NCBI GenBank assembly: GCA_963713925.1
Contig: OY970212.1
Location: 1,212,274-1,276,273 of the forward strand
Direction of reading: 5' to 3'
Origin: an uncultured bacterium
GTDB lineage: Bacteria; Babelota; Babeliae; Babelales; Vermiphilaceae
Length of the DNA stretch: 64,000 nt
The position numbers and the translations under genes are program-made. The notes below the pieces were generated by a model. That model did not search any database, was not told the origin of the DNA, and saw only the letters and a list, made by a program, of their open reading frames with translations. Numbering within the stretch: the stretch's first letter is position 1; each line of letters begins with the position of its first letter. Below are positions 1 through 64,000 of the stretch, piece by piece.

Positions 1-297
1 TTTAATTTCTTGCTCAACGTGCCACGCAATGATTTCCCCTTCACGATCGGGGTCAGGCGCTAAATAAATTTCATCGGCAGTTGAAGCAGCTTTGCAGATT
101 TCAGCAATCGTTTTCTCTTTGTTTTCTATCGGCACATACTGAATATCAATACCTTTTTTGGTGATAGAAACACCCGTTTCCTTGGACGGCAAATCCATAA
201 TATGCCCCATGGTGGACATAATCTTGAATTCTTTACCCAAGAATTTACTGATCGTTTTGATTTTTGCGGGAGATTCTACAATTAAAAGTTTTTTCAT
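1..297 (-). CDS. topA: DNA topoisomerase I, N-terminal TOPRIM fragment (gene runs off the window start)
   Basis: Not in the ORF track because it is open at the window edge. My minus-strand translation from the ATG (complement of 295-297) reads MKKLLIVESPAKIKTISKFLGKEFKIMSTMGHIMDLP...YLAPDPDREGEIIAWHVEQEIK. VESPAK, GHxxDLP and DPDREGE are TopA/TOPRIM N-terminal signatures. Confidence 0.85.
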   Translation of the reverse strand, partial: MKKLLIVESPAKIKTISKFLGKEFKIMSTMGHIMDLPSKETGVSITKKGIDIQYVPIENKEKTIAEICKAASTADEIYLAPDPDREGEIIAWHVEQEIK

Positions 298-720
298 GGC
301 CTACTACTTATTTTGCTCGAAATCTGTTACTCAAGCTCTGGGCTTAAAAGGTGTTAAATGTATAATTTTGTAACAGCTTCGAATATTTTGTCTACTAAAT
401 TTTTTACCCAATCCCACTCGCGTTACGAATGAGGGCCCCGTTTTACCCCAGGAACCTTTATTTTTTACCTCAAATCTGTCTAATGCTCAGATTCTCAGCC
501 TTAATATCTACCCCTCATAGACTTCGCCAATCCGCTTTCGCCGAGGCTACAGCGTGACAAGAGCTACGTCTGATCAGGGGCGCCCAGGTTTGTACCCCTG
601 TAAAACCCGGTGAACTGGGACAATTTATCCCGGTTCTCTTTATATGTTATGCAAAATATTTTCAAAATGTCAAATTTTATAAGAATCGGCCAAAAATTCT
701 GGTTGAAATCTCCGTTTTCA

Positions 721-747
721 CGAAAAAGCCCCCGGAAACCGAGGGCT
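721..747 (-). terminator. Rho-independent terminator downstream of the 776-1285 gene
   Basis: AGCCCCCGG-AAA-CCGAGGGCT hairpin (8 bp, one mismatch). On the minus strand it is followed by TTTTTCG. It lies 29 nt past the stop codon. Confidence 0.55.
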
Positions 748-775
748 AAAAACCTGTAAAGCGAAATCTATATGA

Positions 776-1285
776 TTACTTTGTTGCTTTTTTTTCTACG
801 TAAGAATTATTAAAATCTCGCTGCTTTTGAGTTAAATCTCGTTGCTCTTTCATTTCATCAAGAGTCTTGTTTAATAACCAAAGCATTTTGCAAAGAGATT
901 TGTCCTCTCCATATGCCTTATTGCACTCATATCTCACCCCATATACACTAGGCTTGATTTGCTTATAACCGAAGCGTGTTCCAAACCAACCGGCTTGATG
1001 AACACCCTCTCTCATATCTTTAAACGGATAGTCTTCTTTTGATTCAGTAACGATTAAAGCGGATTCATTTTTTCCTACTACAAGAGAAAAGTTATTGCCA
1101 TACCAGTTATTTTCAATAATTTTAAAAAGCATATCGAATGCAACTAAATCTTTTCTAGCCAAATCCGTAAACACTTTACCCAAAGTAGCTTTTATTTCGT
1201 TCTTAGGCTGTTGATCAACCGTTGGTTTTTCTTCGGCAAAAAGAGATGCGCTCAATAAGCATGCCGACAACAATAGTGTTTTCAT
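776..1285 (-). CDS. hypothetical secreted protein
   Basis: 169-aa ORF with an N-terminal signal peptide (MKTLLLSACLLSASLFA/EE). No family recognised. Confidence 0.6.
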   Translation of the reverse strand: MKTLLLSACLLSASLFAEEKPTVDQQPKNEIKATLGKVFTDLARKDLVAFDMLFKIIENNWYGNNFSLVVGKNESALIVTESKEDYPFKDMREGVHQAGWFGTRFGYKQIKPSVYGVRYECNKAYGEDKSLCKMLWLLNKTLDEMKEQRDLTQKQRDFNNSYVEKKATK

Positions 1286-1655
1286 AAAAAACCCCTAAAA
1301 TAATGGTTGAACATTGTTTTTAAGGATCTCATATTTATACAAAAAGGCAATATTATTTCCCTTTGGAATGCGCCCCCATATGCCGAGCGCGAATGCTTGC
1401 CTCTGCTTTTTCCTTGGTATCTGAATGGGCTATGACGCTCCATTTTCCCCGTTCAAATTTTAATATGGGCCACCCTTTTGTCTTTGTTTTTTTCCCAACC
1501 TTATATGGCATACAAAATCTCCTTTTTACGACATATAACTGTAAAAAACAATAGAAAAATTAAGAAATATCACGCAATAATCAGAATAAATGCATTTGAC
1601 CGGATACATTTTTCTTTGTATGATCCTCCCAAATCCATTATCAAGGAAGGATCGT

Positions 1656-2723
1656 ATGAAACATATTCTTATTATAAGCCTACTCTCTCCATTCCTCATG
1701 CATGGCATGTTAAGCCGCCAAATCAAACCTCACAATAATTTTCATCGAAACCAGTATCAATCTAAATCCTCACATTCCATAATTCGCAACGAAACAATAG
1801 TCTCGACATGTCTTCAGTCTGCCCAGACGCAACAAAGACGTAATTTTGCCGATTCACTAAAACCCTTTCTCATAATTCCTCAGCAAAAATGTGCGGTTGT
1901 GCAACGATTGGGGAAATATAATAGAACAATGAAAGCCGGACTCAATTTCAAATGGCCTCTTATAGAATCGACACGACCATGTGGCGGTGAAACCAAAATT
2001 GATTTGAGAGAACAAGTTCATGACTTGCCGAAACAATCAGTCATCACACGCGACAATGTTGAAATGAGCATTAATGGAGTTGTTTATTATCGAATAGAAG
2101 ATCCTGAAAAAGCTCTCTATGAAATCGATTATTACCCGAACGCGATTCAAAAATTAAGCCTCACCACATTGCGCAACATCATAGGCTCAATGTTTTTTGA
2201 TGAAACGCTGACATCACGAGATCAGATCAATAAAACATTATGCAAATCACTTGATGGAAGCACTGATAAGTGGGGAATCGAGGTTACTCGCGTTGAGCTT
2301 CAAGAAATTACACCTCCACGAGACATTTTACGCGCTATGGAACAACAAATGACCGCTGAGAGATCTCGCAGAGCATTGGTAACTGAAGCTGAAGGAAAAC
2401 GTGAAGCAATGACAAAAAATGCCGAAGGTGAAAGCTTTTATCGCATTAAGCTCGCTGAGGCACAAAACCAAGCAACTATCCTTGAAGCGCAAGCAGCTGC
2501 TCAATCAAGAACTTTGCGAGCAAATGCAGAAGCGGAAGCTCTGAAAGTCATTGCAAATGCTACCAAGCAAGACGCTGCTGACTATCTCAAAGCAATTGAA
2601 TATATACGCATGTTACCAGAACTCACAAAAGGCAAAGACGATAAGCTGGTGATTGTTCCAACGGAACTCAGCGGCCTTGCCGGACTTGTAACAACCATTA
2701 AGTCTTTGGCAAAAAGCGAGTAA
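1656..2723 (+). CDS. SPFH/band-7 (stomatin/HflC-like) membrane protein
   Basis: Band-7 core (VVQRLGKYNRTMKAGLNFKWPLIE..., SVITRDNVEMSINGVVYYRI, WGIEVTRVELQEITPP) followed by an Ala/Glu-rich coiled coil. The start is moved to the ATG at 1656, which follows AGGAAGGA. The track start at 1590 adds an unlikely extension. Confidence 0.85.
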   Translation: MKHILIISLLSPFLMHGMLSRQIKPHNNFHRNQYQSKSSHSIIRNETIVSTCLQSAQTQQRRNFADSLKPFLIIPQQKCAVVQRLGKYNRTMKAGLNFKWPLIESTRPCGGETKIDLREQVHDLPKQSVITRDNVEMSINGVVYYRIEDPEKALYEIDYYPNAIQKLSLTTLRNIIGSMFFDETLTSRDQINKTLCKSLDGSTDKWGIEVTRVELQEITPPRDILRAMEQQMTAERSRRALVTEAEGKREAMTKNAEGESFYRIKLAEAQNQATILEAQAAAQSRTLRANAEAEALKVIANATKQDAADYLKAIEYIRMLPELTKGKDDKLVIVPTELSGLAGLVTTIKSLAKSE

Positions 2724-2749
2724 GCACTATAGCTCAATAACTTACTATT

Positions 2750-2781
2750 CACAGACTCTGAATGATCATTCAGAGTCTGTG
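2750..2781. terminator. bidirectional terminator between convergent genes
   Basis: Perfect 32-nt palindrome CACAGACTCTGAATGA/TCATTCAGAGTCTGTG followed by TTATTTT. It lies between the band-7 gene stop and the ldh stop. Confidence 0.7.
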
Positions 2782-3687
2782 TTATTTTAAATCTCGCATA
2801 TATTCTTTTATTGTCGCAACTGACTTCTCTAAATCTTTCTGTTCTCTTTCATCAAGCTCCGGAATCAGTATCTTCTCAACACCCTGACATCCTAACACAG
2901 CGGGCATGCTCAAGCAGACATCATATGATTCCAAATAACATGAAACAGGGGCAATACGTTTTGTATCAAGCACAATATTTTGGCAATATGCGGCAACACA
3001 TGAGGCAACTCCAAATGCGGTCGATCCTTTGCATGCAATAATCTCATATGCTTTTGCTTTCGCCTTACGGACCATTTCCTCAAGTTCTTCTTGAGCAATA
3101 TATTCAGATAATGGAACGCCTGCTATATCTGCATGCGAGCGAACAAGAAATTGTGTATCGCCATGTTCTCCCACGATGTACAGATGTATTGATTGCTGAG
3201 CAACTCCAAGTTTTTGTCCAACTAATGCGCGTAAGCGCTGCGTATCAAGCATCGTGCCTGAGCCAAAGACTTGATTTCTGCTCAAGCCGGAAGTTTTTTG
3301 CACCAAGCGGGTTATAACATCAACGGGGTTAGTCACCACAATAATAATGGCCTGCTTATTAATTGGCTGCATCTGAGCAATAATATCTGCGACCAGCTTT
3401 TGATTTGTTTGCAGCAGTTCAACGCGAGTCTGCCCAGGTTTTTGCGGAATTCCCGCTGTGAAAATGATGATGTCAGATGTCGCAGCATCTTTAAGGCTTG
3501 CCTGCTTTACACATGATGTGCTACTAAATGATAATGCATCTTCCAAATCACTTATTTCGCCCTTACATTTTATATCATTACTATCAACAAGCAGTATTTC
3601 TGCGGCAACATTTTTCATAATTAATGTATATGCAATAGTAGACCCCACTGCTCCTGCTCCGATTACCGCAATACGCGTTTGCTTCAT
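2782..3687 (-). CDS. ldh: L-lactate dehydrogenase
   Basis: IAVIGAGAVGST Rossmann motif. AGIPQKPGQTR has Gln at the LDH/MDH discriminating position, which favours LDH. GTMLDTQRLR and the catalytic VGEHGDTQ are present. Start set at MKQTRIAVIG (ATG, complement of 3685-3687). Confidence 0.85.
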   Translation of the reverse strand: MKQTRIAVIGAGAVGSTIAYTLIMKNVAAEILLVDSNDIKCKGEISDLEDALSFSSTSCVKQASLKDAATSDIIIFTAGIPQKPGQTRVELLQTNQKLVADIIAQMQPINKQAIIIVVTNPVDVITRLVQKTSGLSRNQVFGSGTMLDTQRLRALVGQKLGVAQQSIHLYIVGEHGDTQFLVRSHADIAGVPLSEYIAQEELEEMVRKAKAKAYEIIACKGSTAFGVASCVAAYCQNIVLDTKRIAPVSCYLESYDVCLSMPAVLGCQGVEKILIPELDEREQKDLEKSVATIKEYMRDLK

Positions 3688-3857
3688 AGTCAAAAACCTT
3701 TTCTTAATAGATTTATTTACGCTCATCGTATGTAAGCTAACCTCCGACACGCAATATTTTAATCATCTCAAGCATAGGCAAGAAAAAACTATCCTTGCCA
3801 AAGCACCGATATTTGTGCCAATACTATTTCCAAAAAGAGTTCTTCAGGGAAACAAGT

Positions 3858-4547
3858 ATGAAATATTTTTTAATACTATCGATGGCACTCAGTTGTCAGT
3901 GCCATTTATTGGCCGGTCAAAAAGGTAAGATTATGAACCATAAAGAAGAAGAGTTTGAAATTCCATTTACCGAAGATTTAATGAAAGAGCACGGTCTCTT
4001 AAATCGCGTCTTATTAATTTATGAGGAAATTATCCGCAGAATTGATACAAACACCGAATTTCCGATCATCACACTTTCAAAAGCAGTCACAATCATTAAA
4101 GCATTTATCGAAGATTATCATGAAAAACTCGAAGAGGAATATATATTCCCTCTCTTTGAAAAACACAAAAAAGAAATCAGATTGGTCAGGACATTGAAAA
4201 CCCAACATGATAGAGGTCGCGAAATTACTACTCAACTCCAAAAAACAGTCGCCACAACACAACCCTTGGACCAAAAAAACAAAAATCTGATAAAGGGCTT
4301 GCTGAAAAAGTTCATTCGTATGTATCGCCCCCATGAAGCGCGCGAAGATACCGTATTATTCCCTCAAATACGCTCATTAATCAGCGAAAAAGAATTCCAA
4401 AAACTGAGCGACATCTTTGAAGATACCGAGCACAAACTATTTGGTGAAAACGGTTTTGAAAGTATTTTACAACAAGTGGAATCTATTGAAAAAGAACTCA
4501 ACATTTACCAATTAGACTTGTTCACGCCGACACATATAGGGAAATAG
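3858..4547 (+). CDS. hemerythrin-like (HHE cation-binding) domain protein with signal peptide
   Basis: Repeated His/Glu blocks typical of hemerythrin-like domains (LMKEHGLLNRVL, FIEDYHEKLEEEYIFP, QHDRGRE, RPHEAREDTVLFP). N-terminal signal-like segment MKYFLILSMALSC. Start set at ATG 3858. Confidence 0.65.
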   Translation: MKYFLILSMALSCQCHLLAGQKGKIMNHKEEEFEIPFTEDLMKEHGLLNRVLLIYEEIIRRIDTNTEFPIITLSKAVTIIKAFIEDYHEKLEEEYIFPLFEKHKKEIRLVRTLKTQHDRGREITTQLQKTVATTQPLDQKNKNLIKGLLKKFIRMYRPHEAREDTVLFPQIRSLISEKEFQKLSDIFEDTEHKLFGENGFESILQQVESIEKELNIYQLDLFTPTHIGK

Positions 4548-4994
4548 ATGATGAATTACAGAAATTTACTATATATGACACTGCTCTCATTTATTTCGAT
4601 GTATGTGCTCATGTATCTCATGGTTGATCGATTTGTTAATGTGTATCCAAATTTCAATCAATTCTATATGGCTGGCATTATGACCATTCCCATGATATTA
4701 ATTGAACTTGTTTTCATGGGATCCATGTACCATAACAAGAAACTCAACACTACAATTGCGATATTTAGCATAGGCATTTTTGCAGTATTGCTCTTTTTTT
4801 TAAGAAGACAAGTTGCAATAGATGATAAAGAATTCTTAAAATCAATGATTCCGCATCACGCGGGAGCCTTACTCATGTGTAAGTATGCCAAACTACAAGA
4901 TTCCGAAATTCAAGCGTTGTGCAAAAATATAAGCACGAGTCAGCAATCTGAAATTGACTTCATGAAAGCAAAGCTTGAGATACTTAAAAAATAA
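4548..4994 (+). CDS. DUF305-family membrane protein
   Basis: Three predicted TM helices, then the DUF305-type motif MIPHHAGALLMC...QQSEIDFMKAKL. The ATG abuts the TAG stop of the preceding gene. Confidence 0.65.
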   Translation: MMNYRNLLYMTLLSFISMYVLMYLMVDRFVNVYPNFNQFYMAGIMTIPMILIELVFMGSMYHNKKLNTTIAIFSIGIFAVLLFFLRRQVAIDDKEFLKSMIPHHAGALLMCKYAKLQDSEIQALCKNISTSQQSEIDFMKAKLEILKK

Positions 4995-5014
4995 CAAAAC
5001 ATTCATAATGCGAG

Positions 5015-5042
5015 AGGCCGATAATCAACTGATCATCGGCCT
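5015..5042. terminator. hairpin terminator between convergent DUF305 gene and aspS
   Basis: AGGCCGAT-N12-ATCGGCCT stem followed by an A/T-rich tail. Confidence 0.5.
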
Positions 5043-5052
5043 ATTAAATTCA

Positions 5053-5086
5053 TTCTACTTGGCTGCCTAATGGCTGCTTCGAAGAA
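5053..5086 (+). repeat. short palindromic repeat (second copy at 63828-63861)
   Basis: TTCTACTTGGCTGCCTAATGGCTGCTTCGAAGAA here and TTCTACTTCGCTGCCTAATGGCAGCTTCGAAGAA at 63828. They differ at two positions. This copy is followed by a GGCCCCAAAT...ATTTGGGTAAAA hairpin module. Confidence 0.7.
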
Positions 5087-5165
5087 TTGGGCCCCAAATT
5101 GTAACGAATGTGGAATTTGGGTAAAAGAATGAAGCGAAACAACGACTTGAAAGCAGTTGAGCGCT

Positions 5166-6932
5166 TCACTGTGCTTTTGGCATCAACCGCAGCCCATATT
5201 CTTTGAGCTGCTCATTTTCAACAGGAGTTGGCGCTTCCATCATGGGGTCAATTCCACGAGCTGTTTTTGGAAATGCAATAACTTCACGAATCGATGGCGC
5301 ACCGGTCATTAACATGACAAGGCGGTCAAGCCCGAGCGCGATTCCTCCGTGCGGTGGGAATCCAAGCTCTTGTGCTTCAAGCAAAAAGCCGAACTTCACT
5401 TTAACTTGTTCTTTGTTCAATCCTAACAATTCAAAAACTTTATCTTGAGTTTGCGCATCATGGATACGAATCGATCCACCGCCAAGCTCAATACCATTCA
5501 ACACAACGTCATATGCGCGAGCTTTCATCTGAGCGGGCTGCAGTTGTTCCCACCCTGCTTGCGGACTCGTGAATGGATGGTGCGCTGCTTCATAACGTTT
5601 TGCATCTTTATCATATTCAAAGAGTGGAAAGTCGGTCACCCAGCAGAAATTAAATTCATCATGCGGAATGATAGTAAGCAACTCAGCAAGTTCAAGGCGA
5701 ACACGGCCAAGCAGCGTCCACGCTTCTTTGTAATCGCCTGCAATCAAGAACAATGTGCTCTTGGCGCCAAAGCTTGGAATATGTTGTTTCACTTGTTGGA
5801 TAAAATCAGCCGGCAAGAAGTTGGCAACGGGAGATTCTATCGCACCGTCTTTCACGCGCATCCAAAGTAAGCCTTTGGCTCCCAATTGTTGTGCTTTGGC
5901 AACAATGGAATCAAGCTCAGAACGAGTAAAATCTTTTTGGTCGACATGCAATGCCCCGATTGATCCGCCTTTGTCTAAAATAGCGCGTAAAAATTTCAAT
6001 TCGGTTGTTGCAAATAATTTTGTAACGTCCGCGATTGGTAGCCCAAACCGCAAATCAGGCTTATCTGAACCGTAATTTGAGAATACATGATCATAGGTTA
6101 GTCGTTTGAAAGGAAGCGACAACTCAACATTAAACACAAGCTTCCATAAACGTTGCAAAATACGCTCAATAACACCTTGAATCTCTTTTTCTTCAATAAA
6201 TGACATTTCCATGTCCAACTGAGTGAACTCCGGTTGTCTGTCGGCACGAAGATCTTCATCTCTAAAACAACGGGCAATTTGGAAATAACGCTCCATGCCA
6301 CTTGCCATTAAAAGCTGCTTGTACAGCTGTGGCGATTGAGGAAGCGCGTAGAATGACCCATGATGAATACGGGAAGGCACAATAAACTCTCGAGAACCTT
6401 CCGGGGTATTTTTTGTTAAAATCGGCGTTTCGATTTCATAAAAGCCTTCAGCATTCAAAATCTCTCTAATGGCAAAAATCACCTTATGGCGCAATGCAAG
6501 TTTGTGATGCATTTCCGGGCGACGCAAGTCAATATATCGATATTTCAAACGCAATTCTTCATCAACATGTTCCGCCTCATCAAGGGCAAACGGAAGCTGT
6601 TTGGATTTGCTTAAAATGGTGAGGCTTTTAACCTGTAACTCCACATAACCGGTTGGTAATTCTTTATTGATAACATTGGCTGCACGTTCAACCACGGTTC
6701 CGGTCACGTTGATAACGTATTCCGATCTCAATGATTGAGCCACTGTATGCGCCTCAGGAGAGATATGCGGGTCAAAGACGAGTTGCATGAGACCAGTTCG
6801 ATCTCGAAGATCGACAAAAATAAGCCCGCCATGATCGCGGCGTCTATTAACCCACCCTGCAAGCGAAATCTCTTTGCCTACCATCGCCTTTGTCACTTGA
6901 CCACACCCGGTGGTGCGCACAACCGCTGCCAT
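5166..6932 (-). CDS. aspS: aspartate--tRNA ligase
   Basis: Class IIb signatures FYALPQSPQLYKQLLM, RCFRDEDLRADRQPEFTQLD and GGIALGLDRLVM. Start set at the ATG (MAAVVRTTGCGQV) preceded by AAGGA. The track start at 6953 is a TTG. Confidence 0.95.
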   Translation of the reverse strand: MAAVVRTTGCGQVTKAMVGKEISLAGWVNRRRDHGGLIFVDLRDRTGLMQLVFDPHISPEAHTVAQSLRSEYVINVTGTVVERAANVINKELPTGYVELQVKSLTILSKSKQLPFALDEAEHVDEELRLKYRYIDLRRPEMHHKLALRHKVIFAIREILNAEGFYEIETPILTKNTPEGSREFIVPSRIHHGSFYALPQSPQLYKQLLMASGMERYFQIARCFRDEDLRADRQPEFTQLDMEMSFIEEKEIQGVIERILQRLWKLVFNVELSLPFKRLTYDHVFSNYGSDKPDLRFGLPIADVTKLFATTELKFLRAILDKGGSIGALHVDQKDFTRSELDSIVAKAQQLGAKGLLWMRVKDGAIESPVANFLPADFIQQVKQHIPSFGAKSTLFLIAGDYKEAWTLLGRVRLELAELLTIIPHDEFNFCWVTDFPLFEYDKDAKRYEAAHHPFTSPQAGWEQLQPAQMKARAYDVVLNGIELGGGSIRIHDAQTQDKVFELLGLNKEQVKVKFGFLLEAQELGFPPHGGIALGLDRLVMLMTGAPSIREVIAFPKTARGIDPMMEAPTPVENEQLKEYGLRLMPKAQ

Positions 6933-7132
6933 TGTAAAATCCTTGTTACTCAAAAATAGAAAAAATTGTTTTAGGATATGTCTTTTACCATAACACAGTT
7001 TTTGCTGTTTGCTAAGCAGAATAAGACCATATCCGTATCAACAAGAATATTGACTCCGAGAAGCCAAAAAACGTAATGTCATTAGTGCCTTCATAAAAGT
7101 ATCTTTCAACGGACAAAGGAATTTTAAGGAAC

Positions 7133-7732
7133 ATGATGTTAAAAAATAAATACATAGCCATAGTATTACTGCTCACATCCGTAGTCTCGCACGCGAAAGA
7201 TATCATCCTCGAAGTCAAGGGCGCAGGATTTATACCTTCAAACAAAATCTATAAAAAGATCTACGGAAACTCCGGAATATTTGGTTTGGAGGGAACATTC
7301 AATCTCGGTTGTGATTACTTATATGGGTTTATAAGTCTTGATTTTGTACACAAAAAAGGAAAATCAATCGGATTGTGTAACCCTACCAAAATTAATTTAT
7401 TTGAACTTGGCTTAGGATTAAAATGCCTTGTTCCCTTTTGTGATGCCGGTGACGCATACTTCGGCCTTGGAATACTTCCTACTCATGTTAAAACAAATGA
7501 TTGCTCACCATTTGTCATACCCGTAAACAAAAAATGGACAGTCGGCGGAATAGCAAAGTTTGGCGTGCTCTTTAATATCGGCTGTAATTTCATTTTAGAC
7601 TTATTTGTCGATTATGCCTTTGTACGAGCACGATTTTGCTGCTCACAATCTAAAACAGGATTTGTCGAACCACGCACGGCTCATTTGAATGCCACAATAA
7701 TCGGTGGAGGGTTGGGATATCGATTCAATTGA
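7133..7732 (+). CDS. small outer-membrane beta-barrel protein
   Basis: Signal peptide MMLKNKYIAIVLLLTSVVSHA. Alternating-hydrophobicity strands throughout. C-terminal GGGLGYRFN has the aromatic near the terminus typical of OMP barrels. Confidence 0.6.
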   Translation: MMLKNKYIAIVLLLTSVVSHAKDIILEVKGAGFIPSNKIYKKIYGNSGIFGLEGTFNLGCDYLYGFISLDFVHKKGKSIGLCNPTKINLFELGLGLKCLVPFCDAGDAYFGLGILPTHVKTNDCSPFVIPVNKKWTVGGIAKFGVLFNIGCNFILDLFVDYAFVRARFCCSQSKTGFVEPRTAHLNATIIGGGLGYRFN

Positions 7733-7758
7733 TCAATATTGTAGAACTCACTTAAAGA

Positions 7759-7786
7759 GAAAGGCCTCGCAATCGCGAGGCCTTTC
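7759..7786 (+). terminator. Rho-independent terminator
   Basis: 12-bp stem GAAAGGCCTCGC-AATC-GCGAGGCCTTTC followed by TTATATT. Confidence 0.75.
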
Positions 7787-7807
7787 TTATATTAGATCTA
7801 TAAAGAA

Positions 7808-7891
7808 GTTCGAATGGTTCGACTTCGCTCACCGCGAACGGAAGAGGGCCCCCATGCGCAAGCATGGGTAAAAACGGAGAGCAGATTTTTT
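7808..7891 (+). repeat. family-1 modular hairpin repeat, single arm
   Basis: GTTCGAATGGTTCGAC-TTCG-CTCACCGCGAACGG-...-GGGCCCCCATGCGCAAGCATGGGTAAAAACGGAGAGCAGATTTTTT. Its reverse complement recurs at 15370-15461 and 40621-40711. Confidence 0.85.
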
Positions 7892-7922
7892 CGTTTTTTC
7901 AGTTTCACAATAAGTCTATTCT

Positions 7923-9959
7923 TTAGAACTTAAATTCTAATCCAACGTTAAATGTGAATGCGGCATTATCTCCGATGTTTGGAATCGCAGCAGCTGATTC
8001 ACCATTTCTTTCAAGCCGCTCAAGCATTTTTTGCTGATCAGAGTTGAGAGGGAAACCTTTGATATCGGTATAATGTTGGCCCGGGAAGAATGCCGAAGTG
8101 ATAACAAAAAGTTTCAAGTTATCATACAACATATAATGAGCAAACAAGTTGGCTTCAACACCCAAGAACGGACTTGCGCACTCGTTGATCGGTCTCTTTT
8201 TGACAATATCAAATTTTGGAGTGTCAGAATCTTGCCAGAATGCGATCACGTTTGGCTGTACCCAGACACGATTTTTACAATCAGCTGGATTCCACAATAA
8301 TCCTGTTCCTAAATACTTCAAGTTTGTAAAGCCTGAAACGTTTGTTGCGAATTGAGTTGGAGCTTGTACTTGTTCAATTTCAGGAGCGCTCAATGGACGT
8401 TTCATCTTTCCGGCACCGCCAAGCACAAAGGCGCTGCGCACCTTTCTACCTGAGTAGGTTTCTTGCAAACCAATAAATCCGGCATAATCGCCATCTTTCG
8501 TTACGAAATTCGGATTGTGATCACCCGAGGCAATACCACCTTCAAAAGAAAGACGCAAATCTCTGCCAAGCATATAAAATGCGGCGTCTGCTACAAACAT
8601 CCATCCTTTATAGGTGTTATCGTATTCATTGCGGTAACGATTACGGGCATTATACAACGCATTTGGATCGGCAGCCCCAAGAGCAGCCGGAACGATTGGT
8701 AAGATATTTCTCAACCCTGCAATTGGCGTTCCTTCGATCAACATACCGTTATATATTTCTCCGTGCGGATTGTTATCGATTGTATCTTGGGCTGTTTTAC
8801 CGAGTGTGGAAGGCATGCCGGTAGTCAGATCAACCGATTTTGGCGCATATGGCAATTGATACAACGAAAGATCTTTCGGAGCACCTTCTGCGCTCGGATT
8901 AACGCCAATCAACACATGGCTATTGACCACCGTTGACTGACCATTGCGATTTTGGAATTGCAAGGTATTGCGATCCCATCCTCGAACTTCTTGGAATCCT
9001 TTATTGAATGCAAATTCAAATCCACCTTCAAATCGATTATTGATATAATCAACTGCAATACCAATTGTTCCTAACTTGCTTGCCGCATCAGCAGTAAACT
9101 CAACGTCTACTTCAGGGTCATTATTAAACAAGAAATATAGTTCAATGATAATAGTGTGACCTGAATTTTCATCTAATGGCAACCAACGCAAACGTCCGGC
9201 AGCGAGTAAGTTAAGCCGCCCAAATCCACGTTGCGGAGTAAGGCGCTGTCCTTTTTCTTGGCTGCGAATTTTTGCACCGGTGTCAGTAATTGAGGCTGAG
9301 AAGTTTTCAAGGCATGCAGCATACAAATCGTAAAACAAACGATCTTTAATAAATTGACCGGATATTTTTGCCGCAGGCGCAAACTGATCAACCAACCCGT
9401 CCACATAGAATCCTAGAAAGTCATGCCCCACCGCATATGCATCACCAAGCGCAATAGCACGACCCAATTGGAATGGAAAGAATCCGAGCATGAAGGTATG
9501 GGGATTATTCAATGGTAATGAAAATGTCTCAGGAATGGAAAGGCGCAACCAAGCTTCTCGCATCCAAAAAATATGTCGTCCGAAGAAGTGACTATGTTCA
9601 CCGCCCACAACATCAAGCCACTTACTTTCTGCTTCGCTGACTGCGGCAAGAGTGCTGGGGTTGCCCCAAACACCTTTATTACGCAAGGTGAAAAAGAATT
9701 CAGCAAGAGGGTGTCCTGCGCACAGCTTTCCATAGGTAACATTAAAATTAAAATCAAGCGTATGACGTTCAAACCAAACCTTATCAAATCCATTAAGGTT
9801 ATTGAAAAGGCTGAAATTTTTAGCGGCAAACATATCTTCACGAAGCATACCGCTTATCGAGTAGGCAATATCCTTTTTTTCATCTGTATATTCAGGCAGG
9901 CCATATATAGGCAAGGCGCTGATAAATAATAAAGAAAGTATACTCTGTTGTATTCTCAT
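7923..9959 (-). CDS. large outer-membrane beta-barrel protein (porin-like), family unknown
   Basis: 678 aa. Signal peptide MRIQQSILSLLFISALPIYG. Aromatic-rich beta-strand pattern. C-terminal ...FNVGLEFKF has the terminal Phe typical of OMPs. Confidence 0.6.
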   Translation of the reverse strand: MRIQQSILSLLFISALPIYGLPEYTDEKKDIAYSISGMLREDMFAAKNFSLFNNLNGFDKVWFERHTLDFNFNVTYGKLCAGHPLAEFFFTLRNKGVWGNPSTLAAVSEAESKWLDVVGGEHSHFFGRHIFWMREAWLRLSIPETFSLPLNNPHTFMLGFFPFQLGRAIALGDAYAVGHDFLGFYVDGLVDQFAPAAKISGQFIKDRLFYDLYAACLENFSASITDTGAKIRSQEKGQRLTPQRGFGRLNLLAAGRLRWLPLDENSGHTIIIELYFLFNNDPEVDVEFTADAASKLGTIGIAVDYINNRFEGGFEFAFNKGFQEVRGWDRNTLQFQNRNGQSTVVNSHVLIGVNPSAEGAPKDLSLYQLPYAPKSVDLTTGMPSTLGKTAQDTIDNNPHGEIYNGMLIEGTPIAGLRNILPIVPAALGAADPNALYNARNRYRNEYDNTYKGWMFVADAAFYMLGRDLRLSFEGGIASGDHNPNFVTKDGDYAGFIGLQETYSGRKVRSAFVLGGAGKMKRPLSAPEIEQVQAPTQFATNVSGFTNLKYLGTGLLWNPADCKNRVWVQPNVIAFWQDSDTPKFDIVKKRPINECASPFLGVEANLFAHYMLYDNLKLFVITSAFFPGQHYTDIKGFPLNSDQQKMLERLERNGESAAAIPNIGDNAAFTFNVGLEFKF

Positions 9960-10125
9960 TGTTTGTTCCGCATTTAAAAAATAATATTTTCGGTTTTACG
10001 ATGTGCTTTATTACTAAAAATCACTTTTTTAAAAAAATGGTTGATGGAGCGTTTTATGATATGCTTATTCAAATTAACAATGGTAAATAAATATCAAATT
10101 TTGTCAATTATTACGGGGTTTTTTG

Positions 10126-10995
10126 ATGAATACGAGACATACTCCCCTTGTCGGAGCGCATATGTCCATTTCGGGTGGATTTGATCAGGCTATCAAAGAT
10201 GGCCACCAAATTGGATGTACCGCAATACAAATTTTCACCAAAAGCAATCGACAATGGGCAGCAAAGCCAATCGCAACTCAAGAGATTGAAGCATTTGAGA
10301 ATCAAAAAAAAGCATCTCAGATGCAACTCGTTGTTGCGCATGCAACCTATTTGATCAATTTAGCCTCTGAAAACAAAGAGGTTCGAGATAAATCCATGGA
10401 AGCTCTTGCGATTGAGTTGCAAAGGTGCGCCCTCCTTTCAATTCCTTACCTTGTACTCCATCCCGGATCGGGGGGAAAGCAAGCCGAAGCTCAAAGTATC
10501 GCGCATATCATCAATGGATTGAACGTAGCCTTTAATGCATCAAAAACAGAATCAGTTACCATTTTGCTTGAAACCATGGCTGGCCAAGGCTCAAGCATCG
10601 GCTCACAATTTGAACAAATTGCGACCATTTCCCAAAAAAGTGAATATAAAAACAACATCGGGACCTGCGTTGACACCTGCCATATATTTGCAGCCGGCTA
10701 CGATTTTCGAACCCCCGAAACCTATAAAGCAACATGGGATTTATTCAATGCAACCATTGGGCTATCAACCCTGAAAGTCATCCATTGCAACGATTCAAAA
10801 AAAGAGCTGGGTTCTCACGTAGATCGACATGAAGATATCGGCAAAGGCAAAATTGGCCTTGAGGGATTTGCTCACATTATGAATGATAAGCGATTTGATC
10901 ATGTGGCAAAAATTGCCGAAACCCCTAAAGACGAAGCGCATCCACTCAAGGATGATGAACGTAATGTTGAGACTCTAAAAAGCCTTATAAAGTAA
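10126..10995 (+). CDS. nfo: endonuclease IV
   Basis: Nfo blocks HMSISGGF, AIQIFTKSNRQW, VLHPGS, LETMAGQGS, CVDTCHIFAAGYD and HCNDSK...GSHVDRHEDIGKGKIG. The ATG is at 10126. The track start at 10123 is a TTG. Confidence 0.9.
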   Translation: MNTRHTPLVGAHMSISGGFDQAIKDGHQIGCTAIQIFTKSNRQWAAKPIATQEIEAFENQKKASQMQLVVAHATYLINLASENKEVRDKSMEALAIELQRCALLSIPYLVLHPGSGGKQAEAQSIAHIINGLNVAFNASKTESVTILLETMAGQGSSIGSQFEQIATISQKSEYKNNIGTCVDTCHIFAAGYDFRTPETYKATWDLFNATIGLSTLKVIHCNDSKKELGSHVDRHEDIGKGKIGLEGFAHIMNDKRFDHVAKIAETPKDEAHPLKDDERNVETLKSLIK

Positions 10996-11692
10996 AAAAG
11001 CTCGGAACTCCGGGCTCTGGCAATCATTTTCTATTTTTATTTTGGGGTCCCCGGTCGGAATATAATGAAGACTGGGGTCAGAATACGAGTAAGTAATAGA
11101 CGACAAACTCAAGGAAGCTATAGAGCTAAGAAGGAATTGTAGCCAAACTTAAGTTCTATCATCTATTACTTTCTCAAAAGCAGTGCTATGCAACCATACA
11201 ACTCAGAAGGAGTGTATTTCTAGTTCATAAGCGAGGACAAGTTTGAATCAAAAACAACAAAAAACAATAAACTTATTTAAACAAAAAAAGCAACAACAAA
11301 ATAACACCGTAAAATAAGGATTTTTTAAGAAAATGGCTTATTTTTTTTAAAAAGCAACAACATTTGCAACATGTCGAATTCAGATCATTTACAAAACCCC
11401 GAAGACAAAAGGCTTTTACCAACATTACGTTACGCTGCATCTGAGGCCCTACTTTCGAAATTACCATTGAACTTTGAACAAATAATGCGTTGCCTAAAGT
11501 GGAATAGCAGAGATTTTGGGTATAAACTAGTTAAAAATCCACCAACAGTCTGGATGACTCTGGCTCGACCCTCGAAGCTTGGGCGCAAATGCGGGGTCCC
11601 ATATGAAGAGTAGTGTAGTATGGGTTGAAATGAAGCTTACGCTAAATTTAGGTAAAAGACTGGGCGAGACAAGCATTTTTTAGAGATTCATC

Positions 11693-12355
11693 GTGAACAT
11701 AATAAAAAAAGAACAGCTTCTTCCCCTTGTTGCAAAATATCTTCCAAGCAACCCGGTTATTATAGAAGCGGGAGCCTTTAATGGCTCAGACACTAAACGC
11801 CTCGCAGAATTTTGGCCCATGGGAACAATCCATGCCTTTGAGCCGGTTCCCAATATCTTTCAGTTGCTTACAGAAAATACCGCCAACTACTCCAATGTCC
11901 ATCGCCACAATTATGCATTGAGCTCCCATGATGGGCAGGCGCTTTTTTATGTTTCAGAAAAGCCAAGTCGACCTGGAAAACCTTTTCAAGCCGGATCGCT
12001 GCACAAGCCAAAGGAGCGGTTGAACCTCTCTGATGCACGCTACCCTCACCAAATAACGGTTCCAACAGTCACGCTGGATACCTGGGCCCGGGAACATAAT
12101 GTTGCACATATCGATTTTTTATGGCTTGATGCGCAGGGCCACGAGCTTGAAATTGTAAAAGCTGCGCCGAACATGCTCTCTACAGTTCGCGCACTATGGA
12201 TGGAAGTACAATTTATTGATGCGTACCACAACCAGCCTCGATACCCCGAAGTCGCACAATGGATTGAAGCCCAAGGATTTTCAATTGTTGCGCAAGATTT
12301 TAAGAATGAAACAGATTGGTTTTTTGGCAACATTTTATGCCTGCGTCGTCCTTGA
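11693..12355 (+). CDS. FkbM-family methyltransferase
   Basis: IIEAGAFNGSDT, a SAM-binding Gly motif in the FkbM style. HAFEPVPN and FLWLDAQGHELEIVKGA-like blocks are present. GTG start with no in-frame ATG nearby. Confidence 0.7.
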   Translation: MNIIKKEQLLPLVAKYLPSNPVIIEAGAFNGSDTKRLAEFWPMGTIHAFEPVPNIFQLLTENTANYSNVHRHNYALSSHDGQALFYVSEKPSRPGKPFQAGSLHKPKERLNLSDARYPHQITVPTVTLDTWAREHNVAHIDFLWLDAQGHELEIVKAAPNMLSTVRALWMEVQFIDAYHNQPRYPEVAQWIEAQGFSIVAQDFKNETDWFFGNILCLRRP

Positions 12356-12375
12356 CTCAGGGCTGTCTTACTTTA

Positions 12376-12805
12376 ATACCCATTCGAATTCTTCGACTAA
12401 CGCTTATACCCCAATTTTTTACCCATACTTCGCGAGCTTCGTATGGGCCCAGTTTCGCTTACGCTGCATTGGGGACCCCGAAACCACGAACGGGCCCCGC
12501 GCGTGAGCGTGGGTGAAAACGGGCTTTGTGCCTTTGAGTAGATTAATTTTTTTATTTTTTTGCGTTCGTGGGGTCCCCGATCGTAACGTCAGTGTAGATT
12601 GGGGTTATCATGGTGAGCGTAGCATAATTTTGGGGTCCCCGATGAAGGGTCCCATGCGTAAGTGCAACGTAAGCATGGGTAAATGGAGCGTAAGCGAAAT
12701 TGGGCCCCATACGAAGTTTGCGAAGTATGGGTAAAAATTGGGGCAATAGCGAAATCATGGGCCCCATGCGTAAGCAATGGGTGAAAATCGAACCATACGA
12801 ACTAA
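12376..12805. repeat. dense patch of degenerate family-1 hairpin modules
   Basis: At least six consecutive hairpin units. Examples: ACCCATACTTCG..CGAAGTATGGGCCC, GGGTCCCATGCGTAAG..AAGCATGGGTAAA, GGGCCCCATACGAAG..CGAAGTATGGGTAAAAA and GGGCCCCATGCGTAAGCAATGGGTGAAAATCGAACCATACGAAC. There is also a GTCCCCGATCGTAACG..GTGTAGATTGGGGTTA unit, as at 19785-19815. Confidence 0.8.
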
Positions 12806-12949
12806 GATCAACAGGCTAGTTAGATCCTTAATCGCTATTCTTGTCTTCAGGCAATATATCAATTACAATTGCACTACATTGCATCAATTCTAAAAATCAC
12901 GTGATCCATCACAACTGTTGACTTCATCAAACCTACAACGGGGAACCGA

Positions 12950-13714
12950 ATGAATAAAAACACAGCCTTTCTGCTCTTTTTTTTAGCCCTCAGTGGTCTT
13001 TTCTTATGGAAAAGCACCCTACAAAGAAAATCTTCTCCTTTGGAAGACCCACGTTTATTAATTGTCGGCACAAATACCGATTTTCGCCCTTTCAGCTTCA
13101 TTGAAAATAATGAAATTGTCGGTTTTGATATCGATGTCATTAAAGAAGTTGCGCACCGCATAGACAAACAAATCATGATCAAGGATATGCCATTTGATAG
13201 CCTAATGATCGAATGCATTAAAGGCTACATTCAAGTGATTGCCGCAGGGGTTACCGCAACTCCTGAACGCGCAAAAAAAGTGTTGTTTACAACGCCATAT
13301 ATAAATAATGATGCTTTATACATCGTTACACTTGCAAACAATGCTCCTATCAATTCCGAAAAAGGTCTTATTGGCAAGCGCGTGATCGTCAATGACGGAT
13401 TTACTGCCGATTCGTATATGGCAAAGAAGGAAGGAGTTGAGCTGTTACGAATTCCGACCGTTCTTGATGCTATGAGCTCACTTCGTTTAGGGCGCGCTGA
13501 TGCATATGTCACTGCCATGAATCCGGTCAAGCGTTATTTTGATACCGCTCAAAACGAATACCGCTTTGTAAAAATAGAAGGATCAGAAGAAAATTGCTCA
13601 TTGGCTGTGTGCCCACAATCAAAAGAATTATTTGAAAAAATTGAACAAGCAATTCAGACAATGATTAAGGATGGAACCATAGATACGTTTAAGAAAAAAT
13701 GGGATATAGTATGA
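12950..13714 (+). CDS. amino-acid ABC transporter, periplasmic substrate-binding protein
   Basis: Signal/TM segment, then family-3 SBP pattern (LLIVGTNTDFRPFSF..NNEIVGFDIDV, ADAYVTAMNP). First gene of an overlapping three-gene ABC operon. Confidence 0.85.
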   Translation: MNKNTAFLLFFLALSGLFLWKSTLQRKSSPLEDPRLLIVGTNTDFRPFSFIENNEIVGFDIDVIKEVAHRIDKQIMIKDMPFDSLMIECIKGYIQVIAAGVTATPERAKKVLFTTPYINNDALYIVTLANNAPINSEKGLIGKRVIVNDGFTADSYMAKKEGVELLRIPTVLDAMSSLRLGRADAYVTAMNPVKRYFDTAQNEYRFVKIEGSEENCSLAVCPQSKELFEKIEQAIQTMIKDGTIDTFKKKWDIV

Positions 13715-14370
13715 TTGATATCAATTTATTTTTACAATCATTGCCCGATTTGTTGCGAGGCACGGTTGTAACTTTACAAATTGCCGTCTTAAGCTGTTTG
13801 ATTGGCATTACTCTTGGCACCCTCTTTGGGCTTTTGCAAGCGCGTGGCGGCTCAGTTGCTCGTTCATTGATTACCTTATATGTAACTATTGTGCGCGGCA
13901 CACCCATGCTTATTCAAATATTTATCGTGACCTATCTTCTGCCTGAGATCGGCATAAAGCTTCCTCCCTTTTGGGCTGCAATAATTGCAATCGGATGTAA
14001 TAGTGCTGCGTACGTCAGCCAAATTATTCGATCCGGCATTGCGTCGATTGCAACAGGACAAATTGAAGCTGCCAAAGTTTTGGGATTTAGTCCGCTGCAA
14101 ACCATTTACTATATTATTTTACCGCAAGCCGTTACCAATGTTCTTCCTTCGATCGGCAACGAACTTGTTACACTTATAAAAGATTCAAGCTTGGCATCGG
14201 TCATCGGCGTTGTGGAATTGACAAAGGAAGGATCTATTTTACGAAGCAGAACGTATGATGTGTTCACAAGTTTTGCAGCTGTTGGTCTTATTTATTTGGT
14301 CATTACCTCGCTCATCTCATATGCTATCAATCATCTTGAGAAAAGGATGAATATTCATGCTCAGCATTAA
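13699..14370 (+). CDS. amino-acid ABC transporter permease
   Basis: HisM/GlnP-type permease with EAA loop IEAAKVLGFSPLQTIYYIILPQA. Overlaps the upstream gene by 16 nt. Confidence 0.9.
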   Translation: MGYSMIDINLFLQSLPDLLRGTVVTLQIAVLSCLIGITLGTLFGLLQARGGSVARSLITLYVTIVRGTPMLIQIFIVTYLLPEIGIKLPPFWAAIIAIGCNSAAYVSQIIRSGIASIATGQIEAAKVLGFSPLQTIYYIILPQAVTNVLPSIGNELVTLIKDSSLASVIGVVELTKEGSILRSRTYDVFTSFAAVGLIYLVITSLISYAINHLEKRMNIHAQH

Positions 14371-15100
14371 AAAGCTCTCAAAGAAATTTGGTTCTAAAAC
14401 AATCTTGAATGATATTTCTTTTTCAGTCCGCCCAGGAGAAATTGCAGCATTCTTGGGAGCCTCAGGCGTTGGTAAATCAACTCTTTTGCGCATCTTGAAT
14501 AATCTTGAAACCTATGATCAAGGATCAATAGAACTTGATGGCAAACAACTGAATCTCGAGACAGTGAACAGCCGACACACGGTTGGAATGGTGTTTCAGC
14601 ATTTTAATCTGTTTATTAATATGAGCGTGCAACGCAACATCACGCTTCCTCTTGAGAAAACTGCCGGATATAGCCATGAAGATGCCGTAAAAGTGGCTGA
14701 TGCGCTTCTGGCAAAATATGGATTAATCAAATTAAAAGATGCTTACGTAAGCCAACTATCCGGTGGGCAAAAGCAGCGACTTGCCATTGTGCGAAGCATT
14801 GCTTTAAAACCACGCATTATTTGCTTTGATGAGCCAACGTCAGCACTTGATCCTATGCTCACGACTCAAATAGCTCAATTGATTTCTGATCTTGCCAAAG
14901 AAGGATTTATTGTGCTTGTCGCAACACATGATACAACGTTGCTGGAAAAATTAGATTGCACCATGTATCTCATGAAAGATGGAGCCATCGTAGAATCAGC
15001 TCGGACAAAAGATTTTCAAAAGAATCCAACCGCATATTTCAAACTCAAAACATTCATCTTAGGAATATCAGAAGATGATGGCTTGACAGTAACAAAATAG
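14357..15100 (+). CDS. amino-acid ABC transporter ATP-binding protein
   Basis: Walker A GASGVGKST, signature LSGGQKQRLAIVRS and Walker B ICFDEPTSALD. Overlaps the permease gene by 14 nt. Confidence 0.9.
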   Translation: MLSIKKLSKKFGSKTILNDISFSVRPGEIAAFLGASGVGKSTLLRILNNLETYDQGSIELDGKQLNLETVNSRHTVGMVFQHFNLFINMSVQRNITLPLEKTAGYSHEDAVKVADALLAKYGLIKLKDAYVSQLSGGQKQRLAIVRSIALKPRIICFDEPTSALDPMLTTQIAQLISDLAKEGFIVLVATHDTTLLEKLDCTMYLMKDGAIVESARTKDFQKNPTAYFKLKTFILGISEDDGLTVTK

Positions 15101-15369
15101 GTTGTTACGATCATCCTCGGAAATGATTTTTTTGCCGTCGAGTCCCAAAACAAGCGCATGTAGTTCTGGGTTATACAATGTCCCTAAATGAACAATACAT
15201 CAAGTATTGTTCACCCCCCTAACCCTTCAGCATTTATTGTTGAAGGGATTTTTCTTATACCCCAGTTCCATTTTCTTCGAAGTTTAGCAGAATGTGTCAT
15301 TACACTGGGGGCCCCGCATAACAAAACAAAAATCGGAATTACTTTAGACTTCAGAAATTAAAAAAAAGA

Positions 15370-15461
15370 AAAAATCTGCTCTCCGTTTTTACCCATGCTT
15401 TCGCATGGGGCCCTCTTCCGTTCATGGTGAGCGGAGTGAAACGAAGTCGAACCATTCGAAC
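15370..15461 (-). repeat. family-1 modular hairpin repeat, single arm
   Basis: AAAAAATCTGCTCTCCGTTTTTACCCATGCTTTCGCATGGGGCCC...GGTGAGCGGAGTGAAACGAAGTCGAACCATTCGAAC. This is the reverse complement of the 7808-7891 copy. Confidence 0.85.
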
Positions 15462-15480
15462 TTTTTTTTATTTATACGCG

Positions 15481-15987
15481 TTATGATTTTATTGTCACAC
15501 AGGAAAGTGCGACTGAAGCTTGATATGATTCTTGTCCAGCAGAAAGCTGCAATGAATCAACGGTACACAAAATCGTGTTGGTAATTGAATCTAAAAATTG
15601 CGCGATGTCTTCAAACTCGCCTTCCATTTTCAGAAGAACGGTTGCTTTTGTCAGATATTGTTGCTCAGAACAGTTTTGAATAGAGCATTCGGTAAGCTTT
15701 ACATCATATTCACTTGCACGATCTGCCAGAGCGATCAGTTTGTCTCGCGTAAATGATTGTGCATGTGCCTGCGCCAACAGCGCTTCTTGTTCCGCACTGG
15801 GACCCGGTTTTATTTCATGGGTATTGTGCATAGCAACCGGAACATCGCGGTTAAACAAGAATGGACTGATGCAAAAACGATATTGCACGTATGCTGCAAC
15901 AAGAAACAAAAAGAAGAAATACCACGAATGGTATTTCTTCTTTTCTTTTTTAAAAAAACGATATTCTCCGGAAATAGTGTGCTTCAT
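15481..15987 (-). CDS. bitopic membrane protein, tentative PilO/GspM-like
   Basis: One TM helix (WYFFFLFLVAAYVQYRF). The C-terminal pattern ...ATVLLKMEGEFEDIAQFLDSITNTILCTVDSLQL... resembles the ferredoxin-like domain of PilO/GspM. Pattern resemblance only. Confidence 0.4.
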   Translation of the reverse strand: MKHTISGEYRFFKKEKKKYHSWYFFFLFLVAAYVQYRFCISPFLFNRDVPVAMHNTHEIKPGPSAEQEALLAQAHAQSFTRDKLIALADRASEYDVKLTECSIQNCSEQQYLTKATVLLKMEGEFEDIAQFLDSITNTILCTVDSLQLSAGQESYQASVALSCVTIKS

Positions 15988-16194
15988 AATTTCCTTTTTT
16001 CTCCAAACATTTTTTTAATTCCAAAGCGCCTTGTCGCGCCATAACTCAAAGAGCGGAGGCGGAGGTTTTTTTACGAGTCCCAATCGGAATGATACTTCGT
16101 CGTTATACTTCGAAGTAGTGTAGATTGGGTTACCGGGGCCCCCAGTATAGCAACACTCCCGAGGTCAAACTTCGTAGTTGCGTGACTGGGGTAA

Positions 16195-17394
16195 TTAGAA
16201 TGTTTGCTTCGTCCACTGCATTGGATCTACTGCAATATTATTCACGCGCAGCTCCCAATGTAAATGGTATCCGGTTGCGTAGCCTGTTTTGCCCAGAGTT
16301 CCGATAGGATTTCCTTTTGACACTTTTTGTCCGACTTGAATATCGGCAAAATCTTCAAGATGGAAGAACAGAGAAAGTACGCCGCATCCATGATCTATCA
16401 CCACCGTGTTCCCGCTATGCGCGTAACGCTCTTTGAGCGCAACTACACCGTCTTGTGTTGCCCACACAACACTTCGCGGAGCATTAATCACATCGAGCGC
16501 CTTGTGCATGTAGCGCCCTTTTTCTTGAGTTGTGCGAATCGTGCCAAAGTCGCAGGTAATTCTTTCTATATCAATGGGAGCACAGAACGACCCTCTCCAT
16601 AGCTTTTCGTTCGGCGATGCTTGCGCTAACTGACCAAGCGCAATCTCAAGATCATTCATAGCAAGACCGACTTCTTTTTCTCTTTTGATCGTTTCCGGAT
16701 TAAATGTTAAATTTTGCTGTTTTTTGAACGGATACCCTACAATTTGAAACTTGCTTTCCAGTTGCAGCTTATTACCAACAGCGTCAAACCCATCAATGCT
16801 GAACAGATATTCATTTGGAGTTTCTTCGCACGCAATCGGAATAAAACACTCATATATAAATGACTTAGCCGATTCTCTCACGCATGGGTAACTTGCGGCC
16901 AAGGCATGCGCGCACACATTTTTAAGTTCTTTGTTTGCCTGAAACTGAATGTGCAGCGTTCTGCCTTGAAATACTTTAAATTCACTCTCCGTTTTAACAA
17001 ATGCTGCTTGCAGAGGCACATTATCAACGTGGAATGATTTTTCAAACACTACTTTATTTTTTCTATAACTTCCGTCACAAAAATCAATTTTGAGAGCATG
17101 TTTGCCATTGCCCATTGTTTTGGTTGGAATCGTGAATGGATGATTTGGGTAACGACTATTCAACTTAAAATCAGTAATGAGCGGCTGATCATCTAAATAC
17201 AATGATAAATTGCCGGTTTTTGATGTAGAAACCTGACACGTTATGTCACCAGAATACCATTTATTATCATCAAGGCCGGCCATGGAAAGTTGAGGCATCG
17301 TTTTGTCAAAAAAATACCGATAGCCGGTATATCCAACCCAACCGACGGCTGCTAATGTCGCAATAGTTACTAAATAACGCATTTTGAAAAGCAT
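16195..17394 (-). CDS. M23-family metallopeptidase
   Basis: N-terminal TM anchor. C-terminal LytM/M23 motifs HKALDV, VVIDHGCGVLSLFFHL and GKTGYATGYHLHWELRVNN. Confidence 0.85.
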   Translation of the reverse strand: MLFKMRYLVTIATLAAVGWVGYTGYRYFFDKTMPQLSMAGLDDNKWYSGDITCQVSTSKTGNLSLYLDDQPLITDFKLNSRYPNHPFTIPTKTMGNGKHALKIDFCDGSYRKNKVVFEKSFHVDNVPLQAAFVKTESEFKVFQGRTLHIQFQANKELKNVCAHALAASYPCVRESAKSFIYECFIPIACEETPNEYLFSIDGFDAVGNKLQLESKFQIVGYPFKKQQNLTFNPETIKREKEVGLAMNDLEIALGQLAQASPNEKLWRGSFCAPIDIERITCDFGTIRTTQEKGRYMHKALDVINAPRSVVWATQDGVVALKERYAHSGNTVVIDHGCGVLSLFFHLEDFADIQVGQKVSKGNPIGTLGKTGYATGYHLHWELRVNNIAVDPMQWTKQTF

Positions 17395-17543
17395 AGGTGC
17401 TCCAGAAATTCGATCTAAATAAAAGGAGAATTTTTAACCTCTCTAATATAGAACTTTTTCTCAAGCAGGTAAATGAGCTTTTCAGAAGAAAAAAAAGACG
17501 AACAAATTACTCAGTGAATGTGTGTGAAAAGATCTCAAAATAA

Positions 17544-17573
17544 ATCGGGACCGACTTGAAAATCGATCCCGAT
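17544..17573 (-). terminator. hairpin terminator downstream of the 17597-18223 gene
   Basis: ATCGGGACCGA-N8-TCGATCCCGAT (11 bp, one mismatch). On the minus strand it is followed by TTATTTTGAG. Confidence 0.55.
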
Positions 17574-17596
17574 ATTTTGCAATTGAATGAATGAGA

Positions 17597-18223
17597 TTAT
17601 TTGGAAAACTGCTTCACAAATTCTTCAAATGGTATGGTCGTAATGCAATCATATCTATAAACACTGCCAAAATCACTTGTCTTCGCCACGCACTTCGTAT
17701 ACTTCCCTTCTGTGACAACAGTATAGCCTCCATTGATTCCTTTTTTTCCGGCCGTTACTTGTAAACCGCGTTTTTCCGGATTAAATGCTTCATTTGAAAT
17801 AACCAGGGTGCCATTCGCATTCCTATTATTCATAATGGTAGTTTTAATGGTTACGGGTTGAGTTCCTTTGCGATTTACCTCAAAATCCCAATCAGCGTAG
17901 TCCCAACTTTTTCTTGCTTTCTCAACAACGTCATAAGCGCTGTGGTGAATGGTTCCTTCAAAATTTTCATCCAATATCTTTGCCATATCTTTATGCTTGT
18001 GAGGGGCAAATAAACAATCTCCATAATGAAATTTTCGTTCTTTTTCCAACGAATGACAATCCAAATCAAACTTACATTTAAGCACTCTGGCAAAAAAACC
18101 CGTTGATTTGTAGAAACGATACAAATTATCGAAAGAACGCAATTTGTCTACAATTGGATCGCTTGCTTGAACTCCCATACCCAACATGATCAAAAGAGCT
18201 ACCACCATTAATTTTGTGTTCAT
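17597..18223 (-). CDS. hypothetical secreted protein
   Basis: 208 aa. Signal peptide MNTKLMVVALLIMLGMGVQA. Several Cys residues. No family recognised. Confidence 0.6.
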   Translation of the reverse strand: MNTKLMVVALLIMLGMGVQASDPIVDKLRSFDNLYRFYKSTGFFARVLKCKFDLDCHSLEKERKFHYGDCLFAPHKHKDMAKILDENFEGTIHHSAYDVVEKARKSWDYADWDFEVNRKGTQPVTIKTTIMNNRNANGTLVISNEAFNPEKRGLQVTAGKKGINGGYTVVTEGKYTKCVAKTSDFGSVYRYDCITTIPFEEFVKQFSK

Positions 18224-18395
18224 TTTTTTATCCTTTCATAATACAGACACAAATATTGCTTAATTACTATTAGAATAACACAAATGGGGGGGGTGTAAAG
18301 TGGGGGTACCCGAGAGCGACCCTCATCTCTAAGCCTGATTTTGAGGGATTTTGTAAAATCTGCTATACTAAAGGTATAAAAAATGAGGTTCCTTT

Positions 18396-19640
18396 ATGGA
18401 TTACAAACAATTTCCGGCTGGTCCGGGGGTCTATTTCTTCAAAACTGCAGAAGATATTATTATTTATGTTGGCAAGGCTACTTCCCTGCGAGAGCGGGTG
18501 CGTTCCTATTTCCAAAAGACTGACGATTGGAAGGTCAATTCCTTGATTGCCGAACATGCCTCCATCGACTTCATAGCCACCCTGACCGAGACTGAAGCAA
18601 GCATTCTGGAAGCTCAGCTTATTGCCAAATACCAGCCAAAATTCAATGTCTTGCTCAAAGATGGCCAGCCCTTTTTATATATTTTGTTTACCCAAGGGGC
18701 ATTGCCTGAGATGAAGCTTGTTCGTAACAAGAAAGCTAAGGGTAAATATTTCGGCCCATTTATTCAAAAAAGACCCGTTCGTGGTATGTTTGCCTTCTTG
18801 AAACACACGTTTAAACTCGATTTGTGTAACGTTAAAATGCAAAATGGATGCCTCCGATTTCATTTAGGCACCTGCGCCGGAAACTGCAAACCTGATTTTA
18901 ATCTTTCTGATTATCAGTTCAGACTTACCTTGGCAATGGCAGCATTATCAAATAACCAAGAAGAATTTAGAAGCTTAATTGATGAGCAAATCAAGCGCTA
19001 TACCAATTCGATGGAATTTGAAAAGGCGCGAACCATTCATGCGTATCAAACTGACGTGGAAAAAATATTCTATGCGATTAATGTGCGATACTCTGAAAAA
19101 AAATATGAACATGAGGTGATTCGAGTCACGGCACCACAAGAGCTTAAAAAAGATTTGTCATCAGTCGGGCGTGAACTTGCCCAGCTTTTACATCTGCCGC
19201 AAGAAATCCGCACCATAGATTGTTTTGATATCTCCCATTTTCAAAGTCAGTCGATTGTCGGCTCATGCGTTCGATTCACCGATGGAAAACCCGATAAAAA
19301 TAAGTTCAGGCGTTTTAAAATTCGTTCACTCGAAGAACAAAATGATTATGCTGCATTGCAAGAAATTGTGGCCCGACGATATAAGTCACTAGATGATATT
19401 CCTGATTTTGTATTGATCGATGGCGGTAAAGGACAATTAAATGCGGTAAAAGATTTAGTTCCAGCACGATTTGTCAGCTTGGCAAAACGAGAAGAGCGCT
19501 TATACCAACCGGGTGATCCGGATGGAATTAAGCTTGACGTGCACACTGGCATTGGAAGTCTTTTAATTGCGCTGCGTGACTATGCGCACCACTTTGCCAT
19601 TAGTTATCATAGAATGCGTCAAAGTAAAGCTTTGAAATAA
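18396..19640 (+). CDS. uvrC: excinuclease ABC subunit C, short form lacking the C-terminal (HhH)2 domain
   Basis: GIY-YIG block (GVYFFKTAEDIIIYVGKATSLRERVRSYF). UVR-like helix (MEFEKARTIHAYQ). Endonuclease-V-like block (IDCFDISHFQSQSIVGSCV...NDYAALQEIVARRY...LIDGGKGQLNA). The ORF stops at 414 aa. Confidence 0.8.
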   Translation: MDYKQFPAGPGVYFFKTAEDIIIYVGKATSLRERVRSYFQKTDDWKVNSLIAEHASIDFIATLTETEASILEAQLIAKYQPKFNVLLKDGQPFLYILFTQGALPEMKLVRNKKAKGKYFGPFIQKRPVRGMFAFLKHTFKLDLCNVKMQNGCLRFHLGTCAGNCKPDFNLSDYQFRLTLAMAALSNNQEEFRSLIDEQIKRYTNSMEFEKARTIHAYQTDVEKIFYAINVRYSEKKYEHEVIRVTAPQELKKDLSSVGRELAQLLHLPQEIRTIDCFDISHFQSQSIVGSCVRFTDGKPDKNKFRRFKIRSLEEQNDYAALQEIVARRYKSLDDIPDFVLIDGGKGQLNAVKDLVPARFVSLAKREERLYQPGDPDGIKLDVHTGIGSLLIALRDYAHHFAISYHRMRQSKALK

Positions 19641-19659
19641 AAAAATCCCCATATTTTGT

Positions 19660-27893: not shown

Positions 27894-29495
27894 ATGAAGC
27901 CACATACCCCTCTTGCACTTGTTATCCTCGACGGATTCGGCATTGCCGAACCCAATCCAGGCAATGCGGTAACCAGTGCAAAAACTCCCACTTTAGATCA
28001 ATTGATGAAAAACTATCCTCACACGCAGCTGAAAGCAAGCGGCAGCGCAGTGGGACTGCCTGATGGAGTTGTTGGCAACTCCGAAGTTGGACATATGACC
28101 ATTGGCACAGGACAGATCATTAAACAGGCGTTGACGATTATTAACGATGCAATCGCCGACGGATCCTTTTTTACCAATGAGCGGCTCATGCGTCCACTCA
28201 AACAGCTTGCGCTCAGTGGCAAGACTTCGCATATTATCGGTCTTTTGTCTGATGCCGGTGTACATGGAACCATGAATCATTTGATTGCCTATGCTCAGGC
28301 TGCTGAAAGTGCCGGCGTAAAAAAGATTGTCATTCATCCCATTTTAGATGGTCGAGATGTTCCACCCAAAAGCGCTGCACACTATTTGACCGATCTTGAA
28401 AAAGAATTGCAGAATATCCCTCATGCTCATATTGGAACTCTCAGTGGTAGATTTTATGCAATGGACCGCAATCGCAACTGGGATCGCACCTGCAAAACAT
28501 ATGAAGCACTAAAAACCCCAAATCTTTACCCAAATTTCACTCTGTTCCATTTGGGACCCGAACACAGTATGAGGGGGGTAAGTTCGTGGCAAAAAACTCT
28601 TGATGCCTGGTATGCCACTGGTGAAAGTGAAGAATTTCTTCCACCGATCACACTATCCCATTTTGTCATTGAATCGGGTGATGGTGTAATTCTGGCAAAC
28701 TTTCGCCCCGAGCGCATGCGGCAGCTTTATGACCTTTTGACTGGACAAGCGCCAACAAATTGCGCACAACCGACTGTTAACCTTTCTTTCTGCCTGACAG
28801 CCGTCAAATATACGGACTCAGATACTTCTGCATTGTTTGAAATTGAAAAACCATCCGTGCTTCACTTGTCCGGGCGTTCAGCTCGGCAAGTTACGCAGGA
28901 CAGGACAACCCTCAAGCAGGAATTAAGCAAAGCAGGTTATTCGATCTTCTCAATTGCGGAAACTGAAAAATACGCACATGTCACCTATTTTTTTGATGCG
29001 GGAAACGATAAACCATACCCTCATGAGCAACAGATATTAATTCCTTCAATAAAAGCGCGAACATACATTGATTATCCGTGCATGTCTGCCCCTGAAATCA
29101 CGCAGGCTGTGATTCATTCACTTGAAAACAACCCGGCCGATTTTTATTTGATTAACTATGCAAATGGAGACATGGTTGGCCATTCAGGCTCATTGCCCGC
29201 AGCAATCAAAGCAGTCGAATGTTTGGATAAGCAAATAGGAGATTTGTATCGTGAATTTGTGCAAAAAAGAAATGGCGTCTTAATTATCACTGCCGATCAT
29301 GGCAATGTCGAAAAGATGATCGATGAACATGGCAATCCTGACACTGCACATACGACAAATGATGTTCCATTCATTATTGTGAGTAAAAACAGCAAACAAT
29401 ATTCGCTTGATGGTTTGCATGGACTTTCCGATATTGCACCATTTATTTTGCATATGTTAGACCTAACAACTCCAAAGATAATGCAAAGGACCTGA
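27894..29495 (+). CDS. gpmI: 2,3-bisphosphoglycerate-independent phosphoglycerate mutase, with two repeat-derived in-frame segments
   Basis: iPGM blocks LVILDGFGI, GNSEVGHMTIGTG, ILDGRDVPP, FYAMDRNRNWDR, IAETEKYAHVTYFFDAG, MVGHSG and ADHGN. Segments at 28527-28559 and 28853-28904 match intergenic repeat families. Confidence 0.95.
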   Translation: MKPHTPLALVILDGFGIAEPNPGNAVTSAKTPTLDQLMKNYPHTQLKASGSAVGLPDGVVGNSEVGHMTIGTGQIIKQALTIINDAIADGSFFTNERLMRPLKQLALSGKTSHIIGLLSDAGVHGTMNHLIAYAQAAESAGVKKIVIHPILDGRDVPPKSAAHYLTDLEKELQNIPHAHIGTLSGRFYAMDRNRNWDRTCKTYEALKTPNLYPNFTLFHLGPEHSMRGVSSWQKTLDAWYATGESEEFLPPITLSHFVIESGDGVILANFRPERMRQLYDLLTGQAPTNCAQPTVNLSFCLTAVKYTDSDTSALFEIEKPSVLHLSGRSARQVTQDRTTLKQELSKAGYSIFSIAETEKYAHVTYFFDAGNDKPYPHEQQILIPSIKARTYIDYPCMSAPEITQAVIHSLENNPADFYLINYANGDMVGHSGSLPAAIKAVECLDKQIGDLYREFVQKRNGVLIITADHGNVEKMIDEHGNPDTAHTTNDVPFIIVSKNSKQYSLDGLHGLSDIAPFILHMLDLTTPKIMQRT

Positions 29496-29511
29496 GAAAT
29501 CAGGCCTTTGC

Positions 29512-30078
29512 TTATTTTACTGGTTTTGCATAATAGACAAAGGAATTATCTCTTCGAGTTTCTTTAAAGCCCTTTTTGAGATACACCTTTTGTGCGCGAA
29601 CATTTTCAAGGCGAGTGCCGAGAGTCACTTCCGAAACGCCCTCTTTGGCCATGTGATCAATAGCATAATCGATTAATTTTTGAGCATAACCTTGCCCACG
29701 ATATTCGGGACGCACTGCCAAGAAATTGATAAAGCCTTCATAAAAATTTTTCACATAATAGGCTGTAAATCCAACGAATTTTCCATCTTTTCGCGCGACA
29801 ATGATCTTATATTGTCCTGCATAACTTGGGTCACGGGGAGATAAATTGATAAGCATATTATCAACAGAGAAGCCTTCTCCCTCAACAAGCCACCACCAAT
29901 CTTCTTTCATGAGCTTTCTAATGTCATCCGAATCTCGCTTATAATCGAAAACAAAAAGATCAGAATAATCACGACTGATGGTCGGAGTGCTTTTAAAGGT
30001 ATACAAACCTATAATGCCCACACTTACTGCAGTCAATAAAAGCAGGGCACTTAAAAATATTTTTTTTGTAAAATTCAT
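29512..30078 (-). CDS. GNAT-family N-acetyltransferase with N-terminal membrane anchor
   Basis: Acetyl-CoA motif FLAVRPEYRGQGYAQKLIDYAI. TM helix at the N-terminus. Confidence 0.8.
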   Translation of the reverse strand: MNFTKKIFLSALLLLTAVSVGIIGLYTFKSTPTISRDYSDLFVFDYKRDSDDIRKLMKEDWWWLVEGEGFSVDNMLINLSPRDPSYAGQYKIIVARKDGKFVGFTAYYVKNFYEGFINFLAVRPEYRGQGYAQKLIDYAIDHMAKEGVSEVTLGTRLENVRAQKVYLKKGFKETRRDNSFVYYAKPVK

Positions 30079-30169
30079 AGCATTCCTATTGGAAAAATAT
30101 ATGCATCAGTGTAGATATTTTGTACTGTGCTTGCAAATAGATTATCAAAGTAGCATTTCTGCGTGGAGA

Positions 30170-30517
30170 CTAATCTTTAATCACTCTCACCCACACAGGA
30201 ACTATCCCATATGAATGTAACTCATGTGTAAAACACTCTCCCGCATCCTCGGGAACTGTAATTGAAACGCTTGTATACGTAATGTACACGTGCCACCCTC
30301 TATCAGAAGCATTTTGCTTAATTCCCCAAATATATTGGGATTTGCTTGGTGGAATGGGCAATTCGGCATGATACTCAATTGGATAACCTTCCCATTTTAA
30401 AATCAAATTTTGAGTGATTGATTCGGGCGTCATGACATCTTGACCCATAACCCATGGCAGCATCGAACAAATCGGTAAAGTGTTCATGAGAAGGGTTATA
30501 ATAATAATTTTTTTCAT
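30170..30517 (-). CDS. hypothetical small secreted protein
   Basis: 115 aa. Signal peptide MKKIIIITLLMNTLPICS. No family recognised. Confidence 0.5.
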   Translation of the reverse strand: MKKIIIITLLMNTLPICSMLPWVMGQDVMTPESITQNLILKWEGYPIEYHAELPIPPSKSQYIWGIKQNASDRGWHVYITYTSVSITVPEDAGECFTHELHSYGIVPVWVRVIKD

Positions 30518-30528
30518 AGATGACGTCT

Positions 30529-30852
30529 TTACGATTGCCGTAACGGCTTTGTGGTAATTAATCTTAATTTTTCAGACACTACGTCCATTTCTTCTCGAGA
30601 AACAATAGCAAATATTGAAACTACTCTGCTTTCTACAGGCCAATCTGTTCTTAGGCTTCCGCGATTCATAAAACTACAAGTCGCACGTGCTTCATCTAAC
30701 ATTTTTGTCACTTTAGGAAGCTCATTTCTCTTGAATGAAAATGGTTTCTCCCGTGCATCTGAATTTTGTATAAATACACTAAATTCCTCTTGATTGTCGG
30801 AGCATCGGCTCATTCCGGTAGATACAATAAGACAAAAAATAATTTGTAGCAT
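30529..30852 (-). CDS. hypothetical small secreted/lipoprotein-like protein
   Basis: Start set at MLQIIFCLIVSTGMSRC. This avoids the overlap with truA that the longer track ORF creates. Confidence 0.45.
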   Translation of the reverse strand: MLQIIFCLIVSTGMSRCSDNQEEFSVFIQNSDAREKPFSFKRNELPKVTKMLDEARATCSFMNRGSLRTDWPVESRVVSIFAIVSREEMDVVSEKLRLITTKPLRQS

Positions 30853-30856
30853 AGCT

Positions 30857-31603
30857 TCACCTCTTATAGCGCACCTTATACAATAATAAACCTTGTGCCG
30901 GAGCATTTATAAGTTCTTGACGAGCATTTTTTTCTTCGAATGCTTGCATGATCAGTTCTGACGAACGCTTCTTTGAAATCGCAATGCTCATTGCCGCTCC
31001 CACCATACGACGAATCATGTGTCGCATAAACGTATGCCCGACAACGGTAACTCGGTATACATCATACCGACGAAAATAATGCATATCAATGGATTGAATA
31101 GTTCGCACTGTATCTTCTCGCTGATCATCTTGGCAGCGAAATGAAGCAAAATCATGTGTTCCGACAAATAAATGCAGTGAGTCTCGCAGCTTCTGTTCAT
31201 CAACATCGTGCCGCACGTGCCAGCCATAGGGAGCCATCATGGGCAACGGTCTGTTTTGGAAAAAATGATACTGATATATTTTTTGAGTCACATCATCGTA
31301 CAAATCAAAATCATCGGAAGCAATCTCAGCAGAGCGAATTAAAATGTCTGCAGGCAGACGATTGTTGAGCGCAAATTTGAGTCGCTCAGGATCAACGATA
31401 ATTTCAGTCTTGAGGAGAGCAACTTGCCCAAGCGCGTGCACACCCGCATCAGTGCGCGAGACACCTTTTACTTTACACGGAGTTGAAAAGATTTTTTCAA
31501 ATGTTTTGGAAATTTCAGATGAAACGGATGGCAGGCTTGTTTGTGCCTGCCATCCAAAATAGTGTGTGCCCGAGTAGGCTATGAGAAGTTTGTAGTGAAA
31601 CAT
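30857..31603 (-). CDS. truA: tRNA pseudouridine(38-40) synthase
   Basis: IAYSGTHYFGWQAQ and the catalytic block SRTDAGVHALGQV. Confidence 0.9.
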   Translation of the reverse strand: MFHYKLLIAYSGTHYFGWQAQTSLPSVSSEISKTFEKIFSTPCKVKGVSRTDAGVHALGQVALLKTEIIVDPERLKFALNNRLPADILIRSAEIASDDFDLYDDVTQKIYQYHFFQNRPLPMMAPYGWHVRHDVDEQKLRDSLHLFVGTHDFASFRCQDDQREDTVRTIQSIDMHYFRRYDVYRVTVVGHTFMRHMIRRMVGAAMSIAISKKRSSELIMQAFEEKNARQELINAPAQGLLLYKVRYKR

Positions 31604-31693
31604 AGAGAGCCGTTTTATATATCAATGCTTACCAATTTGAGAAATATATTTATAAAATTTTGATGTTTTTTTAAGACAATGCTTCTAATCATA

Positions 31694-31864
31694 CTATTTT
31701 TGTTTTCTCTGAATTTGCGCTTGGATTTTCTTCAAATCGGGAAAAAGTTCATTGAGTCTAATATCGTTATCTCTTAAATGGCTTATTAATTTAACAATAC
31801 CATCAATCTCTTTCTGAGGTCTCCCCGCAAAAAACTTTTTAAAATCTTTTTCATTATCTTCCAT
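31694..31864 (-). CDS. possible 56-aa ORF (below the track cutoff)
   Basis: My translation reads MEDNEKDFKKFFAGRPQKEIDGIVKLISHLRDNDIRLNELFPDLKKIQAQIQRKQK. It is the only open frame in the 327-bp gap. No family recognised. Confidence 0.25.
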   Translation of the reverse strand: MEDNEKDFKKFFAGRPQKEIDGIVKLISHLRDNDIRLNELFPDLKKIQAQIQRKQK

Positions 31865-31930
31865 AAGCTTGGCTCAGACATAACATTGGTTCCATGCTGC
31901 TTAATAAAGTTAATAAATCGGGCGTGGTAT

Positions 31931-32278
31931 TCATCCAAGAGTATTAAGCGCCTTACGCAATCGTTCTGCTTGAATTGTATTGTTGATTACCACATCGCCT
32001 ATAACCGATGATTTTATTTTTTTGAACGGATCAGCTTCAACGTAACGAACTGTTACGCCAAGATCTGCAAGAGCACTGTTGAGCGGATTCCAATCATTGT
32101 GTCGTAGAGATACATGCGCTGACCACGCATAATACACTTCGTTATCAGCACCAATGCCAGGATCATATGCTATTGCACGTACACCGAGTTTAAAGGGAAT
32201 CATTGCTTGACTTGCGATGCTTGCTTGAACGAAGAAAATGGAGAAAACAAATAACAATTTACATTTCATAAAAATCAA
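31931..32278 (-). CDS. hypothetical small secreted protein
   Basis: 115 aa. Signal peptide ...KLLFVFSIFFVQASIASQA. Confidence 0.5.
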   Translation of the reverse strand: MIFMKCKLLFVFSIFFVQASIASQAMIPFKLGVRAIAYDPGIGADNEVYYAWSAHVSLRHNDWNPLNSALADLGVTVRYVEADPFKKIKSSVIGDVVINNTIQAERLRKALNTLG

Positions 32279-32296
32279 CCTCCAAGGCTATCGCAC

Positions 32297-32785
32297 CTAA
32301 TTATTTTTGCACTTTAATTCTAGTAGTTTTTCGATTAAGTCGCGATCATCTTTGTATTTTTCTTTAAAACCTCGAAGATTTTCTTCAGCCGATTCAATAA
32401 TCTCCGGACTTGAATGCCGCTCTATCCCACGCATATTTATGAAATTAACCAGGTTGTAATGATACTCCGCGGGGAGTCTAACTACTCCCCCCATAACGGT
32501 CACTTTAGAAAAATCGGTTTTATTTGTTAAGCGATTGATCGATCCATATTCATTGACAACTATGATCTTATTTTTAAACAAAAATAAAAAACAACAGAGT
32601 TGCATACGATTGACATTTTTATTGAGCTTGAACTTGTACGTAGCAAATGGTTTACCTACGGAAATGTCCTCATCTGCAGCTCCGGCAACTTCAAGAGATA
32701 CTGTACAAGATCCCTTCAAAAACTGCTCGGAAGCAGAGCAATTCAACGAAAGAAAACAAGAGAAAAAAATAATATGCAATTTCAT
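32297..32785 (-). CDS. hypothetical secreted protein
   Basis: Start set at MKLHIIFFSCFLSLNCSA, which is a signal peptide. Confidence 0.5.
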   Translation of the reverse strand: MKLHIIFFSCFLSLNCSASEQFLKGSCTVSLEVAGAADEDISVGKPFATYKFKLNKNVNRMQLCCFLFLFKNKIIVVNEYGSINRLTNKTDFSKVTVMGGVVRLPAEYHYNLVNFINMRGIERHSSPEIIESAEENLRGFKEKYKDDRDLIEKLLELKCKNN

Positions 32786-32828
32786 AAAAATATAACCTCC
32801 ATCATTTTGATACATTAAAAATCGCCCG

Positions 32829-34622
32829 TTATCGCAACGCCGCGCGCAAGACTTTCTTACGCAGACGGATGCTGAGCGGAGTCACTTCAATAAGTTCATC
32901 CGGTTTGATCCATTCCATACATTGCTCAAGTTCCATTTTTTTTGCTGGAGCAAGTCGTACTTGATCATCAGTTCCTGATGCACGCATGTTGGTCAATTTC
33001 TTCAACTTGCATGGATTTACATCAAGATCGTTGTCTCGAGCACATTCTCCAACAATTTGACCTTCGTAAATCTGATCGGTTGGCTCAACAAACAATGTTC
33101 CTCGCTCTTGCAAGGTATCAAGCGCGAATGCTGTTACCTGACCTTGTTCGATTGAAACAAGCGCACCTTTTGTACGAGTTGGAATTTCACCTTTGTATGG
33201 TTGGTAGCCATGGAAGCTCATGGTCAAGAGGCCGGTTCCACGCGTATCGGTTAAAAACTGTCCACGGAAACCAATAAGCGCACGTGATGGAATTAAATAT
33301 TCAAGACGCACACGACCATTATCATACGTTGCCATATGTTTCATATCGCCTTTGCGACGACCCATATTTTCCATAACCGCGCCTTGATATTCTGCAGGCA
33401 CATCTATCACAACAAATTCAATCGGTTCATTTTTAACGCCGTCAATTGTTTTATAAATAACTTCAGGTGCTGAAACTTGCATTTCAAACCCTTCACGGCG
33501 CATGGTTTCAATCAAAATACCCAAATGCATTTGTCCACGACCGGAAAGCTTGAATGCGTCTGCAGATTGTGTCGGCTCAACACGAAGTGCAACGTTTGTT
33601 TTAAGTTCTTTTTCAAGACGATCTTTGATCTGACGTGAGGTAAGCAACTTGCCTTCTCTGCCGTTGAATGGAGAATCGTTTACCGACATATACATCGAAA
33701 CAGTAGGCTCATCCACCTTTACATATGGATACGGAGCCGGATGCTCAACATCACAGAGCGTTGTTCCGATTGAAGTCGGCTCATTAAACCCGGTTACGGC
33801 AACAATATCGCCATATTTTGCTTCGGGAGTTTCAACTTTTGCGAGCCCGATAAATTTAAAAATTTTGGTGATTTTAATAGGTTTGCTGACAAACTCATCT
33901 TTACACATAATGACTTGGCTGCCGACCTTCATGCTGCCGCTGAAAATACGGCCAACTGCAATGGGCCCCAAGAAATCGGAGTGGTCAAGATTGGTAACGA
34001 GCATTTGCAATGTATCAATTTTAGGGGAAGGAGCAGGAACATGCCCAACAATTGCTTCAAAGAGCGGTTGCATGGTTCCTTCACGCTTGGTTGAATCTTG
34101 AGACGCATAACCAAAACGAGACGATCCGTAAAACACCGGAAAATCTAACTGACTTTCATCTGTAGCTAAATCTAAAAACAGGTCATGCACCAAGCCTTCA
34201 GTGCGTGCAATGTCTGCATCTTTACGGTCAATTTTGTTAATTACCACGATTGGCTTAAGCCCGAGCGCCAAGGCTTTTTGCAACACAAAACGGGTTCCTG
34301 GCAATACACCTTCAGCGGCATCGACAATTAAAAGGAAACCTTCGACCATCTGCAATGTTCGTTCAACTTCTCCACCAAAGTCACTGTGACCGGGGGTGTC
34401 TACGATATTAATGGTATATCCGTTCCAGGTTATACCGGTATTTTTTGCCAAAATGGTAATACCGCGTTCACGCTCAAGATCATTTGAGTCCATGACACGC
34501 TCGGTCTGCATATCCTGCAGGGTGCCTGATTGGCGTAAAAGTTGGTCGACGAGGGTCGTTTTTCCATGGTCAACGTGAGCAATGATAGCGACGTTACGAA
34601 CATCTGTACGTTTTGTATTCAT
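32829..34622 (-). CDS. typA: translational GTPase TypA/BipA
   Basis: G motifs [24 protein letters not shown] and NKIDR. EF-G-like domains without domain IV, and a BipA-type C-terminus. Start set at [14 protein letters not shown]. Confidence 0.95.
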
Positions 34623-34834
34623 AGGTATTGGGATCTCCAAGTTCAAAAGAGGCAATGGGCAATCGATGTGCCCATTGTAAAAAGCTTTTCTTAATTTCTA
34701 TTCTAACATTAGAAATTCAAATTGCATAGAGGATTATTGGGACCCAAGCGTAACTCATGGAGCTTGGGATAAAAAAAGGGTCCACCTGAAAAAGTGAACC
34801 CTTTTTTATGTAATCTGAGACTACCGTGAAAATC

Positions 34835-35122
34835 TTAGATTGTTGGTGCTGCGTATGGAAGAAGTCCCATAACACGAGCTTTTCTGATTTCACGAGCCAA
34901 CAAACGTTGGTATTTTGCACAATTGCCCGAAATTCGGGATGACAATATTTTGCCACGCTCTGTTAAAAAGCCGCGCAAAAACTGAGCATTTTTGTAATCA
35001 ATCATAGCAACCATTTCCGGGTTATTGGAAAAACGGCAATGCTTGCTCGAACCGAAACCTTGGCGACGGTTTCTTTTTTTGAGGAGTCGGGCACTAATTT
35101 TAAGTTTGATTTTCTTTGTCAT
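34835..35122 (-). CDS. rpsR: 30S ribosomal protein S18
   Basis: IDYKNAQFLRGFLTERGKILSSRISGNCAKYQRLLAREIRKARVMGLLPY. Confidence 0.9.
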   Translation of the reverse strand: MTKKIKLKISARLLKKRNRRQGFGSSKHCRFSNNPEMVAMIDYKNAQFLRGFLTERGKILSSRISGNCAKYQRLLAREIRKARVMGLLPYAAPTI

Positions 35123-35221
35123 AATCGTTTCCTTTACCCAATTTCTTACCCAAATTTCGCTTAAGCTTCATTTGGGGCCCTATTTTTCAATTTAGGCTTG
35201 GGACCAAAATCTATAATAAAT

Positions 35222-35641
35222 TTACGCTTCGAGATCTTGCATATCGTCTGAACTGCTGGCAGCATTTCTTTCCGCAGCCGCTGCTGATTCACGAGAAGGA
35301 ACTTCTTCTAGTGATTGAGGGCGATGGTATGCCAAAGAGGCAGTTGCAGGAAGAACATTGACCATATCGCGCATAACAGTATCATTGAGCTTTACAATCA
35401 TGAGGTTTTTGACTGCTGATACGATCGCAGCATTTTTTTCAGCTTCAAAGCGAGCCAAGAAATAAACGCCATATTCATTTTTTTTGATCGGGTATGCTAA
35501 GCGATATTTTCCCCATCGCTCGAATGAAATCATGGAACCCTTATTTTCAGCAACCACTCGAGAGATCTGAGACTCTATATTTTTAGCCTCATCCTGAGTA
35601 AGCGTAGGAACGGCAAGCACTAATGCTTCGTAACGTACCAT
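35222..35641 (-). CDS. rpsF: 30S ribosomal protein S6
   Basis: MVRYEALVLAVP..., WGKYRLAYPIKK and an acidic C-terminal tail. Confidence 0.9.
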   Translation of the reverse strand: MVRYEALVLAVPTLTQDEAKNIESQISRVVAENKGSMISFERWGKYRLAYPIKKNEYGVYFLARFEAEKNAAIVSAVKNLMIVKLNDTVMRDMVNVLPATASLAYHRPQSLEEVPSRESAAAAERNAASSSDDMQDLEA

Positions 35642-35765
35642 AATTGGTAACTCCTGGAAGTGTGAATAACACTATAAAGCACTAAAGCGCCGCTTTATTT
35701 AACGCAAAGTCTAACAAAGACTCATGTATTAAATGTAACAAAAATAGGCTAAATTACTAGGTTTT

Positions 35766-36413
35766 TTAGAAAATCATGTATATGAAAAAGACCAACATTC
35801 CCGTTGCCAACATTCCATCCATACGGTCCAAGAGCCCTCCATGGCCAGGCAGCAAGTTGCCTGAATCTTTTACCCCTGCCTTACGCTTAATCCACGATTC
35901 AAAAAGGTCTCCCGCAAGAGCCGCCACCGAAAGGAGAATACCGACAACGCTTACCGCTATAACGCCCTCTAAGCTTGAAGCTGTCCGTATAAAAGCATAC
36001 ACGTTAAGGGATATCACTACCGCCAACAATCCTGATAAAAACCCTTCAACCGTTTTCCCGGGGCTAATTGAGGGGGCTATGGGCGTTTTACCCCATCGTT
36101 TTCCTGCAAGATAGCTTGTAGTATCAAAGAGAGGGGTCCATATAAAAATCAAGCTTGATTGAGGGTGAAAATACTGATTCAAATAAATCAGTATCAAGCA
36201 GGGAAAAACGGGATATATCAGGCCTGTAAGGATCCAAGGGACAGGGCATTTGTTCTGCAGTTGTGGCCATTCAACAAGATACATATAAAGAGCCGCAACA
36301 CCTAAGAGCACTGAAAAATAAATAGGCGGCAATATAAAGAGAAAGAGAATCAACCCTCCGATGAGCACCAATGATGTCACAACCCGATAAAAAAATTCTG
36401 AGGCTATCATCAT
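35766..36413 (-). CDS. cdsA: phosphatidate cytidylyltransferase
   Basis: Polytopic membrane protein with the CdsA signature SWIKRKAGVKDSGNLLPGHGGLLDRMDG. Confidence 0.9.
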   Translation of the reverse strand: MMIASEFFYRVVTSLVLIGGLILFLFILPPIYFSVLLGVAALYMYLVEWPQLQNKCPVPWILTGLIYPVFPCLILIYLNQYFHPQSSLIFIWTPLFDTTSYLAGKRWGKTPIAPSISPGKTVEGFLSGLLAVVISLNVYAFIRTASSLEGVIAVSVVGILLSVAALAGDLFESWIKRKAGVKDSGNLLPGHGGLLDRMDGMLATGMLVFFIYMIF

Positions 36414-36817
36414 AGGTCCCGATCCGGAGAAAATGCGTTTTCGATATAGGTTATTGTATGGCTTCCCAACTGCCCTTCTACAATGGCCACATCAAAGCGA
36501 TAGCTCGTGGGTTTTGTGGTGTAGGAATTGATAAACAGATAAGCTGCCGATGCAACCCGATTTTGTTTTGAGACAGTAATAAGATCGGTATGATCAAACC
36601 ATGCTTTGGTTCGTTGCTTAACCTCAACAAACACCACCAGGTCACCCTTGTGCATGATCAAATCAACTTCGCCCGTTTTGGTGCGATAGCTATGTTCCAA
36701 AAGCGCAAAGCCGTTTGATTCCATGTGCGCGGCCACGAGCAATTCAGCCTGAGCCCCTTGAGTTAGCCGAGTCCCAAACCCTTCAGGTTTACGACTCGGA
36801 GCCAGAGTGCGTTTCAT
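36410..36817 (-). CDS. YraN-family (UPF0102) endonuclease-like protein
   Basis: GEVDLIMHKGDLVVFVEVKQR core. Its 3' end overlaps the start of cdsA by 4 nt. Confidence 0.8.
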   Translation of the reverse strand: MKRTLAPSRKPEGFGTRLTQGAQAELLVAAHMESNGFALLEHSYRTKTGEVDLIMHKGDLVVFVEVKQRTKAWFDHTDLITVSKQNRVASAAYLFINSYTTKPTSYRFDVAIVEGQLGSHTITYIENAFSPDRDL

Positions 36818-36820
36818 GAC

Positions 36821-37795
36821 TTAAAAGCGGTCAACCATGGAGACTTTTGTTTCCTGCGCGTCTTGCTCAGGCACTTCAAAGGCTGTTTCTTCTAAATATT
36901 TTTTAATGGCATCGCTATTTTGCGCAACGACCGACAACTGCGGAGCCTCGGTAGGGAAAAGTTTTGCAAAAGCGTCTTGCTTGCTGATGTTATGATATTC
37001 CGCAAATTTCGCTGCAATTTCATCTTTTTTGATTGCTAATTCAGTGTGCAAAAGCGCCACTTTTTCATGAATGTCAGGAATAATGGAGGTATAATTGCGC
37101 TCGATTGATTCAAGCCGTTTTTGAGCTGCAATGCAATTGCCCTTGATATTGAGGTAATAATCAAAAACATATCGCTCATGATCGAACAAGCGATTATAAC
37201 ATTGAGATTGTATAGATTTTACTTGGTCTTTAAAAAGCGTGAACGCATCTTGCCGAACCAAGAATTCTTGCGTCAATTTAATAGTATCTTGTGTCTTGGT
37301 TTGGTCGCGATCAAGCGCTAAAATGCTGTAAAAGCTGCACAAAATGGCTTGATAAAAGGCATATTCGGTTTTGTCTGAACTTGGATATAAAAAGGTATAT
37401 TCTTCATACATCTTCTGAGCGATCTTTAGGTTGCCATATTTAAAGTTCAAATCTGCAAGCTCAACCATAAGTTGGGCCTTCTTTTCAAGATCGTCGCAGA
37501 GTGGGACCATTTTTTCGACATACTTAATGGCAGTAAAGAAATCGTTTAATACGACCAACTCATTTTTACGAGCCTCAAGCTCAATTAGGTTCATGTACCG
37601 CATGGTTTTGTGCTCAACCTTAGGACGAGCATCACGATTCTCTTTGCGCTTCGTTCTGCCGCCTTTAAAATGTTTGTTTTCAGAAAAAGAGCTTGAGATT
37701 TGTTGTGCAACCCCAGCCGTTTCACCAGGTAAAAGCACCGTGTTTGATAAAATAAAAAGAGCAAAAATAAGTTGCGATAGTGGTATATAGTTCAT
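36821..37795 (-). CDS. BamD-like TPR outer-membrane assembly lipoprotein (tentative)
   Basis: Signal-like N-terminus from MNYIPLSQLIFALFILS. TPR-like helices. BamD-like block YEEYTFLYPSSDKTEYAFYQAILCSF. The track extension from 37948 is unlikely. Confidence 0.55.
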   Translation of the reverse strand: MNYIPLSQLIFALFILSNTVLLPGETAGVAQQISSSFSENKHFKGGRTKRKENRDARPKVEHKTMRYMNLIELEARKNELVVLNDFFTAIKYVEKMVPLCDDLEKKAQLMVELADLNFKYGNLKIAQKMYEEYTFLYPSSDKTEYAFYQAILCSFYSILALDRDQTKTQDTIKLTQEFLVRQDAFTLFKDQVKSIQSQCYNRLFDHERYVFDYYLNIKGNCIAAQKRLESIERNYTSIIPDIHEKVALLHTELAIKKDEIAAKFAEYHNISKQDAFAKLFPTEAPQLSVVAQNSDAIKKYLEETAFEVPEQDAQETKVSMVDRF

Positions 37796-38082
37796 TAAGA
37801 TGTTCCTTGGTATCAGGCGAGTGTCATTACGATTTTCTGGAAACACCCGTCTTTTGCCAATATACCTATAAAAAAAGGCTCCTGCAAACCCACCCGGAAG
37901 AAGTCCCTTGCTATTTGAGCTTATATTATTGTGACATTCTCTGTCCAATCAAAACAAGCCGCAATTTCAAGAGTATGCGAACCCTGGAATTGCAAGGTAC
38001 ATATGGTGGGTGATATTTTACGTGATCATTTCTGTGGCGTTTATCGATGACGTTTCTCTATTGATCAATAGGCTAAAAACAA

Positions 38083-38117
38083 CGCACCTGCAAGCGTAAA
38101 ATAAGTTTGCAGGTGCG
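38083..38117 (-). terminator. Rho-independent terminator of the 38139-38612 gene
   Basis: 11-bp stem CGCACCTGCAA-N13-TTGCAGGTGCG. On the minus strand it is followed by TTGTTTTT. Confidence 0.7.
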
Positions 38118-38138
38118 TCGTCTGTAATTGCAACGAAT

Positions 38139-38612
38139 TTATTTTTGCATGTATGGCTGGAGCGCATTTTTAAAAGCTTCGAATCTCGCCTTGGCAAGAT
38201 CGCCTTTATCAACGCCAACAAGATCCCATTCCTTATCTTGTGCTATTGCGTTCGCTTTTGCTTCCATTTGTTTCAAAAATTTTTCTGCGCTCAAGGGAGC
38301 GCGGCCTAATCTTTTACGCACATCATTCATCCTAAGAAACATCATTTCAGGTTTGTCAAAATCAGACTCATCCCGTTTAGTTACAAACGTTGTAATCGAA
38401 TATGCAACCTTATCAAAAATCGCTTCTTTCTTCTCATCCAACTTTTTTAATTTTTCGCTCGCGTCACGCAAAACATTAGCCCCTTCAGTTTCTGACCAAG
38501 ACCTATAAAGCTCATCGTTAGCGGATGTATAGGGAGTAATTTGTGAGAGTTTGTCTGCAGAAAAAATTTTTGTGTTCAACAATAAACACAAGCTCATCAT
38601 CATTTTTTTCAC
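38139..38612 (-). CDS. hypothetical secreted protein
   Basis: 157 aa. Signal peptide MKKMMMSLCLLLNTKIFSA. Helical and charged. Confidence 0.55.
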   Translation of the reverse strand: MKKMMMSLCLLLNTKIFSADKLSQITPYTSANDELYRSWSETEGANVLRDASEKLKKLDEKKEAIFDKVAYSITTFVTKRDESDFDKPEMMFLRMNDVRKRLGRAPLSAEKFLKQMEAKANAIAQDKEWDLVGVDKGDLAKARFEAFKNALQPYMQK

Positions 38613-38837
38613 AGCTGATTCCTTCCTTATTTCAACTCAATATTCTTGCTTGATCAATGTACTATACAACAATACCGATGCAAATTTGTCAAGCTGCCTT
38701 GGATTCAACTTACTGCTTCCTTTTGAAATCTGAGTAAACTCTAGGCGTGCAAGCATAACTCTGTTAATGTTAAGGGAAGTTCTATTACAGAGATCATATT
38801 TTGAAAGCAAACTAATAGCTGCATTCATAGCCTGAAA

Positions 38838-38872
38838 AATCAAAGATTTTGAGTTACTCAAAATCTTTGATT
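38838..38872. promoter_or_regulatory. perfect 16-bp inverted repeat immediately upstream of the gspE RBS
   Basis: AATCAAAGATTTTGAG-TTA-CTCAAAATCTTTGATT. It ends 16 nt before the ATG at 38889. GAGG is at 38883. Confidence 0.5.
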
Positions 38873-38888
38873 ATAGATTGCGAGGTAC

Positions 38889-40595
38889 ATGATGAAAACA
38901 GTTGGTGATATTTTAGTTGATATGGGTATAATCACCCCCGCCGCGCTTATCGATGCCCAATCGAAAGCACAAAGCGCGCAGCAACGACTTGAAAAGTATC
39001 TATTAGATAAAAAATTAATAACGCAAGCGCAACTAGCTCAAGCATATGCAAAGTATTCAGGATGGGAATACATAGAAAAAATTACCGATTTGATGACCGA
39101 TCTTGATCTGCTTGCAAAAGTCCCGCTGAAATTTTTAAGAGATAATGCAATCATGCCACTGAGCATTGATGGCAAGCTCGTGCTCGTGGCGGCAGATCCG
39201 ATTAAGTATCAACCGCTTGATGAACTTAATATGTTGCTCGGCGGTGGCGCGCGGTATGCCATTGGACCCGAGAATGTGGTGATTGACGCCATCAACAGAT
39301 ATTATCCGCTTGAAGGCGCAAAACAGGTTATTGCCGAACTTGAGGAAGAGGAAGAGGTTTTACCCGATGTTGAACTTTCTCACATTGAAGAAAAAGATAT
39401 CACCTCAATGGCAGCAGAAGCTCCTATTATTAAGCTCGTTAACAGCATTTTGTATCAAGCTGCAAAGCGCGGGGCATCAGATATTCACGTTGAACCATTT
39501 GAAAAAGAATTGAGCGTGCGTTATCGCATCGACGGAGTCATGTACACCGTTATGACACCGCCAAAACGCTTACAAGGAGCGCTCATTTCTCGCATAAAAA
39601 TTATGGCCAATCTTAATATCGCCGAAAAACGCCTTCCGCAAGACGGTCGTATCGATTTAAAAGTGGCGGGCAAAGCGATTGATATTCGTGTGTCTGTGTT
39701 GCCGGTTGCTTTTGGGGAACGCGTTGTTATGCGTTTACTTGATAAATCACGCAGCTTTGCAAAATTGGCAGACATTGACTTCAGCGAGCGCGATTACAAA
39801 GTCATGGAAGAAAGCATTTCAAAACCAAACGGTATTATTTACATCACCGGGCCAACAGGTTCGGGTAAAACAACCACCTTGTATTCAATTTTGGGTGAAC
39901 TTAACAAACCGGAAGTGAACATCATAACTGTCGAAGATCCGGTTGAATATCAAATGGCCGGCATTGGGCAAGTACAAGTGCGTGAAAAGGTGGGGCTTAC
40001 TTTTGCCGCCGCATTGCGCTCCATTTTGCGACAAGACCCTGATATCATCATGATTGGGGAAACGCGTGATCAAGAAACTGCCCAAATTGCTATTCAATCC
40101 GCGCTGACCGGACACTTAGTGCTCAGCACCTTACACACCAACAGCGCTCCCGCCACCATCACTCGATTAATCGACATGGGAGTTGAACCATTTTTAATAG
40201 CATCTTCGATTCACTTGGCAATGGCTCAGCGTTTGGTTAGAAAATTGTGTCCCAACTGTAAAAAAGTATATACGCCTTCTGAGCAATTGCTCAACAGCAT
40301 CGGACTTTCAAAAAAAGACGCACAATCAATCACTTTTTATGAAGCAATTGGGTGTGATGAATGTTCTCAAACAGGATATCGCGGTCGCCTTGCGCTCTTT
40401 GAACTTATGTCGATGACGCCAGGCATTGCTCGACTCACCATGGAACGTGCTGACACTGCTCAATTGCGTCGACAAGCACAATCTGATGGCATGACACTTC
40501 TTGTTCAAGATGGTCTGAGAAAGATTAAGCAAGGGCTTACAACTATCGAGGAAGTCTTGTCTGTCGCTACTATTGAGCAAGAGGTCGTGGAGTAG
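38889..40595 (+). CDS. gspE: type II secretion / type IV pilus assembly ATPase (GspE/PilB family)
   Basis: N-terminal T2SSE_N-like domain. Walker A GPTGSGKTTT, Walker B IIMIGETRD, His box TGHLVLSTLHTN. Tetracysteine CPNCK...CDECSQTGYRGR. Confidence 0.9.
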   Translation: MMKTVGDILVDMGIITPAALIDAQSKAQSAQQRLEKYLLDKKLITQAQLAQAYAKYSGWEYIEKITDLMTDLDLLAKVPLKFLRDNAIMPLSIDGKLVLVAADPIKYQPLDELNMLLGGGARYAIGPENVVIDAINRYYPLEGAKQVIAELEEEEEVLPDVELSHIEEKDITSMAAEAPIIKLVNSILYQAAKRGASDIHVEPFEKELSVRYRIDGVMYTVMTPPKRLQGALISRIKIMANLNIAEKRLPQDGRIDLKVAGKAIDIRVSVLPVAFGERVVMRLLDKSRSFAKLADIDFSERDYKVMEESISKPNGIIYITGPTGSGKTTTLYSILGELNKPEVNIITVEDPVEYQMAGIGQVQVREKVGLTFAAALRSILRQDPDIIMIGETRDQETAQIAIQSALTGHLVLSTLHTNSAPATITRLIDMGVEPFLIASSIHLAMAQRLVRKLCPNCKKVYTPSEQLLNSIGLSKKDAQSITFYEAIGCDECSQTGYRGRLALFELMSMTPGIARLTMERADTAQLRRQAQSDGMTLLVQDGLRKIKQGLTTIEEVLSVATIEQEVVE

Positions 40596-40620
40596 AACCT
40601 ATCGCAAAGCTAAAAAAAAG

Positions 40621-40852
40621 AAAAAATCTGCTCTCCGTTTTACCCATGCTTTCGCATGGGGCACTCGCTGTTCGTGGTGAGCGAAACGTAGTGCAGTCGA
40701 ACCATACGAACAAAAAAATATGCATATGGGATAGCGGGTAATGAAAAATTTTGCAAAAAAGACACAAACAAAAAAGTTCGAATGGTTCGACTACGTTGCA
40801 TTTTTTCCCATGCTTTACGCATGGGGCCCGCAACTTCGCTCACCACGAACGG
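40621..40852. mobile_element. family-1 MITE-like inverted pair between gspE and the pseudopilin gene
   Basis: Left arm at 40621-40711 (AAAAAATCTGCTCTCCG...GTCGAACCATACGAAC). Right arm at 40776-40852 (GTTCGAATGGTTCGAC...CTCACCACGAACGG). The 64-nt centre is reverse-complement homologous to the centre of the 62458-62609 copy. Confidence 0.8.
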
Positions 40853-40866
40853 CTGGAGATTGTTTT

Positions 40867-41394
40867 ATGCCTACGATAAAAATTCAATGGAGCCTAGATC
40901 GCCTACGCCCCAGTAAATCCGGATTTACACTCGTGGAACTCATGGTTGTGATTACTGTTGTCTGTGTGATAGCAGGCTTAGGCATACTACAGTCTTCTTC
41001 ATTTGCACACATCACAGCACGTTCTGAGTTGTATAAACTACATGCCGTTTGCCGCTATCTACAATCGCTCGCTCGCACAACCGGCCATACGCAGCAGTTA
41101 GTCTTCACATGCAACGGATATCAATTTGATGGACAGGAAACAACATTTGCCTCAGGTGTTTCAATTGGATGTAAACCGGGAATATATGGCCCTCCCGGAA
41201 AGCCGACGCATGCAGTCAACGGCCCCTGCAGTTTTGCTCATAACCGAATTGATTTTCATCCTCATGGCATTATAAGCTCAGGCGTGGTATACATCAAAGG
41301 ATGTGATGGTAGACAATATGCACTCAGCAACAGTGTTTCAGATATTTCTTACCTAAGAAATTATGAATATGCTGATGGTTGGCGCCAAATATAA
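40867..41394 (+). CDS. prepilin-type pseudopilin (GspH/FimT-like)
   Basis: Class III signal ...RPSKSG/FTLVELMVVITVV with Gly at -1, Phe at +1 and Glu at +5. Start set at ATG 40867. The track ORF from 40741 translates the MITE. Confidence 0.8.
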   Translation: MPTIKIQWSLDRLRPSKSGFTLVELMVVITVVCVIAGLGILQSSSFAHITARSELYKLHAVCRYLQSLARTTGHTQQLVFTCNGYQFDGQETTFASGVSIGCKPGIYGPPGKPTHAVNGPCSFAHNRIDFHPHGIISSGVVYIKGCDGRQYALSNSVSDISYLRNYEYADGWRQI

Positions 41395-41428
41395 AACCCC
41401 ATGTGAACCGGGGGAACCTCCAAATATA

Positions 41429-41575
41429 AGAGCTTATACGAAAAATTAAGCTCTCTACCTAAAAAAGGGTTGGTTGTCATGCTGAACTTGTTTCAGCATC
41501 CAGGTTAAATAGATCCTGAAATAAATTCAGGATGACATAACAATAAGGAATTTCCGGTATTTTCTGATAAGCTCT
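41429..41575 (+). mobile_element. family-2 147-bp TIR-bounded element (copy 2), upstream of tamB
   Basis: AGAGCTTATACGAAAA ... TTTTCTGATAAGCTCT inverted termini. The 64-nt core is identical to copy 1. It ends 7 nt before the tamB ATG. Confidence 0.85.
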
Positions 41576-41582
41576 AAATTTT

Positions 41583-44288
41583 ATGCGCAGACAACTTTTT
41601 ATCCTTTTTGCATCCCTTGTTCTTATTGGAATAGTGTTAGGCATCATTGCAAACATCCAAGGAAGCTCGGTACATCAATATCTTGAACAAGTCATCATCA
41701 AATCGTGCGAAAAAACACTTGAATGTCGCCTTTCAACGCGGCTGGAAAGTGTTGGCTTCTTGCACAATCAAGTAGTCCTGAAAAATTTACACGCAACTCC
41801 CATCAACAATGATAATTCGTGGGGTTGGACTTGTAAGAAACTCACGTTGTCATTTAGCCTCTGGCAATTAATAAGCAAACGATTATTCGCCTTTGCGCTT
41901 GATTGTCATGAATTCAATGTTCAAACAACATATGACAACGGATCTTTTGGCATCACACCACATTTGAATGCATTAGCTCGAGAACCCGATTTCCCTCTTG
42001 AGATCGCGCTCACCGGATGTTCTGTCAAACCTATTAGCATTACTATAACTGACACACGGGGGAATTCGGTGAAAGCGAAAGCTCGTATTGCCGTTGCTCA
42101 AAGTGCAAAACAAGTCAAAATACGCTCACACATTCTTGAATGCGCAATCGCAACTCCCGAGCGGACTCTTGTGTGGAATACCGCCGGATCAATTGAAGCT
42201 GTTTGCAATAAAAAAACAATTGAGAAAAATATTATTTCACGCATACAAATGAGCTGCGAACCAATCAAAGGAGTCATCGAGCAATTCTCTTTCAATCTTG
42301 ATTGTAAAGATGACTGCGCCTCGTTATCGATTCACAATCATGATACATCATTAGCTCTCGATGAATGTACTGTGCGCTTGCAACCGCATCACATCATGTG
42401 CAAAGCTCACGCGCGAATGGGAAATATACAACGACTCCTCGGACAACTTGGCAACAAGAAATGTAGCGCCTCAGCGAACATCGGTGCAGAAATAGATTAT
42501 AAAAACGCAATCACCGCAAAGCTTCATGCTGACGTGGAAAACATAACCCTTCTTGATATAATCATGCCGTATAAAGCCACATTAGATGCTTCCTACGAAC
42601 AACAAAAAGCAAATGGAATTCTCACTATCGCACGTGATGGCACCGACATTTGCAATATATTGGCTTCCGCTGATATGGCGCACAATGATTACCAAGCTTC
42701 TGCAGAGCTTCTCGAAGCCCAAAACATATACGGATACATGCTCAATTCGTGCTGTCTACAAGCAAGCTTGCATCAATGTCTTTTCAGTTCGCATCTTGAA
42801 AGCGATATCACCAATCAAAATGGTGGACATGTTCCTCTGAATATCACACTATCCCCAAACAAAGATACCCATGAGATAGTAGGGTCGGTCGGCTCTGCGA
42901 CACTTTCAGGAGAAGTTACATTAAATGAAAAAACTATGGAAGGCGAGTTGCGTCTGCATTCTGCTCAACAAAATCTTTTGGGTTCTTGCGCAGTAAGTGT
43001 AGGAGAAAAAAAGAGCTCGTGCCACGCGAATATCAATTCTTCCGGCATACAACTCTGTTTAGATCAGCTCAATCACCCTATACAAGCCGATGGAACTATT
43101 GACATACAAACAAAATTGCAAGACGACATCCTCTTTTTTCAAACATCATTTAACGGAATGGCTCGCCTTGGTTCGCTGCATAATTGGCTCAAAAAAATTT
43201 CGCTTGAAGGTTATTATAACTTTGAAAACAAAACGTGTTATCTACATACATTGGATGGGGAATTGTATCGTGGCTCATTTCATATGGCAGATGCGCGATG
43301 CGTGTTGGACCAACAGTATGGTCTTGAATATCTGCATGCGCCCATCACTCTATCGGAATGCTTGATTAACATACGAAAAGATCTCTTTACGATGATATCA
43401 TCAGGCCTTGTTATTTCTTACAAAAAGCAGGAACAACCGTACATCTCAGGAACCATTTTCTTTGATAAAACGATGATTAAAGAAAATCTTTTTTCACCAC
43501 AATTCATTCAATCATTGTTTCCTCAGTCAGTTGCAACAAACAAAACATTCTTTGTCGATCCTCTCTTTTCCATTGCGATACAAACAAAAGATGTTATTCA
43601 CGTTAAAACACCACTTCTGGAACTTGCCGCCCACATGAGATTATCGCTCCAAGGATCTGCATCACACCCAGAACTACAAGGCCGCATTTTACTCCAATCA
43701 GGCTCACTTGCCTTCCCCTATGCGCGATTATTGTTTTCAAAAGGTAAAATAGAATTTGCAAAAGACAGAATTACTGACCCCATCATCGAACTTCATGCAC
43801 GCAACACCATAAAAAAATATAAAATCAGTTTGCAAGTCACCGGCTCGCTCAAATATCCTCATATTCTTTTGGATTCATACCCAAATCTTTCCCAAGAGCA
43901 AATTCTCTGTTTATTACTTGCCGGATCACCTGATTCGCTCTCCGGAATTGCTCCGGCAGCGCTCCTACAAAGTATGAAATATCTTGTGCTTGATGCAGAA
44001 CATGCACCATCCAAGCTGCATGCCGCTATTCGTCAATTGTTTGCTCCATTTAAACATATCTATCTCATTCCAAGTTTTTCAGATCAAACAAGCAGAGGTG
44101 GATTGCGCGGAGCTATCGAAATTGATATAGCGGATCGCTGGCGAGCCCTCATTCAGAAAAACTTTAGCTTGACAGAAGATACAAGACTTGAAATAGAGTA
44201 TGCAATAACGGATGACATGTGGTTCCGAGCATTTCGAGACGAACGTCATGACGTTGGGGCCGAATTGGAGTTTCGGTGGAAGTTTTAA
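41583..44288 (+). CDS. tamB: TamB-like translocation and assembly module protein
   Basis: N-terminal TM anchor and a long beta-rich body. DUF490-type C-terminus (LQGRILLQSGSLAFPYARLLFSKGKIEF...ISLQVTGSLKYPHILLDSYPNLSQEQILCLLLAG). Confidence 0.7.
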   Translation: MRRQLFILFASLVLIGIVLGIIANIQGSSVHQYLEQVIIKSCEKTLECRLSTRLESVGFLHNQVVLKNLHATPINNDNSWGWTCKKLTLSFSLWQLISKRLFAFALDCHEFNVQTTYDNGSFGITPHLNALAREPDFPLEIALTGCSVKPISITITDTRGNSVKAKARIAVAQSAKQVKIRSHILECAIATPERTLVWNTAGSIEAVCNKKTIEKNIISRIQMSCEPIKGVIEQFSFNLDCKDDCASLSIHNHDTSLALDECTVRLQPHHIMCKAHARMGNIQRLLGQLGNKKCSASANIGAEIDYKNAITAKLHADVENITLLDIIMPYKATLDASYEQQKANGILTIARDGTDICNILASADMAHNDYQASAELLEAQNIYGYMLNSCCLQASLHQCLFSSHLESDITNQNGGHVPLNITLSPNKDTHEIVGSVGSATLSGEVTLNEKTMEGELRLHSAQQNLLGSCAVSVGEKKSSCHANINSSGIQLCLDQLNHPIQADGTIDIQTKLQDDILFFQTSFNGMARLGSLHNWLKKISLEGYYNFENKTCYLHTLDGELYRGSFHMADARCVLDQQYGLEYLHAPITLSECLINIRKDLFTMISSGLVISYKKQEQPYISGTIFFDKTMIKENLFSPQFIQSLFPQSVATNKTFFVDPLFSIAIQTKDVIHVKTPLLELAAHMRLSLQGSASHPELQGRILLQSGSLAFPYARLLFSKGKIEFAKDRITDPIIELHARNTIKKYKISLQVTGSLKYPHILLDSYPNLSQEQILCLLLAGSPDSLSGIAPAALLQSMKYLVLDAEHAPSKLHAAIRQLFAPFKHIYLIPSFSDQTSRGGLRGAIEIDIADRWRALIQKNFSLTEDTRLEIEYAITDDMWFRAFRDERHDVGAELEFRWKF

Positions 44289-44306
44289 AAAAGTATAAGG
44301 GAAGTA

Positions 44307-45152
44307 ATGAAGCATATGGTAGTAGTAATACTGTGCGCGTTATCGACAATAACGCCCGCAACATGGTGTATATATAACAAAACTCATTTTGTTATTGACC
44401 AGTCAGGAAATCCGGTAAAAGATGCTCAGTTGTCCCAGGGTTTGGATTCAATTGAACGCCCTCGAGAAAAAAAGAACAGTTCATATCGCGTCTTTTTCAG
44501 CCCAAATGATGATGTGCGCGCCCGCCTGATCGATTTGATCAATCACGAAAAGAAATCTATTAAAGTTTCTATTTTTATGTTCACCGATAAGGATATCGCA
44601 CATGCGCTCATTAGTGCGGCGCAACGGAATGTTCAAGTGGCTGTCATTGTTGATGGAGCAGCGAGCGCTGATCGATTTAGTAAAATTGAAATGCTCAAGC
44701 GTTCCGGCATTGATGTTTTTGAATATAAACCGCAAGCCCCAACCGGTATCAACAATGATATCATGCATCACAAATTTGTAATTTTTGGATCAAATCAAGA
44801 TGATTGCTCATTGCTCTGGACAGGATCATGTAATTTCACACGATCTGCATCAGTGCGTAATCGAGAAAATGTTATCGTACTTGATGATACGGGTGTAATA
44901 GAACAATTTGAGCAAGAATTTGAGCGTCTGAAGCAAATAATTAAAAAATCATCATCCATGCTTCACTTGTCCGGGCGGTCTTACCCAAGTTCCGTTTCAC
45001 TACACTTGGGGCCCAAACTTCAGCTCGGCCCTGTGCGCCATAGCTCCTACGAGCGGCGGCGTAAAGTTACGCAGGACAGGCAAGCTACACGACAAGTTCG
45101 AAAGGCAAGCAGGATAACCAAGCGATATATCAGAAATAATGAAATATGTTGA
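44307..45152 (+). CDS. secreted single-HKD phospholipase D-family protein (Nuc-like), with repeat-derived C-terminal extension
   Basis: Signal peptide. IKVSIFMFTDKDIAHALISAAQRNVQVAVIVD. HKD motif MHHKFVIFG...GSCNFTRSA. The last ~65 codons (from about 44954) are a family repeat copy translated in frame. Confidence 0.8.
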   Translation: MKHMVVVILCALSTITPATWCIYNKTHFVIDQSGNPVKDAQLSQGLDSIERPREKKNSSYRVFFSPNDDVRARLIDLINHEKKSIKVSIFMFTDKDIAHALISAAQRNVQVAVIVDGAASADRFSKIEMLKRSGIDVFEYKPQAPTGINNDIMHHKFVIFGSNQDDCSLLWTGSCNFTRSASVRNRENVIVLDDTGVIEQFEQEFERLKQIIKKSSSMLHLSGRSYPSSVSLHLGPKLQLGPVRHSSYERRRKVTQDRQATRQVRKASRITKRYIRNNEIC

Positions 45153-45324
45153 TAGGACAATAAAAATGAGCCAAGTTGAGACGGGAATTTCAGCAGGCTT
45201 CATTACTACAATTCCTTCTTAGCTCGATCATAATCTATTCGCCTTTTTTAAAAAAAGCAAGAAAAAAATCATTCATCGATTTTTGCTTCTATAACGAATA
45301 TCCGGTAAAAAATACGTAAAAAAA

Positions 45325-45349
45325 AGGGGAAATGTTTTTCATTTCCCCT
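45325..45349 (-). terminator. Rho-independent terminator of the ankyrin gene
   Basis: AGGGGAAATG-TTTTT-CATTTCCCCT. On the minus strand it is followed by a T8 run. Confidence 0.8.
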
Positions 45350-45357
45350 CTGCAACT

Positions 45358-45801
45358 TTATTGCAATAATGGAATAATATCTTTTCGGTTCAATTCTCGC
45401 GCTAACTCTAATGGTGTCTTGCCTTCATCATCTTTAATATCTTTTTGTGCGCCGGCTGCAACCAATGCTTTTACGGCTCCACTCTGATTTCTCATGGCAG
45501 CACCATGCATTGGAGTATCACCATTTGTTGGAAGCTGCTCATTTAAGTTAACACCTTGTTTCGCAAGTTGTTTGATCTTTGCAACATCTCCGGCGATTGC
45601 CGCTTTATACAAAGCAGGCATTTCGTTTTTTGAGTATAATGCAGCAGCACGCACCGACAGTGGTGTTCGCTTATTCACATTGATCGCCGCAGCAATTTGC
45701 GTGGATAATGATGCATCCTCCGCTTGCGCCACCGCAATGCCTAAGCACATTAACACAACAAAACCTATATATAATAGGGTAATCTTATTCTGACGTTTCA
45801 T
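45358..45801 (-). CDS. secreted ankyrin-repeat protein
   Basis: Signal peptide (ITLLYIGFVVLMCLGIAVAQA). ANK repeats (GDTPMHGAAMRNQSGAVKALVAAGAQ, EGKTPLELARELNRKDIIPLL). Start at ATG 45801 after AGGAGG. Confidence 0.85.
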   Translation of the reverse strand: MKRQNKITLLYIGFVVLMCLGIAVAQAEDASLSTQIAAAINVNKRTPLSVRAAALYSKNEMPALYKAAIAGDVAKIKQLAKQGVNLNEQLPTNGDTPMHGAAMRNQSGAVKALVAAGAQKDIKDDEGKTPLELARELNRKDIIPLLQ

Positions 45802-46089
45802 AACATCCTCCTGATTTTTACCCAAATTCCGTTTTCAACTTCATTTGGGACCCCACAAAATTGGATTTGGGGGTTATTTATTGGGAAAACCTCCATTTCC
45901 CCTGTCCCTGCATCTTCATTTTTTATGGTAGCATATTAAGAATGGTAAATTCAATAAAAAGTGCGTAAAAATAAGGCTTTTTTATTCTTTAGATATTAAC
46001 AGTCAAATTTCAAATACAGAAAAAAGCAACTCAAACTCTTGCGTTTGAAATTGCTTTTTTGCTATAATGCAAGCAATTAAGGAGTTGGC

Positions 46090-47466
46090 TTGAGTAAAAT
46101 GTACAATACCTCACTGTTCATTTTTAGAAGAGATTTGAGGCTTTTTGACAATACTGCTTTAATTGCGGCATGTGTCTCATCAAAACATGTTATCCCTGCA
46201 TTCATTTTTGATCCTCGTCAAATCGGCAATGAAAACGGCTTTAAAAGTTTAGCTGCCCTACAATTCATGATCCACTCTCTTCAAGAGCTTAACCGAGAGC
46301 TCGTAAAACAGAGGACGACGCTTGCCATTTTTTATGGCAAGGCCCATGATATAGTCGCTCAACTAATACAACATGTTGCTCTTGATGCTATCTTTGTAAA
46401 TAGAGATTATACTCCATTTAGCATCGCGCGTGATGCGGCAATTAAGAAAATTTGTGTCGAACACAAAAAAGAATTTATATCTCATCCTGATGCGCTTCTT
46501 AATAAACCCGAGGCAATTTTTAGTCAATCAAAAACGCCATACACTCTTTTTACACCATTTTTTAAAAAGGCTATCACTATCCCTGTTTTGCCTGCTCAGA
46601 AATTATTGCGATCCCAGTGGTATACAAATACAATTCCCAATGATCAAGGAATCGATTTTTGCACAAAAATTTTGGTCTCTCAACAACAATCTCTCTTGCT
46701 ACAGGGCGGAAGAAAAGAAGCTCTTTCAATACTTAAAAACATTTGCTCCTTCAAAAATTATTTGCAAACACATGATTATCCCTCTCTTCCTACAACACAT
46801 CTATCAGCTCATCTGAAATTTGGTACTCTATCAATCCGTGAAGTATATCATACGTTTATCAAAGAATTGGGTTACGAACATCCCCTCATTCGTCAATTAT
46901 ATTGGCGAGATTTTTTTTATCATGTGGCTTACCACTCTCCCTTTGTTTTTGGCCATGCGTTTCAAAAAAAATATGACTCATTAGCATGGAAAAATAATGA
47001 AGATGATTTTCGAAAATGGTGCGATGGGCTGACAGGTTTTCCGATCGTTGACGCTGGAATGAGAGAACTCAATAAAACAGGGTTTATGCACAACAGAGTT
47101 CGTATGATAGTCGCATCATTTCTAACCAAAGATCTTCACATCGATTGGCGGTGGGGTGAGCGTTATTTTGCACAAAAATTAATAGACTACGACCCAGCGG
47201 TTAACAATGGAAATTGGCAGTGGGCTGCATCAACAGGATCCGATGCTCAACCTTATTTTCGTATTTTTAACCCTTGGCTACAACAAAAAAAATTCGATGC
47301 TCATTGCGTATACATTAAAAAGTGGCTACCCGAGTTAAGCCATTTAACTCCAAAACAGATTCATAGGCTTGAGAAAAAAGAGATAAAAGGACTTAAATAT
47401 CCACGGCCAATGATTGATCATGCTAAAGAAAGTACCCTGGCAAAGCGAATGTATAAACGATCATAA
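46090..47466 (+). CDS. phr: deoxyribodipyrimidine photolyase (class I CPD photolyase/cryptochrome family)
   Basis: FRRDLRLFDNTAL. FAD-binding block TGFPIVDAGMRELNKTGFMHNRVRMIVASFLTKDLHIDWRWGERYF...DYDPAVNNGNWQWAASTGSDAQPYFRIFNP. Start is either TTG 46090 or ATG 46099. Confidence 0.9.
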   Translation: MSKMYNTSLFIFRRDLRLFDNTALIAACVSSKHVIPAFIFDPRQIGNENGFKSLAALQFMIHSLQELNRELVKQRTTLAIFYGKAHDIVAQLIQHVALDAIFVNRDYTPFSIARDAAIKKICVEHKKEFISHPDALLNKPEAIFSQSKTPYTLFTPFFKKAITIPVLPAQKLLRSQWYTNTIPNDQGIDFCTKILVSQQQSLLLQGGRKEALSILKNICSFKNYLQTHDYPSLPTTHLSAHLKFGTLSIREVYHTFIKELGYEHPLIRQLYWRDFFYHVAYHSPFVFGHAFQKKYDSLAWKNNEDDFRKWCDGLTGFPIVDAGMRELNKTGFMHNRVRMIVASFLTKDLHIDWRWGERYFAQKLIDYDPAVNNGNWQWAASTGSDAQPYFRIFNPWLQQKKFDAHCVYIKKWLPELSHLTPKQIHRLEKKEIKGLKYPRPMIDHAKESTLAKRMYKRS

Positions 47467-47475
47467 TAAAAAAGA

Positions 47476-47805
47476 TTATTTCGATGCGTCCTTAAACTGA
47501 TTAGCAACATATTTACTCAAAGCAGATTTAAGTTGTGGATTTTCGCTCTCAAGAGGAGTAAGCAAGCTGTCAATTCTTGTTTTTAAGTCCACATTAAACT
47601 TCTGAGGATTTGATAAAACAAGCGTGAGTAATTCAGGAGATAATTTAGTTGTCATGTTTAAATTTAAAGTATGGATCCTATCAGCTCTAGTCTTACAAGC
47701 TAGAGATGTTCCATCAGAAGATATTTTAATTGCACACGGTATACCCCTCTGAACAAGTTCAACAGAATTTACTTTCTGTTTTTTCTTAAGATCGAATAAC
47801 ACCAA
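47476..47805 (-). CDS. hypothetical protein
   Basis: 109-aa ORF directly downstream of the 47825-48484 gene on the same strand. No signal peptide and no family recognised. Confidence 0.45.
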   Translation of the reverse strand: MVLFDLKKKQKVNSVELVQRGIPCAIKISSDGTSLACKTRADRIHTLNLNMTTKLSPELLTLVLSNPQKFNVDLKTRIDSLLTPLESENPQLKSALSKYVANQFKDASK

Positions 47806-47824
47806 GCTCGCTATGAATTCTTTT

Positions 47825-48484
47825 TTAAAGACATTCTTTAGCGGTCATTGCAAAATTCTGATGCTTTTCAGGTTTGACAAACAGACAAGACATAACATCA
47901 ATTAACGTCCTATTGTCGATGATAAAATAAACAGAAGATATATAGGCAGGATGCGATCCCTTTTTAATTATAAAGTGATAATTATTTCCGAATATCTCCC
48001 TGCATGCCTTCATTTTTTTCAGAAAAGAAAATGCCTCTTGTTCATTCATGGGAAGAGCTGTCTTTATCAACGGCTTCGCGTTATTGGTTCTCATGACTTT
48101 GACCAACCCTAATGCCTCTGCAACATATTTTTTATAATTCGATCTTATTTCAACAGCATTTTTAACTGTTACGTCTGAATTGAGTTCAAAATCGATGTCG
48201 GAAAATGATCTTCGAGCAATGATATTTAACAAAAGTTGTAACTCACTGCTTTGCTTTTCACATCTCTTAAAATAGGTGCCAGAGGACCGAGAATCGTCCG
48301 TCAAATCAACCGGAATCATTTGAGTAGTAAAGCGGTACGAACACTCAGTAGACGGACTGAGTTCAAGTGTTTCTGCTTGATAGTAACTTCCCGCATTTGC
48401 CAAAACAATCGACATCTCTTGGCTTGCCCCGATCGAAAGAGTAAAGACGAATAGATTGCATAGGATGCATTTTATAATATTCAT
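47825..48484 (-). CDS. hypothetical secreted protein
   Basis: 219 aa. Signal peptide MNIIKCILCNLFVFTLSIGASQ. No family recognised. Confidence 0.5.
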   Translation of the reverse strand: MNIIKCILCNLFVFTLSIGASQEMSIVLANAGSYYQAETLELSPSTECSYRFTTQMIPVDLTDDSRSSGTYFKRCEKQSSELQLLLNIIARRSFSDIDFELNSDVTVKNAVEIRSNYKKYVAEALGLVKVMRTNNAKPLIKTALPMNEQEAFSFLKKMKACREIFGNNYHFIIKKGSHPAYISSVYFIIDNRTLIDVMSCLFVKPEKHQNFAMTAKECL

Positions 48485-48513
48485 GGTGATGTATTGAAAT
48501 GGTAGTGTAAACC

Positions 48514-49038
48514 TTATAAAACTTCGAAATCTTTATACAGCATACTTGGCTGCACACCTAAGTTGTTTTGGTATTTATTACTCGAATACAAATTGTAATC
48601 GCCTTCAATGGTGTGATAGAAGATCTGACAAATTTCAACTTCGGGATACACACGAATCGGTTGAACACAGAAAATTTCGAGCGTCCAAAATCCGCTGAAT
48701 CCAACATCGCCAAATCCTGCAGTTATATGAATGAACAATCCGAGCCGTCCGATGGATGATCGCCCTTCCAACATAGGCACACATGAAAGCGTCTTCGTGT
48801 ATTCCATCGTGCGTCCCAGATAAAGTTTCCCGGGCTCAAGCTCCAGACCTTCTGCTGGAATGATAATTTTTTCAACCTCATTTTTTTTCTTCATATCCAA
48901 GACAGGATCCGAGTAAACCAACAACTCATTATGTAGTCGAAGATTGTAACTGTTAGGACCAAGCTGTTTTTCGTTAAATGGTTCAATAACAATATCAGAA
49001 CCCAAACGCCTTTTGATCTCTTTTCCTGATAAAATCAT
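48514..49038 (-). CDS. dcd: dCTP deaminase
   Basis: MILSGKEIKRRL, GRSSIGRLGLFIH and GFWTLEI blocks. Start at the ATG (complement of 49036-49038) after GGAG. Confidence 0.9.
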   Translation of the reverse strand: MILSGKEIKRRLGSDIVIEPFNEKQLGPNSYNLRLHNELLVYSDPVLDMKKKNEVEKIIIPAEGLELEPGKLYLGRTMEYTKTLSCVPMLEGRSSIGRLGLFIHITAGFGDVGFSGFWTLEIFCVQPIRVYPEVEICQIFYHTIEGDYNLYSSNKYQNNLGVQPSMLYKDFEVL

Positions 49039-49153
49039 CGTTTCTCCGCTCACTCGGTTCAAAGATTGTAAGATTGTAACAACCTGTTAAAATTACGGTA
49101 TCATAAATTATTGCAGAAAACAAAAATGCATCAAATATGTATGAGGTAGTAAC

Positions 49154-50155
49154 ATGGAACGTCATGCCCAAGGCACACAGTTTGAAACTTTACATATCGA
49201 GCATATCAAAGAAGAAGCACAAAAAATTGCTCAAGTCATCGATCAAGTAAGCAAAGTTGTTATTGGTCAGACAAAAGCGATAGAAAGCATGGTTCTTGCT
49301 CTTTTGTGCAATGGCCATATTTTGCTTGAAGGTGTCCCCGGCGTTGCAAAGACAACTATGATCAAATCTATCGCACAAGCATTGGGACTCAAATTCACTC
49401 GCATACAATTCACGCCCGATCTCATGCCAGCCGATGTCATCGGAACTATGATCTACAACGCAAAAACGCACGAATTTGAAACACGCAAAGGTCCTATCTT
49501 TGCAAATCTCATTCTCGCTGACGAAATTAACCGCGCGCCCGCAAAAGTGCAATCTGCGCTGCTTGAAGCAATGCAAGAACAGCAAGTGACTATTGGTTCA
49601 ACTTCATATCATCTCGATAAACCTTTCTTTGTGTTTGCAACACAAAACCCGATAGAACAAGAGGGCACCTATCGCTTGCCTGAAGCTCAAGTTGATCGTT
49701 TCATGTTTAAAATCTCTGTGAACTATCCTTCACGAGAACATGAGCGACAAATGATTCTCTCAAAGCAACTCAAGCCCACTATTACCCCCGTTATATCCGG
49801 GGCTGAACTCAACAGTATGCAAGGCATCGTCGAAAGCGTGTATTGTGATCCTAAAATTTTGGATTACATTTTATCTTTGGTGTTTGCAACGCGTGATCCT
49901 GAAAGTTATAACCTCAAAATTTTGAAAAGCTACATCACCTCAGGCGCATCTCCTCGAGCCACCATTGCATTAGTGCACGCCTCAAAAGCATATGCTTTTT
50001 TAAAACAGCGACATTATATTATTCCCGATGATGTGAAAGCAGTGGCGTATGATATTTTGTGCCACAGAATTAGTCTGAGCTATGGAGCGGAATCAGAAAA
50101 CATTCAGGCATTCCATATCATACAAAAAATTATAAATACGATTCCTACGCCGTAA
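49154..50155 (+). CDS. MoxR-family AAA+ ATPase
   Basis: Walker A GVPGVAKT. LILADEINRAPAKVQSALLEAMQE. FATQNPIEQEGTYRLPEAQVDRF. Confidence 0.9.
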   Translation: MERHAQGTQFETLHIEHIKEEAQKIAQVIDQVSKVVIGQTKAIESMVLALLCNGHILLEGVPGVAKTTMIKSIAQALGLKFTRIQFTPDLMPADVIGTMIYNAKTHEFETRKGPIFANLILADEINRAPAKVQSALLEAMQEQQVTIGSTSYHLDKPFFVFATQNPIEQEGTYRLPEAQVDRFMFKISVNYPSREHERQMILSKQLKPTITPVISGAELNSMQGIVESVYCDPKILDYILSLVFATRDPESYNLKILKSYITSGASPRATIALVHASKAYAFLKQRHYIIPDDVKAVAYDILCHRISLSYGAESENIQAFHIIQKIINTIPTP

Positions 50156-50391
50156 TGTTGACTATTGATACGCGCATGGCAAAAGACCGGCTTGACAAAA
50201 AAATCATTCGATGGTTATTGTGTGAGATAAGCAAAAGTGAAGCAGTGCTTGAATATGATAAGTTATCCCACACGACCGCTAACACTCCGCATGAGGACCT
50301 TTACAACGGGTTCCCTATGAACGTAGGCCCCAAACGAACCATGGGTAAAAGTGTTGCGGAATATGGGTATAAATAAAAGGGATCAAAGAGT

Positions 50392-51501
50392 ATGAGACAT
50401 CCATTTTGGATTTTGAATTCAGTGCTCGTTTTTTTGATCGCCCTGTTGGCCGGCTACCTCTATCTGAGCTATCAAACTCCTCTAGAGCGCACAGAAATAG
50501 AAGCTGCGCCGGTTCGTCCTGTATCTAAAAAAAGTGAACAAAAAATAATCATCGAACGTATTTACGAAAATGATATTTTCGGCACAACGCCGCGCAAAGT
50601 GATCAAAGAAGAATCCGCTGCCGAACTCGTACAAAAAATGCCCGAACCACCACGTCCCGTGAAAGAGGAAGCTCCTCCGGAGGCAGAAGTCACTTTTCTT
50701 GATCCATTACCTATAAAATTAAGGGGGATCATGACTTTTGCTCTTGATGACTCGAAAAATAGAGCCGTTATTGAAGCGAGCGCAGGCAATGAGGCATTAT
50801 TCCGCGTTGGCGATATGATTGAAGATGCCCAATTGCTCAGAATTTTTGCAAATAAAATTATCATCATCCGCTCAAACGGTCAGCAAGAAGTTCTCTACCT
50901 GAGAGAAAAAGATGCATTGCTCGATCCAACATACGCAAACGCGCTCGGCTGGAACGATGTCGTGAAACAAATTTCACCTTCTGAGTTTTCAATTAATGTA
51001 TCAGCATTTACGACTCGAGTAACAAATATCAGTCAGCTCCTTGATATGCTTGATATCACGACCATTTACCAAAAAGGTGAAAACTTTGGCTGCCGCATCG
51101 GATCTATTGATGAACATTCTCTGGGTGCTTCGCTTGGGTTTATCAGGGGAGATATTATTACATCAGTCAACGATATTCCCGCTACAAGCACCGCGCAACG
51201 ATTCAAGATCTACAAAACCGTTGTCGGGCTAAACCCTGAAGAAAAAATTGTCATGAAGTTCTTGCGCAGATCACAAGGAAGCTGGAAAGAAATGGAATTC
51301 ACGTACACATTGCAAGAAGTGCGCAAAAAAGCACAAAAACCAAGAACATTTGAACCAACAGAAAACGAAAAGAAACAACGAGAGATCGTTGCAAAAAAAC
51401 ATACCTTAGCTCCAACCATTTCTGATATTCGAAATAGAGAACGTCAGAACATGAAAGAACAAGGGAAAAAACCAACCTCATTAATCACTCCTCAGTCATG
51501 A
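50392..51501 (+). CDS. GspC/PilP-like inner-membrane protein with PDZ domain
   Basis: N-terminal TM helix. HR-like beta block (NRAVIEASAGNEALFRVGDMIEDAQLLRIFANKIIIIRSNGQQEVLYL). PDZ-like block (GASLGFIRGDIITSVNDIP). First gene of the secretin operon. Confidence 0.65.
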   Translation: MRHPFWILNSVLVFLIALLAGYLYLSYQTPLERTEIEAAPVRPVSKKSEQKIIIERIYENDIFGTTPRKVIKEESAAELVQKMPEPPRPVKEEAPPEAEVTFLDPLPIKLRGIMTFALDDSKNRAVIEASAGNEALFRVGDMIEDAQLLRIFANKIIIIRSNGQQEVLYLREKDALLDPTYANALGWNDVVKQISPSEFSINVSAFTTRVTNISQLLDMLDITTIYQKGENFGCRIGSIDEHSLGASLGFIRGDIITSVNDIPATSTAQRFKIYKTVVGLNPEEKIVMKFLRRSQGSWKEMEFTYTLQEVRKKAQKPRTFEPTENEKKQREIVAKKHTLAPTISDIRNRERQNMKEQGKKPTSLITPQS

Positions 51502-51508
51502 GAACAGT

Positions 51509-54100
51509 ATGAAAAAAAAGAATATACCATACATCACCGGCGTTCTGCTCGCGCTGAGTTGTTTTATGACTCTCAGCACATGGCCGCATAATAAACGCGC
51601 TCGCGCCCGAAATGTTATCATGGCTTCAGCAGAAGATGCGGTAGCGCAGGTTGAACATGATGTCGCTACCCATGTTGAAGTGGTCGACCTGGCTGCAGAT
51701 ACTCAGGTAACTGAGCAACGGAAAAAAGAAGATCAAAAGATCGTCGATCTTGATAATAAAAATGAACCGATTGCAAAAGCGCGCGAGGAAAGTGCTGATG
51801 AATTTAAAGCAATTGAACCTCAAGAAAATCCTCAACTGAAAGAATCTGTTGATTTCGAAGATCTTGAACGTGAAAATGCCGAATCTCAAGAAGATTTAAT
51901 AGAATTCAATTTTGAAAACGCAAGTTTGGAACAGCTTATTTCATATGTTGCGGATGTTTTTGATTATCAATTCATCACTCCCGATGCTGTTGATCCGGTG
52001 GCCAAAGATGAGAAAAAAATTAAAGGAAACTTGATATCATTCAAAACGCAAAAGCCTCTCTCCAAGCCTGAAGTATGGAACCTCTTTCTCACGTTCATTG
52101 ATATGTCCGGCTTTGCCGTTGTGCCTTTTAATGATGAACCGAAAATTTTCAGAATTGTCACAAAAGATCCCGGAGCAGGACCTATCACTCGCGCACCAGT
52201 TCCTACCTTTATCGGCGTTGACCCAACAGAAATTCCAACAGCCGTTGCTTCAAGCGATCAAGTGATCCGTTACATCTATTTTATTAAAAATAGCACCACT
52301 GACGCATTTATCGGAGGCACCGGTAATCCGCGCATCTTAGATCAAATTAAAAGTCCCCAATCAACGATTTTAGCTCTCAAAGAGCATAACGCGCTTCTTA
52401 TTATCGATAAAGCGTTCAACATTTTCAATTTGATGAAGATCGTCAAAGAGCTTGATAAGGTGAGCTTGCCGCAAGCGATGTCCGTATTGAAACTTCGCAA
52501 AGCTGATGCTATTGAGGTTAAAAATCTGTATGAAAGCTTGATCAAACCGGACGAAAAAACCCCCATGCCTAATCGGTTGTTACAACGCAAACAACCGACT
52601 GCTGCCTATTTTCCTGAAAATGTAAAAATTATTGCTGAACCCCGTACCAATTCTCTTATCTTGCTTGGTCCAATCGATACCATTAAAAAGATTGAAGATT
52701 TTATTGTGGAACACGTAGACGTTTCTATGGAGAAGCCCTTTTCTCCGCTGTATGTCTACGATGTAAAATATGCGAATGCTGAAACAATTGCTCGCATCAT
52801 GAATGAGACTACTAAATTTGGAGAAACCTGGGATGAAGCCTCAAAAACGGCTCGTGCCGTGGGGGCTGTTCGCGGAGGCATTGATCAATATTTCAAACCG
52901 ATGCGCTTTGTAGCCGAGATGGCAACTAATAGAATTATTATCAAGGGAAACTATGATGATTATATTAAGGCCGTTGACATTATTAAGCAACTTGATGAAC
53001 CGCAACCGCAAGTTGCCGTTGAAATTTTAGTGATACAACTGAGCTTGGAAGAACTCAAAATTTTAGGGACTCAAATGAGATCCAAAGAGCCGTGTGGAAC
53101 GAATGGAATTTTCGGAAAAAACATTACGTATCAAACATCCGGAAGCTTCACCGGATCCAGCAACACAGCTCAAGGATTACAATTGCAGACTCCAAGTAGT
53201 ACCGGCACGAGCTCTCCTGCCGGCGCCACACAACTGCTGGGTAACTTGCTCAACTTGGTGACTACTGCCGGAGCCGGAAATACCGTTGTTTCTTTGGGCG
53301 ATGCTTTGGGAGCGTGGGCAGTCATTCAAGCGCTTGAAAGCCTCACTTCGACACAATTGGTCGCTAACCCTTTCTTAATTGCGACTAATAAAACAAAATC
53401 AAAAGTATCGGTCACTACGATTGAACGTGTGATTGACTCACAAATCTTACAAACCGGTAGCAGTACTTCAAACACCTTCAAGGACGAAGAAGCAGGGCTT
53501 AATGTGTACGTTGAACCTCAAATTTCTTCCGATGGTATGATTACTCTGAACATAGCCGTAGAATCATCCCAATTCGTGGGTGCTGTTTTTAACCCTGCCT
53601 TTGTGCAAAAAATCGTTCGGGGCCTGCAAACAAAAACGGTTGTTGCCGACAAAGAGGTCATTGCGCTCGGAGGCATTATCCAATCAACCGCGACTGACAA
53701 TGCAAACAAAGTGCCTCTTTTGGCAGATATTCCTTTATTGGGTTGGTTTTTCAAAAATAAATCTAACGACGTTGTGCGTGATGTGCTTTTGATTTTAGTT
53801 GCAACGCAGCTCATACCTGCAGAAAAAGACAGTGAGCGTATTGAAACCTTTAACAAACGTCGCATGAATCAATATGAAGAGATTCTTGCCGATACGTATG
53901 ACAATGCGGCATCGCGTGATCCGATTAATAAGTTTTTCTTTGAAAACAACTATGGCGGTCCGCGCGAGCTTTATGAAGAATATATGTTGGATCCACGGGA
54001 TCATCCGGCTCGCAGCGGCGCACGAAGAAGAAAACGTTTTGACCAAAAGCAAGAAGCAACCACTACCGCTGAAAATGAACTGAGAGGAGTTGCTTCATGA
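51509..54100 (+). CDS. secretin (GspD/PilQ family), copy A
   Basis: N0-like start of the periplasmic domains (IEFNFENASLEQLISYVADVF). C-terminal secretin signature VIALGGIIQSTATDNANKVPLLADIPLLGWFFKNKSN...LLILVATQLI. Confidence 0.85.
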   Translation: MKKKNIPYITGVLLALSCFMTLSTWPHNKRARARNVIMASAEDAVAQVEHDVATHVEVVDLAADTQVTEQRKKEDQKIVDLDNKNEPIAKAREESADEFKAIEPQENPQLKESVDFEDLERENAESQEDLIEFNFENASLEQLISYVADVFDYQFITPDAVDPVAKDEKKIKGNLISFKTQKPLSKPEVWNLFLTFIDMSGFAVVPFNDEPKIFRIVTKDPGAGPITRAPVPTFIGVDPTEIPTAVASSDQVIRYIYFIKNSTTDAFIGGTGNPRILDQIKSPQSTILALKEHNALLIIDKAFNIFNLMKIVKELDKVSLPQAMSVLKLRKADAIEVKNLYESLIKPDEKTPMPNRLLQRKQPTAAYFPENVKIIAEPRTNSLILLGPIDTIKKIEDFIVEHVDVSMEKPFSPLYVYDVKYANAETIARIMNETTKFGETWDEASKTARAVGAVRGGIDQYFKPMRFVAEMATNRIIIKGNYDDYIKAVDIIKQLDEPQPQVAVEILVIQLSLEELKILGTQMRSKEPCGTNGIFGKNITYQTSGSFTGSSNTAQGLQLQTPSSTGTSSPAGATQLLGNLLNLVTTAGAGNTVVSLGDALGAWAVIQALESLTSTQLVANPFLIATNKTKSKVSVTTIERVIDSQILQTGSSTSNTFKDEEAGLNVYVEPQISSDGMITLNIAVESSQFVGAVFNPAFVQKIVRGLQTKTVVADKEVIALGGIIQSTATDNANKVPLLADIPLLGWFFKNKSNDVVRDVLLILVATQLIPAEKDSERIETFNKRRMNQYEEILADTYDNAASRDPINKFFFENNYGGPRELYEEYMLDPRDHPARSGARRRKRFDQKQEATTTAENELRGVAS

Positions 54101-55728
54101 TTCGCGATATTTTCATCCCAAATCGTATCGGTTCCTATTACCTCTTTCCGCAACGGATCGTCGGCATCGATATACAACCGCATGCGATCTATGCGACTGT
54201 GCTCTATTTGTATAAACGTATCATCGCTATTGAAAAGCAATTGAGTCGACCGGTTGCGGAAAACAGCGCACCAGAGCAAACAGCACAGGTGCTTAAAGAG
54301 CTCTTTGAATCGATAGGCTCATATGATTATGTCGCGACGGTATTGCCAAGTTCATATGCGGTATTTAAAACAATCACTCTGCCTTTCACCAACAAAGAGA
54401 AGATCGGCATGGTGATTGGATACGAGCTGGAGCCCGGATTGCCCTTTGCGCTTTCCGATGCAGCAATCGGATTTATCACAACCGCTGTTGATGAACAAGA
54501 ACAATCAACGGAAGTTGTTGCAGTTGCTATCAAAAAAGAGTATCTGCAAGCACATAAAACGATTTTCGAACTCGCCGGCATCACACCGGAACTTGTATCT
54601 ATCGATAGCTTGGTAAATTTCGAAATAATAAAAAGCACCGCTACGTTCAAGCAACGCAGTTCGCAACCAGTTGCGCTTATTAACATCAAAGATGCTGAGA
54701 CAGAAGTAAGCTATATCTTGAATGGTGCACTGAAACTGATCCGAACACTTCCGACAGGGATGTACGATATTCTCAAGGGAGTTGCACAAAAAACAGGTTC
54801 TTCCATCGCAAAAGTAAAAACACTCATTGATCAGTATGGAGTGCTCAATAATCCTGATCACACCTTTGATGCGGCAATTAAGGAATCATGTAATAGCTTG
54901 ATTCAATCAATTGCATTCACGTGCAATACCTTCAGTCAACGAGTCAATTTTCCACCGATACAATCAAGCCTTCTTGTCGGTGCAGCCACGCAACTCAAGG
55001 AGATGGAAACGCTTATATCACAAAAATTAAGCACTCCGTGCACTTCCATACCTACTGCAGAATTGATGGGCGCGCAAGATGTATCACTTAAACCATCGCA
55101 AGAGTATTTGTCCAGTTTCGCAGTTGCACACGCCTTTGCAAATGCACGCAATGCCAATATTGCGACACAAGAATCGACTCAACGAGATTTATCACTCGTT
55201 ACCAAACAAATTATAACAGTGGGCATTCTTTCCTTGCTCTTAGTAGCAACTGTTGGCGTCAGCACCTTTATGCAACTGAGACATTGGAATGCCGAATATA
55301 ATAGCTCATTGGAGCAAGCTATTCAAGAACTCAAATCAATTCCGGGCGCAACCGCAGCCCCTGGGCAGGAGGAAGAGGGTGAAGCTCCTTCAGAATCCCT
55401 TGAATCATACATTGCACGAGCTAAAACACTGGTTGCGCAACGCAAAAATCTTGTCGATCAATTTTCTCCGGCTCATAAACGATCAATGCTTGAATACCTC
55501 TTGGAGCTTTCAAAATTAGATAGAGACGAGCTTGGTCTGAACATGGAGCGATTAACGCTTACTCCACAAAAAATGGTTATCAAGGGGCGTGTCAAAGGAC
55601 CTAATGAAATTGCCATAGTAAGAAACGTAATTGAAGGTTCTCATTTGTTTGGACAATATACTCCATCACATGGTCTTTCAAATCCTGAATTTAGTGCGAC
55701 CATCACTCTAACATCAAAGAGGCCATAG
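54097..55728 (+). CDS. GspL-like / PilM-PilN fusion-like assembly protein
   Basis: The actin-fold N-terminal domain begins IVGIDIQPHAIYATVL. One TM helix (IITVGILSLLLVATVGVSTFM). Periplasmic C-terminal domain. The start overlaps the secretin stop (ATGA). Confidence 0.65.
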   Translation: MIRDIFIPNRIGSYYLFPQRIVGIDIQPHAIYATVLYLYKRIIAIEKQLSRPVAENSAPEQTAQVLKELFESIGSYDYVATVLPSSYAVFKTITLPFTNKEKIGMVIGYELEPGLPFALSDAAIGFITTAVDEQEQSTEVVAVAIKKEYLQAHKTIFELAGITPELVSIDSLVNFEIIKSTATFKQRSSQPVALINIKDAETEVSYILNGALKLIRTLPTGMYDILKGVAQKTGSSIAKVKTLIDQYGVLNNPDHTFDAAIKESCNSLIQSIAFTCNTFSQRVNFPPIQSSLLVGAATQLKEMETLISQKLSTPCTSIPTAELMGAQDVSLKPSQEYLSSFAVAHAFANARNANIATQESTQRDLSLVTKQIITVGILSLLLVATVGVSTFMQLRHWNAEYNSSLEQAIQELKSIPGATAAPGQEEEGEAPSESLESYIARAKTLVAQRKNLVDQFSPAHKRSMLEYLLELSKLDRDELGLNMERLTLTPQKMVIKGRVKGPNEIAIVRNVIEGSHLFGQYTPSHGLSNPEFSATITLTSKRP

Positions 55729-55729
55729 C

Positions 55730-56275
55730 ATGAATATCTTTAAACGCCTCCAGGAATATTTCGATTCACTCGATTACACCGGATTTTTGAAAGTTATCGG
55801 CATATATGCCTCGATACTTACACTCATTGTTGGTGGGCTTTTGTATTGGAAATCATATAAAATGGAAATCCTGACTGAATCTCTCGATGATTTAAATAGT
55901 AAACGAGAAGAAATCAAAAAATTGCTCACCTCCTATAAAGCATTAGAGCAAGAGCAAAAAAATGTTGATTCAATCATTACCAAAGACCCTGATTTTAATT
56001 TGGCGGCCTATTTTGAAAATTTGTTGCAAAGTTTCAAGGTTAAGCAATCGAAAAAAGTGGCTATCATCAGTCGCGCTACCAAAGCCAACAACTATATTGA
56101 AGAAATAGCAAGTGCCGACCTGGTTGAAATAGATATGAAAACGTTAACGGAAATTATCCAAGAGCTTGACAGCAATAATAGAATCACCATTCAAAAATTG
56201 GACATTACCAAAACAATGGCCACGACCGTCAATGTCAGCATTGATGTAGCAACATTGCTCAAAAAGAGCGCATAA
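55730..56275 (+). CDS. GspM/PilO-like bitopic membrane protein
   Basis: TM helix, coiled coil, then a ferredoxin-like pattern (IEEIASADLVEIDMKTLTEIIQELDSNNRITIQKLDI). Starts 2 nt after the upstream stop. Confidence 0.55.
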   Translation: MNIFKRLQEYFDSLDYTGFLKVIGIYASILTLIVGGLLYWKSYKMEILTESLDDLNSKREEIKKLLTSYKALEQEQKNVDSIITKDPDFNLAAYFENLLQSFKVKQSKKVAIISRATKANNYIEEIASADLVEIDMKTLTEIIQELDSNNRITIQKLDITKTMATTVNVSIDVATLLKKSA

Positions 56276-56295
56276 AAAACTAAGGAATTATACTT

Positions 56296-64000: not shown

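Follow-up and report, generated by a model that had tools for sequence, protein, structure and literature searches.

Rickettsia, an intracellular bacterium with a small genome, carries palindromic elements (RPE-1 to RPE-10; Ogata et al. 2000, 2002) that the summaries PMC10969869 and PMC3733652 describe as repeats of ∼100-150 bp, located both in spacers and in frame in functional housekeeping genes, where the inserts encode peptide and sit where the fold tolerates them. REP elements, which comprise the GTAG and CGTC superfamilies and include intragenic members, are hairpins of 20-40 bp that occur in many copies, mostly between genes and occasionally inside them, are sometimes inserted within other palindromes, and are regarded as non-autonomous, their mobility being supplied by HUH tyrosine transposases (RAYTs) (PMC3733652). 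MITEs are non-coding mobile repeats of 70-400 bp that have terminal inverted repeats, are flanked by target-site duplications and change C-termini by overlapping or lengthening ORFs, and in-frame fusions are made by QMITE1/2 of Coxiella (PMC5896051; reviewed in PMC10969869). Organellar coding palindromes have been described from Nematomorpha (PMC6649704).

Here we consider a 64-kb stretch of DNA from a Dependentiae-like host, the whole of which we refer to as the window. Our search of the literature on Dependentiae/TM6 repeats returned nothing on palindromic or in-frame elements, and Dependentiae are not among the REP-rich genomes in the literature so far. Within the gpmI gene of the window, a segment that we call site 1 is an insertion relative to the orthologues and belongs to a repeat family of the window, while the ORF is intact and its catalytic columns are conserved. 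Probably it is a translated, tolerated copy of a selfish, REP/RPE-like dispersed hairpin element that landed in gpmI.

An insertion of repeat-family sequence in gpmI

The gpmI CDS (27894-29495, plus strand) encodes a cofactor-independent phosphoglycerate mutase of 533 residues that is intact and carries two in-frame repeat insertions. The protein matches the TIGR01307 equivalog over residues 6-531 with 506.1 bits against a cut-off of 330.65, and in silico removal of both inserts raises the score to 538.7 bits. Its best homologue is 52-56% identical, and the nearest solved structures are 1EJJ and 1O98. In a 120-sequence alignment all 50 of the 50 invariant columns are retained, among them D13, S63, H67, D155, R192, R271, K359, D426, H430, D468, H469 and H486. 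An AlphaFold (AF2) model of the protein has a pLDDT of 91.5 and superimposes on 1O98 with TM scores of 0.84/0.87, the two-domain fold being conserved. Confidence is low only at ∼211-230 and ∼321-337, the two insert regions, the first flanked by H196-207 and H232-240 and the second by E312-315 and H340-346, and this may in part come from missing homologous sequence for the inserts.

The site-1 element (28515-28559, plus strand) is 45 nt long and corresponds to 15 codons, T208-P222, that read TPNLYPNFTLFHLGP; an alternative placement at 28524-28568 on the same strand (LYPNFTLFHLGPEHS) leaves a boundary uncertainty of up to 9 nt, and both placements score negatively against a positional profile of the native 10-residue loop, which does not choose between them. 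The composite element includes an upstream duplicate of the 5' arm, CCCAAAT (28517-28523, plus strand; repeat family D13), which the copies at 35137 and 12410 have as well. It is followed by TTTA (28525-28528), the 5' stem arm CCCAAAT (28529-28535), a 13-nt loop TTCACTCTGTTCC (28536-28548) and the 3' arm ATTTGGG with its conserved tail ACCC (28549-28559), all on the plus strand, giving at 28525-28559 a hairpin TTTA-CCCAAAT-(13 nt)-ATTTGGG-ACCC whose core spans 27 of the 45 nt. In the gpmI frame the segment reads ...LYPNFTLFHLGP..., and the predicted tryptic peptide spanning the insert is TPNLYPNFTLFHLGPEHSMR (K207/T208...R227).

A preliminary description of this stretch had proposed that the hairpin module TACCCAAATTTCACTCTGTTCCATTTGGGACCC lies in frame inside gpmI, in an extra stretch between the MDRNRNWDR and FRPERMRQ blocks that is shorter elsewhere, and that the frame is kept and conserved motifs continue downstream. 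Each of these points is borne out: the module is found at 28527-28559, the loop L206-W232 holds 25 residues here vs 10 in 103 of the 120 orthologues, the alignment places the excess of 15 residues in this loop, the structural model puts them in the low-confidence stretch between H196-207 and H232-240, and the gene is otherwise an orthodox iPGM by its invariant columns and equivalog score (506 bits vs a cut-off of 331). The limits given for the module, in contrast, have to be redrawn at both ends, the element beginning 12 nt further upstream, at 28515, and the proposed end at 28590 lying beyond it.

With 7 bp and a 13-nt loop, the site-1 hairpin has a folding energy of -6.1 kcal/mol, equal to the mean of other gpmI windows. 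The idea of a strong RNA structure was dropped because thermodynamic stability does not single out site 1, and its distinctive feature is membership of the repeat family rather than hairpin stability. We also rejected a transcription terminator, the T-run being 5' and not 3' of the stem, and an intein or intron, the segment having just 15 residues and no matching motifs.

Site 2 is a repeat element of a different module (28851-28904, plus strand) that forms a strong hairpin, -24.4 kcal/mol with a z of -3.6, and encodes (PS)VLHLSGRSARQVTQDR. The insert measures 48-54 nt and the loop has 25 residues vs 9 in 113 of the 120 orthologues; the 16 extra residues are taken at this position in this genome only. 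The end sequences of site 2 are found again at 44953-44977 and 45064-45080. The segment aligns near the domain boundary of the B. stearothermophilus iPGM. Both gpmI inserts consist of whole codons, 15 and 16 respectively, and neither contains a stop.

A family of dispersed hairpin modules

The family to which site 1 belongs has ∼18 copies in the 64 kb, with common flanks and at least five different, fully compensated stems. The pattern CCCAAAT-N6-20-ATTTGGG occurs four times in the window vs 0.01 expected, and none of 100 dinucleotide shuffles reaches four; the flanks alone, T[AT]CCC ... GGG[AG]CC within 70 nt, give 22 matches vs 1.5 in shuffles, and 12 of these 22 enclose a perfect stem of at least 7 bp. 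In 17 copies the four inner stem pairs show 27 double changes and 0 single ones with 99% of cells paired, figures that come from copies chosen partly for pairing, a bias that the flanks-only count lessens and does not abolish. The consensus is TTTTTACCC...GGGGCCC, with the ends T(T)A and RCCC in 17/17 aligned copies. No two copies are identical, and so there is no sign of current mobility.

Three intergenic copies share the stem of site 1. The closest sister (35137-35180, plus strand) sits in the rpsF-rpsR spacer, between genes on the minus strand, and has the same duplication of the 5' arm; a second (45814-45853, plus strand) precedes the start of a minus-strand ankyrin-repeat gene by 20 nt. 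The preliminary description had quoted these two spacer copies, which we find at 35147-35180 and 45820-45853, and its view that the gpmI module has the architecture of the intergenic ones holds for flanks, stem and loop type. The remaining copy, in reverse orientation (5089-5126, minus strand) between a convergent DUF305 gene and aspS, is the fourth with this stem and had been overlooked there. Three end-to-end local alignments of the insert with intergenic copies, over 38-44 nt including flanks, score 37, 36 and 30, and shuffled insert queries in the same test give a best-score mean of 25.4 (sd 3.0). The alignment to the copy at 35137-35180 covers 28516-28559, and that to 12408-12431 begins at 28514.

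Modules are also nested in one another (12409-12474, 19760-19848, 40770-40857 and 44953-45080), as expected for insertion events. In the intergenic example at 12408-12478 (plus strand) an inner hairpin TTTTTACCCATAC...GTATGGGCCC is inserted at the junction of the 5' stem and loop of an outer CCCCAAT...ATTGGGG module. In another, a module of the site-1 type with a CCCAAGT/ACTTGGG stem (44978-45018, plus strand) is nested in a module of the site-2 type within the C-terminal tail of a PLD-like ORF. The PLDc_2 domain of this ORF ends at residue 208 and the tail beyond it is built of repeats; the orientation and codon phase of the module are those found in gpmI, the translation being YPSSVSLHLGP. 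A further module, CCGTTCGTGGTGAGC...TCGAACCATWCGAAC, has ∼10 copies in the window.

Only two of the 18 copies are truly coding and 15 or 16 are intergenic, though 84.5% of the window is coding; counting three copies inside called ORFs, the intergenic bias has P = 4e-10. Stops are met, per frame, in 6-11% of copies read in the forward orientation and in 39-67% of those in reverse, and the two coding copies share the forward orientation and the codon phase.

Origin and fate of the insert

The most probable course of events is that a copy of a dispersed hairpin repeat of the form TTTTTA-CCC(stem)-loop-(stem)GGG-RCCC, which is REP/MITE-like and probably selfish DNA, landed in a permissive loop of the GpmI transferase domain. 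Selection would remove copies that break genes, which would explain why the family is almost wholly intergenic, and the gpmI copy would have survived because its 45 nt are a multiple of three, its orientation is nearly free of stops and the loop is permissive. It would then be transcribed and translated with gpmI, adding ∼15 residues that probably form a flexible excursion between two helices and have no required function of their own. The insert is likely to be translated and likely to be neutral, and the loop is probably exposed on the surface. As to the mover, we conjecture single-strand hairpin transposition by an HUH/Y1 enzyme, which the nested copies, the want of clear target-site duplications and the conserved TTAC adjoining the stem would fit. 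By analogy with IS608, which uses TTAC, the tetranucleotide beside the stem could be the cleavage or target site of such a transposase.

Insertions of at least 8 residues number 11, in 9 of the 120 GpmI orthologues, and cluster at about five positions; the other 111 have none of this size anywhere. Other Dependentiae GpmI carry in-frame palindromic inserts of their own, three of them in the same loop as site 1, and the loop after helix 196-207 takes 12-37 extra residues in several lineages. At the DNA level six of seven inserts from other lineages form strong hairpins (z -2.7 to -4.9 vs windows of the same gene), and one has intergenic copies in its own locus (L013:12726-12928); inserts of different lineages are unrelated in sequence and length. 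No hairpin of the form TTACCC...GGGRCCC was found in seven other Dependentiae gpmI loci. The CCGTTCGTGGTGAGC...TCGAACCATWCGAAC module is in frame in GpmI of L012 and L008 and appears to be common to lineages whose GpmI are only ∼50% identical.

No close relative with an empty site was found in pattern scans of genomes and metagenomes. The scan of 185,579 species genomes gave four matches, at chance level and none of them relative-like, in Bacteroidota, Hyphomicrobiaceae, Patescibacteria and Planctomycetes, and that of JGI metagenomes gave two, again at chance level, one being the same Patescibacteria sequence. The second JGI match, on a 2.7-kb contig, is a convincing look-alike that follows a tRNA-Val.

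An improbable alternative is that the palindrome was made locally, by template switching, snap-back synthesis or gene conversion from an intergenic copy, with the 5' arm partly native. In a related clade, P0111 (L010) has the 5' arm alone, CCCTCAATTCTTCGGGGCGAACGG, at normal loop length, and in P0078 and P0041 this loop holds both arms; the native loop opens with a T-x-P-Q consensus, to which K-T-P-N is similar. Pfam searches of 55 window ORFs turned up no transposase, integrase or RAYT family, and no consistent direct repeat brackets the modules at 28515/28559, 40795/40831 and 44977/45018, the one possible duplication, AAACG, being confined to 19780/19820. Against this, the intergenic copies at 12408 and 35137 are likewise preceded by the supposedly native ACCCCAAATCTT extension, and a local origin leaves unexplained the flanks, stem and loop type common to three unlinked intergenic copies. 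In L005 and L007, moreover, the DNA of the arms is conserved whichever frame it is read in, and hence as element sequence and not as coding sequence.

Less probable still is co-option of the insert, either as an mRNA hairpin that regulates gpmI by pausing ribosomes, serving as an RNase target or affecting mRNA stability, or as a loop with a new interaction. Such a role could be read into the palindromic inserts in the same GpmI loop in at least four lineages, into the compensated changes that keep the stems and into the reading phase, Y-P-...-H-L-G-P, shared by both coding copies. The site-1 hairpin is nevertheless weak, no better than an average gpmI window, the peptide is predicted without confident structure and 111 of the 120 orthologues have no insert of 8 residues or more; because the inserts of different lineages share neither sequence nor length, a permissive loop fits better than a conserved function.

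It is very improbable that the insert is absent from the protein through ribosome bypassing or RNA removal, or that gpmI is decaying into a pseudogene. Among the mobile hairpins of yeast mitochondria, the GC clusters and 'byps', some are bypassed in translation, and in gpmI the directly repeated CCA AAT (28518-28523, 28530-28535) could conceivably supply take-off and landing codons. Programmed bypassing, however, is marked by an untranslatable gap, with stops or a frame change, between matching take-off and landing codons, and the site-1 insert is open and a multiple of three, so that it needs no bypassing; that both inserts are stop-free whole codons is a constraint expected only if they are translated. 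Rfam at gathering thresholds has no family anywhere in the window, and a complete ORF with its invariant catalytic columns and an equivalog score well above the cut-off does not look like a pseudogene.

That the loop is ancestral and merely variable, as its place in the least conserved part of that alignment stretch might suggest, with a coincidental likeness to the spacer repeats, is already contradicted by the 10-residue loop of 103 of the 120 orthologues (repeat-free relatives lack the homologous segment of equal length that would have spoken for coincidence), by four stem matches where 0.01 are expected, by a likeness over 38-44 nt, flanks included, to three loci, and by the same module in the same phase in the unrelated PLD-like gene.

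Comparison with known elements

Rickettsia is the best-known case of in-frame 'selfish DNA in proteins', and a tolerated selfish copy in gpmI would add another intracellular lineage, unrelated to it, whose modules are much smaller and nested. It suggests that intracellular bacteria with reduced genomes may in general be prone to in-frame selfish DNA and that permissive protein loops can be mapped from where elements survive. The repeat family may also serve as a lineage marker. In metagenome-assembled Dependentiae genomes, inserts of this kind lengthen and distort both alignments of proteins and the calling of genes; the PLD-like tail and a spurious N-terminal extension at 40741 are examples from the window.

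A wider proposal, which we regard as doubtful, is that the phylum Dependentiae harbours an undescribed superfamily of tiny, nesting hairpin elements that have settled time and again in the same permissive loops of housekeeping enzymes, as RPE-like coding palindromes of independent origin.

The gpmI insert and its relatives share with the mitochondrial and Nematomorpha hairpins the presence of short hairpin elements inside protein-coding genes without their destruction, and differ from those organellar cases that are bypassed and not translated, since nothing in gpmI requires bypassing. They recall MITEs in that the tail of the PLD-like protein shows the same effect on a C-terminus, although neither the size nor the target-site duplication of a MITE is seen here. 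They resemble REPs in hairpin length, copy number, intergenic preference, occasional intragenic copies and nesting, but instead of a GTAG or CGTC tag the modules have conserved ends, with TT(T)A preceding the stem and RCCC following it. No RAYT gene was found in the 64 kb covered here of a contig of ∼1.32 Mb. RPEs, as summarised, offer the same combination of spacer copies and in-frame copies in functional housekeeping genes, with encoded peptides at tolerant positions. They are nonetheless considerably longer than the gpmI insert with its 45 nt and 7-bp stem; they end in CGTC (PMC3733652), whereas 28515-28559 contains neither CGTC nor GACG on either strand; and, unlike RPEs, the modules here have many different stems and are nested in one another. 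The likeness to RPEs, whose host is Rickettsia and not a Dependentiae-like bacterium, is one of description. On the best reading, the gpmI element is a further case of an already known kind, RPE/REP-like, in a phylum different from that of Rickettsia.

The gpmI gene and its two inserts

The gpmI ORF (27894-29495, + strand, 533 codons) contains TACCCAAATTTCACTCTGTTCCATTTGGGACCC at 28527-28559, and the hairpin module that the preliminary description had placed in frame inside this gene is real. Judged by sequence, the product is a cofactor-independent phosphoglycerate mutase; its TIGR01307 score is 506 bits (equivalog cut-off 331), and the Bacillus iPGMs 1EJJ and 1O98 are its nearest solved structures. 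The nearest database proteins are 52-56% identical and those that are named come from Dependentiae or Babeliales, so that the source bacterium is Dependentiae-like and without a close sequenced relative; the GC content of the window is ∼40%.

The L206-W232 stretch comprises 25 residues in the window protein and 10 in 103 of the 120 aligned orthologues, bearing out the extra length claimed relative to canonical iPGMs. The protein alignment gives no unique placement for the 15 extra residues, whereas alignment of the DNA to intergenic copies gives the insert its best placement. The copy in the rpsF-rpsR spacer matches 28516-28559 and that at 12408 matches from 28514 on, and in both alignments the matched region takes in a second 5' arm, duplicated upstream (ACCCCAAATCTT), which these intergenic copies have as well. 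The insert (site 1) is best placed at 28515-28559, 45 nt or exactly 15 codons, T208-P222 (TPNLYPNFTLFHLGP), and its removal joins YEALK to EHSMRGVSSWQK, returning the loop to normal length. The insertion reading is supported, with its boundaries moved from 28527-28559 to 28515-28559. A weak match to site 1, AATGTGTATCCAAATTTCAATCAATTCTATATGG at 4638-4671 within a DUF305 ORF, scores about as well as shuffled controls; it could be the remnant of an old copy or a coincidence.

A second insert, at about 28851-28904 (site 2), is also in frame and adds 16 residues, encoding (PS)VLHLSGRSARQVTQDR in a loop of 25 residues as compared with 9 in 113 of the 120 orthologues. Its hairpin is strong (-24.4 kcal/mol, z -3.6), much stronger than that of site 1, and when aligned to 1EJJ it lies near the transferase/phosphatase domain boundary, whose position we take to be that in the B. 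stearothermophilus iPGM structure. A PLD-like ORF has both ends of site 2 again in its C-terminal tail (44953-44977 and 45064-45080), where two more hairpins are nested in the site-2-type module. One of these (44984-45010) belongs to the TTACCC...GGGRCCC family described below, and its orientation and codon phase match those of the family module in gpmI (SYPSSVSLHLGPK vs LYPNFTLFHLGPE). Because residue 208 is the last of the PLDc_2 domain, the final ∼65 residues of this ORF (44953-45152) are probably read-through into repeats.

All 50 invariant columns of the 120-sequence alignment are retained in GpmI, catalytic serine and metal ligands among them, and with both inserts deleted in silico the protein scores 539 instead of 506 bits against TIGR01307. 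An AlphaFold2 model built from the same alignment (mean pLDDT 91.5, pTM 0.90) superimposes on the closed iPGM 1O98 with TM 0.84/0.87. The only 10-residue blocks with pLDDT <70 fall in residues 211-230 (means 52, 49), between helices 196-207 and 232-240, and 321-340 (means 43, 64), between strand 312-315 and helix 340-346, coinciding with the two inserts. We infer a functional enzyme, with both inserts forming loops outside the core.

Upstream of gpmI, three ORFs with no Pfam match (26294-26638, 26625-27437 and 27463-27870) share similar short stretches (26443-26469 with 27624-27650; 26579-26608 with 27760-27789) and are therefore probably tandem paralogues.

A dispersed hairpin family and nested modules

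The likeness to intergenic modules noted in the preliminary description extends to three further window sites that share the stem of the CCCAAAT-N13-ATTTGGG hairpin. One is in the spacer between rpsF and rpsR (35149-35176; Pfam confirms the two genes), and the others, as pattern matches, are at 45821-45849 and, in reverse orientation, 5093-5121, giving 4 matches where 0.01 is expected. These four copies belong to a general form, TT(T)TTA-CCC[4 variable stem bases]-loop-[complement]GGG-RCCC, with 18 copies in 64 kb and stems that include CCCAAAT, CCCATGC, CCCATAC, CCCAAGC, CCCAAGT, CCCCAAT and CCCCAGT. Among 17 aligned copies the three outer C-G pairs are invariant, while the four inner pairs show 27 double changes and no single-sided ones (99% paired), a covariation that owes something to the way of collecting copies, though not everything, as a search by flanks alone gives 22 matches (1.5 in shuffled sequence), 12 of which have fully paired stems of 7 bp or more. 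Pairing falls sharply when partner columns are slid.

Coding sequence makes up 84.5% of the window, yet nearly all copies are intergenic: only three of the 18 lie inside called ORFs (P = 4e-10), one of them in a spurious 5' extension. Stops occur, per frame, in 6-11% of copies in the TTACCC...GGGRCCC orientation versus 39-67% in reverse. No two copies in the window are identical, and activity may thus be ancient. Rfam at gathering score finds no family anywhere in the 64-kb window, which thus lacks tRNA genes and known RNA genes of any other type. On a 2.7-kb JGI metagenome contig (L015, GC 0.39), TTTACCCAAAT-TACGCTTCGCTTC-ATTTGGGGCCC occurs at 2295-2327 directly after the tRNA-Val of a Val-Asn-Asp tRNA cluster; this contig may represent a relative carrying the same hairpin family.

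Further hairpin module types are present, and modules are found nested within one another. At 12409-12474 a family hairpin is inserted at the stem/loop junction of an outer family hairpin, at 19760-19848 a CCCCGATC...GATTGGGG module is nested in a CCGTTCGTGGTGAGC...TCGAACCATACGAAC module, and at 40770-40857 a TTACCC...GGGRCCC hairpin is nested in a module of the latter type. Spacers of the window contain ∼10 copies of the module CCGTTCGTGGTGAGC...(A)GTCGAACCATWCGAAC, with sites at 7805, 15416, 19661, 19760, 40668, 40770, 59252, 59392, 59476, 62456 and 62566. Similar modules occur in frame in gpmI of two distant Dependentiae (L012:10953; L008:10872), suggesting that this family either extends across the phylum or has spread horizontally.

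The repeats also produce spurious N-terminal extensions: the longest ORF of a prepilin-like gene (N_methyl motif) begins inside repeat modules (40741-40866), its true start probably being the ATG at 40867, behind GGAG. A separate repeat of ∼150 nt is 85% identical at 19936-20076 and 41423-41563, and its 59-nt core, which includes two 8-bp hairpins, is perfectly conserved. One copy immediately precedes clpB and the other a TamB-like gene, and the repeat could be a shared leader/regulatory element or another repeat family.

Inserts in other Dependentiae

Insertions of at least 8 residues are uncommon in GpmI, with 11 events in 9 of the 120 proteins, clustered at about five positions, and the site-1 loop carries one in three other proteins. 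Of seven inserts from other lineages analyzed as DNA, six form strong hairpins (z -2.7 to -4.9 versus other windows of the same gene). In the site-1 loops of L005 and L007 the palindrome arms are 26 and 22 nt, with ends CCCTCAAT...ATTGAGGGGCC that resemble the TTACCC...GGGRCCC family; the insert of L013 is found again in a spacer close by, and those of L012 and L008 include a module resembling CCGTTCGTGGTGAGC...TCGAACCATWCGAAC of the window. The site-1 loop is thus a spot where inserts have repeatedly landed or survived, and palindromes read in frame seem to characterize the phylum and not one genome.

The gene order gpmI - GNAT acetyltransferase - pseudouridine synthase - BipA - (rpsR) - rpsF is common to the window (27894-35641) and to L005, L007, L008 and L010-L013, and its conservation spans distant Dependentiae; in L008 BipA is broken into three ORFs, possibly through assembly errors.

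Origin of the insert and comparison with known systems

The best-supported reading of site 1 is a copy of a selfish, non-autonomous hairpin repeat. Copies would persist wherever they are harmless, any copy being tolerated in spacers, while inside genes only those in stop-free orientation, of a length that is a multiple of three and in permissive loops would survive. It is possible instead that palindromes arose locally. The orthologue P0111 (L010:3954-4019) has the 5' palindrome arm alone in a loop of normal length and its relatives P0078 and P0041 have the full palindrome in the site-1 loop (L007:7087-7236, L005:844-1017), so that either P0111 has lost the loop and 3' arm or the palindrome formed in situ from native sequence. 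For site 1 of the window, however, the 5' extension is found in intergenic copies too, pointing to an imported element. Bypassing or RNA removal of the inserts would impose no whole-codon, stop-free constraint, yet both gpmI inserts are open and whole-codon in length, which favors the view that the imported repeat would simply be translated.

No transposase genes are present in the 64-kb window, and no consistent target-site duplication is visible at the repeat junctions. Hairpins nested in loops, missing duplications and a TTAC conserved beside the stem would all be in keeping with single-strand transposition by an HUH enzyme, which we offer as a conjecture.

The closest analogue of the gpmI insert is the Rickettsia palindromic element (RPE), known as in-frame insertions in many housekeeping genes (PMC10969869; PMC3733652); REPs, too, have been described from inside genes and as insertions into other palindromes (PMC3733652). 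In the open-access literature we found no description of repeats of such kind in Dependentiae/TM6. The window element works like the RPE, REP and MITE families yet is not a member of them, as it is without the defining GTAG or CGTC tags of REP/RPE families and is far shorter than RPEs or MITEs. It is a new family of a known type, in a phylum from which it has apparently gone unreported.

Follow-up and report, generated by a model that had tools for sequence, protein, structure and literature searches.

A small GC-rich palindromic repeat lies in frame in an inter-domain hinge of phosphoglycerate mutase in a Dependentiae-like bacterium

Introduction

In-frame insertion of REP, RPE and MITE sequences into bacterial genes is an established phenomenon (PMC10969869, PMC3733652, PMC5896051). 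The gpmI gene in a 64-kb stretch of bacterial DNA that we analyzed (64,000 nucleotides, called the window here) contains a short segment that is also found near the 3' end of an unrelated gene predicted to encode a PLD-like nuclease. This raises the question of what this segment is and how a gene for a conserved enzyme came to carry it without losing its reading frame. The original prediction, made from the window alone, was that the segment is a mobile palindromic repeat of a kind unrelated to the RPEs of Rickettsia but behaving like them. We call this repeat element A and examined its copies, its folding, its place in the two proteins, and the inserts found in the gpmI genes of other bacteria. 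The features discussed are listed in Table 1.

Table 1. Positions of element A, its host genes and associated hairpins, counted from the first base of the window
Feature	Position	Strand	Basis or remark
gpmI, 2,3-bisphosphoglycerate-independent phosphoglycerate mutase, 533 aa	27894..29495	+	ORF; two in-frame repeat insertions
First gpmI insertion, family B hairpin (CCCAAATC-TTTACCCAAAT...ATTTGGGACCC)	28517..28563	+	Insert relative to homologues
47-nt imperfect palindrome (hairpin), body of element A	28854..28900		RNAfold
Element A, short copy	28854..28904	+	51 nt when cut in codon register; alignable with the long copy over 28852-28904
NucT/PLD-like nuclease, 281 aa	44307..45152	+	Last ~66 residues are an element-derived or read-through tail
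Element A, long copy, 128 nt	44953..45080	+	Left arm 44953-44980, middle TCAGCTCGGC 45020-45029, right arm 45064-45080
Nested block 1, 41 nt, family B hairpin (TTACCCAAGT...ACTTGGGGCCC)	44981..45021	+	Occupies the hairpin loop of element A; TC/TC duplication on its flanks
Nested block 2, 34 nt, GC-rich hairpin (GCGCC..GCTC-CTAC-GAGC..GGCG)	45030..45063	+	In the 3' arm of element A

Results

Element A is shared by gpmI and a PLD-like nuclease gene

The sequence at 28853-28904 had been predicted to recur as a longer copy at 44954-45080, in the 3' end of the PLD-like gene. Alignment bore this out and moved the limits slightly, to 28852-28904 (CATCCGTGCTTCACTTGTCCGGGCGTTCAGCTCGGCAAGTTACGCAGGACAGG) and 44953-45080, with exact matches in both arms. 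Exact matches to an 18-mer from the left arm, GCTTCACTTGTCCGGGCG, are confined to 28859 and 44960 in the 64-kb window, and those to a 17-mer from the right arm, AAGTTACGCAGGACAGG, to 28888 and 45064. These counts were reached in 0 of 100 dinucleotide shuffles. The long copy aligns as a 53-nt copy plus two blocks of 41 nt and 34 nt, with the decamer TCAGCTCGGC retained between the blocks, and the two copies are identical at 51 of 53 positions once both blocks are taken out. Element A is a real repeat, far beyond chance.

The two blocks, neither of which is a multiple of three in length, add up to 75 nt, so that gpmI and the PLD-like gene translate both arms in one and the same frame (S[V/M]LHLSGRS ... 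VTQDR). The short copy has no stop in any of the three + strand frames and a stop in each of the three - strand frames; therefore, only insertions in the sense orientation could survive within a gene.

A covariance model of the hairpin, run with filters off, found no third copy in the 64-kb window. Element A is thus present in two copies in 64 kb, both of them intragenic. Exact scans for the 18-mer in GTDB representative genomes and JGI metagenomes, neither of which includes the source genome, gave 8 and 14 matches, all of them single, in GC-rich genomes and with no similarity beyond the 18-mer; none went beyond chance. A chimeric six-frame peptide query against 5.8 billion proteins returned the PLD protein only, and this search missed the gpmI positive control and was therefore insensitive. 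A match of 17-21 aa scores only 23-31 bits (local phmmer), and a protein-level census is blind to short copies. Element A and the two hairpin families described below (B and C) were also absent from 48 kb of the loci of the closest relatives.

Element A folds as one long hairpin

The body of element A is predicted to fold at -23.1 kcal/mol on the + strand (RNAfold; z -4.59, 0 of 200 shuffles as stable) and at -21.9 kcal/mol on the - strand (z -4.69). It ranks within the top ~0.5% when 56-nt windows of the 64 kb are compared. The dominant pairing is TCC.TGC...ACTTG.CCGGGC-loop-GCTCGGCAAGT...GCAGGA, in which TCC.TGC pairs with GCAGGA, then ACTTG.CCGGGC with GCTCGG.CAAGT, around a GTTCA loop. The segment had been described as having imperfectly inverted ends, TTGTCCGGGCG and CGCAGGACAG. 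It is indeed palindromic, but the main pairing forms one long 47-nt hairpin rather than a body with short terminal repeats. The G+C content of element A is 57% with its codon flanks and 60% for 28852-28904, compared with 41% for the window.

In both copies a CA dinucleotide stands on both sides of the palindrome. Read as a 2-bp duplication, this would leave a gain of 49 bases, not divisible by three, instead of the 51-nt in-frame gain. Neither copy has a clear target-site duplication or separate terminal inverted repeats. The tetranucleotides CGTC and GTAG are absent from both strands of 28852-28904. Element A had no match in Rfam at the gathering and E-value thresholds, and no NCBIfam family was found for either element peptide at E <= 1; we take NCBIfam to include the TIGRFAM models of RPEs.

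The gpmI copy encodes an extra loop in the second hinge of iPGM

The gpmI product scored 506 bits against TIGR01307 and matched structures of 2,3-bisphosphoglycerate-independent phosphoglycerate mutase (iPGM) in PDB at E 1e-107. It keeps 50 of the 50 invariant columns in an alignment of 120 homologues, as well as nearly all near-invariant positions. Within this protein, the segment at 28854-28904 encodes the peptide SVLHLSGRSARQVTQDR, which makes up residues 321-337. Alignment with 27 of the closest iPGM homologues, and then with 119, showed that these 17 residues have no counterpart in any of the 119 and are neither present nor conserved in them. They are also absent from the iPGM structures of Geobacillus, Bacillus, Staphylococcus, Acinetobacter, C. 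elegans and trypanosomatids in PDB. When exactly the 17 codons of residues 321-337 are removed, a linker of normal length remains. These comparisons agree with the earlier claim that the peptide is foreign to canonical iPGMs, and they support the conclusion that an otherwise intact iPGM has here gained a lineage-specific segment in frame.

An AF2 model of the gpmI product had a mean pLDDT of 87.7, and values below 50 were found only at residues 219-228 (insertion 1) and 321-335 (insertion 2, which is element A). Superposed on the closed, substrate-bound iPGM structures 1EJJ and 1O98, the model gave TM scores of 0.83-0.84 by query length and 0.87-0.88 by target length. Two hinge peptides link the domains of iPGM (PMC5382265, PMC8113725). 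Insertion 2 is in the second of these inter-domain hinges: the last strand of the phosphotransferase domain (residues 312-315) precedes it, and the phosphatase domain resumes after it with a helix at residues 340-346. The hinge-2 residues of the C. elegans enzyme map, approximately, to the C-terminal edge of the insertion. The model predicts the insertion 2 peptide to be a 17-residue basic, disordered surface loop.

The host is Dependentiae-like and its gpmI is intact

The closest gpmI homologues were only 49-56% identical, and the named ones come from Dependentiae or Babeliales. BipA from the window was 84-88% identical to the protein of several uncultured relatives and 86% identical to a cluster containing MCL5874867.1, annotated as 'Candidatus Dependentiae bacterium'. 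Another Logan run contains a protein that is 90% or more identical to this BipA. The gene order gpmI-GNAT-TruA-BipA-S6 is common to other Dependentiae contigs. Judged from these sequence comparisons, the host is Dependentiae-like and not Coxiella or Rickettsia. No transposase, IS or RAYT was found with Pfam among the ~54 ORFs of the window.

Two independent insertions in one gene could be read as early decay, with gpmI under relaxed selection and becoming a pseudogene. Such decay would fit with the reduced metabolism of Dependentiae. It would also fit with the two closest relatives whose flanks could be used (BipA 85-86% identical), where gpmI is missing from the syntenic GNAT-RsmE slot. Against this, the ORF is intact at 533 aa with every invariant position kept, the fold is modeled with confidence, both insertions are in frame and in loops, and the window contains an enolase gene. 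The gpmI genes of the two relatives, moreover, may lie elsewhere in their genomes. We therefore consider decay of gpmI to be very improbable. The original prediction also called the enzyme essential; in view of the empty slot in these relatives we treat this as an assumption, although enolase is encoded in the window.

The copy in the PLD-like gene has taken further insertions

In the 281-residue PLD-like nuclease the last residue of the PLDc_2 domain is 208, and element A begins at residue 216; therefore, element A is part of the 66-residue C-terminal extension of this protein. The original prediction that gpmI and the 3' end of this gene have sequence in common is upheld by the exact 18-mer and 17-mer matches. 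A role for the PLD copy as a terminator was rejected: the + strand shows neither a T-run nor a terminator-like call.

Every base of this copy agreed with an independent Logan assembly of run ERR11523654. This bears on the idea that an error of assembly or consensus copied the repeat into gpmI, for which one might cite that the gpmI protein has no entry in the gene-position index. We regard such an artefact as extremely unlikely, given that the independent assembly reproduced the PLD copy exactly, that the gpmI copy differs from it at 2 of 53 bases and has no nested blocks, so that it is not a collapsed duplicate, and that the frame is exactly preserved.

The presence of element A in two such different settings also bears on whether the gpmI insert has been put to use. 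The 17 residues might adjust the dynamics of hinge 2 or serve an interaction; alternatively, the hairpin in the mRNA might act in cis, for example as an RNase processing site or as an inter-domain translational pause that aids co-translational folding. A role of this kind would suit a hinge between domains that matters for function (PMC5382265, PMC8113725), an insert that is the only one in hinge 2 among 120 homologues, and a hairpin that is unusually stable for a coding region and stands exactly at a domain boundary. However, the same sequence is found in the dispensable C-terminal tail of an unrelated gene, the peptide is predicted to be disordered, and the insert comes from a single genome, so that conservation offers no evidence of function. 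Di Nocera et al. have also argued that the diversity of REP-decorated proteins weighs against functional constraint (PMC3733652). Exaptation of the insert is, in our view, improbable.

The two blocks nested in the PLD copy are themselves hairpins. Nested block 1 belongs to a family (B) with the pattern TTACCCAnnn-loop-nnnTGGGRCCC, of which there are at least 10 copies in the window, seven of them intergenic, with stems that co-vary between copies. The first gpmI insertion belongs to this same family, which thereby links the two sites. We saw no other copy of nested block 2 in the window. The window as a whole is dense in small hairpin repeats, and family B, together with family C, forms mosaic intergenic clusters that are BIME-like.

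Palindromic inserts are found in other Dependentiae gpmI genes

Of the 120 closest iPGMs, 9 have lineage-specific internal inserts that are 8 residues or longer, counting the gpmI of the window, and these inserts fall in three recurrent loops. Only the window's gpmI has an insert in hinge 2. We examined the DNA of the inserts in 7 of the other 8 genes, which contributed 8 insert segments and, with the two insertions in the window, gave 10 segments. The best 60-nt folding z was -2.9 or lower in 7 of these 10 segments versus 1.4% of 361 non-insert windows from the same genes. The three segments above -2.9 were the first insertion of the window's gpmI (best z -2.24) and two ortholog segments. The inserts in Dependentiae gpmI genes are also GC-enriched. 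At locus L027 the insert is a 124-nt palindrome (z = -7.6), and the inserts at L028 and L031 are repeated elsewhere in their own loci. The inserts of L024 and L028, which are from different genomes, form one family with the motif CTCAGGGCGAGCGG and occupy different positions in gpmI in opposite orientations.

None of these inserts proved demonstrably homologous to element A, the only weak likeness being to the insert of L030 (its score was reached in 9 of 500 shuffles), which is not significant after 7 tests. In-frame palindromic inserts look recurrent in the gpmI of Dependentiae, as seen in one gene and a handful of genomes. We found no papers linking Dependentiae to MITEs or to palindromic elements other than CRISPR.

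These inserts help in weighing a simpler account of element A, that of a one-off ectopic duplication between the gpmI hinge and the 3' end of the PLD-like gene by gene conversion, template switching or templated break repair, with no capacity to spread. Such an event would explain why the window has exactly two copies and no third by the covariance model, no transposase and no clear target-site duplication, and why element A was not found outside the source genome in the collections and relatives' loci searched. It fits poorly with a window that is saturated with other small hairpin families, multi-copy and nesting into one another, and with a long copy that has itself taken two further hairpin insertions. 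Two copies in 64 kb also extrapolate to tens in 1.3 Mb, and other Dependentiae gpmI genes have independent palindromic inserts, some of which are repeated in their own loci. We consider a one-off duplication unlikely.

Discussion

We propose that element A is probably a REP/RPE-like selfish palindromic element that is tolerated as a disordered loop in hinge 2 of iPGM. According to this proposal, element A would be a non-coding, non-autonomous, GC-rich palindrome of ~51-53 nt that entered two or more genes of a Dependentiae-like host. The gpmI copy would have entered in frame and in the sense orientation, inside the second hinge peptide, and would be translated as an extra loop. We infer that this insert persists because it is of one of the few kinds that would pass selection: its length is a multiple of three, none of the three frames of its orientation contains a stop, and the site is a flexible loop. 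The added peptide may be neutral. The other copy would have landed just past the catalytic domain of the PLD-like nuclease, adding to the C-terminal extension, and would later have been struck twice by other small hairpin elements, one of them landing in its hairpin loop.

The presence of two copies in 64 kb, together with the nesting, suggests that element A may be mobile. Nothing in the data points to recent movement or to insertion polymorphism. Insertion into a hairpin loop suggests a mechanism of spread that recognizes extruded or single-stranded hairpin DNA. Spread of this kind would depend on an enzyme supplied in trans by a gene in another part of the genome, such as a HUH/RAYT-like or an IS110/IS1111-like transposase.

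A wider reading is possible, and we put it forward tentatively, as somewhat less than an even chance. The Dependentiae (TM6) clade may harbor several undescribed families of GC-rich palindromes that colonize genes in frame and insert into each other's hairpin loops, which would imply hairpin-targeting spread. The insert in hinge 2 of iPGM would then be one visible product of an independent second case beside Rickettsia. If this pattern is true, Dependentiae would offer a second natural system in which to study how proteins absorb random loop insertions, a system for the spread of elements in which no transposase is visible, and a gauge of what share of the "lineage-specific loops" in symbiont proteins is derived from repeats. 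Such elements also inflate or extend ORFs, as in the tail of the PLD-like nuclease, and can mislead both annotation and alignment-based phylogenomics in lineages dominated by MAGs.

Comparison with known palindromic elements

Element A has features of several kinds of small bacterial repeat. Like the MITEs Correia/NEMIS and ERIC (PMC10969869), it would be non-autonomous, it folds as a hairpin, and it gives in-frame fusions when intragenic. However, a MITE has an internal segment bracketed by distinct terminal inverted repeats, is flanked by a defined target-site duplication, and derives from a recognizable IS. None of these traits is demonstrable for element A, the whole of which is one palindrome.

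The QMITE1 and QMITE2 repeats of Coxiella burnetii (PMC5896051) resemble the repeats of the window in belonging to an intracellular bacterium, in being small, structured and ORF-overlapping, and in extending C-termini, as in the PLD-like gene. The REP hairpin of QMITE2 is also an insertion hot spot for IS1111 (PMC5896051), which is analogous to the nesting in the loop of element A. By contrast, QMITEs are 150-400 bp long with direct repeats, and in functional Coxiella genes they have been reported only at 3' ends and not mid-gene (PMC5896051). The GC content of ~41% and the REP-rich spacers of the window had suggested that element A might be a QMITE. We rejected this on the basis of the gpmI and BipA homologues, the synteny, and the lack of mid-gene QMITEs in functional genes, a separation made independently of the QMITE consensus sequences.

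The REPs and BIMEs of Proteobacteria, which are tagged with GTAG or CGTC (PMC3733652), are, like element A, small G-C-rich imperfect palindromes. The mosaic intergenic clusters of families B and C recall BIMEs, and REPs, like element A, are targets of further insertions and lie in some cases within ORFs. Unlike element A, REPs have GTAG or CGTC at one end. They are also mainly extragenic, downstream of ORFs and in high copy number. The two known copies of element A are intragenic, and its count of two covers 64 kb. In addition, REPs have a cognate RAYT, an IS200/IS605-type tyrosine transposase, and none was seen in the window with element A.

The closest parallel in behavior raised by the original prediction is with RPE-1 to RPE-10 of Rickettsia (Ogata et al. 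2000, 2002, summarized in PMC10969869 and PMC3733652). RPEs are likewise palindromic repeats in a host of the obligate-intracellular type. They enter in frame and in the sense orientation, leave housekeeping genes intact, place their peptide at a surface or loop position, and are found at gene ends as well. Element A is a repeated, hairpin-forming palindrome inserted in frame in coding genes at tolerant sites, and to this extent the prediction of RPE-like behavior by an unrelated repeat holds; its mobile part is suggested by the copies and their nesting. RPEs differ in being ~100-150 bp rather than ~51-53 nt, in having a CGTC end tag (PMC3733652) that element A lacks, in numbering dozens of copies versus the two documented here, and in belonging to the phylum of Rickettsia rather than to Dependentiae. 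We found no sequence homology of element A to the RPE families in the searches of NCBIfam (E <= 1) and Rfam. Thus, element A works like the RPEs and the GTAG/CGTC REPs and, by sequence, size and tag, is a member of neither. Both the repeat family and the host phylum are new for "selfish DNA in protein genes" of the Rickettsia type. With element A, the RPE-type phenomenon reaches a further phylum among host-dependent bacteria and an element of very small size, and it does so at a mechanically important inter-domain hinge, not at an ordinary surface loop.

Palindromic inserts in gpmI of other Dependentiae

A palindromic repeat family recognizable by the motif CTCAGGGCGAGCGG is common to two different Dependentiae genomes, represented by loci L024 and L028 (Table). 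Members of this family lie in frame within gpmI, the phosphoglycerate mutase gene, of both genomes, at different positions and in opposite orientations; further L028 copies occur in the truA-bipA interval and at the truA 5' end. In a third genome, the gpmI insert (L030:6146-6199) is a hairpin with the end GGAGGACAGGCAA and encodes ...ELRRTG. We considered a match between this insert and the 3' half of element A, the hairpin repeat found in gpmI of the window, read in another frame (KLRRT). This similarity was weak, with a score reached by 9/500 shuffles, and was non-significant after multiple testing. The bipA gene of L024 (L024:16653-18455, on a 617-kb contig) is broken into three consecutive ORFs, which indicates pseudogenisation or assembly frameshift errors.

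The gpmI neighborhood

Among relatives whose flanks could be used, the closest two are L033 and L034 (BipA 85-86% identical). In both, the syntenic slot, which has the GNAT gene on one side and the gene for the RsmE-type methyltransferase on the other (L033:13108-14500, L034:13211-13939), contains small unrelated ORFs, and tblastn detected no trace of gpmI there. The sister lineage has either lost gpmI at this position or relocated it.

Just upstream of gpmI the window has a pair of small, uncharacterized paralogous ORFs (26258-26638 and 27463-27870) that have the motif GVDVGWYP...DW.NP.Y in common; Pfam gave no match for either. A highly stable hairpin (31525-31580, -28 kcal/mol, CGGATGGCAGGC...GCCTGCCATCC) falls within truA, at the 5' end of the ORF as annotated. 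This has a parallel in L028, where the 5' end of truA overlaps a copy of that genome's own palindromic element.

Repeat families in the window

At least 10 copies of the family B hairpin, with the pattern TTACCCAnnn-loop-nnnTGGGRCCC, are present in the window. Stem bases co-vary among copies (CCCAAAT/ATTTGGG, CCCATGC/GCATGGG, CCCATAC/GTATGGG, CCCAAGT/ACTTGGG), in contrast to the flanks ACCCA and TGGGRCC, which are invariant.

Positions of palindromic repeats
Feature	Position	Strand
Family B	5090-5122	-
Family B	7846-7869	-
Family B	12421-12450	
Family B	12648-12680	-
Family B	12703-12732	-
Family B	15391-15413	
Family B, first gpmI insertion	28528-28558	
Family B	35148-35179	
Family B, nested within element A	44983-45013	
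Family B	45820-45852	
B/C cluster	7720-7921	
B/C cluster	12401-12790	
B/C cluster	15354-15470	
B/C cluster	19639-19820	
B/C cluster	40590-40901	
B/C cluster	59253-59564	
B/C cluster	62408-62639	
CTCAGGGCGAGCGG family	L024:10805-10930	
CTCAGGGCGAGCGG family	L028:8819-8878	
CTCAGGGCGAGCGG family	L028:12725-12783 and 12887-12928	

A repeat of ~148 nt containing two hairpins (CATGCTGAACTTGTTTCAGCATC and ATCCTGAAATAAATTCAGGAT) occurs in two copies that are 86% identical, immediately upstream of clpB (copy 19941-20089, gene at 20045) and tamB (copy 41428-41575, gene at 41583). It could be a common 5' regulatory element or else another mobile element. Two further regions of the window, 38889-41394 and 50392-59229, hold genes for a T2SS/T4P-type ATPase, a pilin-like protein, GspC-like and PilM-like proteins, and a pair of large secretins; the second of these secretins has, in its C-terminal portion (near 58947-59118), short direct repeats and a hairpin of -25.6 kcal/mol.

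The intergenic clusters are mosaics in which family B is mixed with another palindromic family, C (GTTCGTGGTGAGCG...GTCGAACCATWCGAAC), and both orientations occur, an arrangement reminiscent of enterobacterial BIMEs.

What the first reader, a model, noticed from the sequence alone, without database searches (positions are those of the whole stretch)
44954..45152. C-terminal ~65 residues of the PLD-like protein are a translated repeat element
The HKD domain is complete by ...FEQEFERLKQIIKKS. From 44954 the ORF runs into sequence built from dispersed repeat modules. The run CATCCATGCTTCACTTGTCCGGGCG is shared with gpmI at 28853. CTTACCCAAGTTCCGTTTCACTACACTTGGGGCCC is a hairpin of the CCCAA..TTGGGGCCC type. 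AAGTTACGCAGGACAGG is also shared with gpmI. The result is a basic, low-complexity tail (LHLSGRSYPSSVSLHLGPKLQLGPVRHSSYERRRKVTQDRQATRQVRKASRITKRY...). The insertion seems to have displaced the original stop codon.
Basis: seen in the sequence. Interest (0 to 1): 0.6.

Follow-up and report, generated by a model that had tools for sequence, protein, structure and literature searches.

The report
Repeat element translated inside PLD tail
A 126-base, three-hairpin selfish repeat sits in frame inside the C-terminal tail of a secreted PLD/Nuc-like enzyme of a Dependentiae bacterium and adds about 41 residues, much as Rickettsia palindromic elements do; the gene's last 22 codons and its stop codon look original.

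Summary
It covers about 44953-45086, which is residues 218-258, or 41 aa. It does not cover all 65 tail residues.

The insert has three nested parts. A-type arms are identical to the in-frame gpmI copy. A 'CCCAAGT..ACTTGGG' B hairpin sits in the loop of A. A C hairpin lies next to it.

The same composite follows the tRNA-Gly and tRNA-Pro genes directly after their CCA ends. Half of this genome's tRNA/tmRNA genes carry an A-type trailer there.

None of the best 150 homologues, from 1.84 billion representatives, matches the insert. With the 41 aa removed, the protein aligns end to end with its two closest homologues. One homologue's tail matches the post-insert tail (shuffle p about 0.002). Another ends in the same [IV]-Cys.

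So the stop codon was most likely not displaced. This is an internal in-frame insertion into an ancestral, fast-evolving basic tail.

B (41 nt) and C (34 nt) would each shift the frame; only together (75 nt) do they keep it. The composite therefore probably arrived as one unit.

This genome has at least three more such sites: gpmI twice and an acyl-CoA ligase. The behaviour is RPE-like, in a new phylum and a new repeat family. The mobilising enzyme is unknown, and no expression data were available.

The parts
44307..45152 (+). ORF of the secreted single-HKD PLD/Nuc/Zucchini-like protein, 281 aa, stop TGA at 45150-45152
   Evidence: ORF list. Pfam PLDc_2 E 7e-28, residues 74-208. PDB sequence hits to mitochondrial cardiolipin hydrolase 4ggj (1e-13), Nuc 1byr (7e-12) and NucT 6ehi. 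AF2 core pLDDT above 90, N-terminal helix 2-13.
44526..44930 (+). PLDc_2 (HKD) domain, residues 74-208
   Evidence: conserved columns H154, K156, GS.NFT.SA, N.EN in alignment A1
44953..44977 (+). A-left arm of the inserted element. The CCA at 44956-44958 directly precedes TGCTTCAC.
   Evidence: 26/26 identical to the intergenic copy at genome 401348-401373 and 24/25 to gpmI. Nearly all A-type copies are preceded by CC[AG].
44978..45018 (+). B hairpin module (41 nt; stem CCCAAGT/ACTTGGG) nested in the apical loop of A. Encodes SYPSSVSLHLGPK.
   Evidence: 122 genome hits, covarying stems; consensus fold; 92% identical to genome 872505-872551
45019..45029 (+). A-mid segment TTCAGCTCGGC, the 3' arm of the apical A stem CCGGGC/GCTCGG
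   Evidence: present in gpmI and in all short A copies
45030..45063 (+). C hairpin module (34 nt; GCGCCATAGCTC..GAGCGGCGGCG)
   Evidence: 91% identical to genome 1185307-1185349. Occurs at a different position in copy 1102k and in tandem at 703k. Folded pairs.
45064..45086 (+). A-right arm (AAGTTACGCAGGACAGG + CAAGC), which closes the basal stem with A-left
   Evidence: 17/17 identical to gpmI 28888-28904; basal stem in RNA and DNA folds
45087..45149 (+). Native (ancestral) basic C-terminal tail, residues 261-281 (TRQVRKASRITKRYIRNNEIC)
   Evidence: no repeat hits; native GC; aligns with the tails of P0002 and the G013 orthologue
28852..28904 (+). Short (A-only) copy of the same element in frame in gpmI, same orientation and frame (LHLSGRS..VTQDR)
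   Evidence: absent from 11 Dependentiae orthologues
28525..28561 (+). B hairpin in frame in gpmI (LYPNFTLFHLGP), same frame as the B module of the PLD insert
   Evidence: nhmmer hit at 1240798-1240834, E 8e-6; sequence

Best explanation
A composite, non-autonomous palindromic repeat of about 126 nt has inserted in the sense orientation and in frame into the 3' part of the PLD/Nuc-like gene. Its layout is A arms, with a B hairpin nested in the A loop and a C hairpin next to it. The insertion point lies between the last helix of the HKD domain and an ancestral basic C-terminal tail. The element is tolerated for three reasons. First, only 2 of its 6 frames lack stops, and it sits in one of those two. 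Second, its length is a multiple of three, so the native last ~22 codons and the native stop are still used. Third, it lies in a fast-evolving, structurally unconstrained tail outside the catalytic domain. It adds 41 residues rich in S, L, R, H, G and P, with net charge +6. The first half is predicted disordered. The second half is predicted to extend the terminal helix. The element belongs to a genome-wide modular hairpin family whose A-type members normally sit directly after the CCA end of tRNA and tmRNA genes. Shown here: the repeat homology, its absence from homologues, and the homology of the tail that follows it. Inferred: that the composite arrived as one unit, because B (41 nt) or C (34 nt) alone would break the frame. 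Also inferred: that mobilisation is by a single-strand, hairpin-recognising enzyme of the IS200/IS605 or REP-RAYT type acting 3' of a CCA. No effect on enzyme function has been shown. The default reading is a near-neutral passenger segment.
For: The repeat modules are real and not chance matches. The whole insert is 78% identical over 118 nt (E 2e-18) to the trailer of tRNA-Gly c[30178,30253], and E 8e-15 to that of tRNA-Pro c[662208,662283], with the same A/B/A/C/A order. Insert GC is 58%, against 40% in the core and 36% in the post-insert tail. None of the 16 closest proteins, none of the orthologues in 40 relatives and none of the best 150 of 9,527 hits among 1.84 billion representatives aligns beyond about residue 230. 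With the insert removed, alignments become end to end and the tails match. The gpmI copy uses the same orientation and frame and is absent from 11 relatives. An acyl-CoA ligase carries a further 14-aa hairpin insert that 6 relatives lack. Of the element's 6 frames, 2 are open. AF2 gives pLDDT below 50 for residues 224-241 and a helix at 247-279. The B hairpin is depleted in coding DNA: 25 of 122 hits lie in long ORFs, although long ORFs cover 85% of the genome.
Against: The nucleotide boundaries of the insert cannot be fixed to the base, because no close relative gives an empty site (nearest homologue 51% aa identity). 'Exactly 3n' therefore rests on the protein-level tail homology. That homology is significant for only one homologue (p about 0.002) and is merely suggestive for two others. 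A 22-codon open stretch after a frameshifting insertion would arise by chance in roughly 20% of cases in DNA of this composition (my estimate). No intact transposase was found; only a ~30-residue Y1_Tnp remnant is present.
Confidence: 0.78

Rival explanations
1. The element landed at or just before the original stop codon, or shifted the frame, so that the whole 65-residue tail is new, including the 22 residues after the repeat, which would be read-through of former 3' UTR.
For: Some homologues do end right after the domain, for example P0003 ...QLKRSIVSS. The post-insert stretch is AT-rich, which fits either UTR or coding DNA. The insert boundaries are uncertain by a few bases.
Against: The closest homologues have 35-43-aa basic tails, and the post-insert tail aligns with them to the last residues: p 0.002 for P0002, and a shared terminal [IV]-Cys with the G013 orthologue. 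The shared repeat spans in gpmI (53 nt) and PLD (128 nt) differ by exactly 75 nt, and both sit in the same frame.
Confidence: 0.15
2. The segment is not translated as annotated. Either the gene is a pseudogene or an assembly error at a repeat, or the strong hairpins terminate or attenuate expression, so that the real product ends near the domain.
For: The element folds into a three-hairpin structure (-47.5 kcal/mol as RNA). There are no expression data.
Against: The ORF is intact through the element. The fold z-score is only -1.8. The same element is read through in the essential glycolytic gene gpmI and in the acyl-CoA ligase, where truncation would destroy conserved downstream domains. The assembly is a single 1.32-Mb contig.
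Confidence: 0.05
3. The tail is an ordinary conserved C-terminal domain of this PLD subfamily, and its resemblance to repeats is coincidental.
For: None beyond the open frame.
Against: No homologue matches it. There is DNA-level homology to intergenic and tRNA-trailer repeats.
Confidence: 0.02

Closest known systems
Rickettsia palindromic elements (RPE-1 to RPE-10; Ogata et al. 2000 Science 290:347; 2002 Genome Res 12:808, as summarised in PMC10969869)
   Same: Hairpin-forming dispersed repeats of about 100-150 nt in a reduced intracellular bacterium. They insert in frame into unrelated housekeeping genes, add a recurring peptide, and lie in loops or termini compatible with the fold.
   Different: Different phylum (Dependentiae). 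No sequence relation is claimed or was tested. The element here is modular and nested (A+B+C). The family's usual home is directly 3' of tRNA/tmRNA CCA ends. In-gene copies are few (about 5-7 seen) next to the intergenic ones.
IS200/IS605-derived PATEs and REP/BIME-REPIN elements mobilised by Y1 (HUH) transposases/RAYTs
   Same: Hairpin-based elements without obvious target duplications. They have a fixed short sequence on the 5' side (here CC[AG] in about 44 of 48 A-type copies), covarying stems, and nesting and clustering of modules.
   Different: The genome has no intact Y1 transposase, only a remnant at 735855-735944. No strand bias relative to replication was evident by eye, and this was not tested formally. 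REPs are extragenic almost by definition.
Intragenic MITE fusions in other bacteria (ERIC, BOX, Correia, Anabaena MITEs; review PMC10969869)
   Same: Small non-autonomous repeats that can form in-frame fusions with host ORFs.
   Different: Classical MITEs have terminal inverted repeats plus target-site duplications. No duplication is visible here, and the inverted termini are imperfect.
Nuc (pKM101) / NucT / Zucchini-mitoPLD single-HKD PLD-family enzymes
   Same: The host protein has one PLDc_2 domain with the HxK motif, its size is close to theirs, and it has a signal peptide like Nuc.
   Different: It has a basic C-terminal tail, and the repeat-encoded 41-aa segment is not found in any solved or sampled relative.

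Membership tests
RPE-like protein-coding palindromic elements (functional class) | Dispersed multi-copy repeat able to fold as a hairpin or palindrome | tested here: met
   copies; folds, with 6 and 3 pairs that keep pairing after changes on both sides
RPE-like protein-coding palindromic elements (functional class) | Inserted in frame in a conserved gene, absent from orthologues, with the host ORF continuing downstream | tested here: met
   PLD. gpmI. Acyl-CoA ligase.
Rickettsia RPE families proper | Sequence homology to RPE-1..10 | not tested
   No RPE reference sequences were on hand. Rfam gave no hit. The phylum is different, so membership is not claimed.
MITE | Terminal inverted repeats | tested here: inconclusive
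   Imperfect: GCTT..CTTGTCC / GGACAGG..AAGC
MITE | Target-site duplication flanking the element | tested here: not met
   No direct repeat flanks the PLD, gpmI or intergenic copies. Instead CC[AG] sits on the 5' side only.
IS200/IS605-PATE / REP-RAYT | Fixed short target or guide sequence 5' of a hairpin end, with no duplication | tested here: met
   CC[AG] precedes nearly all A-type copies, whether next to a tRNA or not
IS200/IS605-PATE / REP-RAYT | Cognate Y1 (HUH) transposase encoded in the genome | tested here: not met
   Only a fragment matching positions 2-31 of 121 of PF01797, in a decayed frame
PLD superfamily, single-HKD Nuc/Zucchini-like | PLDc_2 domain above the Pfam cut-off, with the HxK motif | tested here: met
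   97.5 bits against a cut-off of 27; H154 and K156 invariant in A1; PDB hits

The most novel reading that the evidence does not exclude
The A-type hairpin may be a mobile element that targets CCA. tRNA and tmRNA 3' ends would be its safe landing sites across Dependentiae: the exact 48-nt form occurs after CCA in 10 other genera. When it lands after a CCA triplet inside a gene (the PLD copy starts right after TCA TCC A), it can be kept as new protein sequence. Composite A+B+C units would then move as one piece and would be a recurrent source of de novo peptide segments in these reduced genomes.
Probability: 0.3. Interest if true: 0.7.

Novelty: new member of a known kind. Interest (0 to 1): 0.45.

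Why it matters
In-frame survival of selfish palindromic repeats in protein genes is best known from Rickettsia. This finding shows the same thing in an unrelated phylum of obligate intracellular bacteria. The case is clear: a nested three-module element, with the native terminus kept. It also ties the coding insertions to a hairpin family that otherwise sits directly after the CCA end of tRNA genes. In practice, it tells annotators that 41 residues of this secreted nuclease/phospholipase-like protein are repeat-derived. Those residues should not be treated as a domain, and they should not be used for homology or targeting predictions.

Tried and rejected
Dependentiae is inferred from a homologue's source name, BH09DEP1, and from earlier scan notes.
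- Rfam gave no match, either at gathering threshold over the whole window or at E<=1 around the insert. A known RNA family is therefore rejected.
- A BLAST of the composite against 40 relatives from other genera gave only three weak partial hits. There is no empty-site or shared-insertion comparison at the DNA level.
- An intact RAYT/Y1 transposase was sought, and only a remnant was found. Other transposase families were not searched.
- Fold energy alone is weak evidence (z -1.6 to -1.8). The structure rests on comparison between copies instead.
- Tail homology to P0017 and P0021 alone was not significant (p 0.59 and 0.17).
- A loose right-arm motif count was too noisy (76 hits against 35 in the reversed-genome control). 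It was replaced by the strict motif and by the pattern search.
- Frame preference is not significant. All three sense B copies inside genes use the YP..LHLGP frame, which would happen by chance about 0.11 of the time.

Full report
**The gene.** The ORF at 44307-45152 (+) encodes 281 aa. It starts 18 nt after a TamB-like gene. Pfam places one PLDc_2 (HKD) domain at residues 74-208, with E 7e-28 and 131 of 132 model positions matched. The closest solved relatives by sequence are mitochondrial cardiolipin hydrolase/Zucchini (4ggj, 1e-13), Nuc of pKM101 (1byr, 7e-12) and NucT (6ehi). The window is bases 1212274-1276273 of a single 1.32-Mb contig with 40.8% GC. One homologue's source name (BH09DEP1) and earlier scan notes point to Dependentiae/TM6.

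**Checking the observation.**
- The 25-mer recurs in gpmI at 28852-28876 with one mismatch.
- The 17-mer recurs exactly at 28888-28904.
- Neither match is expected by chance; shuffles gave 0.

A BLAST of 44940-45160 against the whole genome finds further copies of each piece:
- The left arm is 26/26 identical to an intergenic copy at 401348-401373.
- The hairpin plus middle segment is 92% identical to 872505-872551.
- The next segment is 91% identical to 1185307-1185349.

Genome self-BLAST puts 2.8-5.4% of the genome in short dispersed repeats. Of 280 repeat intervals, 225 lie outside long ORFs. Repeat coverage in the PLD gene runs only from about 44955 to about 45080. The last 66 nt match nothing else in the genome. 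GC is 39.6% in the core, 58.2% in the insert and 36.4% after it; GC3 is 0.35, 0.66 and 0.26. So the repeat-encoded part is residues 218-258 (41 aa, give or take 2), not all 65.

**Anatomy of the insert.** The short A form, as in gpmI, is a stem-loop. Its apical stem is CCGGGC/GCTCGG and its lower stem is CTTG/CAAG plus TGC/GCA. The PLD copy has the same arms, with two additions:
- a 41-nt B hairpin (stem CCCAAGT/ACTTGGG) inside the apical loop;
- a 34-nt C hairpin between the apical and lower 3' arms.

B is the commonest module in the genome, with 122 nhmmer hits, 67 of them at E<0.01. Its stem covaries: AGT/ACT, AAT/ATT and AGC/GCT. C occurs at a different position in the copy at 1102k and in tandem at 703k, so it behaves as a separate module. 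RNA and DNA folds of the PLD copy give a three-way structure closed by GCTT..CTTGTCC / GGACAGG..AAGC. The z-scores are modest (-1.8 and -1.6).

The short and composite forms differ by 41 + 34 = 75 nt. Either module alone would shift the frame; together they do not. I therefore infer that the composite entered the gene as one unit, or that its arms were later homogenised by conversion against the gpmI/401k subfamily.

**Where the family normally lives.** ARAGORN finds 39 tRNA/tmRNA genes. Twenty of them are followed, from the base after the encoded CCA, by an A-type element: G(G/T)CT(T/A)CGC ... GCTACGCCTGGC. The trailers of tRNA-Gly c[30178,30253] and tRNA-Pro c[662208,662283] carry the full A/B/A/C/A composite. 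They match the PLD insert at 78% over 118 nt (E 2e-18) and at E 8e-15. Copies away from tRNAs are also preceded by CC[AG] almost without exception. That includes the PLD copy (TCA TCC A|TGCTTCAC) and the gpmI copy. The exact 48-nt short form after CCA occurs in 10 of 40 other Dependentiae genera, and the reversed-pattern control gave 0. The PLD-type composite itself is essentially confined to this genome. An earlier scan note (e1-3622570) describes the same CCA-abutting family in another Babeliales genome. I found that note only after I had seen the pattern here.

**Is the tail new, or is the insert internal?** No homologue covers the insert.
- The 16 closest proteins stop matching at or before residue 226.
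- Orthologues in all 40 relatives match only up to residues 208-240.
- The best 150 of 9,527 hits among 1.84 billion representatives match no further than about residue 230.

However, the family does have C-terminal tails. After the domain, 124 homologues carry 6-63 residues, with a median of 22. The window's tail is 75 aa with the insert and 34 aa without it. The nearest homologues have 35 aa (P0017, 51% identical) and 43 aa (P0002, P0021).

With residues 218-258 removed, BLASTP runs end to end: P0017 28-238 of 240, P0002 4-257 of 258, and the G013 orthologue to its last residue. With the insert present, the alignments stop at 218-226. RKASRITKRYIRNNEI aligns with KKATRYGKRALRSIKI of P0002 (score 32, shuffle p 0.0016-0.0018). 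ATRQV aligns with ATTQV directly after the domain helix. The G013 orthologue ends ...AADVC against ...NNEIC here. The tails of P0017 and P0021 are not individually significant (p 0.59 and 0.17).

On balance the last ~22 codons and the TGA are ancestral, and the element is an internal in-frame insertion. I put this at about 0.8. A read-through origin for 22 codons remains possible; by my estimate an open stretch of that length would arise by chance about 20% of the time.

**Why it is tolerated.** Only 2 of the 6 frames of the PLD copy are open, and 3 of 6 in the short form. The gpmI and PLD copies use the same orientation and frame (LHLSGRS...VTQDR). The B modules in PLD, gpmI site 1 and an OPT-like transporter all read YP..(S/T)L.H.GP. 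With so few cases this is not statistically significant. AF2, with a 15-sequence alignment, gives a confident core. The domain's last helix spans 195-221. Residues 224-241 have pLDDT below 50, and a helix at 247-279 spans the rest of the insert and the native tail. The insert has net charge +6, and so does the native tail.

**The same behaviour elsewhere in the genome.**
- The gpmI A copy adds 14-16 residues that 11 relatives lack.
- An acyl-CoA ligase (934058-935695, minus strand) has a 14-aa antisense B insert that 6 relatives lack.
- A peptidase-like ORF (820700-821719, minus strand) ends in three tandem antisense B units. Its paralogue and its one homologue lack them.

B hits are depleted in long ORFs: 25 of 122 hits, although long ORFs cover 85% of the genome.

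**Mechanism.** The features are a hairpin element, no target duplication and a fixed CC[AG] on the 5' side. These are closest to IS200/IS605-derived PATEs or REP/RAYT systems. However, only a decayed ~30-residue Y1_Tnp fragment is present, at 735855-735944. The mobilising enzyme is therefore unknown, and this step is inference.

**Literature.** The library holds no description of palindromic or MITE-like repeats in Dependentiae. RPE biology is taken from PMC10969869.

**Limits.** There is no read, transcript or peptide evidence and no empty-site allele.

Noticed in passing
G000 genome-wide; e.g. C1:30038-30177(-), 405104-405148(-), 418384-418428(+), 662062-662207(-): Twenty of 39 tRNA/tmRNA genes are followed, from the base after the encoded CCA, by an A-type hairpin element (G(G/T)CT(T/A)CGC...GCTACGCCTGGC). 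Copies away from tRNAs are also preceded by CC[AG]. The exact 48-nt form occurs in 10 of 40 other Dependentiae genera.
   Followed up: partly
G000:C1:934058-935695 (-), insert near 934260-934302: An acyl-CoA ligase carries a 14-aa in-frame insert (GSHAERQRSMGDQL) encoded by an antisense B hairpin. Six relatives lack it.
   Followed up: yes
G000:C1:820700-821719 (-): A peptidase-like membrane protein ends in three tandem antisense B-hairpin units (NTRVPSERSEIGY x3) running up to the stop. Its own paralogue (821824-822456) and the only homologue among relatives lack this tail. This could be a true repeat-made C-terminal extension.
   Followed up: partly
G000:C1:435221-436867 (+), near 436088-436123: An OPT-like transporter has a B-hairpin-like segment in frame (FYPHSTSLHVGP), in the same frame as in PLD and gpmI. 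It was not checked against orthologues.
   Followed up: no
G000:C1:735855-735944 (+): There is a decayed remnant of an IS200-like Y1 transposase (HRLMIHLVWIPKYRKRVLKGEV..., Pfam positions 2-31 of 121). No intact copy exists in the genome.
   Followed up: partly
window 45323-45351: A 12-bp GGGGAAATG/CATTTCCCC hairpin with T-runs on both sides lies between the convergent PLD and ankyrin-repeat genes. It is likely a shared bidirectional terminator, about 170 nt after the PLD stop.
   Followed up: no
alignment A1 / window 44766-44790: In this Dependentiae PLD subfamily the HxK motif reads HHKFVIFG/E, without the Asp of the classical HxK(x)4D. The change is conserved across homologues.
   Followed up: no
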